From contig OY762654.1 in assembly GCA_963666205.1 (NCBI GenBank), forward strand, positions 2,624,001 to 2,688,000: a DNA stretch of 64,000 nt, given 5' to 3'. Both the position numbers and the translations under genes were made by a program. This document shows positions 1 to 64,000 of the stretch, piece by piece. The notes beneath the pieces are model-generated. The model had not been told where the DNA came from. It searched no databases and saw only the letters and a list, made by a program, of their open reading frames with translations. Position 1 is the first letter of the stretch, and every line of letters begins with the position of its first letter. The DNA is from Synergistales bacterium (lineage in GTDB: Bacteria; Synergistota; Synergistia; Synergistales; JAFGMB01).

Positions 1-1
1 A

Positions 2-1177
2 TTCCTGACCATGCAGGAGGCTGAAAAACAGAGCCTTGATATCGAGAAAGACAGTGAAAGGATCCACCGGATCCTTCAGGAAAAAAAGACCGTCTGTAAT
101 GAAGAAAGCAGTCGTGTGAAGGAACTTGGAGGATTAAAGATCATCGGTACAGAACGTCATGAATCAAGAAGAATAGATAATCAGTTAAGGGGAAGATCAG
201 GACGACAGGGAGACCCTGGATCAAGTCGTTTCTACCTTGCCCTTGAGGATGACCTTTTAAGACTTTTTGGTTCTGAAAGAATACAGGGGATAATGGGTAA
301 GCTTGGACTGCAGGAGGGAGAAGCCATTGAACATGGACTTCTCACCAAGGCTATAGAATCTGCCCAGAAAAAAGTGGAACAGCTTCACTTCGACATAAGA
401 AAACAACTCCTTGCTTTTGATAATGTTATGAATCAGCAGCGGGAAGCGGTATATACGGAACGTCAGCGTATCCTGAGGGACGAAGACATCCTTTCCCATA
501 CATGGGAGATCATAGAAGGGGTTGCCCTGGATGTTTTTGAACAGTGTTATCCAGAAAATGGTGATGCAGAACCTGAAAGAGCAAAGGCAAAGCTCAAGAA
601 CCTTTTTGGCCCAGGTCTTGAAAGATTTCTTGAAGGAGTAGACCATACTCGTGATCTGGAGCCAGTGAAAACAAACATTCTGGATGAACTTAAAAAACGT
701 TTTGATACGAAAATATCCCGGATGGATGATGAAACCCGTGAAGGTCTTTTCCGTTTTATCGTTCTTCATACTCTGGATCAGAACTGGAAAGATCATCTTC
801 TTGCCCAGGATGAACTGAGAAAGGGTATAGGATTGAGGGCTATTGGTCAGAAGGATCCTCTTCTTGAATATCAATTTGAATCATATAATCTTTTCCAGGA
901 GATGATGGAGAGAGTCAGGGATACAATTGCTGAACTGTCAATGAGAGTTTCTGTTGTTTCTGAAAAACCAGGGATGAATTCCATCCGCAAAGAAAAAAAT
1001 GTTGTTGAAAGCAGGGAACTTGATCTTTCTTCCTTCGGTGGATCATCAATGGACGAGCTGCCTGAAAGACATCAACGGAGGGAACCCCTTAGAAAGACAC
1101 AGAAAGTTGGTCGAAATGAACCTTGTCCATGTGGAAGTGGGAAAAAATATAAACATTGTTGTGGAAAAAATTCATGA
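2..1177 (+). CDS. secA: Preprotein translocase SecA, C-terminal part (5' truncated by window edge)
   Basis: GGLKIIGTERHESRRIDNQLRGRSGRQGDPGSS, QKDPLLEY and C-terminal SEC-C motif GRNEPCPCGSGKKYKHCCG; frame open from window start. Confidence 0.98.
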   Translation, partial: FLTMQEAEKQSLDIEKDSERIHRILQEKKTVCNEESSRVKELGGLKIIGTERHESRRIDNQLRGRSGRQGDPGSSRFYLALEDDLLRLFGSERIQGIMGKLGLQEGEAIEHGLLTKAIESAQKKVEQLHFDIRKQLLAFDNVMNQQREAVYTERQRILRDEDILSHTWEIIEGVALDVFEQCYPENGDAEPERAKAKLKNLFGPGLERFLEGVDHTRDLEPVKTNILDELKKRFDTKISRMDDETREGLFRFIVLHTLDQNWKDHLLAQDELRKGIGLRAIGQKDPLLEYQFESYNLFQEMMERVRDTIAELSMRVSVVSEKPGMNSIRKEKNVVESRELDLSSFGGSSMDELPERHQRREPLRKTQKVGRNEPCPCGSGKKYKHCCGKNS

Positions 1178-1223
1178 TCCTTTTATCCAGAGATCTGGAG
1201 TATAGCCAAGGAGGAATATTTTA

Positions 1224-3035
1224 ATGAAGAAAAGAACCTTTGTTCTTCTGTTTATCTACATGACCATTATTTCTGTTTTTTTCCTTTTGCCGGGAAAATC
1301 ATTTAGTAGTGTTAACATGGCGAGATTGACACAGGAGGCTCCTGGTCTCCACAATTATCCCGGATCTGACGGGGTAATCTGGTATAGAGAGGTAAATTAC
1401 TCCCTTACTGCAGATGGACGGATGGAAAAGGATTCAACATGGATTATTCTCGCGAAAAAGGGACTTGATGAACAATGGAGAAACTGGGAGATACCTGTAT
1501 ATCCTGAAGGTTCTGTTGAAGTTTTACAAAGCTCTCTGTATGACCCAGGGACTTCCACCATGATAACTCCTGTGTTGGCGGAGACTGTTGAGTCTGGAAA
1601 TATGGAAATTGTACAGATCCGTTTCCCCGAGCTTCAGGATGAATATCTGATATATCTATCCTATAGGGAGATAATTCCCAAAGATTGCAGACTTGATGAC
1701 TTTCTCTGGATGGCTCTTGACCTTCCCTTATGGGAAAACAGGATCAATGTCAATGTCCCTCAAGGTAGCGAACTGTTCTATTCCTCTGAGGGGATTGACC
1801 CTCCAGTTATCGAGAAACAGGTAGATGCTACCAAACGTTATAGCTGGTCTTCTTTCAATCTTTCACCCCGTAACAGGAGGTCCCTTGCTGTTGATCCAAT
1901 GTCTTTTCTTGCTTTCAGTTTAAGACGCGGAGAGAAAGCTTTTGCCAGGGATATACAGGTTCTTTCTTCCCCTTCTATCCCCCCCTTACCGCCTTCTGTG
2001 GCGGGATTCAATCAGGAAGCCAACAAGACCATTGCAGGAAGCAAAATGATCGGGTTTGTAGAAGAAGCGCCTCTCCTTAGAGGTTTTCCTGCTTCTTATA
2101 TTCGAAAAGATATACCCGAAAACCCTCCATGGAGTGTATTTGAAAAGGTTATCCTTCTCTCTGACTGGTTATCAAGGACCGGCTGGAATTCGGGGCTTTA
2201 CTGGTCGACCGTACAACCTCTGACAGAGGAAACTCCGGGTACAGGGGCATTTGTTTCAATGCCTGTTCTTGAGATAACCCCCCCTGGAGGGAGCTCCGTG
2301 TTTTACCAGCTTGGCCAGGGATTTTCCAATTCTGATTTGCCCCCTCAAATGTGGGGACGGACCGTTTACAGTTATCGGGATGGTGCCCTTTTAAAACGAC
2401 AACTTCCTAAGGGTGAGGCTTCTGATCACAGACTGAACATTAACTGGATACTGGACCTTGCCGAAGATGGTACTCTGTCCGGAAAACTGGAGTTTCTTGT
2501 AAGGAACGGATGGAAAGCCATGTTACTTGAGGATGGCAAGGCCTTTGATGAGTCGGTATCAGGTATGTTGTACAGCTTGAAGATTCCGGGATTTGATCCC
2601 GACAGAATTAAAATATCACCAATTAAATATGGGTCCAGAATCACGGTTCCTGTGATGTTTAACTCAGCTATAATAAGCGGAAACAACCTGTTGCTGAATT
2701 TACCCTCTGTTTTACTTGATCCTTTGCTTGACCTGGGGAAAATGGAACCAGGTTATGAGCTGAAATTTCCTTTTGTGGTGGATCATGGTTTCGAGATAAG
2801 TTTCCCTGATGGATATGAGACAGTCGCTCTTCCCGCGACTTCTGACAGGGATTTCGGTGTTATAAGGCTTAATGAAGATATTTCCATTAACAAGAAAAAA
2901 CAAAGGATTTCAGGAAACATTAAACTTTTAGTCAATACCGATGTTATAGATAATTCTATTCACAGGGCACTCATTGAATCTCTTCGGGAATGGCTGATGT
3001 GGATGGATAAGACCGTACCATTGCATAAAAAATAA
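1224..3035 (+). CDS. Exported DUF3857-like / transglutaminase-fold protein
   Basis: N-terminal signal/TM segment; YPGSDGVIW..E..Y.LTADG start typical of DUF3857; C-terminal FPDGYETVALP as in DUF3858-like tails; SD AGGAGG upstream. Confidence 0.55.
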   Translation: MKKRTFVLLFIYMTIISVFFLLPGKSFSSVNMARLTQEAPGLHNYPGSDGVIWYREVNYSLTADGRMEKDSTWIILAKKGLDEQWRNWEIPVYPEGSVEVLQSSLYDPGTSTMITPVLAETVESGNMEIVQIRFPELQDEYLIYLSYREIIPKDCRLDDFLWMALDLPLWENRINVNVPQGSELFYSSEGIDPPVIEKQVDATKRYSWSSFNLSPRNRRSLAVDPMSFLAFSLRRGEKAFARDIQVLSSPSIPPLPPSVAGFNQEANKTIAGSKMIGFVEEAPLLRGFPASYIRKDIPENPPWSVFEKVILLSDWLSRTGWNSGLYWSTVQPLTEETPGTGAFVSMPVLEITPPGGSSVFYQLGQGFSNSDLPPQMWGRTVYSYRDGALLKRQLPKGEASDHRLNINWILDLAEDGTLSGKLEFLVRNGWKAMLLEDGKAFDESVSGMLYSLKIPGFDPDRIKISPIKYGSRITVPVMFNSAIISGNNLLLNLPSVLLDPLLDLGKMEPGYELKFPFVVDHGFEISFPDGYETVALPATSDRDFGVIRLNEDISINKKKQRISGNIKLLVNTDVIDNSIHRALIESLREWLMWMDKTVPLHKK

Positions 3036-3052
3036 ATTTTGGAGGTGTCCCT

Positions 3053-4726
3053 ATGTCTGATATTAAGGATATCCTTAATGACATAATACAAGAAGCTTTA
3101 ACGGGTTTATGCAGAGATAATGACATGGAAACAGATCTTCCTGAAATAATTCTTGAAAGGCCCAAACGTCAGGGGCAGGGAGATTGGGCCACCAATGTCG
3201 CCCTTCAGATGGCCCGGAATTTCAACTTGCCACCCCGTGAGCTTGCCAGGCTCTTTGTTGAAAGATTACCGGAAAATGCTCATATTAAGAAGGTCGAGAT
3301 AGCCGGTCCGGGTTTTATTAATTTTTTCCTTACCAATAGGTGGATCAGGGACATAGTTGAAGATATACTTTCCAGCAATGATGCTTATGGCAGGCCGGAT
3401 CTTGGAAAGGATAGAAATGTTCAGGTTGAGTTCGTAAGCGCAAATCCAACTGGTCCTCTTCATGTCGGACATGGTAGAGGAGCAGCTGTAGGTGATATAA
3501 CCGCAAATATTCTTTCCTTTGCCGGGTGGAATGTTCAGAGAGAGTATTATGTGAACGATGCTGGACTTCAGATGGATATTCTAGGGAGATCGACCAGGGC
3601 CAGGTATTTTGAGCTTGCGGGTTTTCCTGAAAAAGCACCTTTCCCGGAAGACGGGTATAAAGGGGATTATATCTACGATCTCGCAAAGGGACTCCTGGAG
3701 GAAAAAGGTGTCAGTCTCCTTGAGATGGCTACTGAGGATAGCCTTCCATTCTTCAGGGATTATGCTTCCGATAATATCCTAAATAGTATCAAGAAGGATC
3801 TTGAAGGATTTGGAGTCAAGTTTGACAGGTGGTTTTCAGAAAAGAGTCTCTACGATAACCAGCTTGTTATGCGGACAGTTAACTATCTCAAAGATAAGGG
3901 CTATGTTTATGAAGAAGAGGGTGCCCTCTGGTTCAGGTCAACTGCTTTTGAAGATGAGAAGGACAGGGTACTCATCCGTGCAAATGGTGTTCCCACCTAT
4001 TTTGCTTCCGATGTAGCCTATCATAAGGAAAAATTTGACAGGGGATTTGACAGGGTAATTGATGTCTGGGGTGCAGATCACCATGGATATATCCCCAGAG
4101 TCAGATCTGCTATTGCTGCCCTGGGAAAGGACCCGGATGCTTTCAGCGTTTTTCTTATTCAGTTCGTGAATCTTCTTCGAGGGGGGGAGCAGATAGCCAT
4201 GTCAACCAGAGCGGGAGAATTTATCACGCTCAAGGACGTTCTGGATGAAGTTGGAGTCGATGCTACCAGGTATTTCTTTGTAATGCGCAGATCTGACAGT
4301 CACCTCGACTTCGATCTGGAGCTGGCAAAAAGACAATCCACAGATAACCCCGTTTATTATATCCAGTATGCACATGCCCGTATCTGCAGTGTTCTGAAAG
4401 AAGCTGACACTAGAGGAATAACACTTGACATTGAAGAAGGTTTTGATGAAGAGACCCTTTCCACTCCTGAGGAGAAGCGTCTGGCAGCAAGAATATCAGC
4501 CTTCCCGGAGGAAGTGGAAAAAGCGGCCCTGGAAATGGCTCCCCATGTTATCGCGAATTATGCCCTGGAACTCGCAGGAGATTTTCATTCTTTTTATAAT
4601 TCCTGTCGGATCCTGGGAGAAAGTGACGGGATAATGAAAGCAAGACTATTTCTGGCTGAGGCTGCCGGTATACTCCTTGCCACCAATCTCAGGCTCCTTG
4701 GAATAAGTGCACCGGAGAGGATGTAA
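3053..4726 (+). CDS. argS: Arginine--tRNA ligase
   Basis: VEFVSANPTGPLHVGHGR, WGADHHGY, MSTRAGEF, YIQYAHARI, C-terminal APERM. Confidence 0.98.
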   Translation: MSDIKDILNDIIQEALTGLCRDNDMETDLPEIILERPKRQGQGDWATNVALQMARNFNLPPRELARLFVERLPENAHIKKVEIAGPGFINFFLTNRWIRDIVEDILSSNDAYGRPDLGKDRNVQVEFVSANPTGPLHVGHGRGAAVGDITANILSFAGWNVQREYYVNDAGLQMDILGRSTRARYFELAGFPEKAPFPEDGYKGDYIYDLAKGLLEEKGVSLLEMATEDSLPFFRDYASDNILNSIKKDLEGFGVKFDRWFSEKSLYDNQLVMRTVNYLKDKGYVYEEEGALWFRSTAFEDEKDRVLIRANGVPTYFASDVAYHKEKFDRGFDRVIDVWGADHHGYIPRVRSAIAALGKDPDAFSVFLIQFVNLLRGGEQIAMSTRAGEFITLKDVLDEVGVDATRYFFVMRRSDSHLDFDLELAKRQSTDNPVYYIQYAHARICSVLKEADTRGITLDIEEGFDEETLSTPEEKRLAARISAFPEEVEKAALEMAPHVIANYALELAGDFHSFYNSCRILGESDGIMKARLFLAEAAGILLATNLRLLGISAPERM

Positions 4727-5032
4727 TTGCCTAAACTCCGCTGGGTAGCTATTATATGCACCTTTTTTCTTTTTCTTGCGATAATGGCTACCTCCTATTA
4801 TCATGAGTTCCTGAAGATATCGAGGTTTTCAAGGAAACTGGACAGCCAGATGTCCAGGCTTGTTTTACTGAGCCGAACTATGCAGGAATATCAGGAAAAG
4901 ATCGATTATTACAGTACGCCAGAAGGTGTTGCAAGGCTTGCCCGTGAAGAATTTAACTTTGCCTATCCTGATGAGAGAATATACAAGATAGTTCTGGTTT
5001 CTCCTGATCACTTGTCTGAAAACAATCAGTAG
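4727..5032 (+). CDS. Septum formation initiator (FtsB/DivIC family)
   Basis: Single N-terminal TM, coiled coil, GVARLAREEFNFAYPDERIY motif; TTG start abuts argS stop. Confidence 0.75.
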   Translation: MPKLRWVAIICTFFLFLAIMATSYYHEFLKISRFSRKLDSQMSRLVLLSRTMQEYQEKIDYYSTPEGVARLAREEFNFAYPDERIYKIVLVSPDHLSENNQ

Positions 5033-5040
5033 CTTATAAT
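5012..5040 (+). promoter_or_regulatory. Sigma70-type promoter of rpsF-ssb-rpsR
   Basis: TTGTCT (5012-5017), 17 bp spacer, TATAAT (5035-5040). Confidence 0.7.
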
Positions 5041-5052
5041 AACACGGTTGTG

Positions 5053-5100
5053 TCCCTGTCTCTTCTGAATGAAGAGACCATAAGACCATAGGGAGGAGGT
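5053..5100 (+). promoter_or_regulatory. Putative S6:S18 ribosomal protein leader
   Basis: Inner stem GTCTCTTC/GAAGAGAC, outer TCCCT/AGGGA pairing that overlaps the SD, CCA (CCR) in the internal loop, directly upstream of rpsF. Confidence 0.6.
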
Positions 5101-5107
5101 GAATAAC

Positions 5108-5392
5108 GTGCGACCCTACGAAATGATGATCCTTGTTAATCCAGATCTGGAAGACCCGAAAGAGGAGATTTCCAATGTAGAGGAGGTCGTGCGCGGTCTT
5201 GGAGGAGAAATCGCCAAGACTGACATCTGGGGGAAAAGGCGTCTTGCCTATCCCATAGATAAGCACACGGAAGGCTTTTATGCAGTATGTAATTTCAAGT
5301 TTGACCAGGTACAGCTGAAGGAACTTGATCGTGTACTCAAACTTCGTTCAGAAGTCTGGCGTCATATGGTTGTAAGACTTGACGAAGAGTAA
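5108..5392 (+). CDS. rpsF: 30S ribosomal protein S6
   Basis: MRPYEMMILVNP, WGKRRLAYPI; GTG start at 5108 after SD GGAGGAGG. Confidence 0.97.
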   Translation: MRPYEMMILVNPDLEDPKEEISNVEEVVRGLGGEIAKTDIWGKRRLAYPIDKHTEGFYAVCNFKFDQVQLKELDRVLKLRSEVWRHMVVRLDEE

Positions 5393-5404
5393 GGGGTGGA
5401 GAAG

Positions 5405-5899
5405 TTGGCGCGAGGTTTTAACAAGGTAATTCTGATGGGTAACCTTGCGAGGGACCCTGAGATTCGTTATACCGTAGACAAAAGAGCATGGGCACGTTTT
5501 ACCATAGCGGTCAATCGCCAGTGGAAAGGCCGAAATGGAGAACTTCAGAGTTCTGCCGATTTTATCCCTGTCGTTGTATGGGGACCTCAGGCAGAACATT
5601 GTGAAAGATATCTGAGAAAAGGTCAGGCTGTTCTTGTGGAGGGCCGACTTCAGGTGCGGAACTATGAAGATAAATCAGGCACTCGAAGATATGTAACCGA
5701 AGTGGCAGCCCAGAGTGTTAATTTTGTTGGTTCTCGAAGAGACGAAGGGTCTGGCTTCAGTAAAGACTCCGCTTCCAGCGACGACATGGGAAGTATCAGA
5801 GACAAAGGATTCGGTGGAGAAGACTTTCCCCTTGATTTTTCCGAAATGGATGGAATGAATAACGATGGGGATGATGGGGATGCGGATATTCCCTTTTAG
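5405..5899 (+). CDS. ssb: Single-stranded DNA-binding protein
   Basis: FNKVILMGNLARDPE, VLVEGRLQ, acidic tail ending DIPF; TTG start inferred from SD. Confidence 0.97.
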   Translation: MARGFNKVILMGNLARDPEIRYTVDKRAWARFTIAVNRQWKGRNGELQSSADFIPVVVWGPQAEHCERYLRKGQAVLVEGRLQVRNYEDKSGTRRYVTEVAAQSVNFVGSRRDEGSGFSKDSASSDDMGSIRDKGFGGEDFPLDFSEMDGMNNDGDDGDADIPF

Positions 5900-5945
5900 G
5901 TCATGATCCCAGATCCCTTAAGCATGTGCGAGAGGAGGAAGATCA

Positions 5946-6182
5946 ATGGCATATGTTCGTAGAAGGGGCGGCAAACGCCGTCCAAAGGTGTGCTTTTTTT
6001 GTGTGGACAAGGTCGATCATGCAGATTACAAGGATCTTGACCGTCTGAAAAAATATATAAGTGAGCGTGGCAAGATAATGCCTCGCAGAGTTACAGGAAA
6101 CTGTGCCAAGCACCAGCGTCAGCTTACTACTGCCATAAAGAGGGCCAGGCATATGGCTCTTCTGCCTTTCACAGTAGAATAG
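5946..6182 (+). CDS. rpsR: 30S ribosomal protein S18 (Zn-binding Cys form)
   Basis: [33 protein letters not shown]. Confidence 0.98.
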
Positions 6183-6198
6183 GCAATATCCGGATCAT

Positions 6199-6238
6199 AC
6201 GAAGGGGAGTAAGCTTTTGCTTCTCCCCTTCGTTTTTT
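6199..6238 (+). terminator. Intrinsic terminator after rpsR
   Basis: ACGAAGGGGAG...CTCCCCTTCGT stem followed by T run. Confidence 0.8.
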
Positions 6239-6283
6239 ACCGGTATAAATATTCTTCCTGCTATAAATTGCTTTCCAGAAAGG

Positions 6284-7240
6284 ATGTTTGTGTTGACCCA
6301 GACAAAGAGTCTTGTGGAGTCCTCTCTCCTGGTAGGCCTTGCTGTTGTTATGTTTCTGGCTTCCCATGTTCTTCCGGTAATAGGTGTAATATTTTCCTTT
6401 TTGTGCCCGGCGCCGCTGGTAATTCTTGGTCTCCGCCATGATATCAAAAAAGCATCCCTGGGAGTTATGGTCGCCTCATTTATAGTCATGGCCTTCCTTG
6501 GACCGGTTGGAGCTATGTTCTTTTTATTTGGTTTTGGAGTGCTTGGGGTCGGACTCGGTTTTCTGGCTAAGAGGTATACCAGCGGAGTAGAGATAATCCT
6601 TTTTGGCATACTGATATCTCTGGGAAGCAAATTGCTTTTAATGGTCATAGTAAGTAAACTTAGTGGCATTAACCCCTTTTCCATGGACCCTTCAGAAATG
6701 ACTGGAATGGTTGACAAAGTATTTGCGTTTTATGCTGAAAGGGGTATGTCCGGAGATGCTCTCGAGACGATCAGGGATCAGGTATATAACTCTATCCGGA
6801 TGATACCACTTATTTTCCCGGCTCTACTCTCCATGGCTGCTGCTGTAGATTGCTATCTAAGTTATATGGTCAGCAGTATGGTAATGAAGAGGATCCATGG
6901 CACAATGCTTCCGCCTCTCCCTTCTTTCAGTCAGTGGAGGTTTCCTAAAAGCATCTTTCTTGCTCTTGTTGTTTCATTGGTGTTCTCTCTTGTCGGAGGC
7001 CAGGGTCAGTGGAACACATGGACCAAGATCGGAACTAACCTGAGGCTCCTCGTAAATATCGTATTTCTGTTACAGGGACTTTCATTGGTATGGTTCTACC
7101 TGGCCAGTAAAAATGTTTTTTCATTGCTCAAGGGAATAATTATTGTTTTAATATTATTTATTCCTATCCTGTCTCAATTGGTTTTACTCTTGGGTATAAT
7201 AGATATGTGGTTCGATATAAGGACTCGTTTTGCGAGGTGA
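6284..7240 (+). CDS. YybS/DUF2232 family membrane protein
   Basis: Multi-TM; LLQGLSL and LLGIIDMWFDIR motifs; usual position between rpsR and rplI. Confidence 0.85.
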   Translation: MFVLTQTKSLVESSLLVGLAVVMFLASHVLPVIGVIFSFLCPAPLVILGLRHDIKKASLGVMVASFIVMAFLGPVGAMFFLFGFGVLGVGLGFLAKRYTSGVEIILFGILISLGSKLLLMVIVSKLSGINPFSMDPSEMTGMVDKVFAFYAERGMSGDALETIRDQVYNSIRMIPLIFPALLSMAAAVDCYLSYMVSSMVMKRIHGTMLPPLPSFSQWRFPKSIFLALVVSLVFSLVGGQGQWNTWTKIGTNLRLLVNIVFLLQGLSLVWFYLASKNVFSLLKGIIIVLILFIPILSQLVLLLGIIDMWFDIRTRFAR

Positions 7241-7246
7241 AGATTT

Positions 7247-7693
7247 TTGAAGGTAATATTAGTTGAAGATGTAAAGAAACTTGGGAAAAAGGGTGAACTT
7301 GTCGATGCTTCTGACGGTTATGCCAGGAATTTCCTTATTCCGAGAGGTTTAGCCGAAGAGGCTACTGCACCCAGACTTCAGGAATGGAAACAGAAACAAA
7401 GATCTATGGAAGCAAAGGAATCCAGGCTGAAGCAGAATGCGGATGATATAAGAAAGCATCTCCAGGGAAAACAGGTCAAAGTTAAAGTGAGTTGCGGTGA
7501 AACCGGTAAGTTATTTGGAAGTGTTACAAGTTTACACGTGGCTGAGGCTATCAAAGAGCAGATGGAGGTTGATGTAGCCAGAAAAGATATAAAGATGGCT
7601 GAAGTCATAAAGAATACTGGCCTATATCCCTTTACAATTAAACTGTACCCAGGCGTAGAGGCCAAAATGACATTGACCGTAGAGGGTGAATAA
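7247..7693 (+). CDS. rplI: 50S ribosomal protein L9
   Basis: MKVILVEDVKKLGKKG, GYARNFLIP, GKLFGSVT. Confidence 0.98.
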   Translation: MKVILVEDVKKLGKKGELVDASDGYARNFLIPRGLAEEATAPRLQEWKQKQRSMEAKESRLKQNADDIRKHLQGKQVKVKVSCGETGKLFGSVTSLHVAEAIKEQMEVDVARKDIKMAEVIKNTGLYPFTIKLYPGVEAKMTLTVEGE

Positions 7694-9048
7694 TGCTTAG
7701 CCAATCCCTTCTTGACAGGGTAGTGCCTCACAGTCTCGAGGCTGAGAGGGCCGTTCTTGGTGCCTGTATTGTTGATCGGGATGCGCTCAATACTGTGATA
7801 GAGATGCTTGAAATGACAGATTTTTATGATCTCAATCACCAGGTCGCCTTTGAAGCTATTGCAGATATGTCCCACAGGGATAAACCTGTCGACCCCCTTA
7901 CACTTATGGATGAGTTTTCCAAGAGGGGCATTACAGAAAGACTTGGAGGGCAGGCTTTTATCGTAGGTCTGGTTGATGCGGTTCCAACTACTGCCAATGT
8001 TGAATACCACTCTGCTATTGTCAAGGAAAAATCCCTGCACCGGCGATTGATACAAGTAGGTAATCAATTGGTTAAGCTCGGTTACTCGGAAGACAGGGAT
8101 GTAAAAGATCTTATGGAAGAGGCGGAACAGGCTGTTTTCGCTATATCTCAGGACAGGAATAAAAGGACCTTTAAAGCAGTTGCGGATGTTCTGCCTCCTG
8201 CTTTTAAAAGAATTGAGGAGCAGTTCCATAATACGGACCAGACAGTTACCGGAACCCAGACGCCTTTTATAGATTTTAACCGTCTGACAAGCGGTTTCCA
8301 GCCTGGAAGCCTGAATATTATTGCTGCACGCCCTTCAATGGGGAAGACCGCCCTTGCCATAAATATGGCTGAATATGTTGGAACAGAGAGACATACTCCC
8401 GTCCTGATTTTCAGCCTTGAAATGGGGGCTGAACAGCTTGTACAAAGAATGCTGGGTTCAGTGGCGGGAATTAATATACATGACCTTAACACGGGCTCTT
8501 TTGCTGATAAGGACTGGGATAAACTCACTAATGCTGCCGCAAAACTCTCTCAGTCATCAATTTTCATTGATGACAGCTCAATGCTTTCGACAGTAGAATT
8601 CAGGGCAAGGTGTAGAAGATTTAAAGCTCGTTACGAAAATCTTGGCCTTATAGTTGTTGACTATCTTCAGTTGATGAGTTTTTCGAGAAAAATAGACAGT
8701 AAACAGCAGGAAGTAGCAGAGATCTCAAGGGCTCTCAAGGGTGTGGCTAGAGAACTGGAAGTTCCGGTAATAGCTTTATCTCAGCTTTCAAGAGCAGTTG
8801 AACAGCGGACAGAAAAGATCCCTCAACTTTCAGACCTCAGGGATAGCGGAGCCATCGAACAGGATGCGGACATGGTGCTTCTTCTTTACAGAAAGGGCTA
8901 TTATGATTCCGCTCAGTCGGAGGAAGAAGAGGATAATACTGCTCTTATAAGGATTGCCAAGCACAGGAATGGTCCAACAGGAGACATAAGGCTGATATTC
9001 ATAAAAGAATTCACTCGTTTTGAAAACTATGGTGGTTTCGGATTTTAA
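7693..9048 (+). CDS. dnaB: Replicative DNA helicase
   Basis: PHSLEAERAVLG, AARPSMGKT, VVDYLQL, LSQLSR, SDLRDSGAIEQDAD, KHRNGPTG; no intein. Confidence 0.98.
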   Translation: MLSQSLLDRVVPHSLEAERAVLGACIVDRDALNTVIEMLEMTDFYDLNHQVAFEAIADMSHRDKPVDPLTLMDEFSKRGITERLGGQAFIVGLVDAVPTTANVEYHSAIVKEKSLHRRLIQVGNQLVKLGYSEDRDVKDLMEEAEQAVFAISQDRNKRTFKAVADVLPPAFKRIEEQFHNTDQTVTGTQTPFIDFNRLTSGFQPGSLNIIAARPSMGKTALAINMAEYVGTERHTPVLIFSLEMGAEQLVQRMLGSVAGINIHDLNTGSFADKDWDKLTNAAAKLSQSSIFIDDSSMLSTVEFRARCRRFKARYENLGLIVVDYLQLMSFSRKIDSKQQEVAEISRALKGVARELEVPVIALSQLSRAVEQRTEKIPQLSDLRDSGAIEQDADMVLLLYRKGYYDSAQSEEEEDNTALIRIAKHRNGPTGDIRLIFIKEFTRFENYGGFGF

Positions 9049-9111
9049 ATTCAGAAATTTTTCCATTGAAGTCTTTTTTAATGTCATTTATTTTTTCTCT
9101 GGAGGCGCTAA

Positions 9112-10053
9112 ATGCTTGGAGCCGGAAGATTTTTCAGAACTGATCCGCTTGTTGTCGAAAAGGAAGATATATCTTCTCCCCTTTATCTGCAGGGAACAAA
9201 TGTGCTGGAAATACCTCTGGATGAGATCCGTCCAAACCCATCCCAGCCACGGAAAGTCTTTGATGAAAATATGCTGGAAGAACTTTCAGCGTCCATAAGG
9301 GAGATCGGCCTTATTCAGCCAGTTGTAGTACGCCCTCTGGAACAAGGTTACGAACTGATCGTTGGTGAGAGAAGACTCAGGGCTGCCCGTAAAGCGGGTC
9401 TGGTTAAGATTCCTGCCCTTGTTCAGGATGTTGAACCTTCACGGCAGCGTCTGATGGCTCTTATGGAGAATATCCATAGGAGCGATCTGACTTCAGTGGA
9501 AGAAGCCCTTTCGTTGAAGGAGATCCTTGACAGAACCGGTTGGAATCAGACCGAACTGGCAGGCAAACTTGGAAGATCCCAGTCCTCTATTGCCAATAAA
9601 TTACGCCTCCTGCGACTTGAAGATCCTGTACAGCAAATGATACTTTCAGGCAAACTTGGTGAAAGGCAGGCGCGAGCTCTGATCGGACTCCCTGCCCCGG
9701 AACAGGTTGTTCTGGCTGAAAGAACTATTGAAGAAGATATCAGTGCCAAAAAGCTTGAAGAGCTTGCCGGATCCCTCCTTAAGAAGCTGCGTTCTCAAGG
9801 AGATAAGCCCCCTGTTTGTTCCAGAAAGCCTGCAGGTCTTCCTTTCTTTGGTCCGGAAGGTCCTACTGGAGCTCTCTTGAAAGATCTTGCACTGGTTGTC
9901 GAAGGAAGCAGGAAAAAGGGTGTACCGGTTCTATGGAAAGTTAGACAGCTTGCGCAGAATGAACTGGTTGTAGAGATAAAGGTCAACCTCGATGATAAAC
10001 ATAAAGATCTCAGGAAGGCAGTGAATGGACTCAATGAAGAAGAAACAGACTGA
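9112..10053 (+). CDS. ParB-family CTPase/HTH protein with Noc-type recognition residues
   Basis: PNPSQPRK, GERRLRA, ENIHRSDL, HTH QTELAGKLGRSQSSIANKLRLL. Confidence 0.9.
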   Translation: MLGAGRFFRTDPLVVEKEDISSPLYLQGTNVLEIPLDEIRPNPSQPRKVFDENMLEELSASIREIGLIQPVVVRPLEQGYELIVGERRLRAARKAGLVKIPALVQDVEPSRQRLMALMENIHRSDLTSVEEALSLKEILDRTGWNQTELAGKLGRSQSSIANKLRLLRLEDPVQQMILSGKLGERQARALIGLPAPEQVVLAERTIEEDISAKKLEELAGSLLKKLRSQGDKPPVCSRKPAGLPFFGPEGPTGALLKDLALVVEGSRKKGVPVLWKVRQLAQNELVVEIKVNLDDKHKDLRKAVNGLNEEETD

Positions 10054-11860
10054 CAATATAAAATCCTTTTCCCCTTCCCTTGGGAGTTCAAATTCACCCG
10101 AAGATGGGTTGAACAGCACAAAGGGTCCTGTACCGGACGTGGTTTTTTTTATCCTCGTCCTTGTCTCTCTTGCTCTTCCCAATATTATTTTTTCGGGTAT
10201 GTTCTGGTTTCAGACCCTCCATTTAATGAAATGGTTCGTGGCGATGGTTCCCATAGGTATCCTTTCATTGTTCCTCGGATTCAGACTATTGCGTTCAGGA
10301 GCCTCAGATATTGGTTTCAGGATAGATATCTTTGGCTGGATCTGGCTTTTTTTATTGCTTTATATTACTCTCCAGCCACTTTGGGTTGATATTCGTTCTG
10401 TGCCGACCTTTGTTCGGGAATGGTTCTTTTTTGCAACTCTCTGGATTACTTACATCCTGTGCTATAACTTTTTCAGAGGTAAATATCTTCGACCCATACT
10501 ATGGCTGGCAAACATCAATGCGGCATTGAATGTTATTTTCGCTGAGTTACAGATAACGTCTTTAAATTCGCCCTTCCCTTTTATCCTTCCTACACCAGGA
10601 AATTATATAGGTAATACAGGTCAGCAGAATATGTTGGGTTTCTGGCTTGCGATATGTGCTTTGAACAGTATATTTCTTCATGTAGCATATAGATCAGAAA
10701 AGGATTCGAATACTTTAACTGGCAGATTGTTGAAATATTCCAATCTCTGTATATTAGCTCTCCTGGGTTGGGGTATCTGGAACAGCACCAGCAGGTCAGC
10801 CATACTTTCCCTCCTGTGCGGTATATTATTCTTTCTAATTCTTATTCTCAGGGACATGAAAAAAGAGCATCTTAGAAGGCTTGCATTAGTAGTTCTCATA
10901 TTTGTAATAGCTCTTTCTTCAGCGATGGTATTTAGTCAGCAAAGGGTCGGTAAGATGATATCAAAAACTTTTGATATTGTGAAAAATCCGGAAAAAATAG
11001 CCAATAGAGATTCCATCTGGTTGAGTTCCTGGTCCATGTTCACAAGTCAGCCCATCAAAGGTGTAGGATTGGGGCAGTACAAATGGCATTATCTTGATGG
11101 GCAGCGTGAAATGCTGAAAAAACATCCCCATATGGACTGGAAGTTCACCTATTGGGCCCATAATGAATACCTTCAGTGGTTCTGTGAAGCAGGACTTATC
11201 CCGGGGATCATATTAATGGCTATGGCTTTCTGGTGGCTCTGGTCCCTTTTCAGATGGGTGATATTGAAAAAACAGATATCCCTTGAGGCTGTCTGGGGTA
11301 TTTCCATGCTTGGGCTGATCTGGTTCAATGCCATCTGGACCAGACCCTTCCACCGTATAGAGGATGCCCTTTGGATGTCCTTTGCTTTTGCTCTTGCCAA
11401 CAGGGATATCCTGCCTCTGGAATCATCGTGGACAAAGGTGAGGAGAGGCTATCTTTATCGCGCTCTTGGAGCATTGATCCTTTTTTGTTCGATAGTTGGG
11501 TTCGGGTATCTTTTTCATGGAATGCAGGGAGATTTATTGTTAAGAAAGGCTGTTCAGACCAAGCACCCATTCACTCAACGCACCTACCTTGAAAGGGCTT
11601 ATGATCATCTTCTGGTAAGGGATATAGCCGAAAGACAGCTTGCTTACCATTACCTTTCTATTGGAGCCGCCAGCAAGAATACAGATTATACTGTCGAGGG
11701 AGTGGAAAGGCTATACAGGTATTTTTTAAGGGAACCCCATTCAAGGGAACTGAAAACCCTTATGGACTGGGGTGTCAGACTTCAGAATGTAGAATTGACA
11801 AGGGAGATAGCTTCCTATCTCAAACCTGGTTCATATAATCTGCAAATGAGGAAAAATTGA
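10025..11860 (+). CDS. O-antigen ligase family (Wzy_C) membrane protein, PglL/O-OTase-like
   Basis: Many TM segments; GNTGQQN, STSRSA, PIKGVGLGQY, AHNEYLQWFCEAG; soluble helical C-terminus; overlaps end of the ParB-family gene. Confidence 0.8.
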   Translation: MDSMKKKQTDNIKSFSPSLGSSNSPEDGLNSTKGPVPDVVFFILVLVSLALPNIIFSGMFWFQTLHLMKWFVAMVPIGILSLFLGFRLLRSGASDIGFRIDIFGWIWLFLLLYITLQPLWVDIRSVPTFVREWFFFATLWITYILCYNFFRGKYLRPILWLANINAALNVIFAELQITSLNSPFPFILPTPGNYIGNTGQQNMLGFWLAICALNSIFLHVAYRSEKDSNTLTGRLLKYSNLCILALLGWGIWNSTSRSAILSLLCGILFFLILILRDMKKEHLRRLALVVLIFVIALSSAMVFSQQRVGKMISKTFDIVKNPEKIANRDSIWLSSWSMFTSQPIKGVGLGQYKWHYLDGQREMLKKHPHMDWKFTYWAHNEYLQWFCEAGLIPGIILMAMAFWWLWSLFRWVILKKQISLEAVWGISMLGLIWFNAIWTRPFHRIEDALWMSFAFALANRDILPLESSWTKVRRGYLYRALGALILFCSIVGFGYLFHGMQGDLLLRKAVQTKHPFTQRTYLERAYDHLLVRDIAERQLAYHYLSIGAASKNTDYTVEGVERLYRYFLREPHSRELKTLMDWGVRLQNVELTREIASYLKPGSYNLQMRKN

Positions 11861-11896
11861 CCCCTTTTTCCTTGCTGAACCCTTGTGGAGGATTTT

Positions 11897-12484
11897 ATGG
11901 TTAAGTCCAGAAAAGCCTTTACCCTTATCGAAATACTTGTAGTAATAGCCATTACTGGAGTTATTCTTACAGCAGCCATGGCTCCAATTGTCCTTACAGT
12001 AAGGAACCTCAGGATTACGGAAAAGGATTTTGGAACCAGGGAGGCCATGTGGAAGTCTTTGTCTTTTATTGCAAGAGATCTTCGGCAGTCCATTCCCGGA
12101 CCATCAGGTCCGTCACTGAAACTGTTACATGGTGAAAGACTTGGAGACGGAGCAGATGATATAGTCTGTTTCTGGAGTTCTTTGCCCATTTCACACGGTA
12201 TGCCTCCTGGTTCTGTTATGTACAGGATCATTTCCGAAAGGAATCAACTTCCCGGACTTTACAGAGTTGTTTTTCCATCCCTTGAACCTGCTAAAATCGA
12301 TTGCAGAGAAATGCCTGAAAAGGATCTTCAGATACTCATCCCTTACGCTGAAAGCTTTCGTATCTCTGTATGGGATGGAGAAACATGGGTTGAAGAATAT
12401 GAAGGTCCTCGACCAGCCGGTGTTCGCTTTACCCTTGAAAGACGGGGAGAGGTGGTAGAATATGTTGACTGGATCCCAAGATAG
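11897..12484 (+). CDS. gspJ: T2SS minor pseudopilin, GspJ-like
   Basis: Prepilin motif KA|FTLIEILVV, IARDLRQ, C-terminal RPAGVRFTL; position before gspK. Confidence 0.75.
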   Translation: MVKSRKAFTLIEILVVIAITGVILTAAMAPIVLTVRNLRITEKDFGTREAMWKSLSFIARDLRQSIPGPSGPSLKLLHGERLGDGADDIVCFWSSLPISHGMPPGSVMYRIISERNQLPGLYRVVFPSLEPAKIDCREMPEKDLQILIPYAESFRISVWDGETWVEEYEGPRPAGVRFTLERRGEVVEYVDWIPR

Positions 12485-13382
12485 GAAACATGGATTTATA
12501 CTTGTTTCCATCCTTCTTGTCCTGACAGTCCTTCTTTCCTGTACTGTAGGTTACGCATGGTTCGCAAGGGCCCAGTTCAAGCGGATATCTGCAGAAAGAT
12601 TTGAACTTCGCTCAAGGAGTATTGCCTATGCTGCGGTATTGCAAATAGCCAAAGGACTGCAGTATGATAAGAACGATTATGATTCCTATACTGAAGAATG
12701 GTTCGGGCAGAACGCTATTCCCATAGATGATCTGGGAATTCTGCTTGTTAATATTGAACCTCTGGATGACCTTTTTCCTGTGAATGAACTATTTCTACCA
12801 GATGGAGTTACCCTTCGTAATGAAATCAGGGCACCCTGGGAGAAAATATGGAAAGATCGCAATCAGGAAGGCTGGGGAACTGTCATCCTTGATTTTCTTG
12901 ATGAGGATGTCAAGCCCAGATTGGGAAGCTATGAAAGGCGTTTTTTCATCAACAGGGACATAGCCGATCTTTCAGACTTTCTTGTACTGGAGGGTTTTCC
13001 GCAGGAACTCATTTCAGGAAATGCTGGCATGACAGGACTCAAAGAACTTCTTACTCCATGGAGCTCTGGTAAGATCAACATTAATGTTGCCCCCCTTGAA
13101 GTTCTTGTCCTGCTTGATGGTATAGATGAATCTATCGCTGGAGATATAATTGAAACAAGAGCTGTTAACCCTTTCACGGATCTGAAGGATCTGACAGAAA
13201 TGCAGTCTTTCTCTGAAGCTCTTGTGCCTCGTATAATGAATATGGTTACATTTAAAAGCACCTACTTTCGAGTAGTTATGAAGGTCTTAAGACCCGATAA
13301 CGAATCAGCGATGATCTATCGCGTTATTCTTAAAAAAGACGGTTCCAGAAGCACGTCCATAGTAAAATGGGAGGAAATCTAA
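12462..13382 (+). CDS. gspK: T2SS minor pseudopilin GspK
   Basis: G|FILVSILLVL, YDSYTEEW, GKININVAPLEVL, NPFTDLKDL, KSTYFRV. Confidence 0.88.
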   Translation: MLTGSQDRKHGFILVSILLVLTVLLSCTVGYAWFARAQFKRISAERFELRSRSIAYAAVLQIAKGLQYDKNDYDSYTEEWFGQNAIPIDDLGILLVNIEPLDDLFPVNELFLPDGVTLRNEIRAPWEKIWKDRNQEGWGTVILDFLDEDVKPRLGSYERRFFINRDIADLSDFLVLEGFPQELISGNAGMTGLKELLTPWSSGKININVAPLEVLVLLDGIDESIAGDIIETRAVNPFTDLKDLTEMQSFSEALVPRIMNMVTFKSTYFRVVMKVLRPDNESAMIYRVILKKDGSRSTSIVKWEEI

Positions 13383-13385
13383 AGA

Positions 13386-14561
13386 ATGACCAGATCCCCT
13401 AGCAAGGTCCTTATATGCTCTTCTGCCGGAGAGATAACATTCTTGCCCCGTAATCTTCTAGAACGGATTCCCCTCAAAAGGGGAGAATCTCTTTGTCTGA
13501 TGCCTTTTAAAAGCCTTTCCATACAGCCCTTTTCATATCCCTTTACGAATCTTTCCCAGATAAGAGAAGCACTGGCAATAAAGGTTAGACCCTATAGAAT
13601 AGAGGGTAAGGGAGTTGAGATTTTTCCCGCTGTTTTTGATAAGGATGGCAGATCTTCCCGGGGGGTTGCATGGTTTATTTCTTCCGATGAACTGGAAAAA
13701 ACTGAGGCGAACCTGACGGATATTTCCGGAAATATCATGAATTGGCCATTGCCAATGGCTTTTGCTTCAAAGGTGAATGGTACTGGATCAGTTATCTGGA
13801 CCGATGGCGAAAGTATCTGTTCAATGCTCTTCAAGGGTTATTATCCTGTGCTTTACAGATGGAATGTTTATTCTGAAAATTGCACAGAAAGAGAAAAACA
13901 ATGGCTTTATTCCTATTCCCGTTCAAGTGGCGATGAGATTGAAGAGGCAGTGGTCATTGACTCCAGGAAAACAGAGGAGTATGAAAGCCTGGTTTCAACT
14001 TCCCTTCTGGAGACACTGAAGGCTTTTCCCAGATATTCCCAGATAAATGTTTCTAAAAAGGTAATGGATTCATTTCTTATGACCGAACGAATGACAGGTC
14101 TTTTGAGCAGGATCCTTTCTGTAATACTTGTTTCCGGCATCCTTTTTGCTTCGGGTTCTTTTATCAGGTATTCATCTTCTGAAAGGCATCTGGAAACCCT
14201 GCAGACGAGGAGTATTGAAGTATTCAGGGATGTTTTCCATGCCAGGGACAGGATTATTGATCCGCTAAGCCAGGCTAAGTCCATAATTGCTGAAATAGCA
14301 GGGACTGAAAAAGGACTTTCTCTTGAAGAACTTATGGCCCGCATTGGAATGGCATGGTCAGAGGTTGAGCAAAGTGGGATAGTGTTAAACTCTATAAGGT
14401 ACAGTGGAGATTATATGGACATGTCTGGTACTGCATCAGAGATGGTTTCGGTTCAGGTACTTCAGAAATCCCTCGATACTAAGGAAATCAAAAGCAGTAT
14501 CGGGGATATTCAACAGATACCAGGCGGTGGTATCAGGTTTAATATGACCATCAGGTGGTGA
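13386..14561 (+). CDS. gspL: T2SS GspL-like protein
   Basis: Cytoplasmic N-domain, single TM near residue 245, periplasmic FRDVF..RIIDPLSQA; position between K and M. Confidence 0.7.
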   Translation: MTRSPSKVLICSSAGEITFLPRNLLERIPLKRGESLCLMPFKSLSIQPFSYPFTNLSQIREALAIKVRPYRIEGKGVEIFPAVFDKDGRSSRGVAWFISSDELEKTEANLTDISGNIMNWPLPMAFASKVNGTGSVIWTDGESICSMLFKGYYPVLYRWNVYSENCTEREKQWLYSYSRSSGDEIEEAVVIDSRKTEEYESLVSTSLLETLKAFPRYSQINVSKKVMDSFLMTERMTGLLSRILSVILVSGILFASGSFIRYSSSERHLETLQTRSIEVFRDVFHARDRIIDPLSQAKSIIAEIAGTEKGLSLEELMARIGMAWSEVEQSGIVLNSIRYSGDYMDMSGTASEMVSVQVLQKSLDTKEIKSSIGDIQQIPGGGIRFNMTIRW

Positions 14562-15073
14562 TTGACATGGCTCGTTTCCCTTCTGACATCAATGAAAAAC
14601 TGGGTTCTATGCTATCCTTTCCAGGATTCAGGAAAGTGGTGCTGCTTTTCCTCGGATGTTTCCTTGTGTGGGGAAGTTCTATCTATTTTCTTCAGGAAAA
14701 GGCGACATTATTGTCAAGGATAACTATCCAGGAAAGACGATTCAATGAACTTCTACAACTTGCTGCTACATACAAGAGGCTTTCTCTACCCCTTGCTGGG
14801 GAGGATATGAGTGCTTTTGAGGGGAAAGATCCGGTAGAGATAATATCTTCTACTCTGGACCAGGTCGGACTTAAATCCAACCTTGTCCAGTTATCAGTAT
14901 TATCCAGCGGTGTCAATGTACAGTTGGAAGATCTTTATGGAGAGGATATGGGAACATTTATCCAGCAGATCCGACTGAATGGTCTGGAAATAATGTCCGC
15001 TGAAATAAAGACTCTTCCACAGGGTGAGGGTCTTCTATTCAGCCTTTCAATGATAGTAGGTAAACGATTATGA
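14555..15073 (+). CDS. gspM: T2SS GspM-like protein
   Basis: Single TM, coiled coil, ferredoxin-like tail (VNVQLEDL); synteny. Confidence 0.6.
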   Translation: MVIDMARFPSDINEKLGSMLSFPGFRKVVLLFLGCFLVWGSSIYFLQEKATLLSRITIQERRFNELLQLAATYKRLSLPLAGEDMSAFEGKDPVEIISSTLDQVGLKSNLVQLSVLSSGVNVQLEDLYGEDMGTFIQQIRLNGLEIMSAEIKTLPQGEGLLFSLSMIVGKRL

Positions 15074-15672
15074 GGTCGTCTTTTCGTTTTATTTTCCTCA
15101 TATTTATGTTTCTTCTGTTATTTTTTTCTTTTTCATGGCTCCTTTTTCCCTGGGAAGGGGCGGGAAGTTTTGTCCTTGGAAGGATACAGAATGAATTGCA
15201 GACAAGAGGGGTCTATGTGAACTATGAGGATCTCAACAGAGAGAATCTGGTTGATCCTGTTCTCGTAATGAAAGATACTTCTTTAGTGTATCTTATGGGA
15301 AATCTCCAGGTCGGTGTAGTGAAAGTAAGTCCTGATATAGTATCCTCCATTTTGAGTCTTAAACCTTCCCTTCGTGTTAGCCTTCAGGAAGGAATTGTCT
15401 TTATTGGAGGAGAAGAATCAGGTACCTTCGGAAATGGGGAATTTATCCTTCGAGTTCTTCCGGGTAAAATATTTGTGGATGAAGTAAGTTTTAAAGGAGA
15501 TATTTCAGCTTCCGGAGATATGGTTTTTGATACATCTGCAGGCGGGATAAATTCAGCATCCCTGGTTTTCAGGGTTCCAGAAAAACTGGAAGTATTTCTC
15601 AAGGCTCTATCAAGAAGCAGGACACTCAACAAAAACAACTCAGGGGAATGGCAGTTTATAATTAAAAAATAG
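15070..15672 (+). CDS. gspN: T2SS GspN-like protein
   Basis: N-terminal TM ending LFPW, beta-rich body; synteny after M. Confidence 0.55.
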   Translation: MRSSFRFIFLIFMFLLLFFSFSWLLFPWEGAGSFVLGRIQNELQTRGVYVNYEDLNRENLVDPVLVMKDTSLVYLMGNLQVGVVKVSPDIVSSILSLKPSLRVSLQEGIVFIGGEESGTFGNGEFILRVLPGKIFVDEVSFKGDISASGDMVFDTSAGGINSASLVFRVPEKLEVFLKALSRSRTLNKNNSGEWQFIIKK

Positions 15673-15685
15673 GGAGAGAGTTCGA

Positions 15686-16630
15686 ATGATAAAGAGCAGG
15701 ATATTCCTTGGGCACTTTTCATATAATAGCGTATCAGTTCTATCTATTATAGAAAAAATGCTGCCCTTTATGGCCTCGATAATGATAGCTTTTGCTCTTG
15801 CATGGGTCTCTTCTTCTTCTCTTGACTGGTACTTTACACTCAGAAATTATGAATCTGACCGGATCTCTATGCTTGAAGCGAAGGGTTTGGAAGCAGGACT
15901 TGTCATCCCTGGAGGAACAAGTCCTGCTATCAGTGATTTTGTAAGCGCAAACCCCTTTAATGTTATGGAATATGAAAAAAACCATTCAGGACCTGCTTCT
16001 ACAGAAAAAAAAGAAGAGATATTTTCCCTTGATGGCATGACTCTTTCAGGCACAATTCCGGGAATAGGGGCTCAGCTCCGTGATGGAGAAGCGACACCCT
16101 TTATCTTAAGTGGCCAGGAATACAGAGGATACACTCTTCAGGACGTTGAGAGTAACAGGGCCTTTTTTTTCAAGAATGATGATGAATTTATCCTTCATCT
16201 CTTCTATGGCCAGAACGGAGACAGCAAGAAAGGTTCGGGGAAAAATCCATCTCAGGTTAAACAGACTTTGCCGGTAAGAGAAAATCCAGGTATAGCTCCT
16301 GCCGAAGTTGGTCAAAACGGTACTATTGCCAGGGAGCTTGTCAACGATCTACTAATGAACCCTTTCAATGAAATGAAAAAAGTTCGGTTGAGGGCGAAGT
16401 TTCAGGACGGTGAGGCCCTTGGAATTGAAGTTCAGTGGCTTGCCAGGGATAGTCTGCTTGGAGAACTTGGAGTAGAAAAGGGAGATATAGTCCAGTCTAT
16501 AAACAGTGTACCCATTAACAATATGGGGGATATTTCCAATGCAATCAATTCCCTTATGGGTGGAGACCGCTTTGAAGTAGAGGTCCTTCGAAAAGGGGAA
16601 AAGGTTCCCCTGACCTATACGGTAAAGTAG
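15686..16630 (+). CDS. gspC: T2SS GspC with C-terminal PDZ domain
   Basis: TM, HR-like LSGTI..GYTLQDVESNRA, PDZ LGVEKGDIVQSIN..VEVLRKGE. Confidence 0.82.
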   Translation: MIKSRIFLGHFSYNSVSVLSIIEKMLPFMASIMIAFALAWVSSSSLDWYFTLRNYESDRISMLEAKGLEAGLVIPGGTSPAISDFVSANPFNVMEYEKNHSGPASTEKKEEIFSLDGMTLSGTIPGIGAQLRDGEATPFILSGQEYRGYTLQDVESNRAFFFKNDDEFILHLFYGQNGDSKKGSGKNPSQVKQTLPVRENPGIAPAEVGQNGTIARELVNDLLMNPFNEMKKVRLRAKFQDGEALGIEVQWLARDSLLGELGVEKGDIVQSINSVPINNMGDISNAINSLMGGDRFEVEVLRKGEKVPLTYTVK

Positions 16631-16636
16631 AAGATT

Positions 16637-16984
16637 ATGATATCCAGGAAGGGTCTCTATTCCAGAAGCGGTGCTTTTACTCTTATTGAAGTTCTTGTTG
16701 CAGTCATCATTTTAGGATTGGTCGCCACTGCATCTTTTCGGTTGATGATAATGTCAGGTCGTACTATCAGAGAGGTGCAGGTTCAGAGAGAACTCCTGAA
16801 TAGGGCAAGGGAGATCCAGTTTTCCATGCTTTTCCAGGAAAAGGCAGATAGCGGTATAGAGAAGGATATGGCCTGGGAGACAAGAAAAATCTCTCAGCCG
16901 GTTTTCGGAGGCAAGTGGGAAGTTGCTTATCGCAGGGTTGATCTTACCTATAAAGGCAGAACTATAGTGATTTATTTGCCGTGA
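16637..16984 (+). CDS. gspI: T2SS minor pseudopilin, GspI-like
   Basis: GA|FTLIEVLVAVIILG, 115 aa. Confidence 0.75.
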   Translation: MISRKGLYSRSGAFTLIEVLVAVIILGLVATASFRLMIMSGRTIREVQVQRELLNRAREIQFSMLFQEKADSGIEKDMAWETRKISQPVFGGKWEVAYRRVDLTYKGRTIVIYLP

Positions 16985-17004
16985 AAAAAGGAAGGGGTGA
17001 AGCT

Positions 17005-18963
17005 ATGAAAAGATATCTTGTAATTCTTCTAGCTTTGTTGATGTTTTTATCTTTTGGAATTGATTCTACCCGGGCACAGGATACCTCTGATGAACAGAAT
17101 CTGCTTCAGGCAGCGGGAATGATGAGGGAATCAGGAAGGGTACAGTTCAACTTCTCAGATATCGACATCGTAAAATTTATTCGATTCATGTCAGAACTGC
17201 TCCAGGAAAATATTATCGTGCCTCCATCCGTAAAGGGAAACATTTCAGTCATTTCTCCCCAACCGGTTCCACTGGACCAGGCAAGGCAGGTTATGCTTTC
17301 TGTTCTTGAGATGAACGGATTATCCGTTCAGGAAATGGGACAGTACAGTAAAGTGGTACCCCTGAAGGCAGGTTCAGGAATCGAAAACGTTATTAGAAAA
17401 GGTAAAATGGGACCTGGAGTAGGAGAACAGGTTGTAGCCCAGGTGGTACCTCTGGATTATGTGTCTGCAGCATTTGTAGCGGATGCGGTTAAACAGATAT
17501 CTGGAAAGGATGTTGGCATCCTTCCCATAGGCATGGGTAACGAGATCCTTCTCACCGGTAAAGCATCTGATGTAAACCGGGCTGTCAGCCTTGTACAGAC
17601 CCTTGATGTTCCAGACAGTATCCGTACAAGCAGATCCGTAACATTAAAGTATTCTTCCCCAAGGGTTGTTGAATCCCATCTGAATTCCCTTGCCAAGGAT
17701 AAGTCAGGCCCAGTCAATGGCCTGGTGGCAATAGCAGATGAAGCAAGCAGCAAGATCATCCTGGTAGGTGAAAGGAATACCCTGTCTGCCGCATGCAGGA
17801 TCATACGTGACATAGATATTCCCGCACGTTCTGGAGACTTTCATGTTTATAAACTTCAGAATGCCGATGCTGAAAAGGTTGCCGAGCAGCTGAGCCAGAT
17901 ACTGGATGTTTCCGCCCGCCTGCAGACCAATAAAAAGGAAGGACAGGCGTCCACTCCTACAACGGTGGTAGCGGATATCCCAACCAACAGCCTCATCTTT
18001 GCAGTGCCTCAACACCAGTACCAGTCTATAGTGGATATAATCGAACAGATAGATATCCAGCCCAAACAGGTTATGCTCAGGGGCCTTATCGCGGAGGTCA
18101 ATCTGACAAAACTCAATGATGCCGGCATCGACTGGGCCACATGGGGGGGTGCTGTTACTGGAGATGCTTATATTGCAGCCCAGGCCCAGCTTGGTAATGC
18201 ATCGGTCCCGGCAGAGATAATTAATTACTTCCAGAATCTGACTACAACGGAAAGAGAAATATACAATGATGCGGGTAATGTAGTTGGTACTATAACAGAG
18301 TATGATACCAAGGCTCTCGTCTACTCTTACATTAAACTTACAAAACAGTTTGATGCCATAAACGTCCTTTCAATGCCGAGACTTCTCTGCACGGACAACA
18401 TGCCAAGCGAACTCCAGGTTGGACAGGTTATACCACAGTTAAGTGCAAAAACTTCAGATATAACCAACCCGAATTCAGTTCAGAACAGCTATGATTACAA
18501 GGATACCGGGTTGATATTGAACGTTACTCCCCATATTCGCAGTGGAAATCTTGTATCCCTGGAAATAGAGCAGAGTACGGAAGAGGTTCTCAGTGCGATG
18601 ACATCAGATACTCCTGTAACAGCAAAGAGGAAGATCAAGACTACCGTGCAGGTTGAAAATGGAAAGACGGTTATCCTGGGCGGTCTGATCAGGGAAGCAG
18701 AAAAAGCCATGAAACAGAGAGTTCCCGGACTTTCCTACATACCATTGGTGGGCAATCTTTTCAAAAGTTCGACAAAACAGAGGGAAAAGATCGAACTCAT
18801 GGTGTTCCTGACGCCATATATTCTGGAGACTCCCAAAGAGGCTTCCAGTTTTACCAGCCAGATAGTAATTTCAGGGGATCATGGAATGAATGAGGCGGAA
18901 AGGGCCCTTCAGGAACGCCTTGAAAGGGAATACCAGGAGATCCTTAAAAAGGAAAGCCAGTGA
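17005..18963 (+). CDS. gspD: T2SS secretin GspD
   Basis: Signal peptide, N0 FNFSDIDI, LQNADAEKVA, QVMLRGLIAEV, DTGLILNVTPHI, VILGGLI, VPGLSYIPLVGNLF, ELMVFLTP. Confidence 0.96.
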   Translation: MKRYLVILLALLMFLSFGIDSTRAQDTSDEQNLLQAAGMMRESGRVQFNFSDIDIVKFIRFMSELLQENIIVPPSVKGNISVISPQPVPLDQARQVMLSVLEMNGLSVQEMGQYSKVVPLKAGSGIENVIRKGKMGPGVGEQVVAQVVPLDYVSAAFVADAVKQISGKDVGILPIGMGNEILLTGKASDVNRAVSLVQTLDVPDSIRTSRSVTLKYSSPRVVESHLNSLAKDKSGPVNGLVAIADEASSKIILVGERNTLSAACRIIRDIDIPARSGDFHVYKLQNADAEKVAEQLSQILDVSARLQTNKKEGQASTPTTVVADIPTNSLIFAVPQHQYQSIVDIIEQIDIQPKQVMLRGLIAEVNLTKLNDAGIDWATWGGAVTGDAYIAAQAQLGNASVPAEIINYFQNLTTTEREIYNDAGNVVGTITEYDTKALVYSYIKLTKQFDAINVLSMPRLLCTDNMPSELQVGQVIPQLSAKTSDITNPNSVQNSYDYKDTGLILNVTPHIRSGNLVSLEIEQSTEEVLSAMTSDTPVTAKRKIKTTVQVENGKTVILGGLIREAEKAMKQRVPGLSYIPLVGNLFKSSTKQREKIELMVFLTPYILETPKEASSFTSQIVISGDHGMNEAERALQERLEREYQEILKKESQ

Positions 18964-18988
18964 TCTGATACTGATTTACAGAGATACT

Positions 18989-19014
18989 AAAGGGAGCCCT
19001 GTGGGTTCCCTTTT
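18989..19014 (+). terminator. Intrinsic terminator after gspD
   Basis: AAAGGGAGCCC-TGT-GGGTTCCCTTTT. Confidence 0.7.
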
Positions 19015-19024
19015 GCATTTGTAA

Positions 19025-19033
19025 TGATATAGT
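19025..19033 (+). promoter_or_regulatory. Possible extended -10 promoter for parA-gspEFGH
   Basis: TGaTATAGT in an AT-rich spacer 30 nt before the parA start. Confidence 0.4.
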
Positions 19034-19063
19034 ATTGTTAATAAATGATTATAAACAGGGGAG

Positions 19064-19852
19064 ATGGATTTGGGACCTGTAATAGCTGTTGCCAATCAAA
19101 AGGGAGGGGTCGGTAAAACTACCCTTGCTGTTAACATTGCGGCATGTATATCCTATAGGTGGAAAGATACGGGAAGGCGAATACTTCTAGTGGATACTGA
19201 CCATCAGGCCAATGCTTCCTACATACTTTCCCGGGATTCGGGCAAATACGAGGAGACTCTTGCGGCTATCTATCAGGATGAAATAGCCCGGGATTACGGA
19301 GACCTGATTCAGGCTACCAATGTTTCGGGAGTAGATATTGTGCCTGCATCTCCCATGATGGCCTCTGAAGAGATGAAGCTTGCCAGTAGGGAGAAGAAGG
19401 GTTACAGGCTCAAGTATTTCCTGGAGTTCAATGCTTCAAATTATGATCTGGTTATTATAGACTGCCCGCCAGCTATAAATCTGTTTGTTCTCAATGCTTT
19501 TTATGTTGCAGACCAGATACTTGTTCCCCTTCCTCCTGAAGATCTGGCTATACAGGGATTCCAGCAGTTGATGGCCCAGGTCCAGGCTGTAAGAGAAGTA
19601 AACCCTGGCTTGTCATTCCTTGGCGTAGTTGTCAACATGCTTACCGATAGAGTACGGATACACAGGGAGATAAGGTGTTTCCTGGAAGAAGAATTTGGTG
19701 ATAAGCTATTGGGCATAATACACAGGTCTGTCAGGATACAGGAGGCAGAAGCCATGAATCTGACCCTTCTCGATTATTCAAGAACCTCCCGTTCTTTCAA
19801 GGAATTTCTTGGAGTTGCTGACAATATTATTGAAGATCTGGGGTTGAAATAG
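19064..19852 (+). CDS. ParA/Soj family ATPase
   Basis: IAVANQKGGVGKTT deviant Walker A, LVDTDHQAN, IIDCPP, IHRSVRIQEA. Confidence 0.95.
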   Translation: MDLGPVIAVANQKGGVGKTTLAVNIAACISYRWKDTGRRILLVDTDHQANASYILSRDSGKYEETLAAIYQDEIARDYGDLIQATNVSGVDIVPASPMMASEEMKLASREKKGYRLKYFLEFNASNYDLVIIDCPPAINLFVLNAFYVADQILVPLPPEDLAIQGFQQLMAQVQAVREVNPGLSFLGVVVNMLTDRVRIHREIRCFLEEEFGDKLLGIIHRSVRIQEAEAMNLTLLDYSRTSRSFKEFLGVADNIIEDLGLK

Positions 19853-19853
19853 A

Positions 19854-21638
19854 ATGGGGCAGAAAAAATTCAGATACAGTAAGCATAATCCGCTCAAAGA
19901 ACTTGTCATTGAAACTTTCGGGGATGAAAAGACAGAAGCGGAGAAAAAGGAAATAACTGATAATGACCAGAGATCGTCCAAGGATATCCCGGTAAGAATA
20001 AGGGAGAATCCATCAGAAAATCTTTCTGATTCTGAATCTGAGCACGAAAATCTTCCAGAGCCTTTTGCCAGGGATAATTCATCGGAAACGGCAGAAGAAA
20101 GTCAGTTTGAAACTGAAAGTGTTCCTGATAACAGGGGGAGTTCCGGATCGATTGAAGATGGTCCATCTCTTCCAGCTCCATCAGTGATCGCATCCTTTCT
20201 ACCTAATTCCATAAGTCTGGATTCCCTCCGTCAGTCCAGCATCCTGCCTATAAGGATAAACGAAAATGTTCTGACAGTTGCTGTGCCCACCATGGATCTT
20301 TATCCCAGTGCCCAGATGCTTGGAAGTGTTTTCGGAAGGGCAGTGGAGATAGAGATACATGATCAGCAGATGATAGACAGGATAATCAGGATTCTTTACG
20401 ATATCAGGAGTGGAGTAGCGGATGAAACGGTCCAGGCTGTCGAGGGGATAGAGGATATAAACGATCTGACAAGGGAGGATGTGTTGAGCGACTCTGTTGA
20501 TGTTCCTGTCATCAAACTTGTTAATGGACTTATTCTCGATGCAACCCGCCAGAGAGCGACAGATATCCATGTAGAACCTTATGAAGACCATGTTCAGGTA
20601 AGATTTCGTATTGACGGAGTCCTTCATGACAGGTTGCGTCTGCCAAGAACCCATCAGGCACCGCTTACAAGCAGGATTAAGGTAATGGCAAGGCTTGACA
20701 TAGCAGAACATATGATACCCCAGGATGGAAGGATCGGTATCACCATAGGTGGTCGAGCTGTAGATATAAGGATAGGGATTGTTCCAACCCAGCACGGAGA
20801 GAGAATTGCTCTGAGGGTTCTCGACAAGGCCCAGGGTGTATTGACGCTTGAAGAACTGGGGATGGCGAAAATTGAAAGAGAGAGCATGGATGAGCTCATA
20901 AGATCTCCACATGGAATGATCCTTTTTACCGGCCCTACAGGTTCGGGTAAGACCACCACTATGTATGCCATACTTCAGGCTCTTTCCAGACCGGAAGTGA
21001 ATATTATAACTGTAGAGGATCCTATAGAGTACGATCTGCCTGGAGTGGCACAGATACAGGTCAATGAAAAAGCAGGAGTGACCTTTGCTTCTGCTCTGCG
21101 ATCCATACTGCGACAGGATCCGGATATAGTAATGATAGGTGAAATGAGAGATTATGATACGGCTCATATTGGTGTACAGGCTTCACTTACCGGTCATCTT
21201 GTTCTCTCCACTCTTCACACAAATGATTCGGTGAGTGCGGTAATAAGATTGATAGATATGGGGGTAGAGCCCTACCTGGCCTCCGGGTCCCTTATCGGAG
21301 TAGTTGCCCAGAGACTGGTCAGAAGGATCTGCCCGGAGTGCAGGTATAGAATTGCCCCCCCTGCCATCATAAGATCCCAGGGGGTAGATACTGCATATAT
21401 GGGAAAGGGATGCGAACATTGTAAATGGACCGGTTATCATGGCAGGGTTGGTCTATACGAGCATTTTCTTGTAAGCAATGTTATTGCAGAGGCTATCTCT
21501 TCTTCCGCCCCGGCTTCGAGATTAAGAGAGCTTGCAAGGGAACAGGGTTTCAAAACTTTATGGGAAATAGGTCTTAATGCAGTTTCATCAGGTATAACTT
21601 CTCCGGAAGAACTTCTCCGCGTGACAGGAGAGGATTAA
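19854..21638 (+). CDS. gspE: T2SS ATPase GspE with atypical N-terminal extension
   Basis: ATDIHVEP, PQDGRI, GPTGSGKTTT, TVEDPIEY, LRQDPDIVMIGEMRD, GHLVLSTLHTN, CPEC..CEHC. Confidence 0.95.
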   Translation: MGQKKFRYSKHNPLKELVIETFGDEKTEAEKKEITDNDQRSSKDIPVRIRENPSENLSDSESEHENLPEPFARDNSSETAEESQFETESVPDNRGSSGSIEDGPSLPAPSVIASFLPNSISLDSLRQSSILPIRINENVLTVAVPTMDLYPSAQMLGSVFGRAVEIEIHDQQMIDRIIRILYDIRSGVADETVQAVEGIEDINDLTREDVLSDSVDVPVIKLVNGLILDATRQRATDIHVEPYEDHVQVRFRIDGVLHDRLRLPRTHQAPLTSRIKVMARLDIAEHMIPQDGRIGITIGGRAVDIRIGIVPTQHGERIALRVLDKAQGVLTLEELGMAKIERESMDELIRSPHGMILFTGPTGSGKTTTMYAILQALSRPEVNIITVEDPIEYDLPGVAQIQVNEKAGVTFASALRSILRQDPDIVMIGEMRDYDTAHIGVQASLTGHLVLSTLHTNDSVSAVIRLIDMGVEPYLASGSLIGVVAQRLVRRICPECRYRIAPPAIIRSQGVDTAYMGKGCEHCKWTGYHGRVGLYEHFLVSNVIAEAISSSAPASRLRELAREQGFKTLWEIGLNAVSSGITSPEELLRVTGED

Positions 21639-21639
21639 T

Positions 21640-22788
21640 TTGCCACAGTTTGCTTACACTGCTTACGATAACAAAGGAAAAGTGAAAAAGGGTTTCATGG
21701 AAGGTTCAGCCTCTTCTGCTGTGATAGGACAGCTCGAAAGCAGGGGCTTCATTGTCGTTGAAGTCAACCAGATTGTAAAAACCAGGAAAAAGGGCAGGAT
21801 AAGATCCCTTCCTCTGGAAGCACAGGCCATGTTCTGTCGAAGTATTTCGTCATATCTTAAAAGCGGACTTTCTCTTACGGATACTCTTAAGCTTCTTGCC
21901 AAACAGTCTTCGGAGAAAAAGGTCTCTGATGCCTATGCCTCTATACTTGAAGAGATACAGGCAGGACGAAAGTTTTCTGTTGCTCTCGAGGATCTGGGTA
22001 TCTTCCGGGAAAGCCTGAGGCGAGTAGTGGAATCCGGAGAGCAGAGCGGAACCCTTATAGATGTCCTGAAGCAGACGGCAGATCAGCTTAAACTCGAAAT
22101 ATCTCTGAGGCGCAAAGTTCGAGCTGCCTTGACATATCCCATTGTTATGGTTTTTGTCGGTATTGGTGTTGTATCCTTTCTGTTAGCTTATGTGGTTCCA
22201 AAGCTGGCAGATCTTTTTGCAGACATGGGACAGGATCTTCCCATCCCCACCAGGATCCTGTTAACTTCCTCTGAAATTATTAAAACTGGAGCAATACCAT
22301 TTCTTATCCTGATCCTTATGGCATCTTTATACTTTCGCCGAAAGAAGAAAGACCTTCCCTTTTTTCGTAAATTAAGGGAAAAAATAACCATATCTGTGGT
22401 AACTTCCCAACTGGGTACACTTCTGGATTCAGGGATTCCCCTGGTTCAGGCCCTTCGCATGTCTGCTCCGATGGATCGCAGGGCGGAGAGATGGCTTCAT
22501 GTAGCAGGTCTTGTCAAAGAGGGTTACCGTTTTGATACGGCTCTTGAAAGGGAGGGTTCTTTTCCCGAAGAAATGCTATATATTATCCGTGTTGGAGAAA
22601 TGGGAGGGGATCTCTCGGGATCATTAAGACACATATCTGAAAATAACTGGGAGATCGCAGAGAGCCAGATGGAAAGGCTGGCTTCTCTTATAGAACCGGT
22701 AATGGTACTTTCTCTCGGTTTAATTGTCGGTTTTATTGTTGTAGCCATTTTGTTGCCTATCTTTGATCTATCAAGCCTAGTAAAATAA
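21640..22788 (+). CDS. gspF: T2SS inner membrane platform GspF
   Basis: MPQFAYTAYD, GEQSGTL, ALTYP, VGEMGGDL, LIEPVM, AILLPIF. Confidence 0.95.
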   Translation: MPQFAYTAYDNKGKVKKGFMEGSASSAVIGQLESRGFIVVEVNQIVKTRKKGRIRSLPLEAQAMFCRSISSYLKSGLSLTDTLKLLAKQSSEKKVSDAYASILEEIQAGRKFSVALEDLGIFRESLRRVVESGEQSGTLIDVLKQTADQLKLEISLRRKVRAALTYPIVMVFVGIGVVSFLLAYVVPKLADLFADMGQDLPIPTRILLTSSEIIKTGAIPFLILILMASLYFRRKKKDLPFFRKLREKITISVVTSQLGTLLDSGIPLVQALRMSAPMDRRAERWLHVAGLVKEGYRFDTALEREGSFPEEMLYIIRVGEMGGDLSGSLRHISENNWEIAESQMERLASLIEPVMVLSLGLIVGFIVVAILLPIFDLSSLVK

Positions 22789-22837
22789 TATGGTCTTTAT
22801 CTTTTGCAGCCCGAAGAAAATAACAGGAGGTGTCTGG

Positions 22838-23272
22838 ATGTCCTTTCGGAAGAGCAGGTTTAGAGGGGGTTTCACCCTGGTTGAGATCCTGGTGGTCGTA
22901 GTCATACTTGGTTTGCTTGCAACCCTTGTTGCACCCAGAGTGATAGGAAGAGGAGAAGAGGCCAAAAGAACGTCTACCCTTGTTCAGATAAGGGAGATAG
23001 AACAGGCTCTGGATCTTTATAAACTGGATAATGGTTTTTATCCTGTAACAGATCAAGGTCTTGAAGCCCTGGTAACAAAACCGGCATCATCCCCTGAGCC
23101 TTTGAAATACAGGAATGAAGGCTACATGAAAAAAGTGCCCCTCGACCCTTGGGGAAGTCCTTATGTATACCGTTGTCCGGGAGATCATGGGGAATATGAC
23201 CTTTTCTCCTATGGACCGGATGCTGAGGAAGGTGGAGAAGGGAAGAACCAGGATATAACAAGCTGGGAATGA
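22838..23272 (+). CDS. gspG: T2SS major pseudopilin GspG
   Basis: G|FTLVEILVVVVILGLLA, ALDLYKLDNGFYP..QGLEALV, DPWGSPYVY, SYGPD; ATG after SD AGGAGG. Confidence 0.96.
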   Translation: MSFRKSRFRGGFTLVEILVVVVILGLLATLVAPRVIGRGEEAKRTSTLVQIREIEQALDLYKLDNGFYPVTDQGLEALVTKPASSPEPLKYRNEGYMKKVPLDPWGSPYVYRCPGDHGEYDLFSYGPDAEEGGEGKNQDITSWE

Positions 23273-23724
23273 TACCTTCTAATGCCATCAAGGAGGGACA
23301 TGCGGGTTTTACCCTGGTAGAACTGGTTATCACCGTAGCCTTGATAGGGCTAATCTCCTTTACCCTTTTTCCGCGTATCACTACTGAAAGGGATAATAAT
23401 GAAACGCTTCTTCTCCAGAGATCTATTTACGAAGCCATGGATGTTGCATCCAGTGGTTATCCCCTCCGGTTCATCATCGATTTAAAGGGGAAACTTAAAG
23501 CAGAAGTTCTGGTGATAACTGAAGACCTGGGAGAACAATGGAATAAACTTGAACTTAAATGGCTTCCAGTAAATTCCGGATGGAAGTCAGAGGCTACTGT
23601 GTTCTATATCTATCCCGATGGAACATGTTCTCCCTGGCATCTTGTTCTTGAAAAGAAAGATTATAGAACGGTTTACCTGGTATCAGTGACCGGACATGTT
23701 TACGAAGTTAAAGGCTCGCCCTAG
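23269..23724 (+). CDS. gspH: T2SS minor pseudopilin, GspH-like
   Basis: AG|FTLVELVI, YPDGTCSP; follows gspG. Confidence 0.75.
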   Translation: MIPSNAIKEGHAGFTLVELVITVALIGLISFTLFPRITTERDNNETLLLQRSIYEAMDVASSGYPLRFIIDLKGKLKAEVLVITEDLGEQWNKLELKWLPVNSGWKSEATVFYIYPDGTCSPWHLVLEKKDYRTVYLVSVTGHVYEVKGSP

Positions 23725-23738
23725 GGCGAGCCTTTAAC
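23707..23738. terminator. Perfect 32-bp palindrome, likely bidirectional terminator between gspH and the glutamine synthetase gene
   Basis: GTTAAAGGCTCGCCCT/AGGGCGAGCCTTTAAC centred on the gspH stop, between convergent genes. Confidence 0.7.
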
Positions 23739-23768
23739 AATGGAGGTATGTTGCAGGTCCCGTATGTA

Positions 23769-25877
23769 TCAGGAAATATTAAGGAGCTCTCTATATCTTG
23801 GGTAAGGCCAGATGTCGTGATCAATAATCCTTTCGCAGCTGTCACACATTTCTCTTATTGCAGAGAAAAGATCCAGTCCCTCCTCAGTGAGTACCTTTGC
23901 CTGTTCTTCCAGTTTAAGGGGCTGAACCCTGTTTCTCAGATCATCCAGTTTTTCAATTGAAGAGATAAGACCGGACTTGAGCCTCGTCAGCCTTCCGAGG
24001 TAGCCATTCCAGGGTTTCAGATCAAATTCTCCTTCAGGTACGGCACTTAGAGCCTTATTTTCGAGTGCCATCTGTTTGGATATGGCTGGAAGGATGCCTT
24101 CCCAGACCATCGAATCAAGCATTCCCATCTCGATGTCCAGAGTCTTTACATACTGTTCGAGTCGTATTTCATAGTATGCATCTATCTCTCTATCGGTCAT
24201 TATATTAAGGCTTGAAAGGAGTTCCCTGTATTCAGGAACGAGATAAAGTTCCAGAGCTTCAGGAGTAGTATTGGCCATGGTTAGACCCCTTTTCTTTGCT
24301 TCTTCAAGCCATTCTTCGGAGTAACAATTACCTTCAAATCGAATAGCACTGCTTTCCCGGGCTGCGAACTTGATGGAGTCAAGGGCAGCATCGATAACGT
24401 CAACTTCGTTCATTCGAGCCTCTATCTTTCCAGCTATCTCGTTAAGGCCCCAGGCCCATATTGCACATATCATTGTAAGAGGCCCCCCCATGGCTTGTGG
24501 AGCTCCCGGAGCGCGGAATTCGAACTTGTTACCCGTGAATGCCATTGGTGCAGTCCTGTTCCTGTCCGTATTATCCATTATAATTGCCGGGAGCCGGTTA
24601 AGGCCAAGGTCCATGGTGTTTTTAGTGGGAAGATCTTCTGGAAGTCCTTTCTCGATCTTATCAAGAAGGTCGGTAAGTTCCTTACCCAGGAATACGCTCA
24701 TGATAGCTGGAGGTGCCTCGTTACCTCCAAGTCTGTGCATGTTGCCAGGTGAAGCAATAGATGCCCTTAGTAGATCTATATACCTGGAGAGACCATATAG
24801 AAGTCCTCCGAGGAAAGTAAGGAACTGAACATTCCTTCTTGAATTGGTGGAAGGCTGAAGAAGGTTCCTTCCCTCACTGTCCATTATGGAAAAGTTTGTG
24901 TGTTTTCCGCTTCCGTTCAAACCAGCAAAGGGCTTTTCATGGAGAAGAAGGCTTAGATTATGTCTCCTGGCCATCTTTCGAAGAGTTTCCATGATAAGCT
25001 GGTTCTGGTCACAGCCCAGGTTTGCTTCTGTGAACTGCGGTGCGCATTCGAACTGGCAGGGAGCAACCTCATTGTGGCGTGTTGTCAGGACTACTCCAAG
25101 GCGGTAGAGATCCCTCTCTACATCTTCCATGAAGGACAATATCCTCGGGTGGATGGAACCGAAATAATGGTCTTCCATCTGCTGTCCCTTTGGAGGAGGA
25201 GATCCTATGATACTTCTTCCACAGAACTGTAGATCTGGTCTTTTCCTGGCGATATCGTTGTCTACCAGAAAATACTCCTGCTCCCCTCCCACTGTTACCT
25301 TTGCCCATTTAACCCCACGATTCCCGAAAAGTTTCAATACTCTCATGGCTGCCTCTTCGACTGCATTGAGAGATTTCATAAGAGGGGTCTTGGTATCCAG
25401 GGGAGTTCCGTCATAGGATATGAAAACAGAAGGTATACAGAGTGTCCCACCCTTTTTACTCTTGATTATATAGGCTGGACTGGTGGGGTCCCATGCAGTA
25501 TATCCCCGGGCCTCGAAGGTTGCGCGGAGACCTCCGGAAGGAAAAGAAGATGCATCCGGCTCACTCTGTACAAGTTCCTGCCCCTTAAAGGATTCAAGGG
25601 GTATTCCCGTTTCATCGACCGTGAGAAATGCCATATGCTTTTCGGCAGTGGCTTCTGTTCTTGGCTGGAACCAGTGGGTATAATGTGTTGCTCCGTTTGA
25701 GATAGCCCATTCCTTCATTGCAGAGGCTACCATATCTGCAATTCCGGGATCGAGTTTCTGGCCACCCTCAATTGAATCCAGCAGTTTTCTGAAAACCTCT
25801 TTTGGAAGTCTCTCCCTCATTACCTTTCTGTCGAAAACATTTACTCCGAAAATTTCCTTGGGTCTTTCGAAAGACAT
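23769..25877 (-). CDS. Glutamine synthetase type III
   Basis: GATHYTHWFQP, EPDASSFPSGGLRATFEARGYTAWD, HNEVAP, HEKPFAGLNGSGKH, DRNRTAPMAFTGNKFEFRA; ATG 25877 after SD GAGGTG. Confidence 0.96.
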   Translation of the reverse strand: MSFERPKEIFGVNVFDRKVMRERLPKEVFRKLLDSIEGGQKLDPGIADMVASAMKEWAISNGATHYTHWFQPRTEATAEKHMAFLTVDETGIPLESFKGQELVQSEPDASSFPSGGLRATFEARGYTAWDPTSPAYIIKSKKGGTLCIPSVFISYDGTPLDTKTPLMKSLNAVEEAAMRVLKLFGNRGVKWAKVTVGGEQEYFLVDNDIARKRPDLQFCGRSIIGSPPPKGQQMEDHYFGSIHPRILSFMEDVERDLYRLGVVLTTRHNEVAPCQFECAPQFTEANLGCDQNQLIMETLRKMARRHNLSLLLHEKPFAGLNGSGKHTNFSIMDSEGRNLLQPSTNSRRNVQFLTFLGGLLYGLSRYIDLLRASIASPGNMHRLGGNEAPPAIMSVFLGKELTDLLDKIEKGLPEDLPTKNTMDLGLNRLPAIIMDNTDRNRTAPMAFTGNKFEFRAPGAPQAMGGPLTMICAIWAWGLNEIAGKIEARMNEVDVIDAALDSIKFAARESSAIRFEGNCYSEEWLEEAKKRGLTMANTTPEALELYLVPEYRELLSSLNIMTDREIDAYYEIRLEQYVKTLDIEMGMLDSMVWEGILPAISKQMALENKALSAVPEGEFDLKPWNGYLGRLTRLKSGLISSIEKLDDLRNRVQPLKLEEQAKVLTEEGLDLFSAIREMCDSCERIIDHDIWPYPRYRELLNIS

Positions 25878-26266
25878 ATGGTTTTCACCTCGTTCTTTAG
25901 TATAGTCAGAAAAAGAATATTGCATTATATATCATGAATCTAAAAAACATGCAAGCAATTTCACAAAAAGAGTGTCTAGTAAACTGGATATCATGCAAAA
26001 AAGAATAAATAAAGCCAAATAAGCATGTTTACATTGTCGTAATTATAGATATATAAGTCTGGATATGATTCTTCTGAGTGATAAGAAAGGGAAATATATT
26101 TTCAATTCTCAAGAATGCGGGGTCTGTATCAATTTACAAACTACCATTTAGAATGTGCAGAATAAAAATAGAATCTTCTCTTTTATCAAGTTATCTTCTA
26201 TGGACATAAATTGATGTAAAATCTAAGATAGAAATAATATTCAATTTGATAGAGGAGTGGTCTTCC

Positions 26267-26632
26267 TTGTTATTGAAACGTGTTTTTACCTTCGATGCAG
26301 CTCATAATCTGACCTGTTATCATGGAAAATGTGAAGCCCTTCATGGGCATACCTATAAACTGGTTATAACTGTGAAGGGACAGCCCGATCAAGAGGGGAT
26401 GATAATCGATTTTCTGGAGATCAAGTCTTTAGTTTCCGAAAAGGTAATTCATAAACTTGATCATTCATACATCAACAAGATAATATCTCAGCCGACTGCA
26501 GAGAATATAGCCAAATGGATATGGGGAGAGATCGCTTCTGACCTGCAGAGGCCTAACTGTTCCCTTTGGGAAGTGGAAGTGTGGGAAACTCCCAGGAACG
26601 GGGCAGTACTCTCAAGGGAGGATATGGAATGA
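26267..26632 (+). CDS. queD: 6-carboxy-5,6,7,8-tetrahydropterin synthase
   Basis: FDAAHNL..YHGKCEALHGHTY, LDHSYIN, PTAENIA, VWETP. Confidence 0.92.
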   Translation: MLLKRVFTFDAAHNLTCYHGKCEALHGHTYKLVITVKGQPDQEGMIIDFLEIKSLVSEKVIHKLDHSYINKIISQPTAENIAKWIWGEIASDLQRPNCSLWEVEVWETPRNGAVLSREDME

Positions 26633-27405
26633 AAGATATCCAGAAAGAGCATGATCCCCGAAATATACCCATTGACAAGGTGGGTGTGAAGGATGTTTCC
26701 TATCCTGTAACTCTTCTTGATCCTGAATTCAAGGAACAGCAGACGGTAGCCAATGTGAGTATGGCCGTTTCTCTACCAAGGGATACAAGGGGAACTCATA
26801 TGAGCCGATTTATCGGTCTTCTCAATGAATTCCAGGGGAAGATAACCCTGTCCAACCTTGAGAATATGACTGATATCCTGAAAGAGAAACTAGAGGCAGA
26901 AAAGGCTGAAATTTCCTTCGTGTTCCCTTATTTTATTCAGAAAAGCGCTCCTGTAAGCGGGATATTGAGCTATTCCAGATATGATGTCACCTTCTGGGCT
27001 TCAAAGGAAGGATCCTCCTTTGATTTTATCCTTCAAGTTGTTGTTCCGGTTCAGACCCTTTGTCCCTGTTCTAAGGAAATAGCAGATACAGGAGCTCATA
27101 ACCAGAGGGCAGCAGTGACTATTGCAGTTCGAATGAGCAGTCTTGTATGGATAGAAGAACTCGTAAAAATTGGTGAAATCAGCTCTTCTGCCCCTTTATA
27201 CACTCTCCTGAAAAGGGAAGACGAAAAATACGTAACAGAGCTTGCCTATGGTAATCCCCGGTTTGTGGAGGACGTAGTCAGAGATGCAGCCCTGGCTCTT
27301 GATTCTGATGATCGCATTACATGGTACAGAATACATACCGTAAGCAATGAAAGTATCCATAATCATGATGCTTTTGCAGAAATAGAAAAATGGAAGAACG
27401 TTTAA
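26629..27405 (+). CDS. folE2: GTP cyclohydrolase IB
   Basis: GTHMSRF, TLCPCSKEI..GAHNQR, LKREDEK, NPRFVEDVVR, ESIHNHDA; ATGA overlap with queD. Confidence 0.96.
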   Translation: MKDIQKEHDPRNIPIDKVGVKDVSYPVTLLDPEFKEQQTVANVSMAVSLPRDTRGTHMSRFIGLLNEFQGKITLSNLENMTDILKEKLEAEKAEISFVFPYFIQKSAPVSGILSYSRYDVTFWASKEGSSFDFILQVVVPVQTLCPCSKEIADTGAHNQRAAVTIAVRMSSLVWIEELVKIGEISSSAPLYTLLKREDEKYVTELAYGNPRFVEDVVRDAALALDSDDRITWYRIHTVSNESIHNHDAFAEIEKWKNV

Positions 27406-27485
27406 AACAATAGGAAACCAGGAAGAATATTCTTTTCTGAAATATCTTGTAGAACTCCACAAAAACGGTTTAAGAGGTGATATGG

Positions 27486-28448
27486 ATGAAAGTGCTCTTT
27501 GCAGGAAAACCCTTCGAGAGATTAATGGATGTGATAAAACCGGCCTTCAGATATCATGAGATAAGGATAGCCGATGACAAGGATCTTGCGAATGAGATCG
27601 GATGGGCAGAAGCTATCATTCTCCGCCCCATCCCTTTTGGAGAAAAGCTTTTATCAAGAGCACCTGAACTGATGCTTGCTCAACAGTGGGGAGTAGGAGT
27701 AGAGGGGCTGGATATTGAAGCCTGTACCAGACATAATGTCAGGGCTTGTAACGTTCCTTCAAGGGGTACGGGAAACGCCGAAGGAGTGGCCGAGATAGCT
27801 GTTTTACATATGATGCTTCTGGCCAGGAGATATGCCAGGGCAAGGGAAAAGCTTCTTCAGGGCAAAGTGTTTACTCCCCCTGGAATAACTCTATGGAAAA
27901 AGAAGGCTTGCGTTATAGGCCTGGGAAATGTTGGACATTGTGTCGTGGAGAGACTCAATGGACTGGGAATGGAAGTAGTCGGAGTAAACAGGGATCTTTC
28001 AAAGGGTTATGGGGATTGGGGGTTGAGAGCTCTTTTCCCTCTCGATGAAATCAATAAGGCAGTTCAGGGATGCAGGTTCGTTATTATCTGTCTTGCCCTT
28101 ACCCCTGATACTGAAGGGCTTATAGATGAAAAAGTGTTGCAGTCCATGGATAGGGGTTCCTTTTTGATCAATGTGGCCAGAGGTTCCATAGTCGACAGAA
28201 AATCTCTGGAAAAAGCATTGGAGGAACAATGGATAAGTGGTGTCGGTCTTGATGTCCTCTGGGAAGAACCCCCCAGAGTGGATGATCCCATCTTCAACGA
28301 TAGCAGGATCACCATCACTCCCCACATAGGTGGTGTGACAGATGCATCAATGGAAGGGGTTCTTGGTTTTATAGTAGAGAATGTTGACAGAGTAGCCTCT
28401 GGCAGGTTGCCGAAATCCTGTCTGAACCCTCCAACACCTGGGCAATAA
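27486..28448 (+). CDS. D-isomer-specific 2-hydroxyacid dehydrogenase
   Basis: IGLGNVG, INVARG, LDVLWEEP, ITPHIGG. Confidence 0.9.
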   Translation: MKVLFAGKPFERLMDVIKPAFRYHEIRIADDKDLANEIGWAEAIILRPIPFGEKLLSRAPELMLAQQWGVGVEGLDIEACTRHNVRACNVPSRGTGNAEGVAEIAVLHMMLLARRYARAREKLLQGKVFTPPGITLWKKKACVIGLGNVGHCVVERLNGLGMEVVGVNRDLSKGYGDWGLRALFPLDEINKAVQGCRFVIICLALTPDTEGLIDEKVLQSMDRGSFLINVARGSIVDRKSLEKALEEQWISGVGLDVLWEEPPRVDDPIFNDSRITITPHIGGVTDASMEGVLGFIVENVDRVASGRLPKSCLNPPTPGQ

Positions 28449-28484
28449 AGTCATGGGATCTGCTGTTTTCGGGATGAATAGCGA

Positions 28485-29408
28485 ATGAGATCAGTAATTA
28501 AAAGGATCTGGTACTGGTTTTTTGTCTCAGGAATGATATTTATGACTGTTGTCTTCTATATTATCTGGTACAGGTACTATGCTTCGATCCATCCTGAGAT
28601 AATTAAAGCTGAACCCTTCTCTTATGCAGAAGAGATCCCAATAGAGGGATGGCTGTTATGGGATGAAGAAATGGTCAATTCCTCTTCGGAAGGTACTATC
28701 AGTTACATGTACCCCGGGCAGATAGTGAGAATTTCAAGTGGGGCGATTCTGGGCCAGATCAGAAGGGGATCTTCCATTACAGAAAAGATAAGGGCAGTAA
28801 AAGAAGGCTACTTTATTCCTGCAACTGATGGACGGGAGGGAACCTGGACTTATTCCTATCTCTGGAACAGCCGTGGAAACATTTCTGATCCTGAAACTAT
28901 CTGGTACCAGAATGAAAGTCATGTGCGAAAAGGCCAGACAGTGGGAAAACTTGTGTATCAGCCTCAGAGACTGAAATGTGTGGCTTTTGCTGATCTGACG
29001 CCCGAGCTTGAGAGAGATCTGAAGGGCGGAAATGTAAGAATAAAACAGGAACCTCTGGATCTTCCACAGGAAGTCACTGTGAGGGTCTTTAAATTTCTGG
29101 GAAGTCATAAAGTCCAGATCTACATGGATCTGCCATTTTTCCCTATGGGCAGCATCGGTTCAAGACGGGTATCCTATACCCTGTATACTGGTGAAAAAGC
29201 TGGAGTTACCATTCCGGAATCCTGCCTTGTGATGCGAAAGGGGATCAAAGGTGTTTTTCAGGTAAAGGGTAATTTTTCTGAATTTACCAGGGTGGAAGGA
29301 GCTCCCTTGAAAGATAGAAATTTCTTTGTCAGCAGGGGCCTGAAACCCGGGAATCTGATCATCTTGAATGGAAGCAAAGCCAGGGAGGGGAGGCTTAAGC
29401 TGTGGTAG
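28485..29408 (+). CDS. Membrane-anchored HlyD/periplasmic adaptor-like protein
   Basis: N-terminal TM, lipoyl-like halves, C-terminal IPESCL..GVF..GLKPGNLII; upstream of yggS. Confidence 0.55.
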   Translation: MRSVIKRIWYWFFVSGMIFMTVVFYIIWYRYYASIHPEIIKAEPFSYAEEIPIEGWLLWDEEMVNSSSEGTISYMYPGQIVRISSGAILGQIRRGSSITEKIRAVKEGYFIPATDGREGTWTYSYLWNSRGNISDPETIWYQNESHVRKGQTVGKLVYQPQRLKCVAFADLTPELERDLKGGNVRIKQEPLDLPQEVTVRVFKFLGSHKVQIYMDLPFFPMGSIGSRRVSYTLYTGEKAGVTIPESCLVMRKGIKGVFQVKGNFSEFTRVEGAPLKDRNFFVSRGLKPGNLIILNGSKAREGRLKLW

Positions 29409-30112
29409 GTATCTTGAAAGACCGAATTCTCAGGATAAAGGACCGGATATCGGAATCTGCACGTAAAAGCGGTAGAGATCCCTCTGATGTTATCCTTGTT
29501 GCAGTTACCAAGACGCGCACTCTTGATGAAATTCTGGAAGCGGCTAACACCGGTGAAATTTCCGTTTTTGGAGAGAACCGCGTACAGGAAGGAGAAGGAA
29601 AGATCCTTTCATGGCCCTGCGAGCTGGATGTTAGATGGCATCTGATAGGACATCTCCAAAGAAATAAGGCTAGAAAAGCCATGGATCTTTTCAAGTGCAT
29701 TCAGAGCGTGGATTCAATCAGATTGGCGGAGTTAATTAACCGGGTAAGTGCGGAAAGAGGAATCCCTATGGATGTTTTTCTGGAAATCAACACATCTGGT
29801 GAAGCTAGTAAATTCGGTATTTTACCTATGGAAGCAGAATCTGTCTGTCTTGAGATCTTTGAGAAATATCCTTTCTTGAAGATCAATGGGCTTATGACCA
29901 TAGGACCTTTATCTAATGATGAGAAATTAGTCCGTTCATCTTTCTCTCTGCTCAGGGAATTGAAGGAAAAAATGGAGACATCATCAGGAAGAAGGATATC
30001 GGATCTTTCCATGGGAATGAGCGGAGATTACGAATGGGCCATTGAGGAGGGGAGTACCATGGTAAGGATCGGTTCTGCTCTTTTCGGACCCAGAGTTTAT
30101 GATAGGGATTAG
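29402..30112 (+). CDS. yggS: PLP homeostasis protein YggS
   Basis: LVAVTK, FGENRVQE, WHLIGHLQRNK, LSMGMSGDY..AIEEGSTMVRIGSALFG. Confidence 0.96.
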   Translation: MVGILKDRILRIKDRISESARKSGRDPSDVILVAVTKTRTLDEILEAANTGEISVFGENRVQEGEGKILSWPCELDVRWHLIGHLQRNKARKAMDLFKCIQSVDSIRLAELINRVSAERGIPMDVFLEINTSGEASKFGILPMEAESVCLEIFEKYPFLKINGLMTIGPLSNDEKLVRSSFSLLRELKEKMETSSGRRISDLSMGMSGDYEWAIEEGSTMVRIGSALFGPRVYDRD

Positions 30113-30122
30113 GAGGGATAAC

Positions 30123-30560
30123 ATGATAAGGAGCCTCCTGGAACTCCTTGGACTTGTTGAAGAAACTGAGAATGACGACATTTTTGAAGACCTTATGGAT
30201 GATGAACACGAGGAAAGGAAACAGCGGGTATTAAGCCCTGCACCGCCCCTGGTATCTGTAGTAATATGCAGGGGAGATAATTGCCTTGAGAACAGGGAAG
30301 ATCTGGCAGAAGTGCTCCGACAGGGGAAGATAATCATTGCTGACCTCAGGGAAATAGAGAGAGAACCAGGCCAGACTTTTCTTGATTTCATATGTGGCGT
30401 GGCTTACGCTGCACATGGTTCCGTAGCAAGGCTTGCTCCAGGTATTTTTATCGTCTCCCCGCGAAAGTCCATGATTGAGGAATGGGAATACTCTGTGGAT
30501 AAAGAATGCTACCATGAAGAGGAGGTTGATGATCTTGAAGGAGCTTCTTACCGCTCTTGA
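30123..30560 (+). CDS. sepF: Cell division protein SepF
   Basis: N-terminal amphipathic segment, LRQGKIIIADL, FLDFICGVAYA..G, IFIVSP. Confidence 0.88.
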   Translation: MIRSLLELLGLVEETENDDIFEDLMDDEHEERKQRVLSPAPPLVSVVICRGDNCLENREDLAEVLRQGKIIIADLREIEREPGQTFLDFICGVAYAAHGSVARLAPGIFIVSPRKSMIEEWEYSVDKECYHEEEVDDLEGASYRS

Positions 30561-31014
30561 GATTGAGAATAAATCCTTTGCAAAGGTCCTTAGAGGATAT
30601 GATCCGTTAGAAGTTGATGAATTTCTCGATTCAGTAGCAGAGAGTCTTCATGACTATGCAGGAAGATGCAAAAGACTTGAGCAGGAGATACAGCTTCTAG
30701 ATGACCAGCTCAAGGAATATGCTAATCTGAAAAATTCTCTTCAGGAGGCTCTGTTGATGGCCCAGAGAAGTGCAGATGAAAAAGTCAGCGCATCCAAGCA
30801 GCAGGGTGAGGCTATTATCGCCGAAGCAAGAGCCAAATCCGAGAATATACTGTTTGATGCATCCAGGGAAAAAGATCACTGCATGAGAGAAGTTAACCAG
30901 CTGAGAAAACTCAAACGGGAGCTCACTTCAGAGATCAGGACACTCCTGTCCCGATTCAGCTCTCTGGTTGAGCCTGTTCAGGAAGATGAGCATCCCGACC
31001 AGGAGGATTCCTGA
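30529..31014 (+). CDS. divIVA: DivIVA family protein
   Basis: LTALEIENKSFAKVLRGYDPLEVDEFLD plus coiled coil. Confidence 0.93.
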   Translation: MILKELLTALEIENKSFAKVLRGYDPLEVDEFLDSVAESLHDYAGRCKRLEQEIQLLDDQLKEYANLKNSLQEALLMAQRSADEKVSASKQQGEAIIAEARAKSENILFDASREKDHCMREVNQLRKLKRELTSEIRTLLSRFSSLVEPVQEDEHPDQEDS

Positions 31015-33093
31015 TTGCATTCACTTCCTGAGTTTAATCTTCCTGTTAAATATCTTAAGGGAGTTGGACCGGCCCGTTCCGAACATCTGAAAAAACTTGA
31101 TATAGAAACCATAGGTGACATTCTTTATACTTTTCCACGAAGATATGAGGATAGGCGTACCCTTACTCCATTGCGGGATCTTGTGGAAGGAGTAACTTCA
31201 TCGGTAATAGCCAGGATAGTTTCCATATCCAGTCGTAAGACCAGACGAAAAGACCTCAGCATTACAGAGGCAGTAATAACTGATGGCGAAAGTATTGCCT
31301 CGGTGATATGGTTTAACCGGAAAGGACTTGAAAGGATATTCCTTACGGGACAGGATGTTGCCTTTTACGGTAAAATTGAGAAGAAATATGGGAAAGCACA
31401 GTTAACAAATCCTGATTTCGAAATAATCGAGAACGATGATCAGATCTCTGAATTCAACAGGATAGTTCCTGTCTATCCAACTACTTACGGTATTTATCAG
31501 AAATGGCTGAGAAAATTTATAAGTGTAAACATTAAGCTTTTTCTTGATAAAGTAGTGGAATTTCTGCCTCCCGAGGTTGTTTCCATAAATAACCTGATGC
31601 CTCTTAGAGATGCTATTCTGCAGATGCATTATCCTTCAGATAGAGACACCTGGAAAAAAGCGAGAAAAAGGCTTGTATTTGACGAATTCTTTGTTCTTCA
31701 GGCGGGCCTTGCTATGAGGAGAAGTGCAGGTGAAAAGACTGAAGATAAAGCACCTGTTTTTTCCAGTAGCAATATCTCTTTCATTGAAGCAGCGCGGGAA
31801 ATGTTTTCATTTCCCCTCACTGCTGCTCAGAAAAGGGTATTAGTTGAAATATCGGAAGATATGGGACAGGATATACCGATGAACAGGCTTCTTCAGGGAG
31901 ATGTCGGATCAGGAAAGACCGTAATAGCAGTATTATCCATGCTTCTGGCTGTGAAAAATGGCTATCAGTCGGCCTTTATGGCTCCTACGGAAATACTGGC
32001 TCAACAGCATTTACAAAAGCTCTCAAGGTATTTTGAGAGTCATAATATTACTCTAACGTTTCTTACCGGTTCAATGAATGGACAGGAACGGAAAAATAGT
32101 CTTCAGAAAATTGAGGATGGACGGGCTGACATTGTCGTCGGAACTCACGCGCTTTTTCAGGAAAAAGTCAGATATGCCAGATTAGGCCTGGTTGTAATAG
32201 ATGAGCAGCACCGGTTCGGAGTCCTCCAGAGAGGTGCTCTCAGAAAGAAGGGACAGAATCCCCATGTCCTTGTCATGACGGCTACACCTATCCCCAGAAC
32301 TCTTACCCTTTCTGTTTATGGCGATCTTTCGGTATCAGTAATGGATGAGATGCCTCCTGGGAGGAAAAATATTACTACTAGGTGGGTCAGACCTTCCCGT
32401 ATAGAAGGACTCAAGGGTTTTCTGCAAGATCAGGTCAAAAGGGGCAGGCAGGTCTACTGGGTCTGTCCTTTGATCGAAGAGAGTGAAAATATCCAGGCGG
32501 TTTCACTCTCTGAAAGATACGAAAAACTCAAGGTTTCCCTTGGAGATATGAGAGTGGCCTTCCTCCATGGGCAGGTTGCACCTGACGAGAAAGACCTTAC
32601 CATGTCCGATTTCGAAAAGGGCAGGATAGATCTGCTGGTTTCAACCACAGTCATCGAGGTTGGAGTAGATGTTCCAAACGCCACGGTTATGGTGATAGAG
32701 GATGCAAATCGCTTTGGTCTGTCCCAGCTACATCAGTTGAGGGGCAGGGTCGGTAGAGGTTCTTCTAAGAGCTACTGTTTCCTGCTGGCAGAACCCTCAT
32801 CCATTGAATCGAAACAAAGGATCAGGACTATGTGCAGCACCCAGAATGGATTTAAGATCGCAGATGCAGATCTTCGATTACGCGGGCCAGGAGAGGTGTG
32901 CGGGATAAAACAGCATGGTGTTACGGATTTTAGAGTAGCTGATCTTGTAAGAGACAGAGAAATGCTTCTACTGGCGAGGGAACAGGCCTTCAGAATTGTG
33001 GATAATGATAACCAGCTTGCAGGTTTACCTCTTCTAAGGGAAGAAGTTCTGAGAAGGGTGGGAAAGGTGCTTGATCTGGTGAAGACAGGATGA
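31015..33093 (+). CDS. recG: ATP-dependent DNA helicase RecG
   Basis: LKGVGP, RLLQGDVGSGKT, DEQHRFGV, MTATPIPRTL, QLRGRVGRG, DLRLRGPGE. Confidence 0.98.
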   Translation: MHSLPEFNLPVKYLKGVGPARSEHLKKLDIETIGDILYTFPRRYEDRRTLTPLRDLVEGVTSSVIARIVSISSRKTRRKDLSITEAVITDGESIASVIWFNRKGLERIFLTGQDVAFYGKIEKKYGKAQLTNPDFEIIENDDQISEFNRIVPVYPTTYGIYQKWLRKFISVNIKLFLDKVVEFLPPEVVSINNLMPLRDAILQMHYPSDRDTWKKARKRLVFDEFFVLQAGLAMRRSAGEKTEDKAPVFSSSNISFIEAAREMFSFPLTAAQKRVLVEISEDMGQDIPMNRLLQGDVGSGKTVIAVLSMLLAVKNGYQSAFMAPTEILAQQHLQKLSRYFESHNITLTFLTGSMNGQERKNSLQKIEDGRADIVVGTHALFQEKVRYARLGLVVIDEQHRFGVLQRGALRKKGQNPHVLVMTATPIPRTLTLSVYGDLSVSVMDEMPPGRKNITTRWVRPSRIEGLKGFLQDQVKRGRQVYWVCPLIEESENIQAVSLSERYEKLKVSLGDMRVAFLHGQVAPDEKDLTMSDFEKGRIDLLVSTTVIEVGVDVPNATVMVIEDANRFGLSQLHQLRGRVGRGSSKSYCFLLAEPSSIESKQRIRTMCSTQNGFKIADADLRLRGPGEVCGIKQHGVTDFRVADLVRDREMLLLAREQAFRIVDNDNQLAGLPLLREEVLRRVGKVLDLVKTG

Positions 33094-33524
33094 AAAATAA
33101 TCCCTTTGAACAGTATTTTCTAAGAATCATATCAAGAAGACCCTATACCAGAAAACAGCTTAGGGATAAACTCATAAGAAAAGGAGCCAGACCGGAGGAG
33201 ACTGAGGAAATTCTTGATGAGTATGCAAGATATGGTTATGTTGACGATCTGATATATGCTAAACTGTACATAGATTCCCATGATGGTTGGGGTATTATCC
33301 GTATCAGGGCTGAACTCCGGGCCAGGGGTGTAAGTTCGGCAGTCATAGATAAGGCATTGGAAGAGGAAGAACCTGATGAACTTTTACGGGCTGAGGAATT
33401 GGTCCGGTCATGGAGTGATTCTGATATAGGTGTCGAGAAGATACTTTCCAGACTTCTTCGGAGAGGGTTTTCTATGGGTGTTTGCAGAGAAGCTCTGGAC
33501 AGGGCTTGTGGACATTGGTTTTGA
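33090..33524 (+). CDS. recX: Regulatory protein RecX
   Basis: QLRDKL, YGYVDDLIYA, GIIRIRAELRARGV, LLRRGF. Confidence 0.85.
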   Translation: MKNNPFEQYFLRIISRRPYTRKQLRDKLIRKGARPEETEEILDEYARYGYVDDLIYAKLYIDSHDGWGIIRIRAELRARGVSSAVIDKALEEEEPDELLRAEELVRSWSDSDIGVEKILSRLLRRGFSMGVCREALDRACGHWF

Positions 33525-33621
33525 AATGTAAAATATGGATTGAAATTTCTGTGTAGTCAAAGGCAATTTTATCAAGGCATAGACTGCACCTTGAAAACTA
33601 AATAAGGGGTGATATTTACAA

Positions 33622-35160
33622 ATGCATTTAACATTAATCCTGGTAATAATAGCAGGGGTTTCTGTGGGTGTTATCGCAGGTTTCCTGCTTTCCAAAAAGA
33701 TAGGTGCCAAACATCTTGAAGGAGCCAAGAGTCAGGCTGAGCGTTTGCTCCGGGAAGCTTTCCAGGAGGCAGATCAGCAGAAAAGGGAAAAACTTACTGA
33801 AGCAAGGGAAGAGATATACAAACTGAGGCAGGAAGCGGAAAAAGAGATCAAGGACCGCAGGGGAGAGCTTCAGAGAGCAGAACGTAGACTTGAACAGAAG
33901 GAAGAAAACTTCGACCGGAAACTGGATAAACTGGCCCACCGGGAAGAAGAGGTCAAGAACAGACAGACAGAGCTGGAAAATCAACTTAAGGAAGTTGAAG
34001 CTATCAGACAGGAGCAGGTCACCAGACTCGAAGAAGTAGCTCAACTATCAAGAGATGAGGCCAGGGAGATTCTTCTGAAAGAGATAGAAGAGGATGCCCA
34101 GCATATAATCGGCTTGAGGCTCAAGGATATAGAGGAAAGAGCAAAAAGAGAAGCCGAGAGAAAGTCCCGGGAGATAATAGTCACAGCAGTACAGCGTTGT
34201 GCAGTAGACCATACATCTGATGTTGCAGTAAGTACTGTTGCGCTCCCCTCAGATGAGATGAAGGGACGAATAATCGGCAGAGAAGGCCGGAACATAAGAG
34301 CCTTTGAAACCCTTACAGGCGTAGACCTTATAGTTGATGATACCCCTGAGGCTGTCACTTTGAGCAGTTTTGATCCTGTAAGAAGAGAAATAGCGCGACT
34401 TTCCCTTGAAAAACTTATTGTTGACGGAAGAATACATCCCGCCCGTATTGAGGAACTTGTCGAGAAGGCTGGTAGGGACGTAGAAGAGCAGATAATGGAA
34501 GCAGGTGAGGAAGCTCTTCTTGAAACAAATGTAAAAAACATGAACAATGATCTTGTTAGAACCCTCGGATCTCTGAAATACAGATACAGTTACGGACAGA
34601 ATGCATTGAAACATAGCCTGGAAGTTTCCCACCTTTCCGGTATTATGGCTGCCGAACTTAACCTGGATGAGGAGCTGGCCAGAAGAGCAGGTCTTCTCCA
34701 TGATATCGGCAAAGCCGTGGATCACAAGATAGAAGGTCCCCATGCCCTTATCGGTGCAGATCTGGCGAAGAGATTCAATGAATCACCGGTTGTCATTAAT
34801 GCTATAGCTTCCCATCATGAGGACCTTGAACAGCAGAGTATATATGATGTTATCGTTGCCGCTGCAGATGCCATAAGTGCTTCAAGGCCCGGGGCCAGGA
34901 GAGAAAGCCTCGATGCATACGTAAGGCGGTTGGAAAAACTGGAAGAACTGGCAAAATCCTTTGGAGGAGTAAGTAAGGCTTATGCCATACAGGCTGGAAG
35001 AGAAGTCAGGGTTGTAGTTGCTTCCAGTATAACCGAAGAGGGTATTATCCATAAACTGGCCTGGGATATAGCCCGTAAGATAGAAGAGGAAATGAAATAT
35101 CCGGGACAGATCAAGGTCACCGTTACCAAGGAGATCCGAAGCGTTGAATATGCCAAGTAG
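33622..35160 (+). CDS. rny: Ribonuclease Y
   Basis: N-terminal TM, coiled coil, [35 protein letters not shown]. Confidence 0.98.
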
Positions 35161-35172
35161 GAGTAATATTTT

Positions 35173-35946
35173 ATGAAGGTTCTTTTTATCGGAGATATCA
35201 TTGGAGGGCCTGGCAGAAAGATAACTGCCAGGCTCCTTCCTGTCCTGAAGCAGGAATATGGAGGATTCGATTTTATCATAGCCAACTGCGAGAACGCTGC
35301 AGGAGGCAAAGGCCTTACTGAAAAGGTGATGAATGAGCTTTTTTCACTCGGTATAGATCTCATGACCTCTGGCAACCATATATGGGACAAAAAGGATTTT
35401 ATACATTTGGTTGACGAAGAGCCCAATCTCCTTAGACCGGCGAATTATCCACCTTCCTGTCCAGGGAGCGGCTTCAGGGTGATTGAAAAAAAAGGCAAGA
35501 CCCTTGGGGTTCTCAATCTGCAGGGGCGGGTTTTTATGCCTCCACTGGATTGTCCTTTTAGAAGAGCGGATGAGATCCTTGATGAAGTGAAGGATCTCCC
35601 TGTGCTGGTGGATTTTCATGCAGAAGCCACTTCGGAAAAGAGGGTCCTTGGATTTTATCTGGATGGGAGGGTTTCAGCTTTCGTGGGAACCCATACACAT
35701 GTCCAGACTGCAGACGAGGAGATCCTTCCCGAAGGGACCGCATACATCACTGATGTCGGAATGACCGGACCCCATCGTAGTGCTATTGGAATGTCTCTGG
35801 ATTCGGTGATTCCCCGTTTCCTTACTGGAATGCCCACCCGCTTTGAGGTTGCTGAAGATGATCTCAGGCTTTGCGCGGTGTTAATAGAGATTGATGAAGA
35901 AAGTTGTAAGGCTCTTAGTATAAAGAGGATTTCAGTTTCCAGATAG
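35173..35946 (+). CDS. ymdB: YmdB-family metallophosphoesterase
   Basis: FIGDIIG, NCENAAGG, TSGNHIWD, DFHAEATSEK, GTHTHVQTAD. Confidence 0.95.
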   Translation: MKVLFIGDIIGGPGRKITARLLPVLKQEYGGFDFIIANCENAAGGKGLTEKVMNELFSLGIDLMTSGNHIWDKKDFIHLVDEEPNLLRPANYPPSCPGSGFRVIEKKGKTLGVLNLQGRVFMPPLDCPFRRADEILDEVKDLPVLVDFHAEATSEKRVLGFYLDGRVSAFVGTHTHVQTADEEILPEGTAYITDVGMTGPHRSAIGMSLDSVIPRFLTGMPTRFEVAEDDLRLCAVLIEIDEESCKALSIKRISVSR

Positions 35947-35949
35947 CCT

Positions 35950-35978
35950 GAAGCCGCCCCAGGGGGCGGCTTCTTTTT
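35950..35978 (+). terminator. Intrinsic terminator after ymdB (convergent with hypE)
   Basis: GAAGCCGCCCC-AG-GGGGCGGCTTC then TTTTT. Confidence 0.8.
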
Positions 35979-35996
35979 ATTCTGGCTGGGGTTTCA

Positions 35997-36986
35997 TCAA
36001 CAAATCCTGGGCAACATTTCTCCAACGGGCATATCAACCACTCTCATTCCACCTATTGATGTCCGTAGCCCTACCAAACCTCTATGAGAATCAACGACCC
36101 TTCCAATAATTGCAGCTTCTTTACATATTTCATGTTTTCGCAGTCTCTGAAGGGCTTCTTCTTCCTGGTCAGGTGATATTGCGATGGCGGCGCATCCCTC
36201 GCAGGCCAGATAGAGAGGATCAAATCCAAGAATATCACAAACAGAAGCCACTTCCTCCTGGATGGGGATCTTCTCTTCTTCCATTTCTATGCCAATGTTT
36301 CTGCCTTCTGCCCATTCGCACATTACTGTACCCAGGCCTCCACGGGTACAGTCCCTCATGGATCTGAGGCCTTCAAGGTCAAGAATATCCTTCAATGCTG
36401 GCCATAAGGCTGCGCAGTCACTTTTAAGTCCTTCTGCTTCAAGTTCAAAACGGGATGCTCCAATTGCCGCACCGTGTCTTCCAATTGAAGTGCTTACCAG
36501 AATGCCGTCCCCCGGTTGAAGATTTTTCATCCCAAGTGGAAGAATCAATTCAGACCTTCCGATGGCACAGGTGGTTAAGAAAAGTCCATCTACGGCTCCC
36601 ATTGGAACGACCTTAGTGTCGCCCGAAGCGAGTTTGATCCCAAGGTCTGAACATATGGCAGCTGCGCTTTTCATATATATTTTCAGTTCTTCAAGTTCGA
36701 AGCCTTCTTCGACAACGATACTCAGTGAGATAAATTCAGGTCTGACTCCTCTTACCGCAAGATCATTGGCACTTCCGCAGATTGCAAGCTCTCCAATATC
36801 CCCTCCCGGAAAAGTTCTGGGGGTAACAGTAAAACCATCTATGGTTACAGCGTACCCGTTTCCGATAAACGCACAATCTTCAAGTTCTGACAGTTTTGCC
36901 TTGTCAGGAAATATACTTGTGATATCTGTAATCAACTCCTGTGTAAGTCTCCCGCCGCTTCCATGTCCAATGGTCAATTTTCCCAT
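35997..36986 (-). CDS. hypE: Hydrogenase maturation protein HypE
   Basis: GHGSGG, FPGGDIG, GDTKVV, RDCTRGG, ACEG, C-terminal PRIC. Confidence 0.96.
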   Translation of the reverse strand: MGKLTIGHGSGGRLTQELITDITSIFPDKAKLSELEDCAFIGNGYAVTIDGFTVTPRTFPGGDIGELAICGSANDLAVRGVRPEFISLSIVVEEGFELEELKIYMKSAAAICSDLGIKLASGDTKVVPMGAVDGLFLTTCAIGRSELILPLGMKNLQPGDGILVSTSIGRHGAAIGASRFELEAEGLKSDCAALWPALKDILDLEGLRSMRDCTRGGLGTVMCEWAEGRNIGIEMEEEKIPIQEEVASVCDILGFDPLYLACEGCAAIAISPDQEEEALQRLRKHEICKEAAIIGRVVDSHRGLVGLRTSIGGMRVVDMPVGEMLPRIC

Positions 36987-38077
36987 GCTATAGTACCCCC
37001 TCTTCTGAACTTGTAATATGCGGAACAGGTTCCTTCTCCGGATACCATACAGGGTCCTACAGGTGTTACGGGAGTGCAACTTTCAGCAAAAAGGGGACAT
37101 TCCGGGGGAGTTATTCTTCCGGAAAGAACTTCCCCGCAAAGACATCCTTGAGGTGGCTGGACTTTCTCTATCTTGAAATTAAACTTTTTCAGGGCATCGA
37201 AATCCTGGAAGGGCTTCCTTAGACGCAGACCGGAATTCGGGATCTCTCCAATTCCCCTCCAGGATGCATTATCGTACTCAAAAACCGTTTCCAGAAGTTT
37301 CTGGGCTACTAAATTACCTGATGGGCGAACTGCCCTCTGGTACGTCGATTCCAGACGCGGGTTTCTTCTGGAAACCTGTGAGGCAAGATCCACCAGTCCA
37401 AGGAGGATATCTTCAGCGTCAAAACCGGCAATGGTGCAGGCGATGCCATATTGATCAGCAAGGAAACTGTAAGGTTCGTATCCAAGTATCACACTGACAT
37501 GTCCAGGCAGCAGAAAAGCGTCTATTTTCAGTTCTTCATCCATGGCCAGCTGTTCAAGAACAGGAGGTGTTCTCTTGTGGAAGCATGCAATAGATAAATT
37601 GGTGATCCCTTTCCCCTTTGCATCCATAAGCATGGAGGCTGTAGCAGGGGATGTTGTTTCAAAGCCGATGGCCAGAAATACTATCTCTTTAGAAGGATTT
37701 TCTCTGGCCATATCAAGACAGCTTATCGCTGTTGTAACTACTCTTATATCCGAGCCTTCCCCTTTCTTTTTCCCAAGGGAACTGTAGGTGCCTGGAACCC
37801 GCATCATATCGCCATAGGTAGCTATTATGACATCGGGTTCTTCTGAAAGGCTTATAATTGCATCCAGATCACCCTGGTCGGTTACACAGACAGGACATCC
37901 AGGTCCGGAAAGCAGTCGGATGTTTTCCGGGATCAGGGACCGGATACCATTGCGGAAAACGGAAACGGTGTGAGTTCCGCAAACCTCCATGACGGTCATT
38001 GGCCTTACGGCCAGTCTGTTAAGGGCCTTAAGGAGCAGATCCACCCTTTTTGATCTATCTTGCTCAGACAATGTCAT
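36974..38077 (-). CDS. hypD: Hydrogenase maturation protein HypD
   Basis: MEVCGTH, GPGCPVC, GFETT, PGHVS, GPCMVSGEGTC. Confidence 0.97.
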   Translation of the reverse strand: MTLSEQDRSKRVDLLLKALNRLAVRPMTVMEVCGTHTVSVFRNGIRSLIPENIRLLSGPGCPVCVTDQGDLDAIISLSEEPDVIIATYGDMMRVPGTYSSLGKKKGEGSDIRVVTTAISCLDMARENPSKEIVFLAIGFETTSPATASMLMDAKGKGITNLSIACFHKRTPPVLEQLAMDEELKIDAFLLPGHVSVILGYEPYSFLADQYGIACTIAGFDAEDILLGLVDLASQVSRRNPRLESTYQRAVRPSGNLVAQKLLETVFEYDNASWRGIGEIPNSGLRLRKPFQDFDALKKFNFKIEKVQPPQGCLCGEVLSGRITPPECPLFAESCTPVTPVGPCMVSGEGTCSAYYKFRRGGTIAWEN

Positions 38078-38303
38078 TCTCTCCTGCAAGTTCACGGATC
38101 TCGTCCCAAAGAGAATTCAGTTCCTCAGATTCTTCCGGTTCCAGTTTTTCTATTACAAAACCGGCATGAACAAGGACAGGGTCTCCCACTTTGAGTTCTT
38201 CCATAAGATCTGTCCTGACTTCGGTCCTGATTTTTCCTGCAGAAGCATAGGCTCTTTTCGCATCAATTATTTCAATAATCTTGTGTGGTATGGCTAGACA
38301 CAT
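38064..38303 (-). CDS. hypC: Hydrogenase chaperone HypC
   Basis: MCLAIP, VGDPVLVHAGF. Confidence 0.96.
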   Translation of the reverse strand: MCLAIPHKIIEIIDAKRAYASAGKIRTEVRTDLMEELKVGDPVLVHAGFVIEKLEPEESEELNSLWDEIRELAGENDIV

Positions 38304-38658
38304 GAAAATTCCACCTTTCGGGGGATATTCTAACTCATATCATTAATAAAACAAACAAGGTCAGGATGTCTTGGAATTTTCTGAATAAAACTTCTTGTTG
38401 AAAAAATCCCCTTTTTCAATTATTTTATAAAAGAATACATGGAGATGTTGTATAATATTTTCTGAATATCCTTAATGGATGTTTAAGTCTTTTCAGTTGT
38501 TTTTTAGAGTGACCGTTTTTCGGGTCTTTAAGAGTTCATTGTTCAGTAATACAATTAAATCAGAAGGAGGTGCAAATAAGCAGGGGGGATTTGTCGTTTT
38601 TTTTGTTGTATGGTTGTAGAGTTTCATCATTTAGGCCAAAAGGAGGGGTTTTGGGAAA

Positions 38659-39996
38659 ATGAGTAATGGCGTAGAAAGAGAACAATGGGGAAGTAAAATC
38701 GGTTTTATAATGGCTGCAGCTGGTTCAGCTGTAGGACTTGGTAATATATGGAAGTTTCCCTATATTACCGGTCAGAATGGTGGTGCGGCCTTTGTAGTCA
38801 TGTATGTCGCACTTGTTTTTGTTATCGGTTATGCTGTAATGATGGCAGAGATCGTTATCGGCCGTAAGGCAGAGCTTAATGCGGTTGGATCCTTTGCCAA
38901 GCTTAAAGGTGGTCCTTGGGTACTTGTAGGATGGATGGGTATAGCTGCTGGTTTCATAATCCTTTCCTTTTATGGTGTCATAGGAGGATGGACCATAAAA
39001 TATATTCTGGCCTCCTTTACTGGTCTCATGGAGGCAGGGAAAGCGGGAACTGCTGGAGATCTCTTCGGTGGTTTTATCACTGATGCTCCCAAGGTTATCA
39101 TCTATCAACTTCTTTTCATGCTTGTAACCATCTGGATAGTCTACAAGGGTATTGGTGAAGGAATTGAAAAATACTGCAAAGTTCTTATGCCTGGACTCTT
39201 TATACTTCTTTTGATCCTTATCGTAAGGTCTGTCACTCTTCCCGGTGCTGGCAAGGGGCTTGCTTTCTACCTTAAGCCCGATTTCTCCAAGCTTAACGGT
39301 GGAGTTTTCCTGGCAGCCCTTGGACAGGCTTTCTTCTCACTGTCCCTTGGTATGGGATGTATGGTGACCTACGGCAGTTACCTTCCCAAAGATACGAGTA
39401 TTCCCGGTGCTGCAGCACAGGTATGTTTCCTTGATACTGCCGTAGCATTTCTTGCAGGTCTGGTAATATTCCCGGCAGTTTTTGCCTTTGGCCTTGAACC
39501 GGGAGCGGGTCCTGGACTTACCTTCATCACCCTGCCAAACGTCTTTGCCCAGATGCCGGGTGGAGCAGTGTGGTCAGCTCTTTTCTTCCTTCTTCTCCTC
39601 GTGGCGGCCATCACCTCATCCATATCTCTTCTTGAGGTTGTATGCGCATACTTCATTGACGAGCTGAACTGGTCTAGAGCAAAAGCTGCATGGGTCATGG
39701 GGTTGGTTATATTTGCCCTTGGTGTTCCTTCTGCTATTTCCCTTGGCGGCGGACTCAAGATCGCAGGTAAAGACTTCCTTGATGCTGCGGATTTCCTTGC
39801 TTCAAATATCCTTCTGCCCCTGGGCGGACTTTTCATAGCCCTATTTGTAGGCTGGGTCTGGACCGATGCAGCAAAGAAGGAGATCACCAACGAAGGTACG
39901 ATCCCCTTTGGCCTTATGGGACCCTGGCTCTGGATATGCAGAGTAGTGGCACCCGTAGCAATTGCATGGATATTCCTTAAAGGTCTTAAGTGGTAA
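38659..39996 (+). CDS. Sodium-dependent transporter, NSS/SNF (LeuT-like) family
   Basis: REQWGSKIGF..AAGSAVGLGNIWKFPY, GQAFFSLSLG, TYGSY, GPGLTFITLP. Confidence 0.95.
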   Translation: MSNGVEREQWGSKIGFIMAAAGSAVGLGNIWKFPYITGQNGGAAFVVMYVALVFVIGYAVMMAEIVIGRKAELNAVGSFAKLKGGPWVLVGWMGIAAGFIILSFYGVIGGWTIKYILASFTGLMEAGKAGTAGDLFGGFITDAPKVIIYQLLFMLVTIWIVYKGIGEGIEKYCKVLMPGLFILLLILIVRSVTLPGAGKGLAFYLKPDFSKLNGGVFLAALGQAFFSLSLGMGCMVTYGSYLPKDTSIPGAAAQVCFLDTAVAFLAGLVIFPAVFAFGLEPGAGPGLTFITLPNVFAQMPGGAVWSALFFLLLLVAAITSSISLLEVVCAYFIDELNWSRAKAAWVMGLVIFALGVPSAISLGGGLKIAGKDFLDAADFLASNILLPLGGLFIALFVGWVWTDAAKKEITNEGTIPFGLMGPWLWICRVVAPVAIAWIFLKGLKW

Positions 39997-40010
39997 TCAG
40001 ATATTAAACC

Positions 40011-40037
40011 AAAAAGGCGGGGTTTCCCCGCCTTTTT
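40011..40037 (+). terminator. Intrinsic terminator after NSS transporter
   Basis: AAAAAGGCGGGG-TTT-CCCCGCCTTTTT. Confidence 0.85.
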
Positions 40038-40087
40038 GTTATCTTTGAATACATTACCCTCCAATCGTTTTTTTCTTCACATTTGTC

Positions 40088-40115
40088 TTGACTATGTCGT
40101 GACATAGTGTAAAAT
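40088..40115 (+). promoter_or_regulatory. Sigma70-type promoter of grd operon with palindrome in spacer
   Basis: TTGACT-N16-TAAAAT; ACTATGTC-GT-GACATAGT at 40091-40108. Confidence 0.7.
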
Positions 40116-40129
40116 CTACCCGTACGCTC

Positions 40130-40316
40130 CGGATGAAGGTCGCAAGAGAGACCCCATTATCATCCTCTCGAAAGAGTAGGGGCGCCGAAGGGGCAAGGTA
40201 CACCTGACGGTGTGCTGAAACTCTCAGGCAAAGGGATTGTGACTGGACGGATCTCTGAAAACTTAGCCATAAGTGGTTCCGTTAATTACACCTTCCACGG
40301 GCTATACGACAGAGAT
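40130..40316 (+). ncRNA. Glycine riboswitch (single aptamer plus degenerate second aptamer stem)
   Basis: GAGAGACC..GGCGCCGAAGGGGCAA..GAAACTCTCAGGCAAAGGG core; downstream ATCTCTG (40251-40257) pairs with CAGAGAT (40310-40316); precedes glycine reductase genes. Confidence 0.88.
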
Positions 40317-40347
40317 TGGTATCGTTTTCTTTATTGGAGGCGTTTCC

Positions 40348-40758
40348 ATGTCAGGTCGTGTAGTTCTTGTGACTAATAACCCCAGATACCTTTCAAATGT
40401 TACTTCCATAGATCTTGTTAATGGAAGCTCGTGGGATGTCCTTGTGAAAGTCAGGGACATGGTCCATGGTGGATGTAAATTGTTATCCCATCCACTCTAT
40501 GGCAATCTTCGGCCCTACCAGCAACCTTTCCGTTCGGCCATCCTTTCTCTCAAGTCAGATAATGGTTCCTCCAGCGTAGATGAGTATTCTCTCACATTGA
40601 TTGAGCATGCCCTGTCAGTTTACCGTTCATGTCTTGACAGACTTCTTCTGAGGGGGGTCCTGCCCCCTGCAACCGAAGAGGATTATGCCTTTATGGATAT
40701 GGAACTTATGAAGCAGACTCTACTTCAGTATGATATTTTCTCTGAAAAGGGTGTTTGA
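40348..40758 (+). CDS. grdX: GrdX family protein
   Basis: LVTNNP, VRDMVHGGCKLLSHPLYGNLRPYQQPFRS, DYAFMDMEL. Confidence 0.9.
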   Translation: MSGRVVLVTNNPRYLSNVTSIDLVNGSSWDVLVKVRDMVHGGCKLLSHPLYGNLRPYQQPFRSAILSLKSDNGSSSVDEYSLTLIEHALSVYRSCLDRLLLRGVLPPATEEDYAFMDMELMKQTLLQYDIFSEKGV

Positions 40759-40813
40759 GCCTGTCCGGCCATAACTGGACAAAGACAGTCTTAAAGCAAA
40801 GGAGGTGAACTAG

Positions 40814-41131
40814 ATGATAGAACTTACCAAGGAAACCTTTGATGCAGAGGTAAAGGAAAGTGAACTGCCCGTTCTTGTTGACTTCTGGGGTCCCCAGTGC
40901 GGTCCATGCCTTGCCCTTATGCCTCATGTGGAGGCTATGGAAAAGGAATACGAAGGCAAGGTCAAGTTTACGAAGGTAAACGTAAGCGGCAACAGACGAG
41001 TTGCCATAGCTAACAGGGTTATGGGGCTTCCCGGGATCCTGTTTTTTAAAGGCGGCGAAGAAGTGGCTAGACTGGGCGGTGGTGATGCTACCGCAGAGAA
41101 TATTAAGGCTAAGATCGAAGAGATGCTTTAA
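40814..41131 (+). CDS. trxA: Thioredoxin (glycine-reductase type)
   Basis: VDFWGPQCGPC, NRRVAI..RVMGLP. Confidence 0.93.
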   Translation: MIELTKETFDAEVKESELPVLVDFWGPQCGPCLALMPHVEAMEKEYEGKVKFTKVNVSGNRRVAIANRVMGLPGILFFKGGEEVARLGGGDATAENIKAKIEEML

Positions 41132-41163
41132 TAGTTGAACTCAATCCAAAGGGGGGAATCTCT

Positions 41164-42450
41164 TTGAAACTTGAACTCCATAAGGTTAAGGTTAGCGGGT
41201 TGGCATGGGGTGACAAGACAGCAGTCAGGGACGGGATCCTTTTTGTCAATAAGGGAGAGCTTGTATCCATGCTTTCTGAAGACGAAAGGCTCGCCAGGGT
41301 TGATGTTGAGTTTGCAATGCCAGGAGAAAGTGTCAGGATACTTCCTGTCAAGGATGTCATTGAGCCCCGTTGCAAGATCGAGGGTAAGGGCGGTATCTTC
41401 CCTGGAATGGTCAGTGATGTCGAAACCGTTGGTGAAGGTAAAACCCTTGTACTTGAGGGCGCAGCAGTTGTAACAACAGGCAAGATAGTACGTTTCCAGG
41501 AAGGAATCATCGACATGTCCGGACCTGGAGCAGATTATTGTCCATATTCACAGACGAACAACGTTGTTCTCCTTCTTGATCCCGTAGTGGATCTAGAAAA
41601 ACATGATCATGAAACTGCATGCAGGCTCGCTGGTTTGAAGACTGCAGCATACCTTGCAGAATCATGTAAAGATGTAGAGGCTGACAGGGTTGAAACCTAT
41701 GAAACCCTTTCTTTCAGGGAATCCATGCATGCATACCCGGATCTTCCGAAAGTCGCCTATCTTTACATGCTTCAGTCTCAGGGGCTTCTTCATGACACAT
41801 GGGTCTATGGTGTTGACGCCAAGAAAAGTCTTCCAACTCTTATCAGTCCTACCGAAGTGATGGACGGTGCCATTGTTTCAGGCAACTGTGTTTCCGCCTG
41901 TGACAAGAACAATACCTATGTCCACCTTAATAATCCGATAATCAAGTCCATGTATGAACATCATGGAAAGGACTTCAATTTTGTAGGCTGTATCATTACC
42001 AATGAAAACGTTACTCTTGCGGACAAGAAGAGGAGTTCTTCGTACTCTATAAAACTGGCCACCATGATAGGTCTTGACGGTCTTCTCATATCCGAAGAGG
42101 GATTCGGGAACCCTGATGCAGACCTCATCATGAACTGCTGGAAAGCCGAAAGAGCCGGTATGAAAACTACACTCCTCACGGATGAATATGCCGGTCAGGA
42201 TGGGGCCAGCCAGTCTCTGGCAGACTCCTGTCCCGAAGGTGACGCATGCGTAACTGCCGGTAATGCTAATGAGGTTATCACTCTTCCGCCTATGGAAAAA
42301 GTACTTGGATATCCCGATGAAGCTAATATCATTGCGGGCGGCTGGGATGGTTCCCTTGCTTCTGATGGCACAATAACAGTTGAACTTCAGGCAATCATTG
42401 GTTCAACGAGCGAACTTGGATTCACCAAACTTGGTGCTTACACAATTTAA
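41164..42450 (+). CDS. grdE: Glycine reductase component B proprotein (alpha/beta)
   Basis: MKLEL, PVKDVIEPR, FQEGIIDMSGPGA, SGNCVSACDKN (pyruvoyl cleavage site), EEGFGNPDADL. Confidence 0.95.
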   Translation: MKLELHKVKVSGLAWGDKTAVRDGILFVNKGELVSMLSEDERLARVDVEFAMPGESVRILPVKDVIEPRCKIEGKGGIFPGMVSDVETVGEGKTLVLEGAAVVTTGKIVRFQEGIIDMSGPGADYCPYSQTNNVVLLLDPVVDLEKHDHETACRLAGLKTAAYLAESCKDVEADRVETYETLSFRESMHAYPDLPKVAYLYMLQSQGLLHDTWVYGVDAKKSLPTLISPTEVMDGAIVSGNCVSACDKNNTYVHLNNPIIKSMYEHHGKDFNFVGCIITNENVTLADKKRSSSYSIKLATMIGLDGLLISEEGFGNPDADLIMNCWKAERAGMKTTLLTDEYAGQDGASQSLADSCPEGDACVTAGNANEVITLPPMEKVLGYPDEANIIAGGWDGSLASDGTITVELQAIIGSTSELGFTKLGAYTI

Positions 42451-42494
42451 CAGATTTTAATATCTAACCCATTTTAATGAAGGAGGTGCGAAGC

Positions 42495-42971
42495 ATGGGT
42501 AAGTTGGCTGGAAAAAAACTTCTTCTTCTTGGCGAACGTGACGGAGTTCCCGGACCCGCAATGGAAGCAGTTTTTAAGAATAGCGGCGCAGAAGTGATAT
42601 TTTCCGTTACCGAATGCTTTGTCTGAACCGCAGCAGGAGCCATGGATCTGCAGAATCAGCAGAGGATAAAAGACGCTGCTGAAAAGTATAACCCCGAAGA
42701 GCTTGTCGTGATACTGGGATCTTCTGATGCAGAAGGTGCTGAGATCTACGCAGAAACTGTAGCAAACGGGGATCCTACCTTTGCAGGACCATTGGCCGGA
42801 GTCCAGTTGGGACTCTGTGTATATGATATTTTTGAAGAAGAGATAAGGGCAGAAGCGGACCCTGCAGCTTGGGAAGAGCAGATTTCAATGATGGAAATGG
42901 TGCTCGATCCAGAAGCCTTGAGTGCAGCGGTTGCAGCAATGAGGAAAGAGTTTAGCAAGTATTCTCTCTAA
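42495..42971 (+). CDS. grdA: Glycine reductase selenoprotein A, 158 aa, Sec44 (TGA 42624-42626)
   Basis: Manual translation [41 protein letters not shown] in one frame; SD AGGAGGTG. Confidence 0.96.
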
Positions 42972-42995
42972 TCCTTAATGAAAGGAGGGGAAACA

Positions 42996-44303
42996 ATGTC
43001 CTACCGTGTCGTTCATTATATAAATCAGTTCTTTGCAGGGATCGGTGGAGAAGAAAAAGCCGATCATAAACCCGAGATAAGAGAAGGTGTCGTAGGGCCT
43101 GGAATGGCTCTTAATAATGCCCTCGGAGATGAGGCCGAAATCGTTGCAACTGCCATATGCGGTGATACCTATTTTGCAACTGATATGGAAAAAGCTGCAG
43201 CAGAAGTCCTTGAAATGATCAGAAAGTACAATCCGGATGCAGTTATTCTGGGTCCTGCCTTCAATGCTGGAAGGTATGGTTCTGCCTGTGGAGCAATGGG
43301 AGATGTCATAGCTAAAGAACTTGGTATACCCGTCGTTTCCGGTATGTATCCAGAGAATCCCGGGGTTGAGATGTACAGAAAAAGCATGTACATCATAGAA
43401 ACCCCCGATAGTGCCAGGGGAATGGGTAAGGCTGTCCCTGCCATGGCAAAGATGCTCCTCAAACTACTCAGAGGCGAACCAATAGGTCTTCCTTCTGAGG
43501 AAGGTTACATCGAACGTGGTATCCGTATCAACAAGTTTTATGAAAAACTTGCGGCAGAGAGATGTGTTGACATGTTCGTCAGCAAACTCAAGGGTGAGCC
43601 CTTCGTTACAGAATACCCCATGCCGGTTTTTGACAGGGTTGAACCCAACCCCCCTGTAGCAGATATGAAAAATGCCACTATTGCCATTGTAACTTCTGGT
43701 GGTATATGCCCCAAAGGGAATCCCGATCATATCGAGGCATCAAGTGCAAGCAAATATGGTGAATACAGTATTGAAGGTTATGATGACCTCACTTCAGCGG
43801 ATCATTGTACTGCCCATGGTGGCTATGATGCGACATATGCTGATGATGATCCTGACCGTGTTCTTCCAGTTGATGTTATGCGGGAAATGGAGAAGGAAGG
43901 ACTTTTCAAGAAACTCCATAACAAGTTCTATACGACAGTTGGTAATGGAACTGCAGTGGCGAGCGCCAAAAAATTCGGTGCCGCTATTGCTGATAAACTG
44001 AAAGCAGACGGAGTCGATGCGGTAATCCTGACTTCCACCTGAGGAACCTGCACTCGTTGCGGTGCAACGATGGTTAAGGAAATTGAAAGAGCAGGACTCC
44101 CAGTTGTCCATGTATGTACCATAGTTCCTATTTCTCTTACTGTTGGAGCCAATCGGATCGTACCTGCAATAGCCATTCCCCATCCCCTTGGGGATCCGAC
44201 GAAACCATTCGAAGAAGAAAAAGCTATTCGCCGCCATCTTGTAGAGAAGGCTCTTAAAGCTCTTCAGACACCTGTAACTGAACAGACAGTATTTAACGAC
44301 TAA
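42996..44303 (+). CDS. grdB: Glycine reductase selenoprotein B gamma subunit, 435 aa, Sec349 (TGA 44040-44042)
   Basis: VVHYINQFFAGIGGEE..ILTST-TGA-GTCTRCGATMVKEIE; joins ORFs 42978-44042 and 44070-44303 in frame. Confidence 0.96.
44054..44070 (+). promoter_or_regulatory. Putative SECIS hairpin of grdB
   Basis: TCGTTGC-GGT-GCAACGA with 11 nt between the UGA and the stem. Confidence 0.65.
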
Positions 44304-44314
44304 AAAGTGTTTCT

Positions 44315-44344
44315 GCCCTGGTCCGGTTCTTCCCCGGCCAGGGC
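44315..44344 (+). other. GC-rich intergenic hairpin between grdB and grdC
   Basis: GCCCTGG-T-CCGG..CCGG-CCAGGGC with weak U tail; partial terminator or stability element. Confidence 0.5.
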
Positions 44345-44380
44345 TTAATTTATAGCTGTTTCGAGGAGGTAATTTGAAGT

Positions 44381-45910
44381 ATGTCCAGTGTCGGAATCAA
44401 GGGTTACTCATATTGTTTGAATCACACACCAGAGCTTGGTCTTCATTACGGGAATACCCCTTATGTTGAGAGAATGACCAAGGGAGAGACGGAGTTCCTG
44501 TCTGAGCTTCCCAAGCATCTGCAGGCCTACGGGGAAGCAGTAAGCTATGCCCCAAACCAGGCATATATCGGCGGCATAACTCTGGACGAATATGAAGCTC
44601 AGCCCCAGCCATGGTATGAAAATCGTATGGCCGATGCCATGCGTTATGGAAAATACGGTGAGATCATGCCCGAGGATGAATTCCTTGGACTAATTGATAT
44701 ATGCGATGTGTTCGACCTCATATGGCTTGAGAAGGGGTTTGCTTCCCTGGTCAGGGAAAAACTGGTTCAGGATCCTGTCATAAGCGAAACTATCCTTGCA
44801 AGGCTTGAAAGTGGTCATGATAAAGAAGAAATAGACAGTGAGATAAAAAATCATAAGGCTTTGCCTCTTTATATTGAAGGCAAGGTTGTAGGCTGTGTTC
44901 GTAGTGGACATGAAGTCGATGAGTGTCTCTTCCCATATGTCCTGCTTGAAAACATCGCGTCTAAAGCGGGAGGAGTTCTTTCTGTACTTCATCTTCTGAA
45001 GAATAGCGCTATTTCGCCTGAGGAGATCGATTTCGTTATCGAATGTTCCGAGGAAGGCGCTGGAGACATGAATCAGAGGGCTGGTGGTAATTTTGCCAAG
45101 GCTATAGCTGAAATAGCCGGATGTGTAAATGCCAGCGGATGCGATGTGAGAGGTTTTTGTGCGGGTCCTGTAAATGCCATGATAGCGGCAGCCTCCCAGG
45201 TTGCATCAGGTGCCAGGAAGAACTGTATCGTCGTTGCGGGGGGTGCTATCCCCAAGCTTTACATGAACGGTCGCGACCACGTGAAAAAGGGATTACCAGC
45301 CCTTGAGGATTGTCTGGGAAACTTTGCTATCCTGCTTGTCCCCGATAATGGAGAAGACCCTGTCATGCGACTGGATGCACTGGGCAAGCACTCTGTTGGA
45401 GCAGGGGCTTCACCCCAGGCTGTTACTTCTGCCCTTATCTGGGAACCCCTGCAGAAACTCGGACTTTCCTTTCAGGATGTTGATAAATATGCTGCAGAAC
45501 TTCACACTCCAGAGATAACACTTCCTGCCGGTGCCGGAGATGTCCCCCTTGCCAATGCCAAAATGACAGCTGCTCTTGCTGTAATGAAGAAACAGCTCGA
45601 GAAAAAGGATATGATGGCTTTTGTAAAGGAAAAGGGTCTTATCGGTTTTGCCCACACCCAGGGACATATTCCTTCCGGTGTTCCCTTTGTGGGGCATGCC
45701 TGTGATGCAATTCGAGACGGGAAAATGAACAGGGTAATGATCATAGGTAAAGGAAGCCTTTTCCTGGCAAGATTGACAAATCTTTCAGATGGAGCCTCAT
45801 TCTTCATTGAAAAAAGCACTGGGAGTGGAGCAGTGGGAGCAATAAGCAAGGATGAGATAAAGAATATGATCCTTGAGGTCCTTTCTGAAATCAGCGAGTC
45901 TTTAAAGTGA
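44381..45910 (+). CDS. grdC: Glycine reductase component C beta subunit
   Basis: SYAPNQAYIG, YGEIMPEDEF, IECSEEGAGDMNQRAGGNFAK, DVRGFCAGP, TQGHIPSGVP, GKGSLFLARLT. Confidence 0.95.
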   Translation: MSSVGIKGYSYCLNHTPELGLHYGNTPYVERMTKGETEFLSELPKHLQAYGEAVSYAPNQAYIGGITLDEYEAQPQPWYENRMADAMRYGKYGEIMPEDEFLGLIDICDVFDLIWLEKGFASLVREKLVQDPVISETILARLESGHDKEEIDSEIKNHKALPLYIEGKVVGCVRSGHEVDECLFPYVLLENIASKAGGVLSVLHLLKNSAISPEEIDFVIECSEEGAGDMNQRAGGNFAKAIAEIAGCVNASGCDVRGFCAGPVNAMIAAASQVASGARKNCIVVAGGAIPKLYMNGRDHVKKGLPALEDCLGNFAILLVPDNGEDPVMRLDALGKHSVGAGASPQAVTSALIWEPLQKLGLSFQDVDKYAAELHTPEITLPAGAGDVPLANAKMTAALAVMKKQLEKKDMMAFVKEKGLIGFAHTQGHIPSGVPFVGHACDAIRDGKMNRVMIIGKGSLFLARLTNLSDGASFFIEKSTGSGAVGAISKDEIKNMILEVLSEISESLK

Positions 45911-45928
45911 TCTGGCGGGGTGGTATTT

Positions 45929-47080
45929 ATGTCCGATATCCGTAAGTTGGTCGGTGAAGCTCTTGCCGATATTATAGAATCAGCAAAAACTGGCGGTCCC
46001 AAGGTTAGAGTGGGACTTATGGCTGGCGGAAGTGAACTTGGTGATGAAGAACTGGCGAGGGGAGGCAGACTCGCCCAGCAGCAATATTCCCATATCAGGG
46101 TTGTGATGATAGGTCCCAAGATAGAAGGTTATGAAGATCTTGAATGGATCGAAACATCTGATTGTGATGCTGATATTGCTTCAGCGATGGACCAGGCCCT
46201 TAATGAAGGTGTGATAATGGGTGCTGTTGCCCTTCACTACCCATTTCCCATGGGGGTAACTACAATAGGCCGGGTGCTGACTCCTGCAAAGGGGCAGGAT
46301 ATGATAATAGCCTCATCTACGGGAACTTCAGCGATATTGCGAACAGAGGCCATGTTGCGCAACGCTATTTATGGAATAGCCGTTGCCAGGTCCATAGGGA
46401 AAAAGGATCCAACCGTGGGTATTCTGAACGTGGAAGGTGCCCATCCTGTCTACAGGGCCCTTGGACAGCTTAAGGAAAATGGTTATGATATCAAATTCGG
46501 GCAGAGCATACGTAAAGACGGAGGGGCCGTTTTGAGAGGAAATGACCTTCTTTCAGGAGCCGTTGATATATGTGTCAACGATACACTCACCGGCAATGTG
46601 CTGATGAAGCTTTTCTCATCCTTCAATACTGGAGGATCCTTTGAGGCCCTTGGTTGGGGATACGGTCCTTCTGTTGGGGAAGGATGGCCCCACGTTATAT
46701 CTATCATATCGAGGGCATCTGGTGCTCCTGTTATTGCAAATGCCATTTCTTTCAATGCTTCCGCTGTAGCAGGTAATTTACCTGGAGTTATTGCGGACGA
46801 AATCCGCAAAGCAAAAGAAGCGGGACTGGATGATCTCATATCCTCCCTTCAGCCAAAGCCAGTGGAATGTCGGGAAGAGATAATGGCTCCTCCCAAGGAA
46901 CCTACTGATGAAGAAATCCATGGTATAGATGTGCTGGATGTGGAAGATGCTGTAAGGGAACTCTGGAAGGACGGGATCTATGCAGAATCAGCCATGGGTT
47001 GCACCGGACCTGTAGTAAAACTTCCATCCAGACACATGGAAAAGGGAGTCCAGATCCTTAAGGAGAGTAACTATATATAG
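45929..47080 (+). CDS. grdD: Glycine reductase component C alpha subunit
   Basis: HYPFPMGVTTIGRV, LRGNDLL, GWGYGP, ISRASGAPVI, YAESAMGCTGPVV. Confidence 0.95.
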   Translation: MSDIRKLVGEALADIIESAKTGGPKVRVGLMAGGSELGDEELARGGRLAQQQYSHIRVVMIGPKIEGYEDLEWIETSDCDADIASAMDQALNEGVIMGAVALHYPFPMGVTTIGRVLTPAKGQDMIIASSTGTSAILRTEAMLRNAIYGIAVARSIGKKDPTVGILNVEGAHPVYRALGQLKENGYDIKFGQSIRKDGGAVLRGNDLLSGAVDICVNDTLTGNVLMKLFSSFNTGGSFEALGWGYGPSVGEGWPHVISIISRASGAPVIANAISFNASAVAGNLPGVIADEIRKAKEAGLDDLISSLQPKPVECREEIMAPPKEPTDEEIHGIDVLDVEDAVRELWKDGIYAESAMGCTGPVVKLPSRHMEKGVQILKESNYI

Positions 47081-47089
47081 ATTATGATA

Positions 47090-47135
47090 GTAGCAAGGGG
47101 CAGGCTCTTACCTTCGATCTCCTGCCCCTTGCTAC
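47090..47135. terminator. 15-bp perfect stem hairpin after grdD
   Basis: GTAGCAAGGGGCAGG / CCTGCCCCTTGCTAC; no clear U tract. Confidence 0.5.
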
Positions 47136-47367
47136 CATGGTAAAAGGTCCATAATTCCATGATATAATGTTCTCGGTTGATTTCTTTTTCACAATTAATA
47201 CGTGTTTGAATCAACCAGGGAGGTGGGGGAAAAGAGTAATAGTAGGGATTTTACGGATCAGGGATTTAATGGAGCTTGACGTTCGTGCGAATTGAGTTTT
47301 TTTTCCAGAAGCGTAAGGGATCCGAGGGGGATCCGGTTTTCTGGACTCAAAAGGGGGAATCGCAGTA

Positions 47368-48744
47368 ATGGAAGCTGTAATGAGAATCAATGGAATAGTT
47401 AATGGTATCGTATGGGGTCCCTGGATGTTGACCCTTCTTGTGGGAACGGGAGTTTATCTTACTATTATCCTTGGTTTCCCACAGATTCGTTATTTTGGTT
47501 TTATGTTCAAAACAGTTTTCCGCAAGAAAAAGAAAGTAGAAGGAGAGGAAGGCAGTATATCTTCCTTCGCAGCACTTTCAACGGCTCTTGCTTCTACTAT
47601 AGGAACGGGCAACATCGCCGGTGTTGCTACAGCCCTTCACCTTGGAGGTCCAGGTGCTCTTTTCTGGATGCTCATTTCAGCAGTTTTCGGTATGACCACC
47701 AAATTTGCAGAAGTCACTCTGGCAGTCCACTTCCGCGACAAGGATGACCTTGGTAATATCCGCGGCGGTACCATGTACATGCTCGAAAAGGGAACTGGCC
47801 AGAAATGGCTTGCATGGCTCTTTGCCTTTTTCACTACCTTTGCCGCCTTTGGCATAGGTAATGCTATCCAGGCCAACTCAACTGCCGAGGGACTTAACCT
47901 CGGTTTCGGTATTCCTCACGTTGCTACCGGTATTGTGATGGCAATCCTTACAGCGTTGGTAATTTACGGAGGATTGAAGAGGATTTCTGAAGTTACAACC
48001 TATCTTGTGCCCGTAATGGCTGTTTTTTATATCATTGGTGCCGTCATTACAGTGGGACTCCATTCAAACCTTATAATTCCTTCCCTTGCAAGGGCAGTCA
48101 AATATGCTATCAGTGACCCCATGGCTATGCCGGGTGCATTGGCGGGATGGAGCATCAAGCTGGCTCTGACAAAGGGCATAGCGAGAGGGGTATTCTCAAA
48201 CGAAGCAGGCCTGGGTTCTGCTCCTCTTGTCCATGCTACTGCTGAAGTCGACCATCCTGTACGTCAGGGTGTCTATGGTCTCTTTGAAGTCTTTGCAGAT
48301 ACCATTGTTATCTGTACCCTTACCGCCCTCGCAATACTTACTACCGGGGTTCTTACCAACAATCCAGACCTTACAGGTGCTCAGCTTACTCTCTCTGCGT
48401 TCCAGATCGTCCTCGGCAATACCGGGGTAATGATCCTCTCTGTAGGTCTTTCCATGTTCGCATTCTCAACAGTCTTGGGTTGGTACTGGTATGGAGAAAC
48501 AGGAGCTGTCTATATCTTCGGTACAAAGGTTATTCCTGTTTACAAGATCCTCTGGGTTATCGTTATCGTAATCGGTGCCTGGGGAGGAGGCGGAGCTTTC
48601 CTTTCCAACATCTGGAATATGTCCGATACCATGAACGGTCTAATGGCGGCACCTAACCTTATTGCTCTGTTATGGCTGTCAGGTAAACTCCGTGAACTGG
48701 TTAAGGATTTTGATGCAAAACGTAAATCAGGAGAACTTGAATAA
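47368..48744 (+). CDS. Alanine/glycine:cation symporter (AGCS family)
   Basis: ALASTIGTGNIAGVA, GGPGALFWM, GIGNAIQ, RGVFSNEAGLGSAP, EVFADTIVICT. Confidence 0.95.
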   Translation: MEAVMRINGIVNGIVWGPWMLTLLVGTGVYLTIILGFPQIRYFGFMFKTVFRKKKKVEGEEGSISSFAALSTALASTIGTGNIAGVATALHLGGPGALFWMLISAVFGMTTKFAEVTLAVHFRDKDDLGNIRGGTMYMLEKGTGQKWLAWLFAFFTTFAAFGIGNAIQANSTAEGLNLGFGIPHVATGIVMAILTALVIYGGLKRISEVTTYLVPVMAVFYIIGAVITVGLHSNLIIPSLARAVKYAISDPMAMPGALAGWSIKLALTKGIARGVFSNEAGLGSAPLVHATAEVDHPVRQGVYGLFEVFADTIVICTLTALAILTTGVLTNNPDLTGAQLTLSAFQIVLGNTGVMILSVGLSMFAFSTVLGWYWYGETGAVYIFGTKVIPVYKILWVIVIVIGAWGGGGAFLSNIWNMSDTMNGLMAAPNLIALLWLSGKLRELVKDFDAKRKSGELE

Positions 48745-48854
48745 GAACGATCTTCCCGGTCCCTGAAAAATAGATCCTGAAATTTCTTTTTTCGGCTATC
48801 CCCACAGGGCGGAGGATGTTACCTCCGCCCTTCCTTATGAAAGGGTGATATATT

Positions 48855-49973
48855 TTGACGTATCGCTTAACAAGAATGGAAGTTAACCTTGGCAATATAA
48901 GACATAATTTCAGGGCTATACAGAAACATGTAGGAAGTGGTCCTCAAATAATGGCAGTTCTTAAGGCCGATGCCTATGGCCATGGAGTTATTCCTGTTTC
49001 CAGGGCACTCCTTGAAGAGGGATGTCAGAGATTTGCTGTTGCCACACCGGACGAAGCTCTTGAACTCAGAGAAGCGGGGATTAATGAACCCCTTCTGGTC
49101 CTCGGCCCATCTCCCTGTAGTGTTGCCAGGGAATATGTAAAACTGAATATTAGTGCTGCCTTCACAGACCTTGATTTTGCAAGAGCCATGAGTGCAGCTG
49201 CATTGCAGGAAGGCAAACCGGCCCTTCTGCATATGAAGATAGATACTGGAATGGGACGTATCGGATTCTTGCCCGAAGAAGTCCCGAATGTTATGAACGA
49301 AATCTCATCCATTCCTGGTATTGAACTTGAAGGCCTGTTTACACACTTTGCAACTGCTGATGAAGTCAGACTTGATTATACTGAAACCCAATTCAGGAAA
49401 TACACACAAGTTCTAAACCTTCTGGAGGATAAGGGTTTTAAGGTTCCCCTACGCCATGTCTGTAATAGTGCCGGTACCCTCAACTCGCCCGAAAAATATC
49501 TGGATGCAGTAAGACCAGGGGTCATCCTGTATGGAATGTGGCCCTCTGCAGAATGTATAAGACCCATTGAGCTCAAACCCACCTTTGAGGTGAAAACTGC
49601 AGTCTCTCTGGTCAGGGATCTGCCCTCAAGGAGTGGAATAGGTTATGGGCTTAAATACATGACAAGGGGAAACGAAAAGACTGCAGTTCTCCCCTTAGGC
49701 TATGCAGACGGTTTCTCACGTGCTCTCTCAATGAAAGTGGATGTACTTATCCACGGCAGACGTGTTCCCATATGTGGAAATATCTGTATGGACCAGACCA
49801 TGGTCAATATTACTTCCATACCAGATGTAAAGGTGGGGGATGAAGTTGTGATCGTAGGGCGCCAGGGAGATGAATTGATAACTCCTGAAGAAATAGCATC
49901 TGCCAGGAATACGATAAACTATGAAGTACCTATAATGTTTCTTAAACGAGTTCCAAGGGTCTACATCGATTGA
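48855..49973 (+). CDS. alr: Alanine racemase
   Basis: AVLKADAYGHG, HMKIDTGMGRIG, THFATAD, RPGVILYG, GYG, LGYADG, ICMDQ, TINYE. Confidence 0.96.
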   Translation: MTYRLTRMEVNLGNIRHNFRAIQKHVGSGPQIMAVLKADAYGHGVIPVSRALLEEGCQRFAVATPDEALELREAGINEPLLVLGPSPCSVAREYVKLNISAAFTDLDFARAMSAAALQEGKPALLHMKIDTGMGRIGFLPEEVPNVMNEISSIPGIELEGLFTHFATADEVRLDYTETQFRKYTQVLNLLEDKGFKVPLRHVCNSAGTLNSPEKYLDAVRPGVILYGMWPSAECIRPIELKPTFEVKTAVSLVRDLPSRSGIGYGLKYMTRGNEKTAVLPLGYADGFSRALSMKVDVLIHGRRVPICGNICMDQTMVNITSIPDVKVGDEVVIVGRQGDELITPEEIASARNTINYEVPIMFLKRVPRVYID

Positions 49974-49989
49974 TTCATTTCAGATTATC

Positions 49990-50017
49990 AGGCGGTCCCC
50001 AACAGGGACCGCCTTTT
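49990..50017 (+). terminator. Intrinsic terminator after alr
   Basis: AGGCGGTCCC-CAACA-GGGACCGCCTTTT. Confidence 0.8.
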
Positions 50018-50083
50018 CATTATGTAATTCTCAGCAGGAATCGTTATATAATATACGTTCAGTAGAGAAAGGAGGAACAGAAT

Positions 50084-52021
50084 ATGTTCCCTGATAAAAT
50101 TACCCTAACGGATTTTCCGACAGAAGATCTTTCTCAGGATCAGATAGATATTCTGTCCGAGGCGGCACGAAAGTGCAGAGCCATGGCAGTTACCATGACT
50201 ACAGTTGCAGGTAGTGGTCATCCTGCAGGTTCTCTTTCCAGTATGGAAATGTATATTATGACCTACAGTGTTGCAGATTTATCTCCCCTCAACTTCAGAT
50301 CCCGGGACAGGGATTACGTAGTGGTAAGTCATGGTCATACTTCTCCGGGAGCCTATTCAGCCCTTTCCTATTATGGTTTTGTGGACCCATGGGATGTAAT
50401 GGCTCATTTCAGACAGGCAGGGAGCCCTTTTCAAGGGCATGTTGAAAGGGAAGTTCCTGGTATAGACTGGGGAACGGGTAACCTGGGTCAGGGATTGTCT
50501 GCAGGCGTGGGTTTCGCCCTTTCTCAGAAAAGCAAGGGGTATGATGGCAGGGTCTTTGTCCTTTCAAGTGACGGAGAACAGACTAAAGGACAGATTGCTG
50601 AGGCTAGGCGAATAGCGGTAAAGCAGGGATTGTCCAATCTTACTGTTCTGATCGATTACAACCATATTCAGATTTCCGGACGTACTGAGGAAATAATGCA
50701 GGCTGATCTCAGGCTTCTATGGAAGGCTGATGGCTGGGATGTTCTTGAGTGTGACGGTCACAGCTTCAGAGACATTTATTCTTCCCTTTTACAGGCATCG
50801 GGATCGGAAGTACCCACAGTAATTCTCTGTCATACCACTATGGGTAAAGGCGTTTCTTTCATGGAGAATATTCCTGAATATCATGGAAAGGCCGTTTCTG
50901 GTGAGCTATACCTGCAGGCATTGAAGGAGCTTGGAGAAGACCCGGGTATTCTTGAGAAAGCCGTTGATCTCAGGTCAGGTTCCTTCCCTCCCGGAATTAA
51001 GCTCTCCATGCCAGCGATCAACCTCGTTTCTCCTGATCCGGTTGATTATCCTTCGGATACAAAAACAGACAACAGGTCAGCTTTTGGAAAAGCGCTGTCT
51101 GATGTTGGTATCTTAAATTATAAGTTTCCCGGGAGGACTCCTATACTTGTTTTTGATTGTGATCTTGCCAGTTCCGTCAAAACATTGTCCTTTGCAGAAA
51201 GCTGCCCTGAATGGTTTATTCAGGCAGGTATACAGGAACATTCTGTAGCTACAGTTGCCGGTGCTGCTTCTGCAGGAGGGGTTGTAAGCCTGTGGGCAGA
51301 CTTTGGTGTTTTTGGCCTCTGTGAAGCCTACAATCAGCAGCGCCTCAATGATATTAACAACTCCAATCTAAAGCTGGTTCTTACCCATGTTGGTCTTGAT
51401 GTAGGAGAGGATGGGATGACCCATCAGTGTATCGATTATGTTGGTCTTCTCAGAAATACCTTTGGCTGGAAACTTGTCGTGCCTGCAGATCCTAATCAGA
51501 CTGATCGTATAACACGGTGGTCCATCTGTGAGAGAGGAAATATCTGTTTAGCAATGGGCAGAAGCAAGACCGATATTATTACTGATGAAGATGGTATCCC
51601 CTGTTTTTCCGGAAAATATGCCTTTACATATGGCCGTTATGACCTTGTCAGAAATGGAACCTCAGGTGCTATTCTTGCTATGGGAAGTATGTTTCCCAAG
51701 GCTTTCAAAGCATGGCAGATCCTTAAAAACATGGGGATTGAAGTGAAGCTTTACAACGTTTCATGTCCTCTTGAAGTGGACTTAGACTCATTGAAGGAAG
51801 CCGCATCGACAGGAGCGATCATTACTTGTGAAGACCATAATGTCAATAGCGGTATGGGTTCCATTGTTGCCTCAAAGATGGCATCTCTTGGTTTGCAATC
51901 CAGGATCGTTTCAATGGGAGTTCACAGATACGGGACTTCCGGAGCTTCCTCTGAAGTCTTTAAGCATATGGGGCTTGATGTAGACGACATAGTTCTTCAG
52001 ATGCAGCTTCTCCTCAGATAA
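50084..52021 (+). CDS. tkt: Transketolase
   Basis: SGHPAGSLS, SHGH, GNLGQGLS, SDGE..GQ..N, GIQEH, VGEDGMTHQ. Confidence 0.92.
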   Translation: MFPDKITLTDFPTEDLSQDQIDILSEAARKCRAMAVTMTTVAGSGHPAGSLSSMEMYIMTYSVADLSPLNFRSRDRDYVVVSHGHTSPGAYSALSYYGFVDPWDVMAHFRQAGSPFQGHVEREVPGIDWGTGNLGQGLSAGVGFALSQKSKGYDGRVFVLSSDGEQTKGQIAEARRIAVKQGLSNLTVLIDYNHIQISGRTEEIMQADLRLLWKADGWDVLECDGHSFRDIYSSLLQASGSEVPTVILCHTTMGKGVSFMENIPEYHGKAVSGELYLQALKELGEDPGILEKAVDLRSGSFPPGIKLSMPAINLVSPDPVDYPSDTKTDNRSAFGKALSDVGILNYKFPGRTPILVFDCDLASSVKTLSFAESCPEWFIQAGIQEHSVATVAGAASAGGVVSLWADFGVFGLCEAYNQQRLNDINNSNLKLVLTHVGLDVGEDGMTHQCIDYVGLLRNTFGWKLVVPADPNQTDRITRWSICERGNICLAMGRSKTDIITDEDGIPCFSGKYAFTYGRYDLVRNGTSGAILAMGSMFPKAFKAWQILKNMGIEVKLYNVSCPLEVDLDSLKEAASTGAIITCEDHNVNSGMGSIVASKMASLGLQSRIVSMGVHRYGTSGASSEVFKHMGLDVDDIVLQMQLLLR

Positions 52022-52129
52022 GCGGGAGGTCTTGACTGGAAACCTGCCTGTTTTTACTAACACTCTCGGATCAGATATCATGGTCTGAAAGAGTTCAGTT
52101 GCGGACTTGATGAAATGAGAGGGTTTGTG

Positions 52130-52684
52130 ATGGGAAATATCCTTTTACACGTCTGCTGTGCTCCTGATGGTACTGTTCCTTTCCTGGAACTTGCGTCAGG
52201 ACGGAATAACGTTATCGGTTTTTTTTATGGAAATAACATTCATCCATACGAAGAATTTCTCAAAAGGAAAGAAGCAGCTGTTCGCCTTGCAGAGTTCATG
52301 AATGTAAAGTTCATAATAAATGATTATGAACCTGAACTCTGGATCAATGCTACTCTGAAATATTCTTCGCAACCGGAAGGTGGCAAACGGTGCCCCCTTT
52401 GTTTTAAACTTCAACTGGAGTCAAGTGCAGAGGCTGCATTGAACCTCAACTGTCAATTTCTGAGTACAACTCTGACCATAAGTCCCCATAAAGACCCAGG
52501 TCTTATAAATAGTATCGGGAAAGAAGTTGCTTCACGTTATGGATTGACCTGGGTTGAAAAAATATGGAGAAAAAATGATGGATTTAAGCGGTCGGTAAAT
52601 CTTAGCAGAAAAATCGGCCTTTACCGCCAGACATATTGTGGATGTATTTACAGCTTTAGAGGAGATGAACTTTCAGATGAATGA
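52130..52684 (+). CDS. queH: Epoxyqueuosine reductase QueH
   Basis: LLHVCCAPD, NNIHPYEE, EGGKRCPLC, TTLTISPHK, YRQTYCGCIYS. Confidence 0.93.
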   Translation: MGNILLHVCCAPDGTVPFLELASGRNNVIGFFYGNNIHPYEEFLKRKEAAVRLAEFMNVKFIINDYEPELWINATLKYSSQPEGGKRCPLCFKLQLESSAEAALNLNCQFLSTTLTISPHKDPGLINSIGKEVASRYGLTWVEKIWRKNDGFKRSVNLSRKIGLYRQTYCGCIYSFRGDELSDE

Positions 52685-53654
52685 CACTATTCCTGTACCG
52701 GTAGGGAAATTACCACCCCGGATTCTTCAAGAGAGAATTCTTGGTTTCTCTGGTTTTAAAAGGCCCGAAGTCCTGGTAGGTCCAGGCGTGGGGGAGGATG
52801 CATGTATCATTGATCTTCCGGGTGATAAATATACTGTTGTGGCTTCTGATCCTATCGTAGGTGCCTCCGAGGGAGCGGGAAGGCTGCTTGTTCATGTAAA
52901 TGTCAATGACATAGCCTGCAAGGGCGGGGATCCGGCATATTTCATGGTAACCCTTATAATTCCGGTTTCCATGGGTCTTGCATTTGCAGAAAAAATAATG
53001 TCTGAGATCGATGCAGTTTGTCGAGATCTTAAAATAGCGATAATTGGAGGCCATACAGAGTTTACAGATCGTTACGATAAACCTGTAATAGTGGGTACTG
53101 TTGTTGGTAGTACCTCTTTCCTTTATCAAGCGGGATCACTGGTTCCCGGAGATGTGCTGATAATGACAAAACATGCAGGTCTTGAAGGAATGTCCATTCT
53201 GGCAAATGACAGACCTGACCTTATTTCCCCTGTGGTTACTCCTGAAGAGTTGCAGGAGATCCTTTCATGGGTTTCAGATCTTTCTATTTATCCAGAGTCT
53301 ATTCTGGTCCGTAATAATGTCAAGTTTATGCATGACCCCACAGAAGGAGGTCTCAAGGGCGGACTGGCCGAGATAGCAAGGCTCAGTGGACTGGGTATAG
53401 AGCTTGATCATGATGCCATTCCAGTTCATCCTCTAACGAGAAAAGTCCAAGAACATCTTGGTTTCGACGTTTATCACCTCATATCTTCGGGAGTCCTTGT
53501 GATGGTGGTAGACAGGGAAAAGAGTTCCATTGTCCTTGAAAGTCTCAGGAACGCAGGGATAGAAGCCTCTGCCATTGGCAGTATGGTTCTGAAAAGCGAA
53601 GCAAAATGTGAGCTGACTTCCGAGGAAGAACTATGGAGGGTTCTGGCACTTTAA
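52677..53654 (+). CDS. AIR synthase (PurM/HypE superfamily)-related protein
   Basis: VGKLPP, GPGVGEDA, SDPIVGA, NVNDIA, GGHTE, MHDPTEGG, LISSG. Confidence 0.88.
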   Translation: MNDTIPVPVGKLPPRILQERILGFSGFKRPEVLVGPGVGEDACIIDLPGDKYTVVASDPIVGASEGAGRLLVHVNVNDIACKGGDPAYFMVTLIIPVSMGLAFAEKIMSEIDAVCRDLKIAIIGGHTEFTDRYDKPVIVGTVVGSTSFLYQAGSLVPGDVLIMTKHAGLEGMSILANDRPDLISPVVTPEELQEILSWVSDLSIYPESILVRNNVKFMHDPTEGGLKGGLAEIARLSGLGIELDHDAIPVHPLTRKVQEHLGFDVYHLISSGVLVMVVDREKSSIVLESLRNAGIEASAIGSMVLKSEAKCELTSEEELWRVLAL

Positions 53655-53670
53655 GGAGAGGGGCATTGAA

Positions 53671-54771
53671 ATGGATTTCCAGAGAATATCTGAAAGGATT
53701 ATAAAACTGAGGCATATCTTGTCTAAAAGGGAAGTAGATGCCTTTTTTCTTATGGTAACAGAAGGTTATAACTGGGAGAGCGCTTATTATATTTCAGGTT
53801 TCAGGGGAAGTAGCTGTTCCATTCTGGTATCAAATGACGACTCTGTTCTTATCACTGATGGAAGATATCTGAAACAGGCTGGAGACCAGACTCCCTTTTC
53901 AATCGTAGACCAGGCAGGAAGATCTATGACTAGTGTTGTTATGGAAGAGATCAATAAGTCAGGTCTTCAGAATATCGGATTTGAGTCTGACCGGATAACC
54001 TTAAGTCAGTATAAAGAACTTTCAGTTTCAGGGAATCAATGGAGAGACCTTAAAGGAGTCATTCCTCAAATGAGACGTTCCAAGGATGAGATTGAAATTC
54101 TGCTCATCCGGAAAGCGGCCGAAATTGCCCTTGCAGCCTTTGAAAAGACACTTAAAAGTGCTTATGAAGGGATGAAGGAACAGGAATTTTCAAATTGGCT
54201 GGAATTCAACATGAAAGATCTTGGAGCCGAAGGCGGCTGGCCTGGCCATTGCTTCATCGTTGCTTCCGGTCCAAGAAGCGCCTTGCCCCATGGAGTTCCA
54301 ACAACAAGAGAATTTACCAGGGGCGATTGGGTTACAGTAGATTTCGGGGCTGCTTTCAAAGGATATTTGAGTGATATTACAAAGAATTTTATTATTGGAG
54401 ATCCCACTGAGGAGGCTCAAAGGATCCATTCCGTTCTTTACGAAGCCCATATAAAAGCTGCGGAAAGCCTCAAGCCGGGAGTGACAGGAAAAGATGTGGA
54501 TGCCTTGGCAAGAGACGTGATAAAGAAAGCTGGTTATGAAAAATATTTTACCCATGGTCTGGGCCACTCCTTCGGTCTGGAAATACATGAAAGGCCGAGA
54601 CTTTCCTTTACATCAGATGATGTCCTGATGGCCGGAGATGTTGTTACCATTGAACCGGGGATATATATTGAAGGTCTTGGAGGCATGAGAATAGAGGATG
54701 ATTACCTTGTTACACCGGAAGGCTGCATATGTCTTACCGGTGGACCGGATAAGGATCTGAGATCTATCTGA
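53671..54771 (+). CDS. Xaa-Pro peptidase (M24 family)
   Basis: LITDGRY, SALPHG, VDFGA..GYLSD, HGLGHSFGLEIHE, TIEPGIY, RIEDD. Confidence 0.94.
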   Translation: MDFQRISERIIKLRHILSKREVDAFFLMVTEGYNWESAYYISGFRGSSCSILVSNDDSVLITDGRYLKQAGDQTPFSIVDQAGRSMTSVVMEEINKSGLQNIGFESDRITLSQYKELSVSGNQWRDLKGVIPQMRRSKDEIEILLIRKAAEIALAAFEKTLKSAYEGMKEQEFSNWLEFNMKDLGAEGGWPGHCFIVASGPRSALPHGVPTTREFTRGDWVTVDFGAAFKGYLSDITKNFIIGDPTEEAQRIHSVLYEAHIKAAESLKPGVTGKDVDALARDVIKKAGYEKYFTHGLGHSFGLEIHERPRLSFTSDDVLMAGDVVTIEPGIYIEGLGGMRIEDDYLVTPEGCICLTGGPDKDLRSI

Positions 54772-54806
54772 TCCCCTGATGTTAAAGAGTCCTTTTCGTG
54801 TTGCCA

Positions 54807-54835
54807 TTGTGCAGAGTCAGTCTAGTGTATATAAT
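54807..54835 (+). promoter_or_regulatory. Promoter of rubredoxin gene
   Basis: TTGTGC-N17-TATAAT. Confidence 0.55.
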
Positions 54836-54866
54836 TATGATAGATTATTAGAAAGGAGGAGATATA

Positions 54867-55025
54867 ATGGAAAAGTATCGTTGCACCGTCTGCGGATATG
54901 TCTATGATCCATCAGAGGGAGATCCTGATAATGGTGTAGCTGCCGGAACCTCCTGGGAAGATGTTCCTGATGAATGGCTTTGCCCTGTTTGTGCTGTGGG
55001 TAAGGATATGTTTGAACCAGAATAG
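54867..55025 (+). CDS. Rubredoxin (52 aa, absent from ORF track)
   Basis: Manual translation [61 protein letters not shown]. Confidence 0.97.
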
Positions 55026-55041
55026 GAAAACTGATCGTGAT

Positions 55042-55090
55042 AAATTACATACAAAAAAGGGGGGAAATCCCCCTTTTTTGTATGTAATTT
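55042..55090. terminator. 22-bp perfect inverted repeat terminator after rubredoxin
   Basis: AAATTACATACAAAAAAGGGGG-GAAAT-CCCCCTTTTTTGTATGTAATTT. Confidence 0.8.
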
Positions 55091-55092
55091 TC

Positions 55093-55120
55093 TTGACAGG
55101 TAATTCCTTCAGCTTATAAT
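55093..55120 (+). promoter_or_regulatory. Consensus sigma70 promoter of amino-acid binding protein gene
   Basis: TTGACA-N16-TATAAT. Confidence 0.75.
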
Positions 55121-55215
55121 GAACATTGCGACACGTAAAACGAGTAAATAAAACAATGGTTTACTATATGCATTCATCGTTGTTTCAAGATAAAAAATCT
55201 TTAGGAGGTCTTCCA

Positions 55216-55977
55216 ATGTTCAGAAAAGTTGTGTGTTTTGCCTTTGTTGCAATGTTGATGGTTGTTGGTTCTGCCGCTTTTGGGGCATCTGCTCTTGACT
55301 CTGATGTATTGATAGTGGGTACGGAATCGACCTTCAGACCCTTTGAATTTAGAAGTGCGGACAATGAAATTGTTGGTTTTGATATGGATCTAGCGAGGAA
55401 GATTGGGGATAAACTTGGAAAAGAGGTAAAAATCGTCGATATGGCCTTTGATGCTCTTATTCCATCCATACTTACAAAGAAGATCCATATTGTTGCTGCG
55501 GGCATGAGCAACACTCCTGAAAGGGCAAAGAAAGTCGCTTTTTCAGATTCCTACTATTCCACACCTGATTCCTTTATAGTAAAGAGCGAGAATGATAATA
55601 TAAAGGGGATTGGAGATCTTGCTGGAAAAACCTGTTCTGTTCAGCTGGGTACTATACAGGACGGATTTGTTTCAGGTCTGAAGGATCTGGAAATCAAAAG
55701 ATTTTCTAAAACCGATGATGCCTTGAGAGAAGTACTTCTCGGAAGAGTTGATTTTGCTGTTGTTGACAGCACTGTTGCCTCTGAAAACCTTAAGTCCAAT
55801 AAAGATTTTGCTGGAAAACTGAAGATCGCATTTAATCACAAGATAGGCAGTTCAGCTATGGCTCTGGCAATGAACAGGGAAGATACGAAGTTTGTTGAAG
55901 CTGTTAATATAGCACTCAGGGAACTCAAAGAAGATGGAACCCTCGAAATGCTAGAAAAGAAGTGGCTTTCCAACTAG
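55216..55977 (+). CDS. Polar amino acid ABC transporter substrate-binding protein (SBP family 3)
   Basis: Signal peptide, VGTESTFRPFEF, VGFDMDL, FDALIPS, AGMSNTPERAK, VQLGT; ATG after SD AGGAGG. Confidence 0.93.
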   Translation: MFRKVVCFAFVAMLMVVGSAAFGASALDSDVLIVGTESTFRPFEFRSADNEIVGFDMDLARKIGDKLGKEVKIVDMAFDALIPSILTKKIHIVAAGMSNTPERAKKVAFSDSYYSTPDSFIVKSENDNIKGIGDLAGKTCSVQLGTIQDGFVSGLKDLEIKRFSKTDDALREVLLGRVDFAVVDSTVASENLKSNKDFAGKLKIAFNHKIGSSAMALAMNREDTKFVEAVNIALRELKEDGTLEMLEKKWLSN

Positions 55978-56010
55978 AAGATCCAAGCTGTTTCAAAGAA
56001 ATCATTAGAT

Positions 56011-56047
56011 AAAAGGGACAGGATATTTTTCCTGCCCCTTTTCTTTT
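56011..56047 (+). terminator. Intrinsic terminator after SBP gene
   Basis: AAAAGGGACAGGA..TCCTGCCCCTTTT then T-rich. Confidence 0.65.
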
Positions 56048-56150
56048 GGCTTTTTGATGTTTGTGTCTTCAGATAGATCGTATAGCATTTTCTTTGATGT
56101 CAATGGGGGTATAATAGTCCTGATGATATAGATAGGGAGAGTGTTTTAAC

Positions 56151-56444
56151 ATGGATGAAGACAAAAAATCAGCCTTTGAACATTTTAAGGAGTGGTTTGG
56201 AGCATTCTCATATGGAGTCTTTGTAGATAAACGAATGGGGGTTGTCCGAAAAGAAGCCTTTGACCAGTATGACAATCTTATGCTTCTTCTCTTCAGTGAC
56301 TTTCTGGGAATTCCCAACCCTATTTCTTACTACATGCTTGAACTTTTACCCTACATGGCTGATGAACTGGTTCCATGGGAACGAAGGATCCAGAACAGAA
56401 AATTCATCGTGGCAGAAAAAGCTGCCCAATATGACTTTGACTAA
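56151..56444 (+). CDS. Small conserved protein resembling the cory-CC-star family (usually between CstA and ArsA-like genes)
   Basis: DNLMLLLFSDFLGIPNPISYYMLELLPY..W.RR motif; directly upstream of ArsA-like ATPase. Confidence 0.7.
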   Translation: MDEDKKSAFEHFKEWFGAFSYGVFVDKRMGVVRKEAFDQYDNLMLLLFSDFLGIPNPISYYMLELLPYMADELVPWERRIQNRKFIVAEKAAQYDFD

Positions 56445-56457
56445 GGAGTATGGATCA

Positions 56458-57411
56458 ATGAAGGGAAAAGTTTTTCGTAAATTTGTTTTTTTTGGCGGCA
56501 AAGGCGGAACGGGCAAGACTACCTGTGCTGGGGCCTATGCCTTGAAAATGGCTAATGAGGGTTACAAGGCTCTCGTTATTTCTACCGATCCCGCACATTC
56601 TCTTGCAGATGCCTTCGGTTCATCCATAGGACCGGATATTGTTCCTGTAGCTCATAATCTCTGGGGCATTGAAATTGATGCTGAGCTGGAAGCCAAAAAA
56701 TATATGAAGTCCATACAGGACCAGATGTTGAACCTTGTCAGTGCTGTTATTGTGGAGGAGATCAAACGACAGCTTGAGATAGCCTATATGTCGCCGGGAG
56801 CAGAAGAGGCTGCTATTTTTGACAAGTTTATAGAAATTATGGGGCTCATTGATAATCCATATGATGTTATAGTCTTTGATACTGCTCCTACGGGCCATAC
56901 ACTTCGTCTCCTTACTTTACCGGAGATTCTGGGAGCATGGATCGATCATCTCATTGACCGCCATATGAACGCAAGGCAGCTTATGAAAATGTCAGCACGG
57001 TATGACAAGATAATGAAAAAGAAACTTGAAGATGATCCCATAGTCGATGTGCTTATGAAAAGAAAAAACAAGTTCGAGTTTGCCCGAAAAATCCTTACAG
57101 ATGGAGATTCGTGCGAATTTATCTTTGTTCTGAATGCTGAAAAAATGCCCATCCTGGAAACTGAGAGAGCGATAACGATACTTAAGACTTTTTCCATTCC
57201 GGTTGGTGGAGTAGTGGTGAACAGGGTGATACCTCCAGAAGCTGGTGCATTCTTTGAAAAGAGAAGACAGGCTCAGGAAGAGTATCTCCAGGATATAGAT
57301 AAAAGGTTCGGCTACCTCAGCATAGTGAGATTACCCATGTTGGAAACTGATATCCAGGGAATGGAGCAGATGGAAACTGTAGCGAAAATCATGACAGATC
57401 TGGATAGATAA
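56458..57411 (+). CDS. ArsA/Get3(TRC40)-family ATPase, single-domain
   Basis: FGGKGGTGKTT, STDPAHSL, SPGAEE, FDTAPTGHTLRLL, VVNRV. Confidence 0.93.
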   Translation: MKGKVFRKFVFFGGKGGTGKTTCAGAYALKMANEGYKALVISTDPAHSLADAFGSSIGPDIVPVAHNLWGIEIDAELEAKKYMKSIQDQMLNLVSAVIVEEIKRQLEIAYMSPGAEEAAIFDKFIEIMGLIDNPYDVIVFDTAPTGHTLRLLTLPEILGAWIDHLIDRHMNARQLMKMSARYDKIMKKKLEDDPIVDVLMKRKNKFEFARKILTDGDSCEFIFVLNAEKMPILETERAITILKTFSIPVGGVVVNRVIPPEAGAFFEKRRQAQEEYLQDIDKRFGYLSIVRLPMLETDIQGMEQMETVAKIMTDLDR

Positions 57412-57448
57412 TGGCATCTTGAGTAAAAAGATCTGGAATCTTTATGAA

Positions 57449-57488
57449 AAATAATAAGACCTCCCTTGTAAGGGAGGTCTTATTATTT
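57449..57488. terminator. 19-bp perfect inverted repeat, bidirectional terminator
   Basis: AAATAATAAGACCTCCCTT-GT-AAGGGAGGTCTTATTATTT between convergent genes. Confidence 0.8.
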
Positions 57489-57502
57489 CTGATTATTGTA
57501 TG

Positions 57503-58000
57503 TCACAATGTGTTCATTGCAATAACATATTCCCCTGCAAGGGCTATAATGGCCTTCCTGGACAAATTTCTTGATTCAATTGTAAGGGTACCTTTTCCAG
57601 GTATATTTATTGAGACAGCCATTCCAGCATAAGGGTAGTTTTCAAAGACAGCCCTTAAGCCTTCTATTTCCAGAGTCGAATATTCAGCACCAAATCCGAT
57701 GGGCCTGTCATTGTTATTTATGTTTCCAGGAGGTATATACAGCTCTCCCGGACCAGGTCCTGTCAGCAGGATCACCTTGGCATTCTTATGAGACTGAGAC
57801 AGAATATCCTGCTGAATAAACCATCCGAGGTTCTCCTTTTCTGTCTTAAGCTCCCTGACCTGTTCTGTTATAATTTCCCATTCGGACAGCAGGGGAATTG
57901 TGGGAACATCTTCGCCAAAGGATGGACTATGATAACAGAAAGCGTTAAAGAAAAACAAAGTTATCACCAGGAACCATATATTATACTTTTCGGTCTTCAT
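57503..58000 (-). CDS. Hypothetical exported protein
   Basis: 165 aa ORF filling the gap between two terminators, hydrophobic N-terminus, SD-like GAGG upstream. Confidence 0.6.
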   Translation of the reverse strand: MKTEKYNIWFLVITLFFFNAFCYHSPSFGEDVPTIPLLSEWEIITEQVRELKTEKENLGWFIQQDILSQSHKNAKVILLTGPGPGELYIPPGNINNNDRPIGFGAEYSTLEIEGLRAVFENYPYAGMAVSINIPGKGTLTIESRNLSRKAIIALAGEYVIAMNTL

Positions 58001-58043
58001 GGGTTTTCCCTCATTTGCAATATAGCTACAATATATATTCTAT

Positions 58044-58084
58044 AACAAAAGAGGATGGAGGTAACATTCACCCTCCATCCTCTT
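58044..58084 (-). terminator. Intrinsic terminator of the aor operon
   Basis: AAGAGGATGGAGG / CCTCCATCCTCTT stem with U-rich tail on the minus strand. Confidence 0.75.
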
Positions 58085-58105
58085 CTAATGAAAAGAGTAT
58101 TGATT

Positions 58106-59905
58106 TTAGACCAGTCCGAGCTCCTCCAGTTTTTCTGGTGTTGGAACTCCTTCTGTATCCCAGCCTCTTTCTTTATAGTACTCAGGGAGCATTTCATGGA
58201 CTTTGCTTAATGCGCCCTTCATAGGACCTGCAGGAATCGGCTCTTCGAACATTCTTGGCGGGAGGTTATCATCTTCTGCGGATAGACCAGCTTGAAGATT
58301 GAACAATCTTTCAAGGTTCCATATTCTGTCTCCTGCTTTCATGAACTCTTCTTCTGAATAATCCACTCCTGTTGCAGCGGCAAGCTGGGCAGCTATGTCT
58401 GCCCCTCCAAGTCCAAATGTTGTGAAAAGACACGTTCCCGAGGAATCAAGGGCTGCTGTAAGATCCTGGAATATCTTAAGGAACTTTGGCTTTTCTTCTG
58501 TAGAAGACGGGTCAAGTTTCACTGGTACACCCAGTACTTCCGGTGAAGTTAGATATCCTCTTACATGACACCCACCTCTATTGGATGTTGCATATTCCAG
58601 GCCCATCCCCTGCAGAGCTCTTGGATCATATGCGGGCATTTCCTGCTTTTTTACGCTCATGGAGAGATCCGGTCTTCCGTATCCGGATGCAAGTCTATAG
58701 GATCCTTCAGCAAGGGAATTGCCGAAGCCTTTTCGATAAGCAGTCTGTTCAGTCAGCTTGACCATCGCATCTGCGTTGCCGAAAGAAAGGTTATATCCGG
58801 CTTCTTCCTGGGACACGAGACCCTCTTCATAAAGTTCCATTGCACAGCCTATGGTGCTACCCATGGTTATTGTATCCATTCCGAGTTCATTGCATATATA
58901 GTTGGCCTTTGTAATTGCATCAAGGTCATCAACGCCACATTGAGATCCAAAAGACCATGTTGTCTCATATTCAGGTCCTTCTCCCTCTCCTGCATATTTG
59001 CCGGAACTTTTTGAAACCCTTCCACACCCTATCATGCATCCCATGCAGGCTTTGTTACCTACCAGGTTCTGGGAGTTGAAGGTCTCGGCGCTTATCTTGT
59101 CAGCACCTTCGTATATGGCTTCCCTGAAATTTCTGGTAGGAAGGGCTCCTGCTGAGTTGATAACACCTACCAGCACATTGGTCCCAAAGGTTGGAAGTCC
59201 CTGCGATGCCACGGGATGTTCTTTGAGTTTTTTCCTTGCAGATTTAACTGCGGAAATAAACTCCTCCTTATCTGCGACCTTGATCCCCTTTGTTCCTCTG
59301 ACAACAATTGCTTTGAGTTTTTTTGAACCCATTACCGCTCCCACGCCAGACCTTCCTGCCGCCCTGTCTTTATCATTAATTATGCATGCGAATTTGACCA
59401 GATTCTCTCCTGCAGGACCGATGCAGGCCACTTTGGCTTCTGAGTCTGTCTCAGAAATCAGGGTATCGGTTGTATCATGAGTATTCTTCCCCCATAAATG
59501 GGAAGCATCCCGCAATTCGACCTCATCATTGTATATGTAAAGGTACACTGGTTTGGGAGAAGATCCTTCAAAAATTATCATGTCAAAACCTGCATACTTC
59601 AATTCAGGTCCCCAGAAACCTCCTGAATTTGAGGCAGCGATGGCGCCGGTCAGTGGACCCTTGGTCACTACATCATAGCGGCCTGCCGATGTTGCCAGCG
59701 TTCCTGTCAGGGGTCCTGTAGCGAAAAGAAGTTTGTTCTCTTTGCTCAGAGGATCGACCGCAGGGTCTACTTCCTTGAAGAAATATCTTGTGGCCAGGCC
59801 TCTTGCACCAATAAATTCCTTCGCATCCTTCGTATTTAGAGATTCGGTAACAATGGTCCCCTCAGTAAGATCAACCCTGAGAACCTTACCTTTCCACCCG
59901 AACAT
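58106..59905 (-). CDS. aor: Tungsten-type aldehyde:ferredoxin oxidoreductase catalytic subunit
   Basis: [77 protein letters not shown]. Confidence 0.95.
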
Positions 59906-60384
59906 TATTTCTCCACCTCCTCTACGATAGTAGCGAATCTTGCAGCATAGGCTTTCTTTTTGTCGAGACTATCCTTTTCAGCCGGGACATAAGAGAGGGC
60001 CCCTGTGGGACAGAATTCAACACACTGAGGGTCACCTGCGCACTGATCGCATTTAATGGACGTTTTTTTCTCACTGCTGTATGAAATATTTCCGAAGGGA
60101 CATGCCATTACGCACATACGGCAACCTATACATTTTTCTGAATCAATGTTCACAACTCCACTGTCATCATCCCTTACAAGGGCTCCTGTTTTACATACCG
60201 ATGCACAAGGAGCGTCTTCGCACTGCAGGCATGTCATGGGAACGTTTATTCCCATTTTAAATCTGAAAACCTGGATCCTGGACATTGAAGGCCTGAACTC
60301 CCCCTCATTGGCGAAAGAGCAGGCAGTTTCACAACTACCGCAGCCAATACACTTTTCGGGTGATATAAGCAGAACCTTTTCCAT
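59905..60384 (-). CDS. 4x[4Fe-4S] electron transfer subunit (AorA/WorS-like)
   Basis: [47 protein letters not shown]. Confidence 0.92.
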
Positions 60385-60481
60385 ATGGGCATTCCTCCCT
60401 TTATTTATGATATACAGCCTTTATTCTGAAAATCCCTTTTTCAAAGGACTTCCCCCCTGTTTATGTGCCTTACATAGAACT

Positions 60482-61231
60482 TCAGCCTGTGGTAATTCCA
60501 TGACCTATTATTCTGGCTTCTTCCAGTTGTTTGCATCTCATGCAGAGCAGTTCCGGTTCGTCATTTCCGCTTGCTGCAGCTAACTGTTCAAAAGTGGCAA
60601 AATATTTCCCACAGATTCTGCATTTTGCCAGAGCAAAGATTTTTCCCCAGATGAACCTGACTCCATTTTTATCTTCCATTTCTATGAAATTTACAGGACA
60701 GATTTCTGCACATGCACCACAGCCTGTGCAGGTAAGCGAAGGCTCGCCAAATGGCGTTGCAACCTCTCTTTCATGGCCTCTGTTAATGAAGCTCAGGGCA
60801 GCGCTTCCCGAGGCTTCACAGGCACTGATGCATAATCCGCAAAGAATACATTTATTTTCCCTGGTTTTAGAATTCTGAGAGGGATGATCTTCAATTCCAT
60901 ATTCTCTGGCAATGGACTTCAATGCAGGATCATCGGGGTTTCTGAGAAGAAGCATTTTGACAATGAAGCTTCTGAGTTTTTTTATTCTTTCATTGAAAGT
61001 TATCACTTCAAGACCGGGATTTTCTATGGGGAACATACAGGACATTACGATCCTGTGTTTGCCCATTTCATTTATTTCAACAGAACATAACCTGCAGTTT
61101 CCCGAAGGAGAGAGACCAGGATGGTAACACATCGTTGGTATCCTGATACCCATACTCTTTGCTGCTTCAAGGATTGTTGTCCCCTTTTTAACACTACATT
61201 TCTGACCGTCGATAACGATCTCAATCATCAT
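60482..61231 (-). CDS. NuoG/HydA-N-like Fe-S subunit (BfuA-like)
   Basis: [19 protein letters not shown] [2Fe-2S]; [11 protein letters not shown] and [13 protein letters not shown]-terminal CRIC..CMRC. Confidence 0.88.
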
Positions 61232-63095
61232 CCTCTCGTCTCCTTCCGATAACGATTGCATCGAATCTGCAGGTCTTAAGACATGTCCCACACTGGATAC
61301 ATTTATTAATAGAGATCTCATGGGGTTGGCCAGGATCTCCTTTTATCGCGGCTTGTGGGCATTCCCTGAAGCAGGCATGACATCCAACACACCTGGAAGG
61401 GTCGATGGTGAGTGAGAACATATTTGTACAAACACCTGCCCGGCAGAAACTATCTTCTTCATGTTCCATGTATTCTTCCGGAAAATATCTGAGTGTGGAG
61501 ATAACTGGATTGGCAGCAGTCTTTCCAAGGCCGCAAAGAGCTGTATGGGGAAGGCATTCTGCAATTTCCCTCAGTTTCTTAACATCCCCCTTTTCTGCCC
61601 GTGAGGTTGTGAGACGATGGAGAATATTTTGCATTTCCCTAAGTCCCTCTCGGCAGGGAGTGCATTTACCACATGATTCTTCCGCGAGAAAGTCAATAAA
61701 GTAACGGGCCACATCTACCATACAAGTCCTGTCATCCATTACTATCAGTCCACCGGAACCCATCATGGAACCAACTTCTGTCAGGCTATCGAAGTCCACC
61801 TTAAGGTCAAGCATTGTCCCGGGGATACATCCTCCTGATGGCCCCCCTGTCTGGACCGCTTTCAATGGTCTATTACTCAGAGTTCCCCCGCCAATTCCGT
61901 AAATGATTTCCCGTAATGGGATTCCCATGGGAACTTCAACAAGGCCGCTATTCTTGATTTTTCCAACAAGGGAAAAGATTTTTGTCCCGGGACTCTGTTC
62001 AGTACCTGACATTCGGAAGGGAGTGGCACCCTGGAGGATAATATGGGGTATATTGGCCCATGTTTCAACATTATTCAGCACTGTCGGTTTTCCCCAAAGT
62101 CCCTTTCGGGTCGATCGGATATATTTGACCCTTGGCTCACCGATCTTTCCTTCAATAGAAGCCATCAAGGCAGTAGATTCACCGCATACGAAAGCTCCGC
62201 CACCCCTGTATGTTTCAATTTCAAAAGAGAAGTTTCCTCCAAGGATGTTCTTACCCAGAAACCCTCTCTGCAGAGCCTCTTTGATGGCATGATCCAGATG
62301 TTTAACTGCCAGTGGATATTCAGCCCTTACGTAGATAAAGCCCTTGCTGGCTCCAATGGCATACCCGCCAATGATCATTCCCTCAATTATGCTGTGAGGA
62401 TCTCCTTCCATAAGGCTTCTGTCCATAAAAGCACCTGGGTCTCCTTCATCCCCGTTCGCTATAACATACCTTTCAGTATCTTCGGCTTCAGAACAGGATC
62501 TCCATTTTTTCCCGGTAGGGAATCCACCTCCGCCTCTTCCTCTCAAGCCTGATCTTACAACTTCTTCGATGACTTCATTTTTTTCCATGAACAAAGCTTT
62601 AGCCAGTGCAGAATATCCGCCAAGGGATATATAGCTGTCAATTGACTCAGGATCCACTTTCCCGGAAAAGCTGAGGACTTTCCTGGTCTGTTTTGAATAA
62701 AATGGAATTTCCCCTGATGTCAGAGATATCTCTTCTGTATTCGGGTCGGTGTAAAGGAGCTGCCGGACCAGTTTTCTTTCTCTGATCGTTTTTTGAAAGA
62801 TTTCTTCGACATCCTTCTTGTGAACTTTCTGATAAAAGATATTATAGGGATGGATGGTCACAATAGGACCATGTTCGCAAAATCCATGACATCCTGTTGA
62901 GCCAGCCACAACTGTAACTTTCAGAGAATCTTCAGTTTTCTGGATCAGTCTCTGAAATTCCCTGAGGATCAGTTCACTTCCGTTTGCAAGGCAGCCAGTT
63001 CCGCAACAGACCTTTATAGTGACTTTTTCTACCATCGGAAGTTGTACTAAATCGTTTCTGTCCGGATTCAAAGGGTCTTGTTCATTCAGAGTCAT
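61221..63095 (-). CDS. NuoF/HydB-like FMN/NAD(H) subunit (BfuB-like)
   Basis: [60 protein letters not shown]-terminal 2x[4Fe-4S]. Confidence 0.94.
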
Positions 63096-63594
63096 TGCTG
63101 CATGAGTCCTTTCGGAGGACCTCACAAACTTTATGAGGCGTCATTTTTCCATAAATCCTGTCATCTATCATCATTACAGGTGCAAGAGCACATGCTCCAA
63201 GGCAGTTCACAGTTTCAAGGCTGAACATTCCGTCCTCTGTCGTTTCTCCGGAGAGAATGCCCAACTCCTTTTCTATCTGTTTCAGGATCGAAGAACTGCC
63301 TCTCAAATGACATGCTGTTCCTGCGCAGACCCTGATGGTTTTCTCTCCTTTCGGAGTAAGGCTTAATGCCTTGTAAAATGTGGCTACACTGAAAACTCTT
63401 GTTTCGGGTACGCAAAGATATTCGGCAACTCTTTTCATTGCTGAGATGGGAAGGTAGCGAAATTTTGCCTGGATGTCGAGGAGAGCGGGAAGAAGGAACC
63501 GGGGTTCCTTTGAATAACTGGAGAGGATATCCTCAATTTCGGATATTTCTGTGGAAACATTTTCTTTTAAACATACAATAAGGTTATCTGCCAT
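63082..63594 (-). CDS. NuoE/HydC-like [2Fe-2S] subunit (BfuC-like)
   Basis: [28 protein letters not shown]. Confidence 0.93.
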
Positions 63595-63927
63595 GGAAGC
63601 TTCCCCCTTTAGCCGGCTTTTTGGCAAATATGAAAAGTGTTTTAAGATACCCCACTCAATTATACTGCTATTTTAGATAGAACTGGTAACAATTAAAGGG
63701 ATAAACGAATTCGCAATATTATAATAAATTAACTACATTTAATCTTTTTTCGTTCCGGATGGCCTTGGAATAAAGATAAATAGACGGTTTTCCTTGACTC
63801 GGGAAATACTAGATTCTGTGATGATATCCAGTAAATGGATATAATAGAGTTATCATGCAGGGGATATGTCTATTATGATTTCCTGTTCCCTTTATAAATC
63901 CAGAGTTATCTGTCAGGGGGGATAAAG

Positions 63928-64000
63928 ATGGAAATAAGGAAAGTTTCTGCAGCTGAGTCGGTGGGGCTTCCTCTATCCCATGATCTTACACAGATCGATC
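63928..64000 (+). CDS. 5' fragment of probable molybdopterin-binding (MoeA-like) protein
   Basis: MEIRKVSAAESVGLPLSHDLTQID matches the A(V)G..L.HD.T.I N-terminus of this family; divergent from the aor operon; only 24 codons visible. Confidence 0.6.
   Translation, partial: MEIRKVSAAESVGLPLSHDLTQID

Follow-up and report, generated by a model that had tools for sequence, protein, structure and literature searches.

Organization of the T2SS Gene Cluster

The window analyzed here is a stretch of 64,000 nucleotides of DNA from a Synergistales bacterium (GenBank assembly GCA_963666205.1, contig OY762654.1, forward-strand positions 2,624,001 to 2,688,000). It carries a type II secretion system (T2SS) gene cluster in which a gene for a ParA/MinD-family ATPase, here named parA2, lies between the genes for the secretin GspD and the motor ATPase GspE. 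The relevant features are as follows (positions are those of the window).

9112–10053, Noc-like ParB-family gene at the head of the T2SS cluster
11885–16984, plus strand, upstream half of the T2SS genes: pseudopilins, gspK, gspL, two small membrane genes, gspC with a PDZ domain and a gspI-like gene
16981–18963, plus strand, gspD secretin gene (Pfam Secretin, Secretin_N and GspD N0)
18989–19014, plus strand, hairpin with an 11-bp stem in the 100-nt spacer between gspD and parA2
19064–19852, plus strand, parA2, ParA/MinD-family ATPase specific to the T2SS cluster (262 aa)
19854–19925, plus strand, codons 1–24 of gspE: conserved N-terminal peptide, a candidate ParA2-binding/activating motif
19926–20168, plus strand, codons 25–105 of gspE: acidic, low-complexity tether
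20169–21638, plus strand, GspE proper: N1-type domain followed by the T2SSE ATPase
21640–23724, plus strand, gspF, gspG and a gspH-like pseudopilin gene (Pfam T2SSF, T2SSG and N_methyl)

The upstream half shows Pfam matches to N_methyl, T2SSK, GspL_C and PDZ, and its synteny is kept in three related genomes (G001, G081, and G082). gspE is flanked by the gspD side upstream and by gspF-G-H downstream, the latter block being syntenic in G001, G003, G081, and G082.

According to the preliminary description, parA2 follows a terminator and heads its own transcription unit. The hairpin at 18989–19014 does fold, and the whole spacer (18964–19063) has a folding z-score of -3.3 for the 100-nt stretch, but the hairpin was not called in a terminator scan and no sigma-70-like promoter was found on the plus strand in 18700–20400. 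The hairpin is possibly an attenuating terminator and, as far as sequence can indicate, a separate unit headed by parA2 is plausible. RNA-library contigs from two studies bridge both the gspD-parA2 junction, across the hairpin, and the parA2-gspE junction through the extension of gspE, although as contigs they do not constitute proof of transcription.

The ParA2 ATPase

ParA2 matches the Pfam families AAA_31 (152 bits, cut-off 27) and CbiA (75 bits, cut-off 25.4). Its best solved relatives, 8ray_B (1e-35) and Thermus thermophilus Soj (1wcv/2bek), are all ParA/Soj proteins, in agreement with the initial assignment of a ParA to the T2SS cluster. The TTG at 19070 may be the true start of the gene, as suggested by the 260-aa gene calls in databases (P0005) and a GGGGAG sequence 6 nt upstream. 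The stop codon (TAG, 19850–19852) is separated by one base from the gspE ATG at 19854, exactly the 1-nt gap first described. The deviant Walker A motif, NQKGGVGKTT, spans residues 11–20 and includes the signature lysine K13; K13-T19 are invariant in 7/7 members of the ParA2 clade, as are D44 and D46 (motif 2, Walker A') and D133 (Walker B) within the clade. The gene evolves under a dN/dS of 0.06 (compared with G001).

ParA2 lacks the C-terminal amphipathic helix of MinD, as had been proposed: unlike the cationic MinD membrane helix, its C-terminal 11-residue windows have a net charge of -1 to -3, and MinD profile models score far under their cut-offs. The protein is acidic overall (35 D+E vs. 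27 K+R). In Soj the DNA-binding basic patch is formed by R182, R194, R208, and R211 in the T. thermophilus protein (TtSoj) and by R189, K201, R215, and R218 in BsSoj, as listed in the available text of PMC6393308. The claim that ParA2 keeps basic residues at the nucleoid-binding positions holds for three of these, R196, R221, and R224, which align with TtSoj R182, R208, and R211 (BsSoj R189, R215, and R218), but fails at the fourth, which is E208 in the alignment to TtSoj. R196 and R221 are invariant in 7/7 clade members, and position 224 is R or K in 6/7 and Ile in the g28 lineage.

Elsewhere in the same genome are found rsmG-soj-spo0J (at 1.74 Mb), minC-minD and flhF-flhG, and ParA2 is therefore a fourth, dedicated ParA, for which there is no other cargo. 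It shares 32% identity with the Soj of the same cell, forms its own clade outside the Synergistales Soj clade in the tree, scores 103 bits with the Soj-type model NF041546 (cut-off 180) and has no adjoining parB. Thus, parA2 is a conserved and intact ParA-type gene, separate from the Soj, MinD and FlhG genes of the cell. The ParAs that branch nearest to it in the tree are orphans, located in other contexts and with unrelated downstream genes that are small or rich in repeats. Five ParA matches in other genera are 35–36% identical to it; tblastn run on four of their loci detected no T2SS genes, and of two loci viewed by ORF, the neighbors are POR/ferredoxin/DctP genes or a gene for a repeat protein, with an unrelated downstream gene in each. 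The product of one such downstream gene (P0125) shows, as judged by eye, no likeness to the GspE peptide at its N-terminus. A metagenome scan with P0009, which together with P0010 makes up the metagenomic ParA2 clusters, yielded generic ParAs only (≤37% identity), and a scan of genome contigs turned up nothing beyond the contig from the same genus and two ParAs of Mollicutes that are unrelated.

The N-Terminal Extension of GspE

The core of GspE is typical of the family: it matches Pfam T2SSE (PF00437) with 435 bits, has an invariant tetracysteine motif (C493, C496, C520, and C523) and evolves under a dN/dS of 0.05. The NCBIfam GspE model TIGR02533 scores 582 bits over residues 120–591, just under the equivalog cut-off of 630, and residues 116–185 match MshEN weakly (19.8 bits vs. 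a cut-off of 23.1). The TIGR02533 alignment begins at residue 120, which corresponds to model position 4, and alignments with orthologs from genomes without parA2 begin at residue ~101–109. GspE has ~105 extra N-terminal residues, a 24-residue peptide followed by an acidic low-complexity linker, so that the long extension ahead of N1 noted at the outset is confirmed. An alternative start at the in-frame GTG 20184 (codon 111) was rejected, because different genera share both the upstream frame and the peptide and because a start codon is missing at that position in G003; the start upstream of the extension stands.

The peptide occurs once in the genome. In 10/10 sequences M1, K4, F6, Y8, L14, V18, E20, T21, F22, and G23 are invariant, with either K or R at position 15 in every case. 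The conserved core is hydrophobic/aromatic with one central K/R. The peptide had been described as basic, but what is conserved is not its basic MGQKK start, in which one lineage has N or D instead of K5. With a helical hydrophobic moment of at most 0.33, which is unremarkable, no amphipathic helix is claimed for it. Identity among relatives reaches 62–96% in the peptide and 16–69% in the linker, with dN/dS values of 0.10 and 0.51, respectively, the latter indicating relaxed constraint. ParA2 (dN/dS 0.06) and the peptide are both under strong purifying selection. The linker (81 aa) contains 23 D+E vs. 9 K+R and is 83% polar, in keeping with the acidic, likely disordered linker of the first description; it measures 81–84 aa with a net charge of -7 to -14 in its own family and ~70–140 aa in other lineages. 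An AlphaFold2 model of GspE gives the linker no secondary structure (pLDDT ~24), but this model is poor (5-row alignment, mean pLDDT 40.8) and was taken only as a hint that residues 23–108 are unstructured.

The features expected of an activating peptide, a conserved motif with a conserved K/R at the extreme N-terminus and a flexible region after it, are present. The architecture of extension and parA2 also fits the known logic of ParA partners, in which a flexible region comes after a motif at the N-terminus that contains a single central K/R, as far as this is set out in the available text of PMC12462528, PMC10241942, and PMC11407121.

Distribution of parA2 and the Extension

Among 268 Synergistota genomes, ParA2 orthologs (53–100% identity) were detected in 6, and a profile of the peptide matched 7 at E ≤ 3e-17 (the next best match had E = 0.013). 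The contig of the seventh peptide-bearing genome ends inside parA2. The preliminary description had named a GspE start downstream of the extension, a lack of co-variation between parA2 and the extension and a lack of conserved parA-gspE adjacency as grounds for refutation; none of the three applies, and adjacency is kept in each of the 7 genomes with parA2 or the extension. The order gspD-parA2-gspE is kept in G000, G001, G003, G080, G081, G082, and G083, and wherever the junction is readable, the ATG of gspE follows the stop codon of parA2 after 1–2 nt. The bacteria that carry parA2 are a few heat-loving anaerobes. At the other orthologous gspE loci inspected (20/20), gspD directly abuts gspE, with ≤38 residues ahead of the region of homology; in each of these 20 parA2-less loci the upstream plus-strand ORF matches the product of gspD (16981–18963).

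On the tree of GspE cores, which follows taxonomy, parA2 and the extension as a joint trait need three changes. At least two of these are forced by well-supported branches, and neither part ever changes without the other. Lineages whose ParA2 proteins are only 53–56% identical have kept the pair. Since parA2 and the extension are contiguous and one indel could add or remove both, their co-occurrence is weaker evidence of coupling than it appears. Most Synergistales have an orthologous T2SS without ParA2, which is therefore dispensable for secretion as such. A search of 5.8 billion proteins with a 45-aa alignment of the peptide region retrieved 12 matching clusters, of which 11 carry PF00437; the remaining one is a fragment of 129 aa encoded on a contig of 1,971 bp.

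A Candidate Partner ATPase of the T2SS Motor

Taken together, the data leave the chances about evenly balanced that ParA2 is an ATPase dedicated to partnering GspE, the motor of the T2SS. A complex of two ParA2 chains, two ATP and GspE residues 1–40 was predicted with a score of 0.43 (median of 0.61, 0.43, and 0.33), vs. 0.00 for the best of three controls. In calibration, the mark was reached by 58/80 solved complexes and by 2/110 mismatched pairs, and at scores ≤0.60 by only 7 of the 80 solved complexes together with both passing mismatches. Agreement between the runs amounts to at least 0% of contacts, and the pLDDT of the partner is at least 46. The modeled complex of the ParA2 dimer with the peptide may be read as weak support for binding.

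In the proposed mechanism, ATP-bound ParA2 dimers would sit on the nucleoid, in line with the basic residues at three of the four positions of the Soj patch and with the absence of a membrane helix. The GspE hexamer would display six tethered peptides, which would dock on the ParA2 dimers as the N-termini of ParB, McdB, and TlpT do on their ATPases and would stimulate ATP hydrolysis by ParA2. Local depletion of ParA2 could then move or space GspE, and hence the sites where T2SS machines are energized, with the outcome that motors would be spread along the cell and shared between daughters. An adaptor would be dispensed with, as the activating peptide would be part of the cargo enzyme itself. 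Nucleoid-templated spacing of T2SS motors is what we infer from this arrangement. In its full form, an adaptor-free Brownian ratchet in which a dedicated ParA actively distributes T2SS motors over the nucleoid by means of six peptides on entropic acidic tethers, the proposal is possible, though on the whole doubtful.

Several other readings have to be considered. ParA2 might act as a recruitment or assembly-checkpoint factor in the manner of TadZ/CpaE or BcsQ, binding the peptide and delivering, gating or parking the motor at the inner-membrane platform with no patterning over the nucleoid. The synteny and co-variation data fit such a role equally well, and the ParA2 clade keeps the DNA-binding patch only in part. 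TadZ has an extra N-terminal domain; ParA2, unlike it, has none and keeps a full deviant Walker A motif with the signature lysine. The CpaE-type model TIGR03815 scores only 18.8 bits on ParA2 (cut-off 154), and the lack of a membrane-targeting helix and the invariance of R196 and R221 also argue against this role, which is judged unlikely even though TadZ/CpaE, BcsQ, and VirC1 are described as localization/recruitment factors in the available text of PMC11407121. It is more improbable that ParA2 and the extension are not partners at all, ParA2 having a DNA-related function, for instance with the Noc-like ParB, and the extension binding GspL, the membrane or a small ligand. The orphan ParB-family gene (9112–10053) does lie in the same cluster 9 kb upstream, the complex prediction is weak and a single contiguous indel could yield the co-occurrence; however, the peptide and parA2 were gained or lost jointly at least twice, the peptide is found on no other protein and the ParB-like gene is far commoner than ParA2. 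The latter gene keeps its place ~7–9 kb from gspE in 11 parA2-less genomes and occurs in 5 genomes without an orthologous gspE, and was discarded as a specific partner of ParA2 owing to this far wider distribution.

The pair could also be a functionless hitch-hiker, the remnant of a ParA-partner module inserted in front of gspE. An origin as an inserted two-gene module is compatible with the orphan state of the nearest ParAs and their unrelated downstream genes; the strong purifying selection on parA2 and the peptide, the invariant catalytic motifs and the retention of the pair across such divergent lineages make this reading very improbable indeed. Several points speak against the proposed partnership of ParA2 and GspE and its mechanism: the N-terminal motif of ParB is of the LG(R/K)GL type, which the GspE peptide does not resemble; the hydrophobic moment of the peptide is ordinary; and ParA2, acidic overall, has Glu at the fourth patch position and, in the g28 lineage, Ile at position 224.

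The placement and numbering of T2SS machines in the cell are poorly understood. The locus suggests that this T2SS has its own placement or control system, and one of minimal, two-part composition (one ATPase and one peptide), for which the sister genera with an orthologous T2SS and neither parA2 nor extension provide natural controls. If the partnership of ParA2 and GspE is real, secretion motors would join the list of ParA/MinD cargos, and an enzyme could carry the activating motif as a direct fusion. The literature search, outside which lay the supplementary neighborhood lists of PMC10241942, found no ParA-associated T2SS; likewise, no dedicated T2SS positioning factor appeared in that search or in the available text of a 2024 review of ParA/MinD cargos (PMC11407121).

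Comparison with Known ParA/MinD Systems

In sequence and fold class, chromosomal ParA(Soj)-ParB(Spo0J) is the system closest to ParA2. The motif of ParB lies at the extreme N-terminus and combines a central K/R with hydrophobic residues (available text of PMC12462528), features that the GspE peptide shares.

In McdA-McdB, a ParA-type ATPase and a multivalent partner with a disordered N-terminal region spread carboxysomes over the nucleoid, according to the available text of PMC11407121 and PMC10241942. A ParA-type ATPase, an N-terminal partner region and a protein cargo distributed over the nucleoid are likewise proposed for ParA2; however, McdB binds its cargo as an adaptor in its own right, whereas the parA2 locus has no adaptor gene and the motif resides within GspE.

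TadZ/CpaE (Tad pili), BcsQ, and VirC1 are ParA/MinD-family proteins encoded in secretion or pilus clusters and needed for placement of the respective machines (available text of PMC11407121). They belong to Tad, cellulose and T4SS systems and are MinD-like or atypical, and in that same text none is described for a T2SS or as acting via a peptide of the motor ATPase. ParA2 differs from TadZ/CpaE in its context, a T2SS with GspC, D, F, G, K, and L, and, at 262 aa, in having no extra N-terminal domain.

A further parallel is PpfA of Rhodobacter sphaeroides, a nucleoid-associated ParA homolog whose ATPase activator, TlpT, is a component of the cargo (available text of PMC4085708), and cargo-borne activators therefore have a precedent. 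In both cases a dedicated ParA exists besides the chromosomal one and, as proposed here, the activator is carried by the cargo itself; however, PpfA-TlpT positions a cytoplasmic chemoreceptor cluster whereas the candidate cargo of ParA2 is a secretion motor ATPase and, unlike TlpT, the GspE peptide is joined to the enzyme through a long acidic tether. With respect to the known ParA/MinD cargo systems, the gene sequences suggest that what may be new at this locus is a candidate partner peptide built into the cargo.

Genomic context of parA2

The genome of the window is complete (2.95 Mb), and positions 7693–23724 of the window form a single block in which all genes are co-directional. Every element of the preliminary description, which had placed a ParA gene within a type II secretion (T2SS) cluster immediately ahead of a gspE with an extended N-terminus, was located at the coordinates it had been assigned.

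Features of the block in listed order
dnaB, first of the listed genes
9112–10053, + strand, Noc-like ParB-family gene between dnaB and the T2SS cluster
10025–11860, + strand, Wzy_C-domain gene encoding a 611-aa O-antigen ligase-like membrane protein
T2SS set, complete-looking: pseudopilins, gspK, gspL, two small genes, gspC with a PDZ domain, a gspI-like gene and gspD
100-nt spacer with a hairpin, between gspD and the ParA/MinD gene
19064–19852, parA2, the ParA/MinD gene (262 aa)
19854–21638, gspE, starting one base after parA2
gspF, gspG and a gspH-like gene, 3' of gspE, at the end of the block

The spacer hairpin, formerly read as a terminator that sets off a unit headed by parA2, does fold, but it is not called by the terminator scan, and the promoter scan found no + strand promoter consensus upstream of parA2. 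Metatranscriptome contigs from two studies span gspD-parA2 as well as parA2-gspE through the extension (bridging examples are X6, 19621–20391, and X7, 19466–20213), although such contigs prove neither transcription nor a single transcript. A further contig from a metatranscriptome library (X11) diverges from the window at 19876, within gspE at codon 8, and from there on encodes a variant of the GspE N-terminal peptide resembling that of P0004; a related strain was therefore present in that sample.

The Wzy_C gene begins before the ParB-like gene has ended and lies directly 5' of the pseudopilin genes. Its product, which shows 46–47% identity in the clusters of g28, a second genus with parA2, may be a pilin or pseudopilin glycosylase.

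ParA2 is an additional ParA/MinD ATPase

Four ParA/MinD genes occur in this genome, namely soj, in a canonical rsmG-soj-spo0J operon at 1.74 Mb, minD, which adjoins a minC gene, an FlhG-type gene downstream of flhF, and parA2. The loci other than parA2 lie at about 1.74, 0.40 and 1.67 Mb (L002, L003 and L004), and three of the four ATPases have an obvious cargo by gene neighborhood. ParA2 is 32% identical to the Soj of the same genome, and in a quick tree it belongs to a well-supported clade (SH-aLRT 99) that has a long branch and falls outside the Synergistales Soj clade. In a collection of 5.8 billion proteins the clade comprises eight clusters at 55–100% identity, after which identity falls to 40%.

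Three motifs, the deviant Walker A (including its signature lysine), Motif 2 and Walker B, show no variation across the ParA2 clade, and comparison with the orthologue from the same genus gives a dN/dS of 0.06. Alignment to Thermus thermophilus Soj, with the DNA-binding residues taken from PMC6393308, shows that three of the four residues of the basic patch are arginine (R196, R221 and R224) and the remaining one is glutamate; no clade member departs from R196 or R221, and position 224 is isoleucine in one lineage. The C-terminus is acidic, and ParA2 therefore lacks a MinD-type membrane helix.

The nearest tree neighbors of ParA2 are long-branch orphan ParAs (L171–L174, in G072, G156, G061 and G065; 34–35% identity by tblastn); both their contexts and their downstream genes are unrelated. 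At the two loci inspected the ParA gene is followed by an unrelated gene in each case, one coding for a 172-aa protein without a Pfam family and the other for a 486-aa repeat protein, and this group may represent another uncharacterized ParA-partner module.

The N-terminal extension of GspE

The GspE family model aligns starting at residue 120, and the extension ahead of it is real and consists of two parts, a peptide and a linker, the latter followed by an N1-type domain. An alternative start at an in-frame GTG (codon 111) was ruled out, as the frame stays open ahead of it and is conserved in other genera, which lack the GTG. Alignments of five and later ten sequences define a 24-residue peptide with M1, K4, F6, Y8, L14, V18, E20, T21, F22 and G23 invariant (ten sequences) and K or R at position 15 in all of them. 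The original description as a basic peptide is correct only in part: K5 is not conserved, and the conserved core is aromatic or hydrophobic with a single basic residue at its center. In the linker identity drops to 16% while acidity is kept (net charge −7 to −14), and its length is 81–84 aa in the family of the window and about 70–140 aa elsewhere. The linker has a dN/dS of 0.51, against 0.10 in the peptide and 0.05 in the core, and a poor AlphaFold2 model (pLDDT 40.8) has a helix at residues 13–22 and no structure at 23–108.

The peptide motif occurs once in its own genome. Searched against the same 5.8-billion-protein collection, the peptide profile retrieves 12 clusters, 11 with a T2SSE domain and one a 129-aa fragment. 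The g28 linkers (L175 and L176), otherwise variable, share from species to species one short block, DADTEGD-[FL]-LWRT, which may be an additional short linear motif.

Co-occurrence of parA2 and the extension

The association of parA2 with the extension is strongly supported. Among 41 Synergistales genomes, 23 have an orthologous gspE and three a ParA2 orthologue, and only these three combine parA2 upstream of gspE with the extension; at the remaining 20 loci the upstream ORF is gspD, ending 0–70 nt ahead of a gspE in which no more than 38 residues precede the homology. Across the phylum, ParA2 orthologues (53–100% identity) occur in six of 268 genomes and the peptide profile matches seven at E ≤ 3e-17 (next match E = 0.013); in the seventh the contig breaks off immediately upstream of gspE, within the final 54 codons of parA2. 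The second lineage, g28, belongs to another family and has the entire cluster from dnaB to gspH in the same order, with a peptide that begins MTDNTKNFTYDGNNALRDMVLETFGG.

The GspE-core tree agrees with taxonomy and implies three changes of the joint trait, at least two of them forced by supported branches, so that on more than one occasion parA2 and the extension were jointly acquired or lost. The two are contiguous, however, and a single indel can therefore move both, which tempers the co-variation.

At two gspE loci of family f4 (L145 and L144, in G025 and G033) open frames of about 1,190–1,210 aa surround gspE, with one TAA in G033; the explanation may be neighboring genes that share a frame.

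Candidate partners of ParA2

The ParB-like gene at 9112–10053 was rejected as specific to ParA2, given that its place is kept in 11 genomes without parA2 and that it is present in five without an orthologous gspE. Its best model is Noc (TIGR04285, 221 bits, below the cut-off), it is an orphan with no adjacent parA, and its orthologues retain their position across several Synergistales families.

For GspE itself, one complex was predicted, combining GspE residues 1–40 with two ATP and two copies of the ParA2 alignment. The score was 0.43 (median of 0.61, 0.43 and 0.33), and the best of three controls scored 0.00. Of 80 solved complexes 58 pass the mark, as do two of 110 mismatched pairs, and scores up to 0.60 comprise seven of the solved complexes plus both mismatches that passed. 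Contact agreement between runs was at least 0% and partner pLDDT at least 46. The model hints at a contact between the ParA2 dimer and GspE(1–40), slightly shifting the odds in its favor.

Proposed function and comparison with known systems

As to the function of the ParA2-GspE pair, we infer, as the best-supported reading, that GspE would bear its own ParA2-binding and ParA2-activating peptide and that ParA2 would be a spatial regulator of the GspE motor, most likely acting on the nucleoid and, with lower probability, in recruitment or gating. No ParA-linked T2SS was found in the main texts of the literature searched, or in the cargo list of a 2024 review as far as its available portion extends (PMC11407121). 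The proposed arrangement resembles what is described for other ParA/MinD ATPases, whose partners typically act via an N-terminal stretch and may belong to the cargo itself (PMC10241942, PMC11407121, PMC12462528, PMC4085708).
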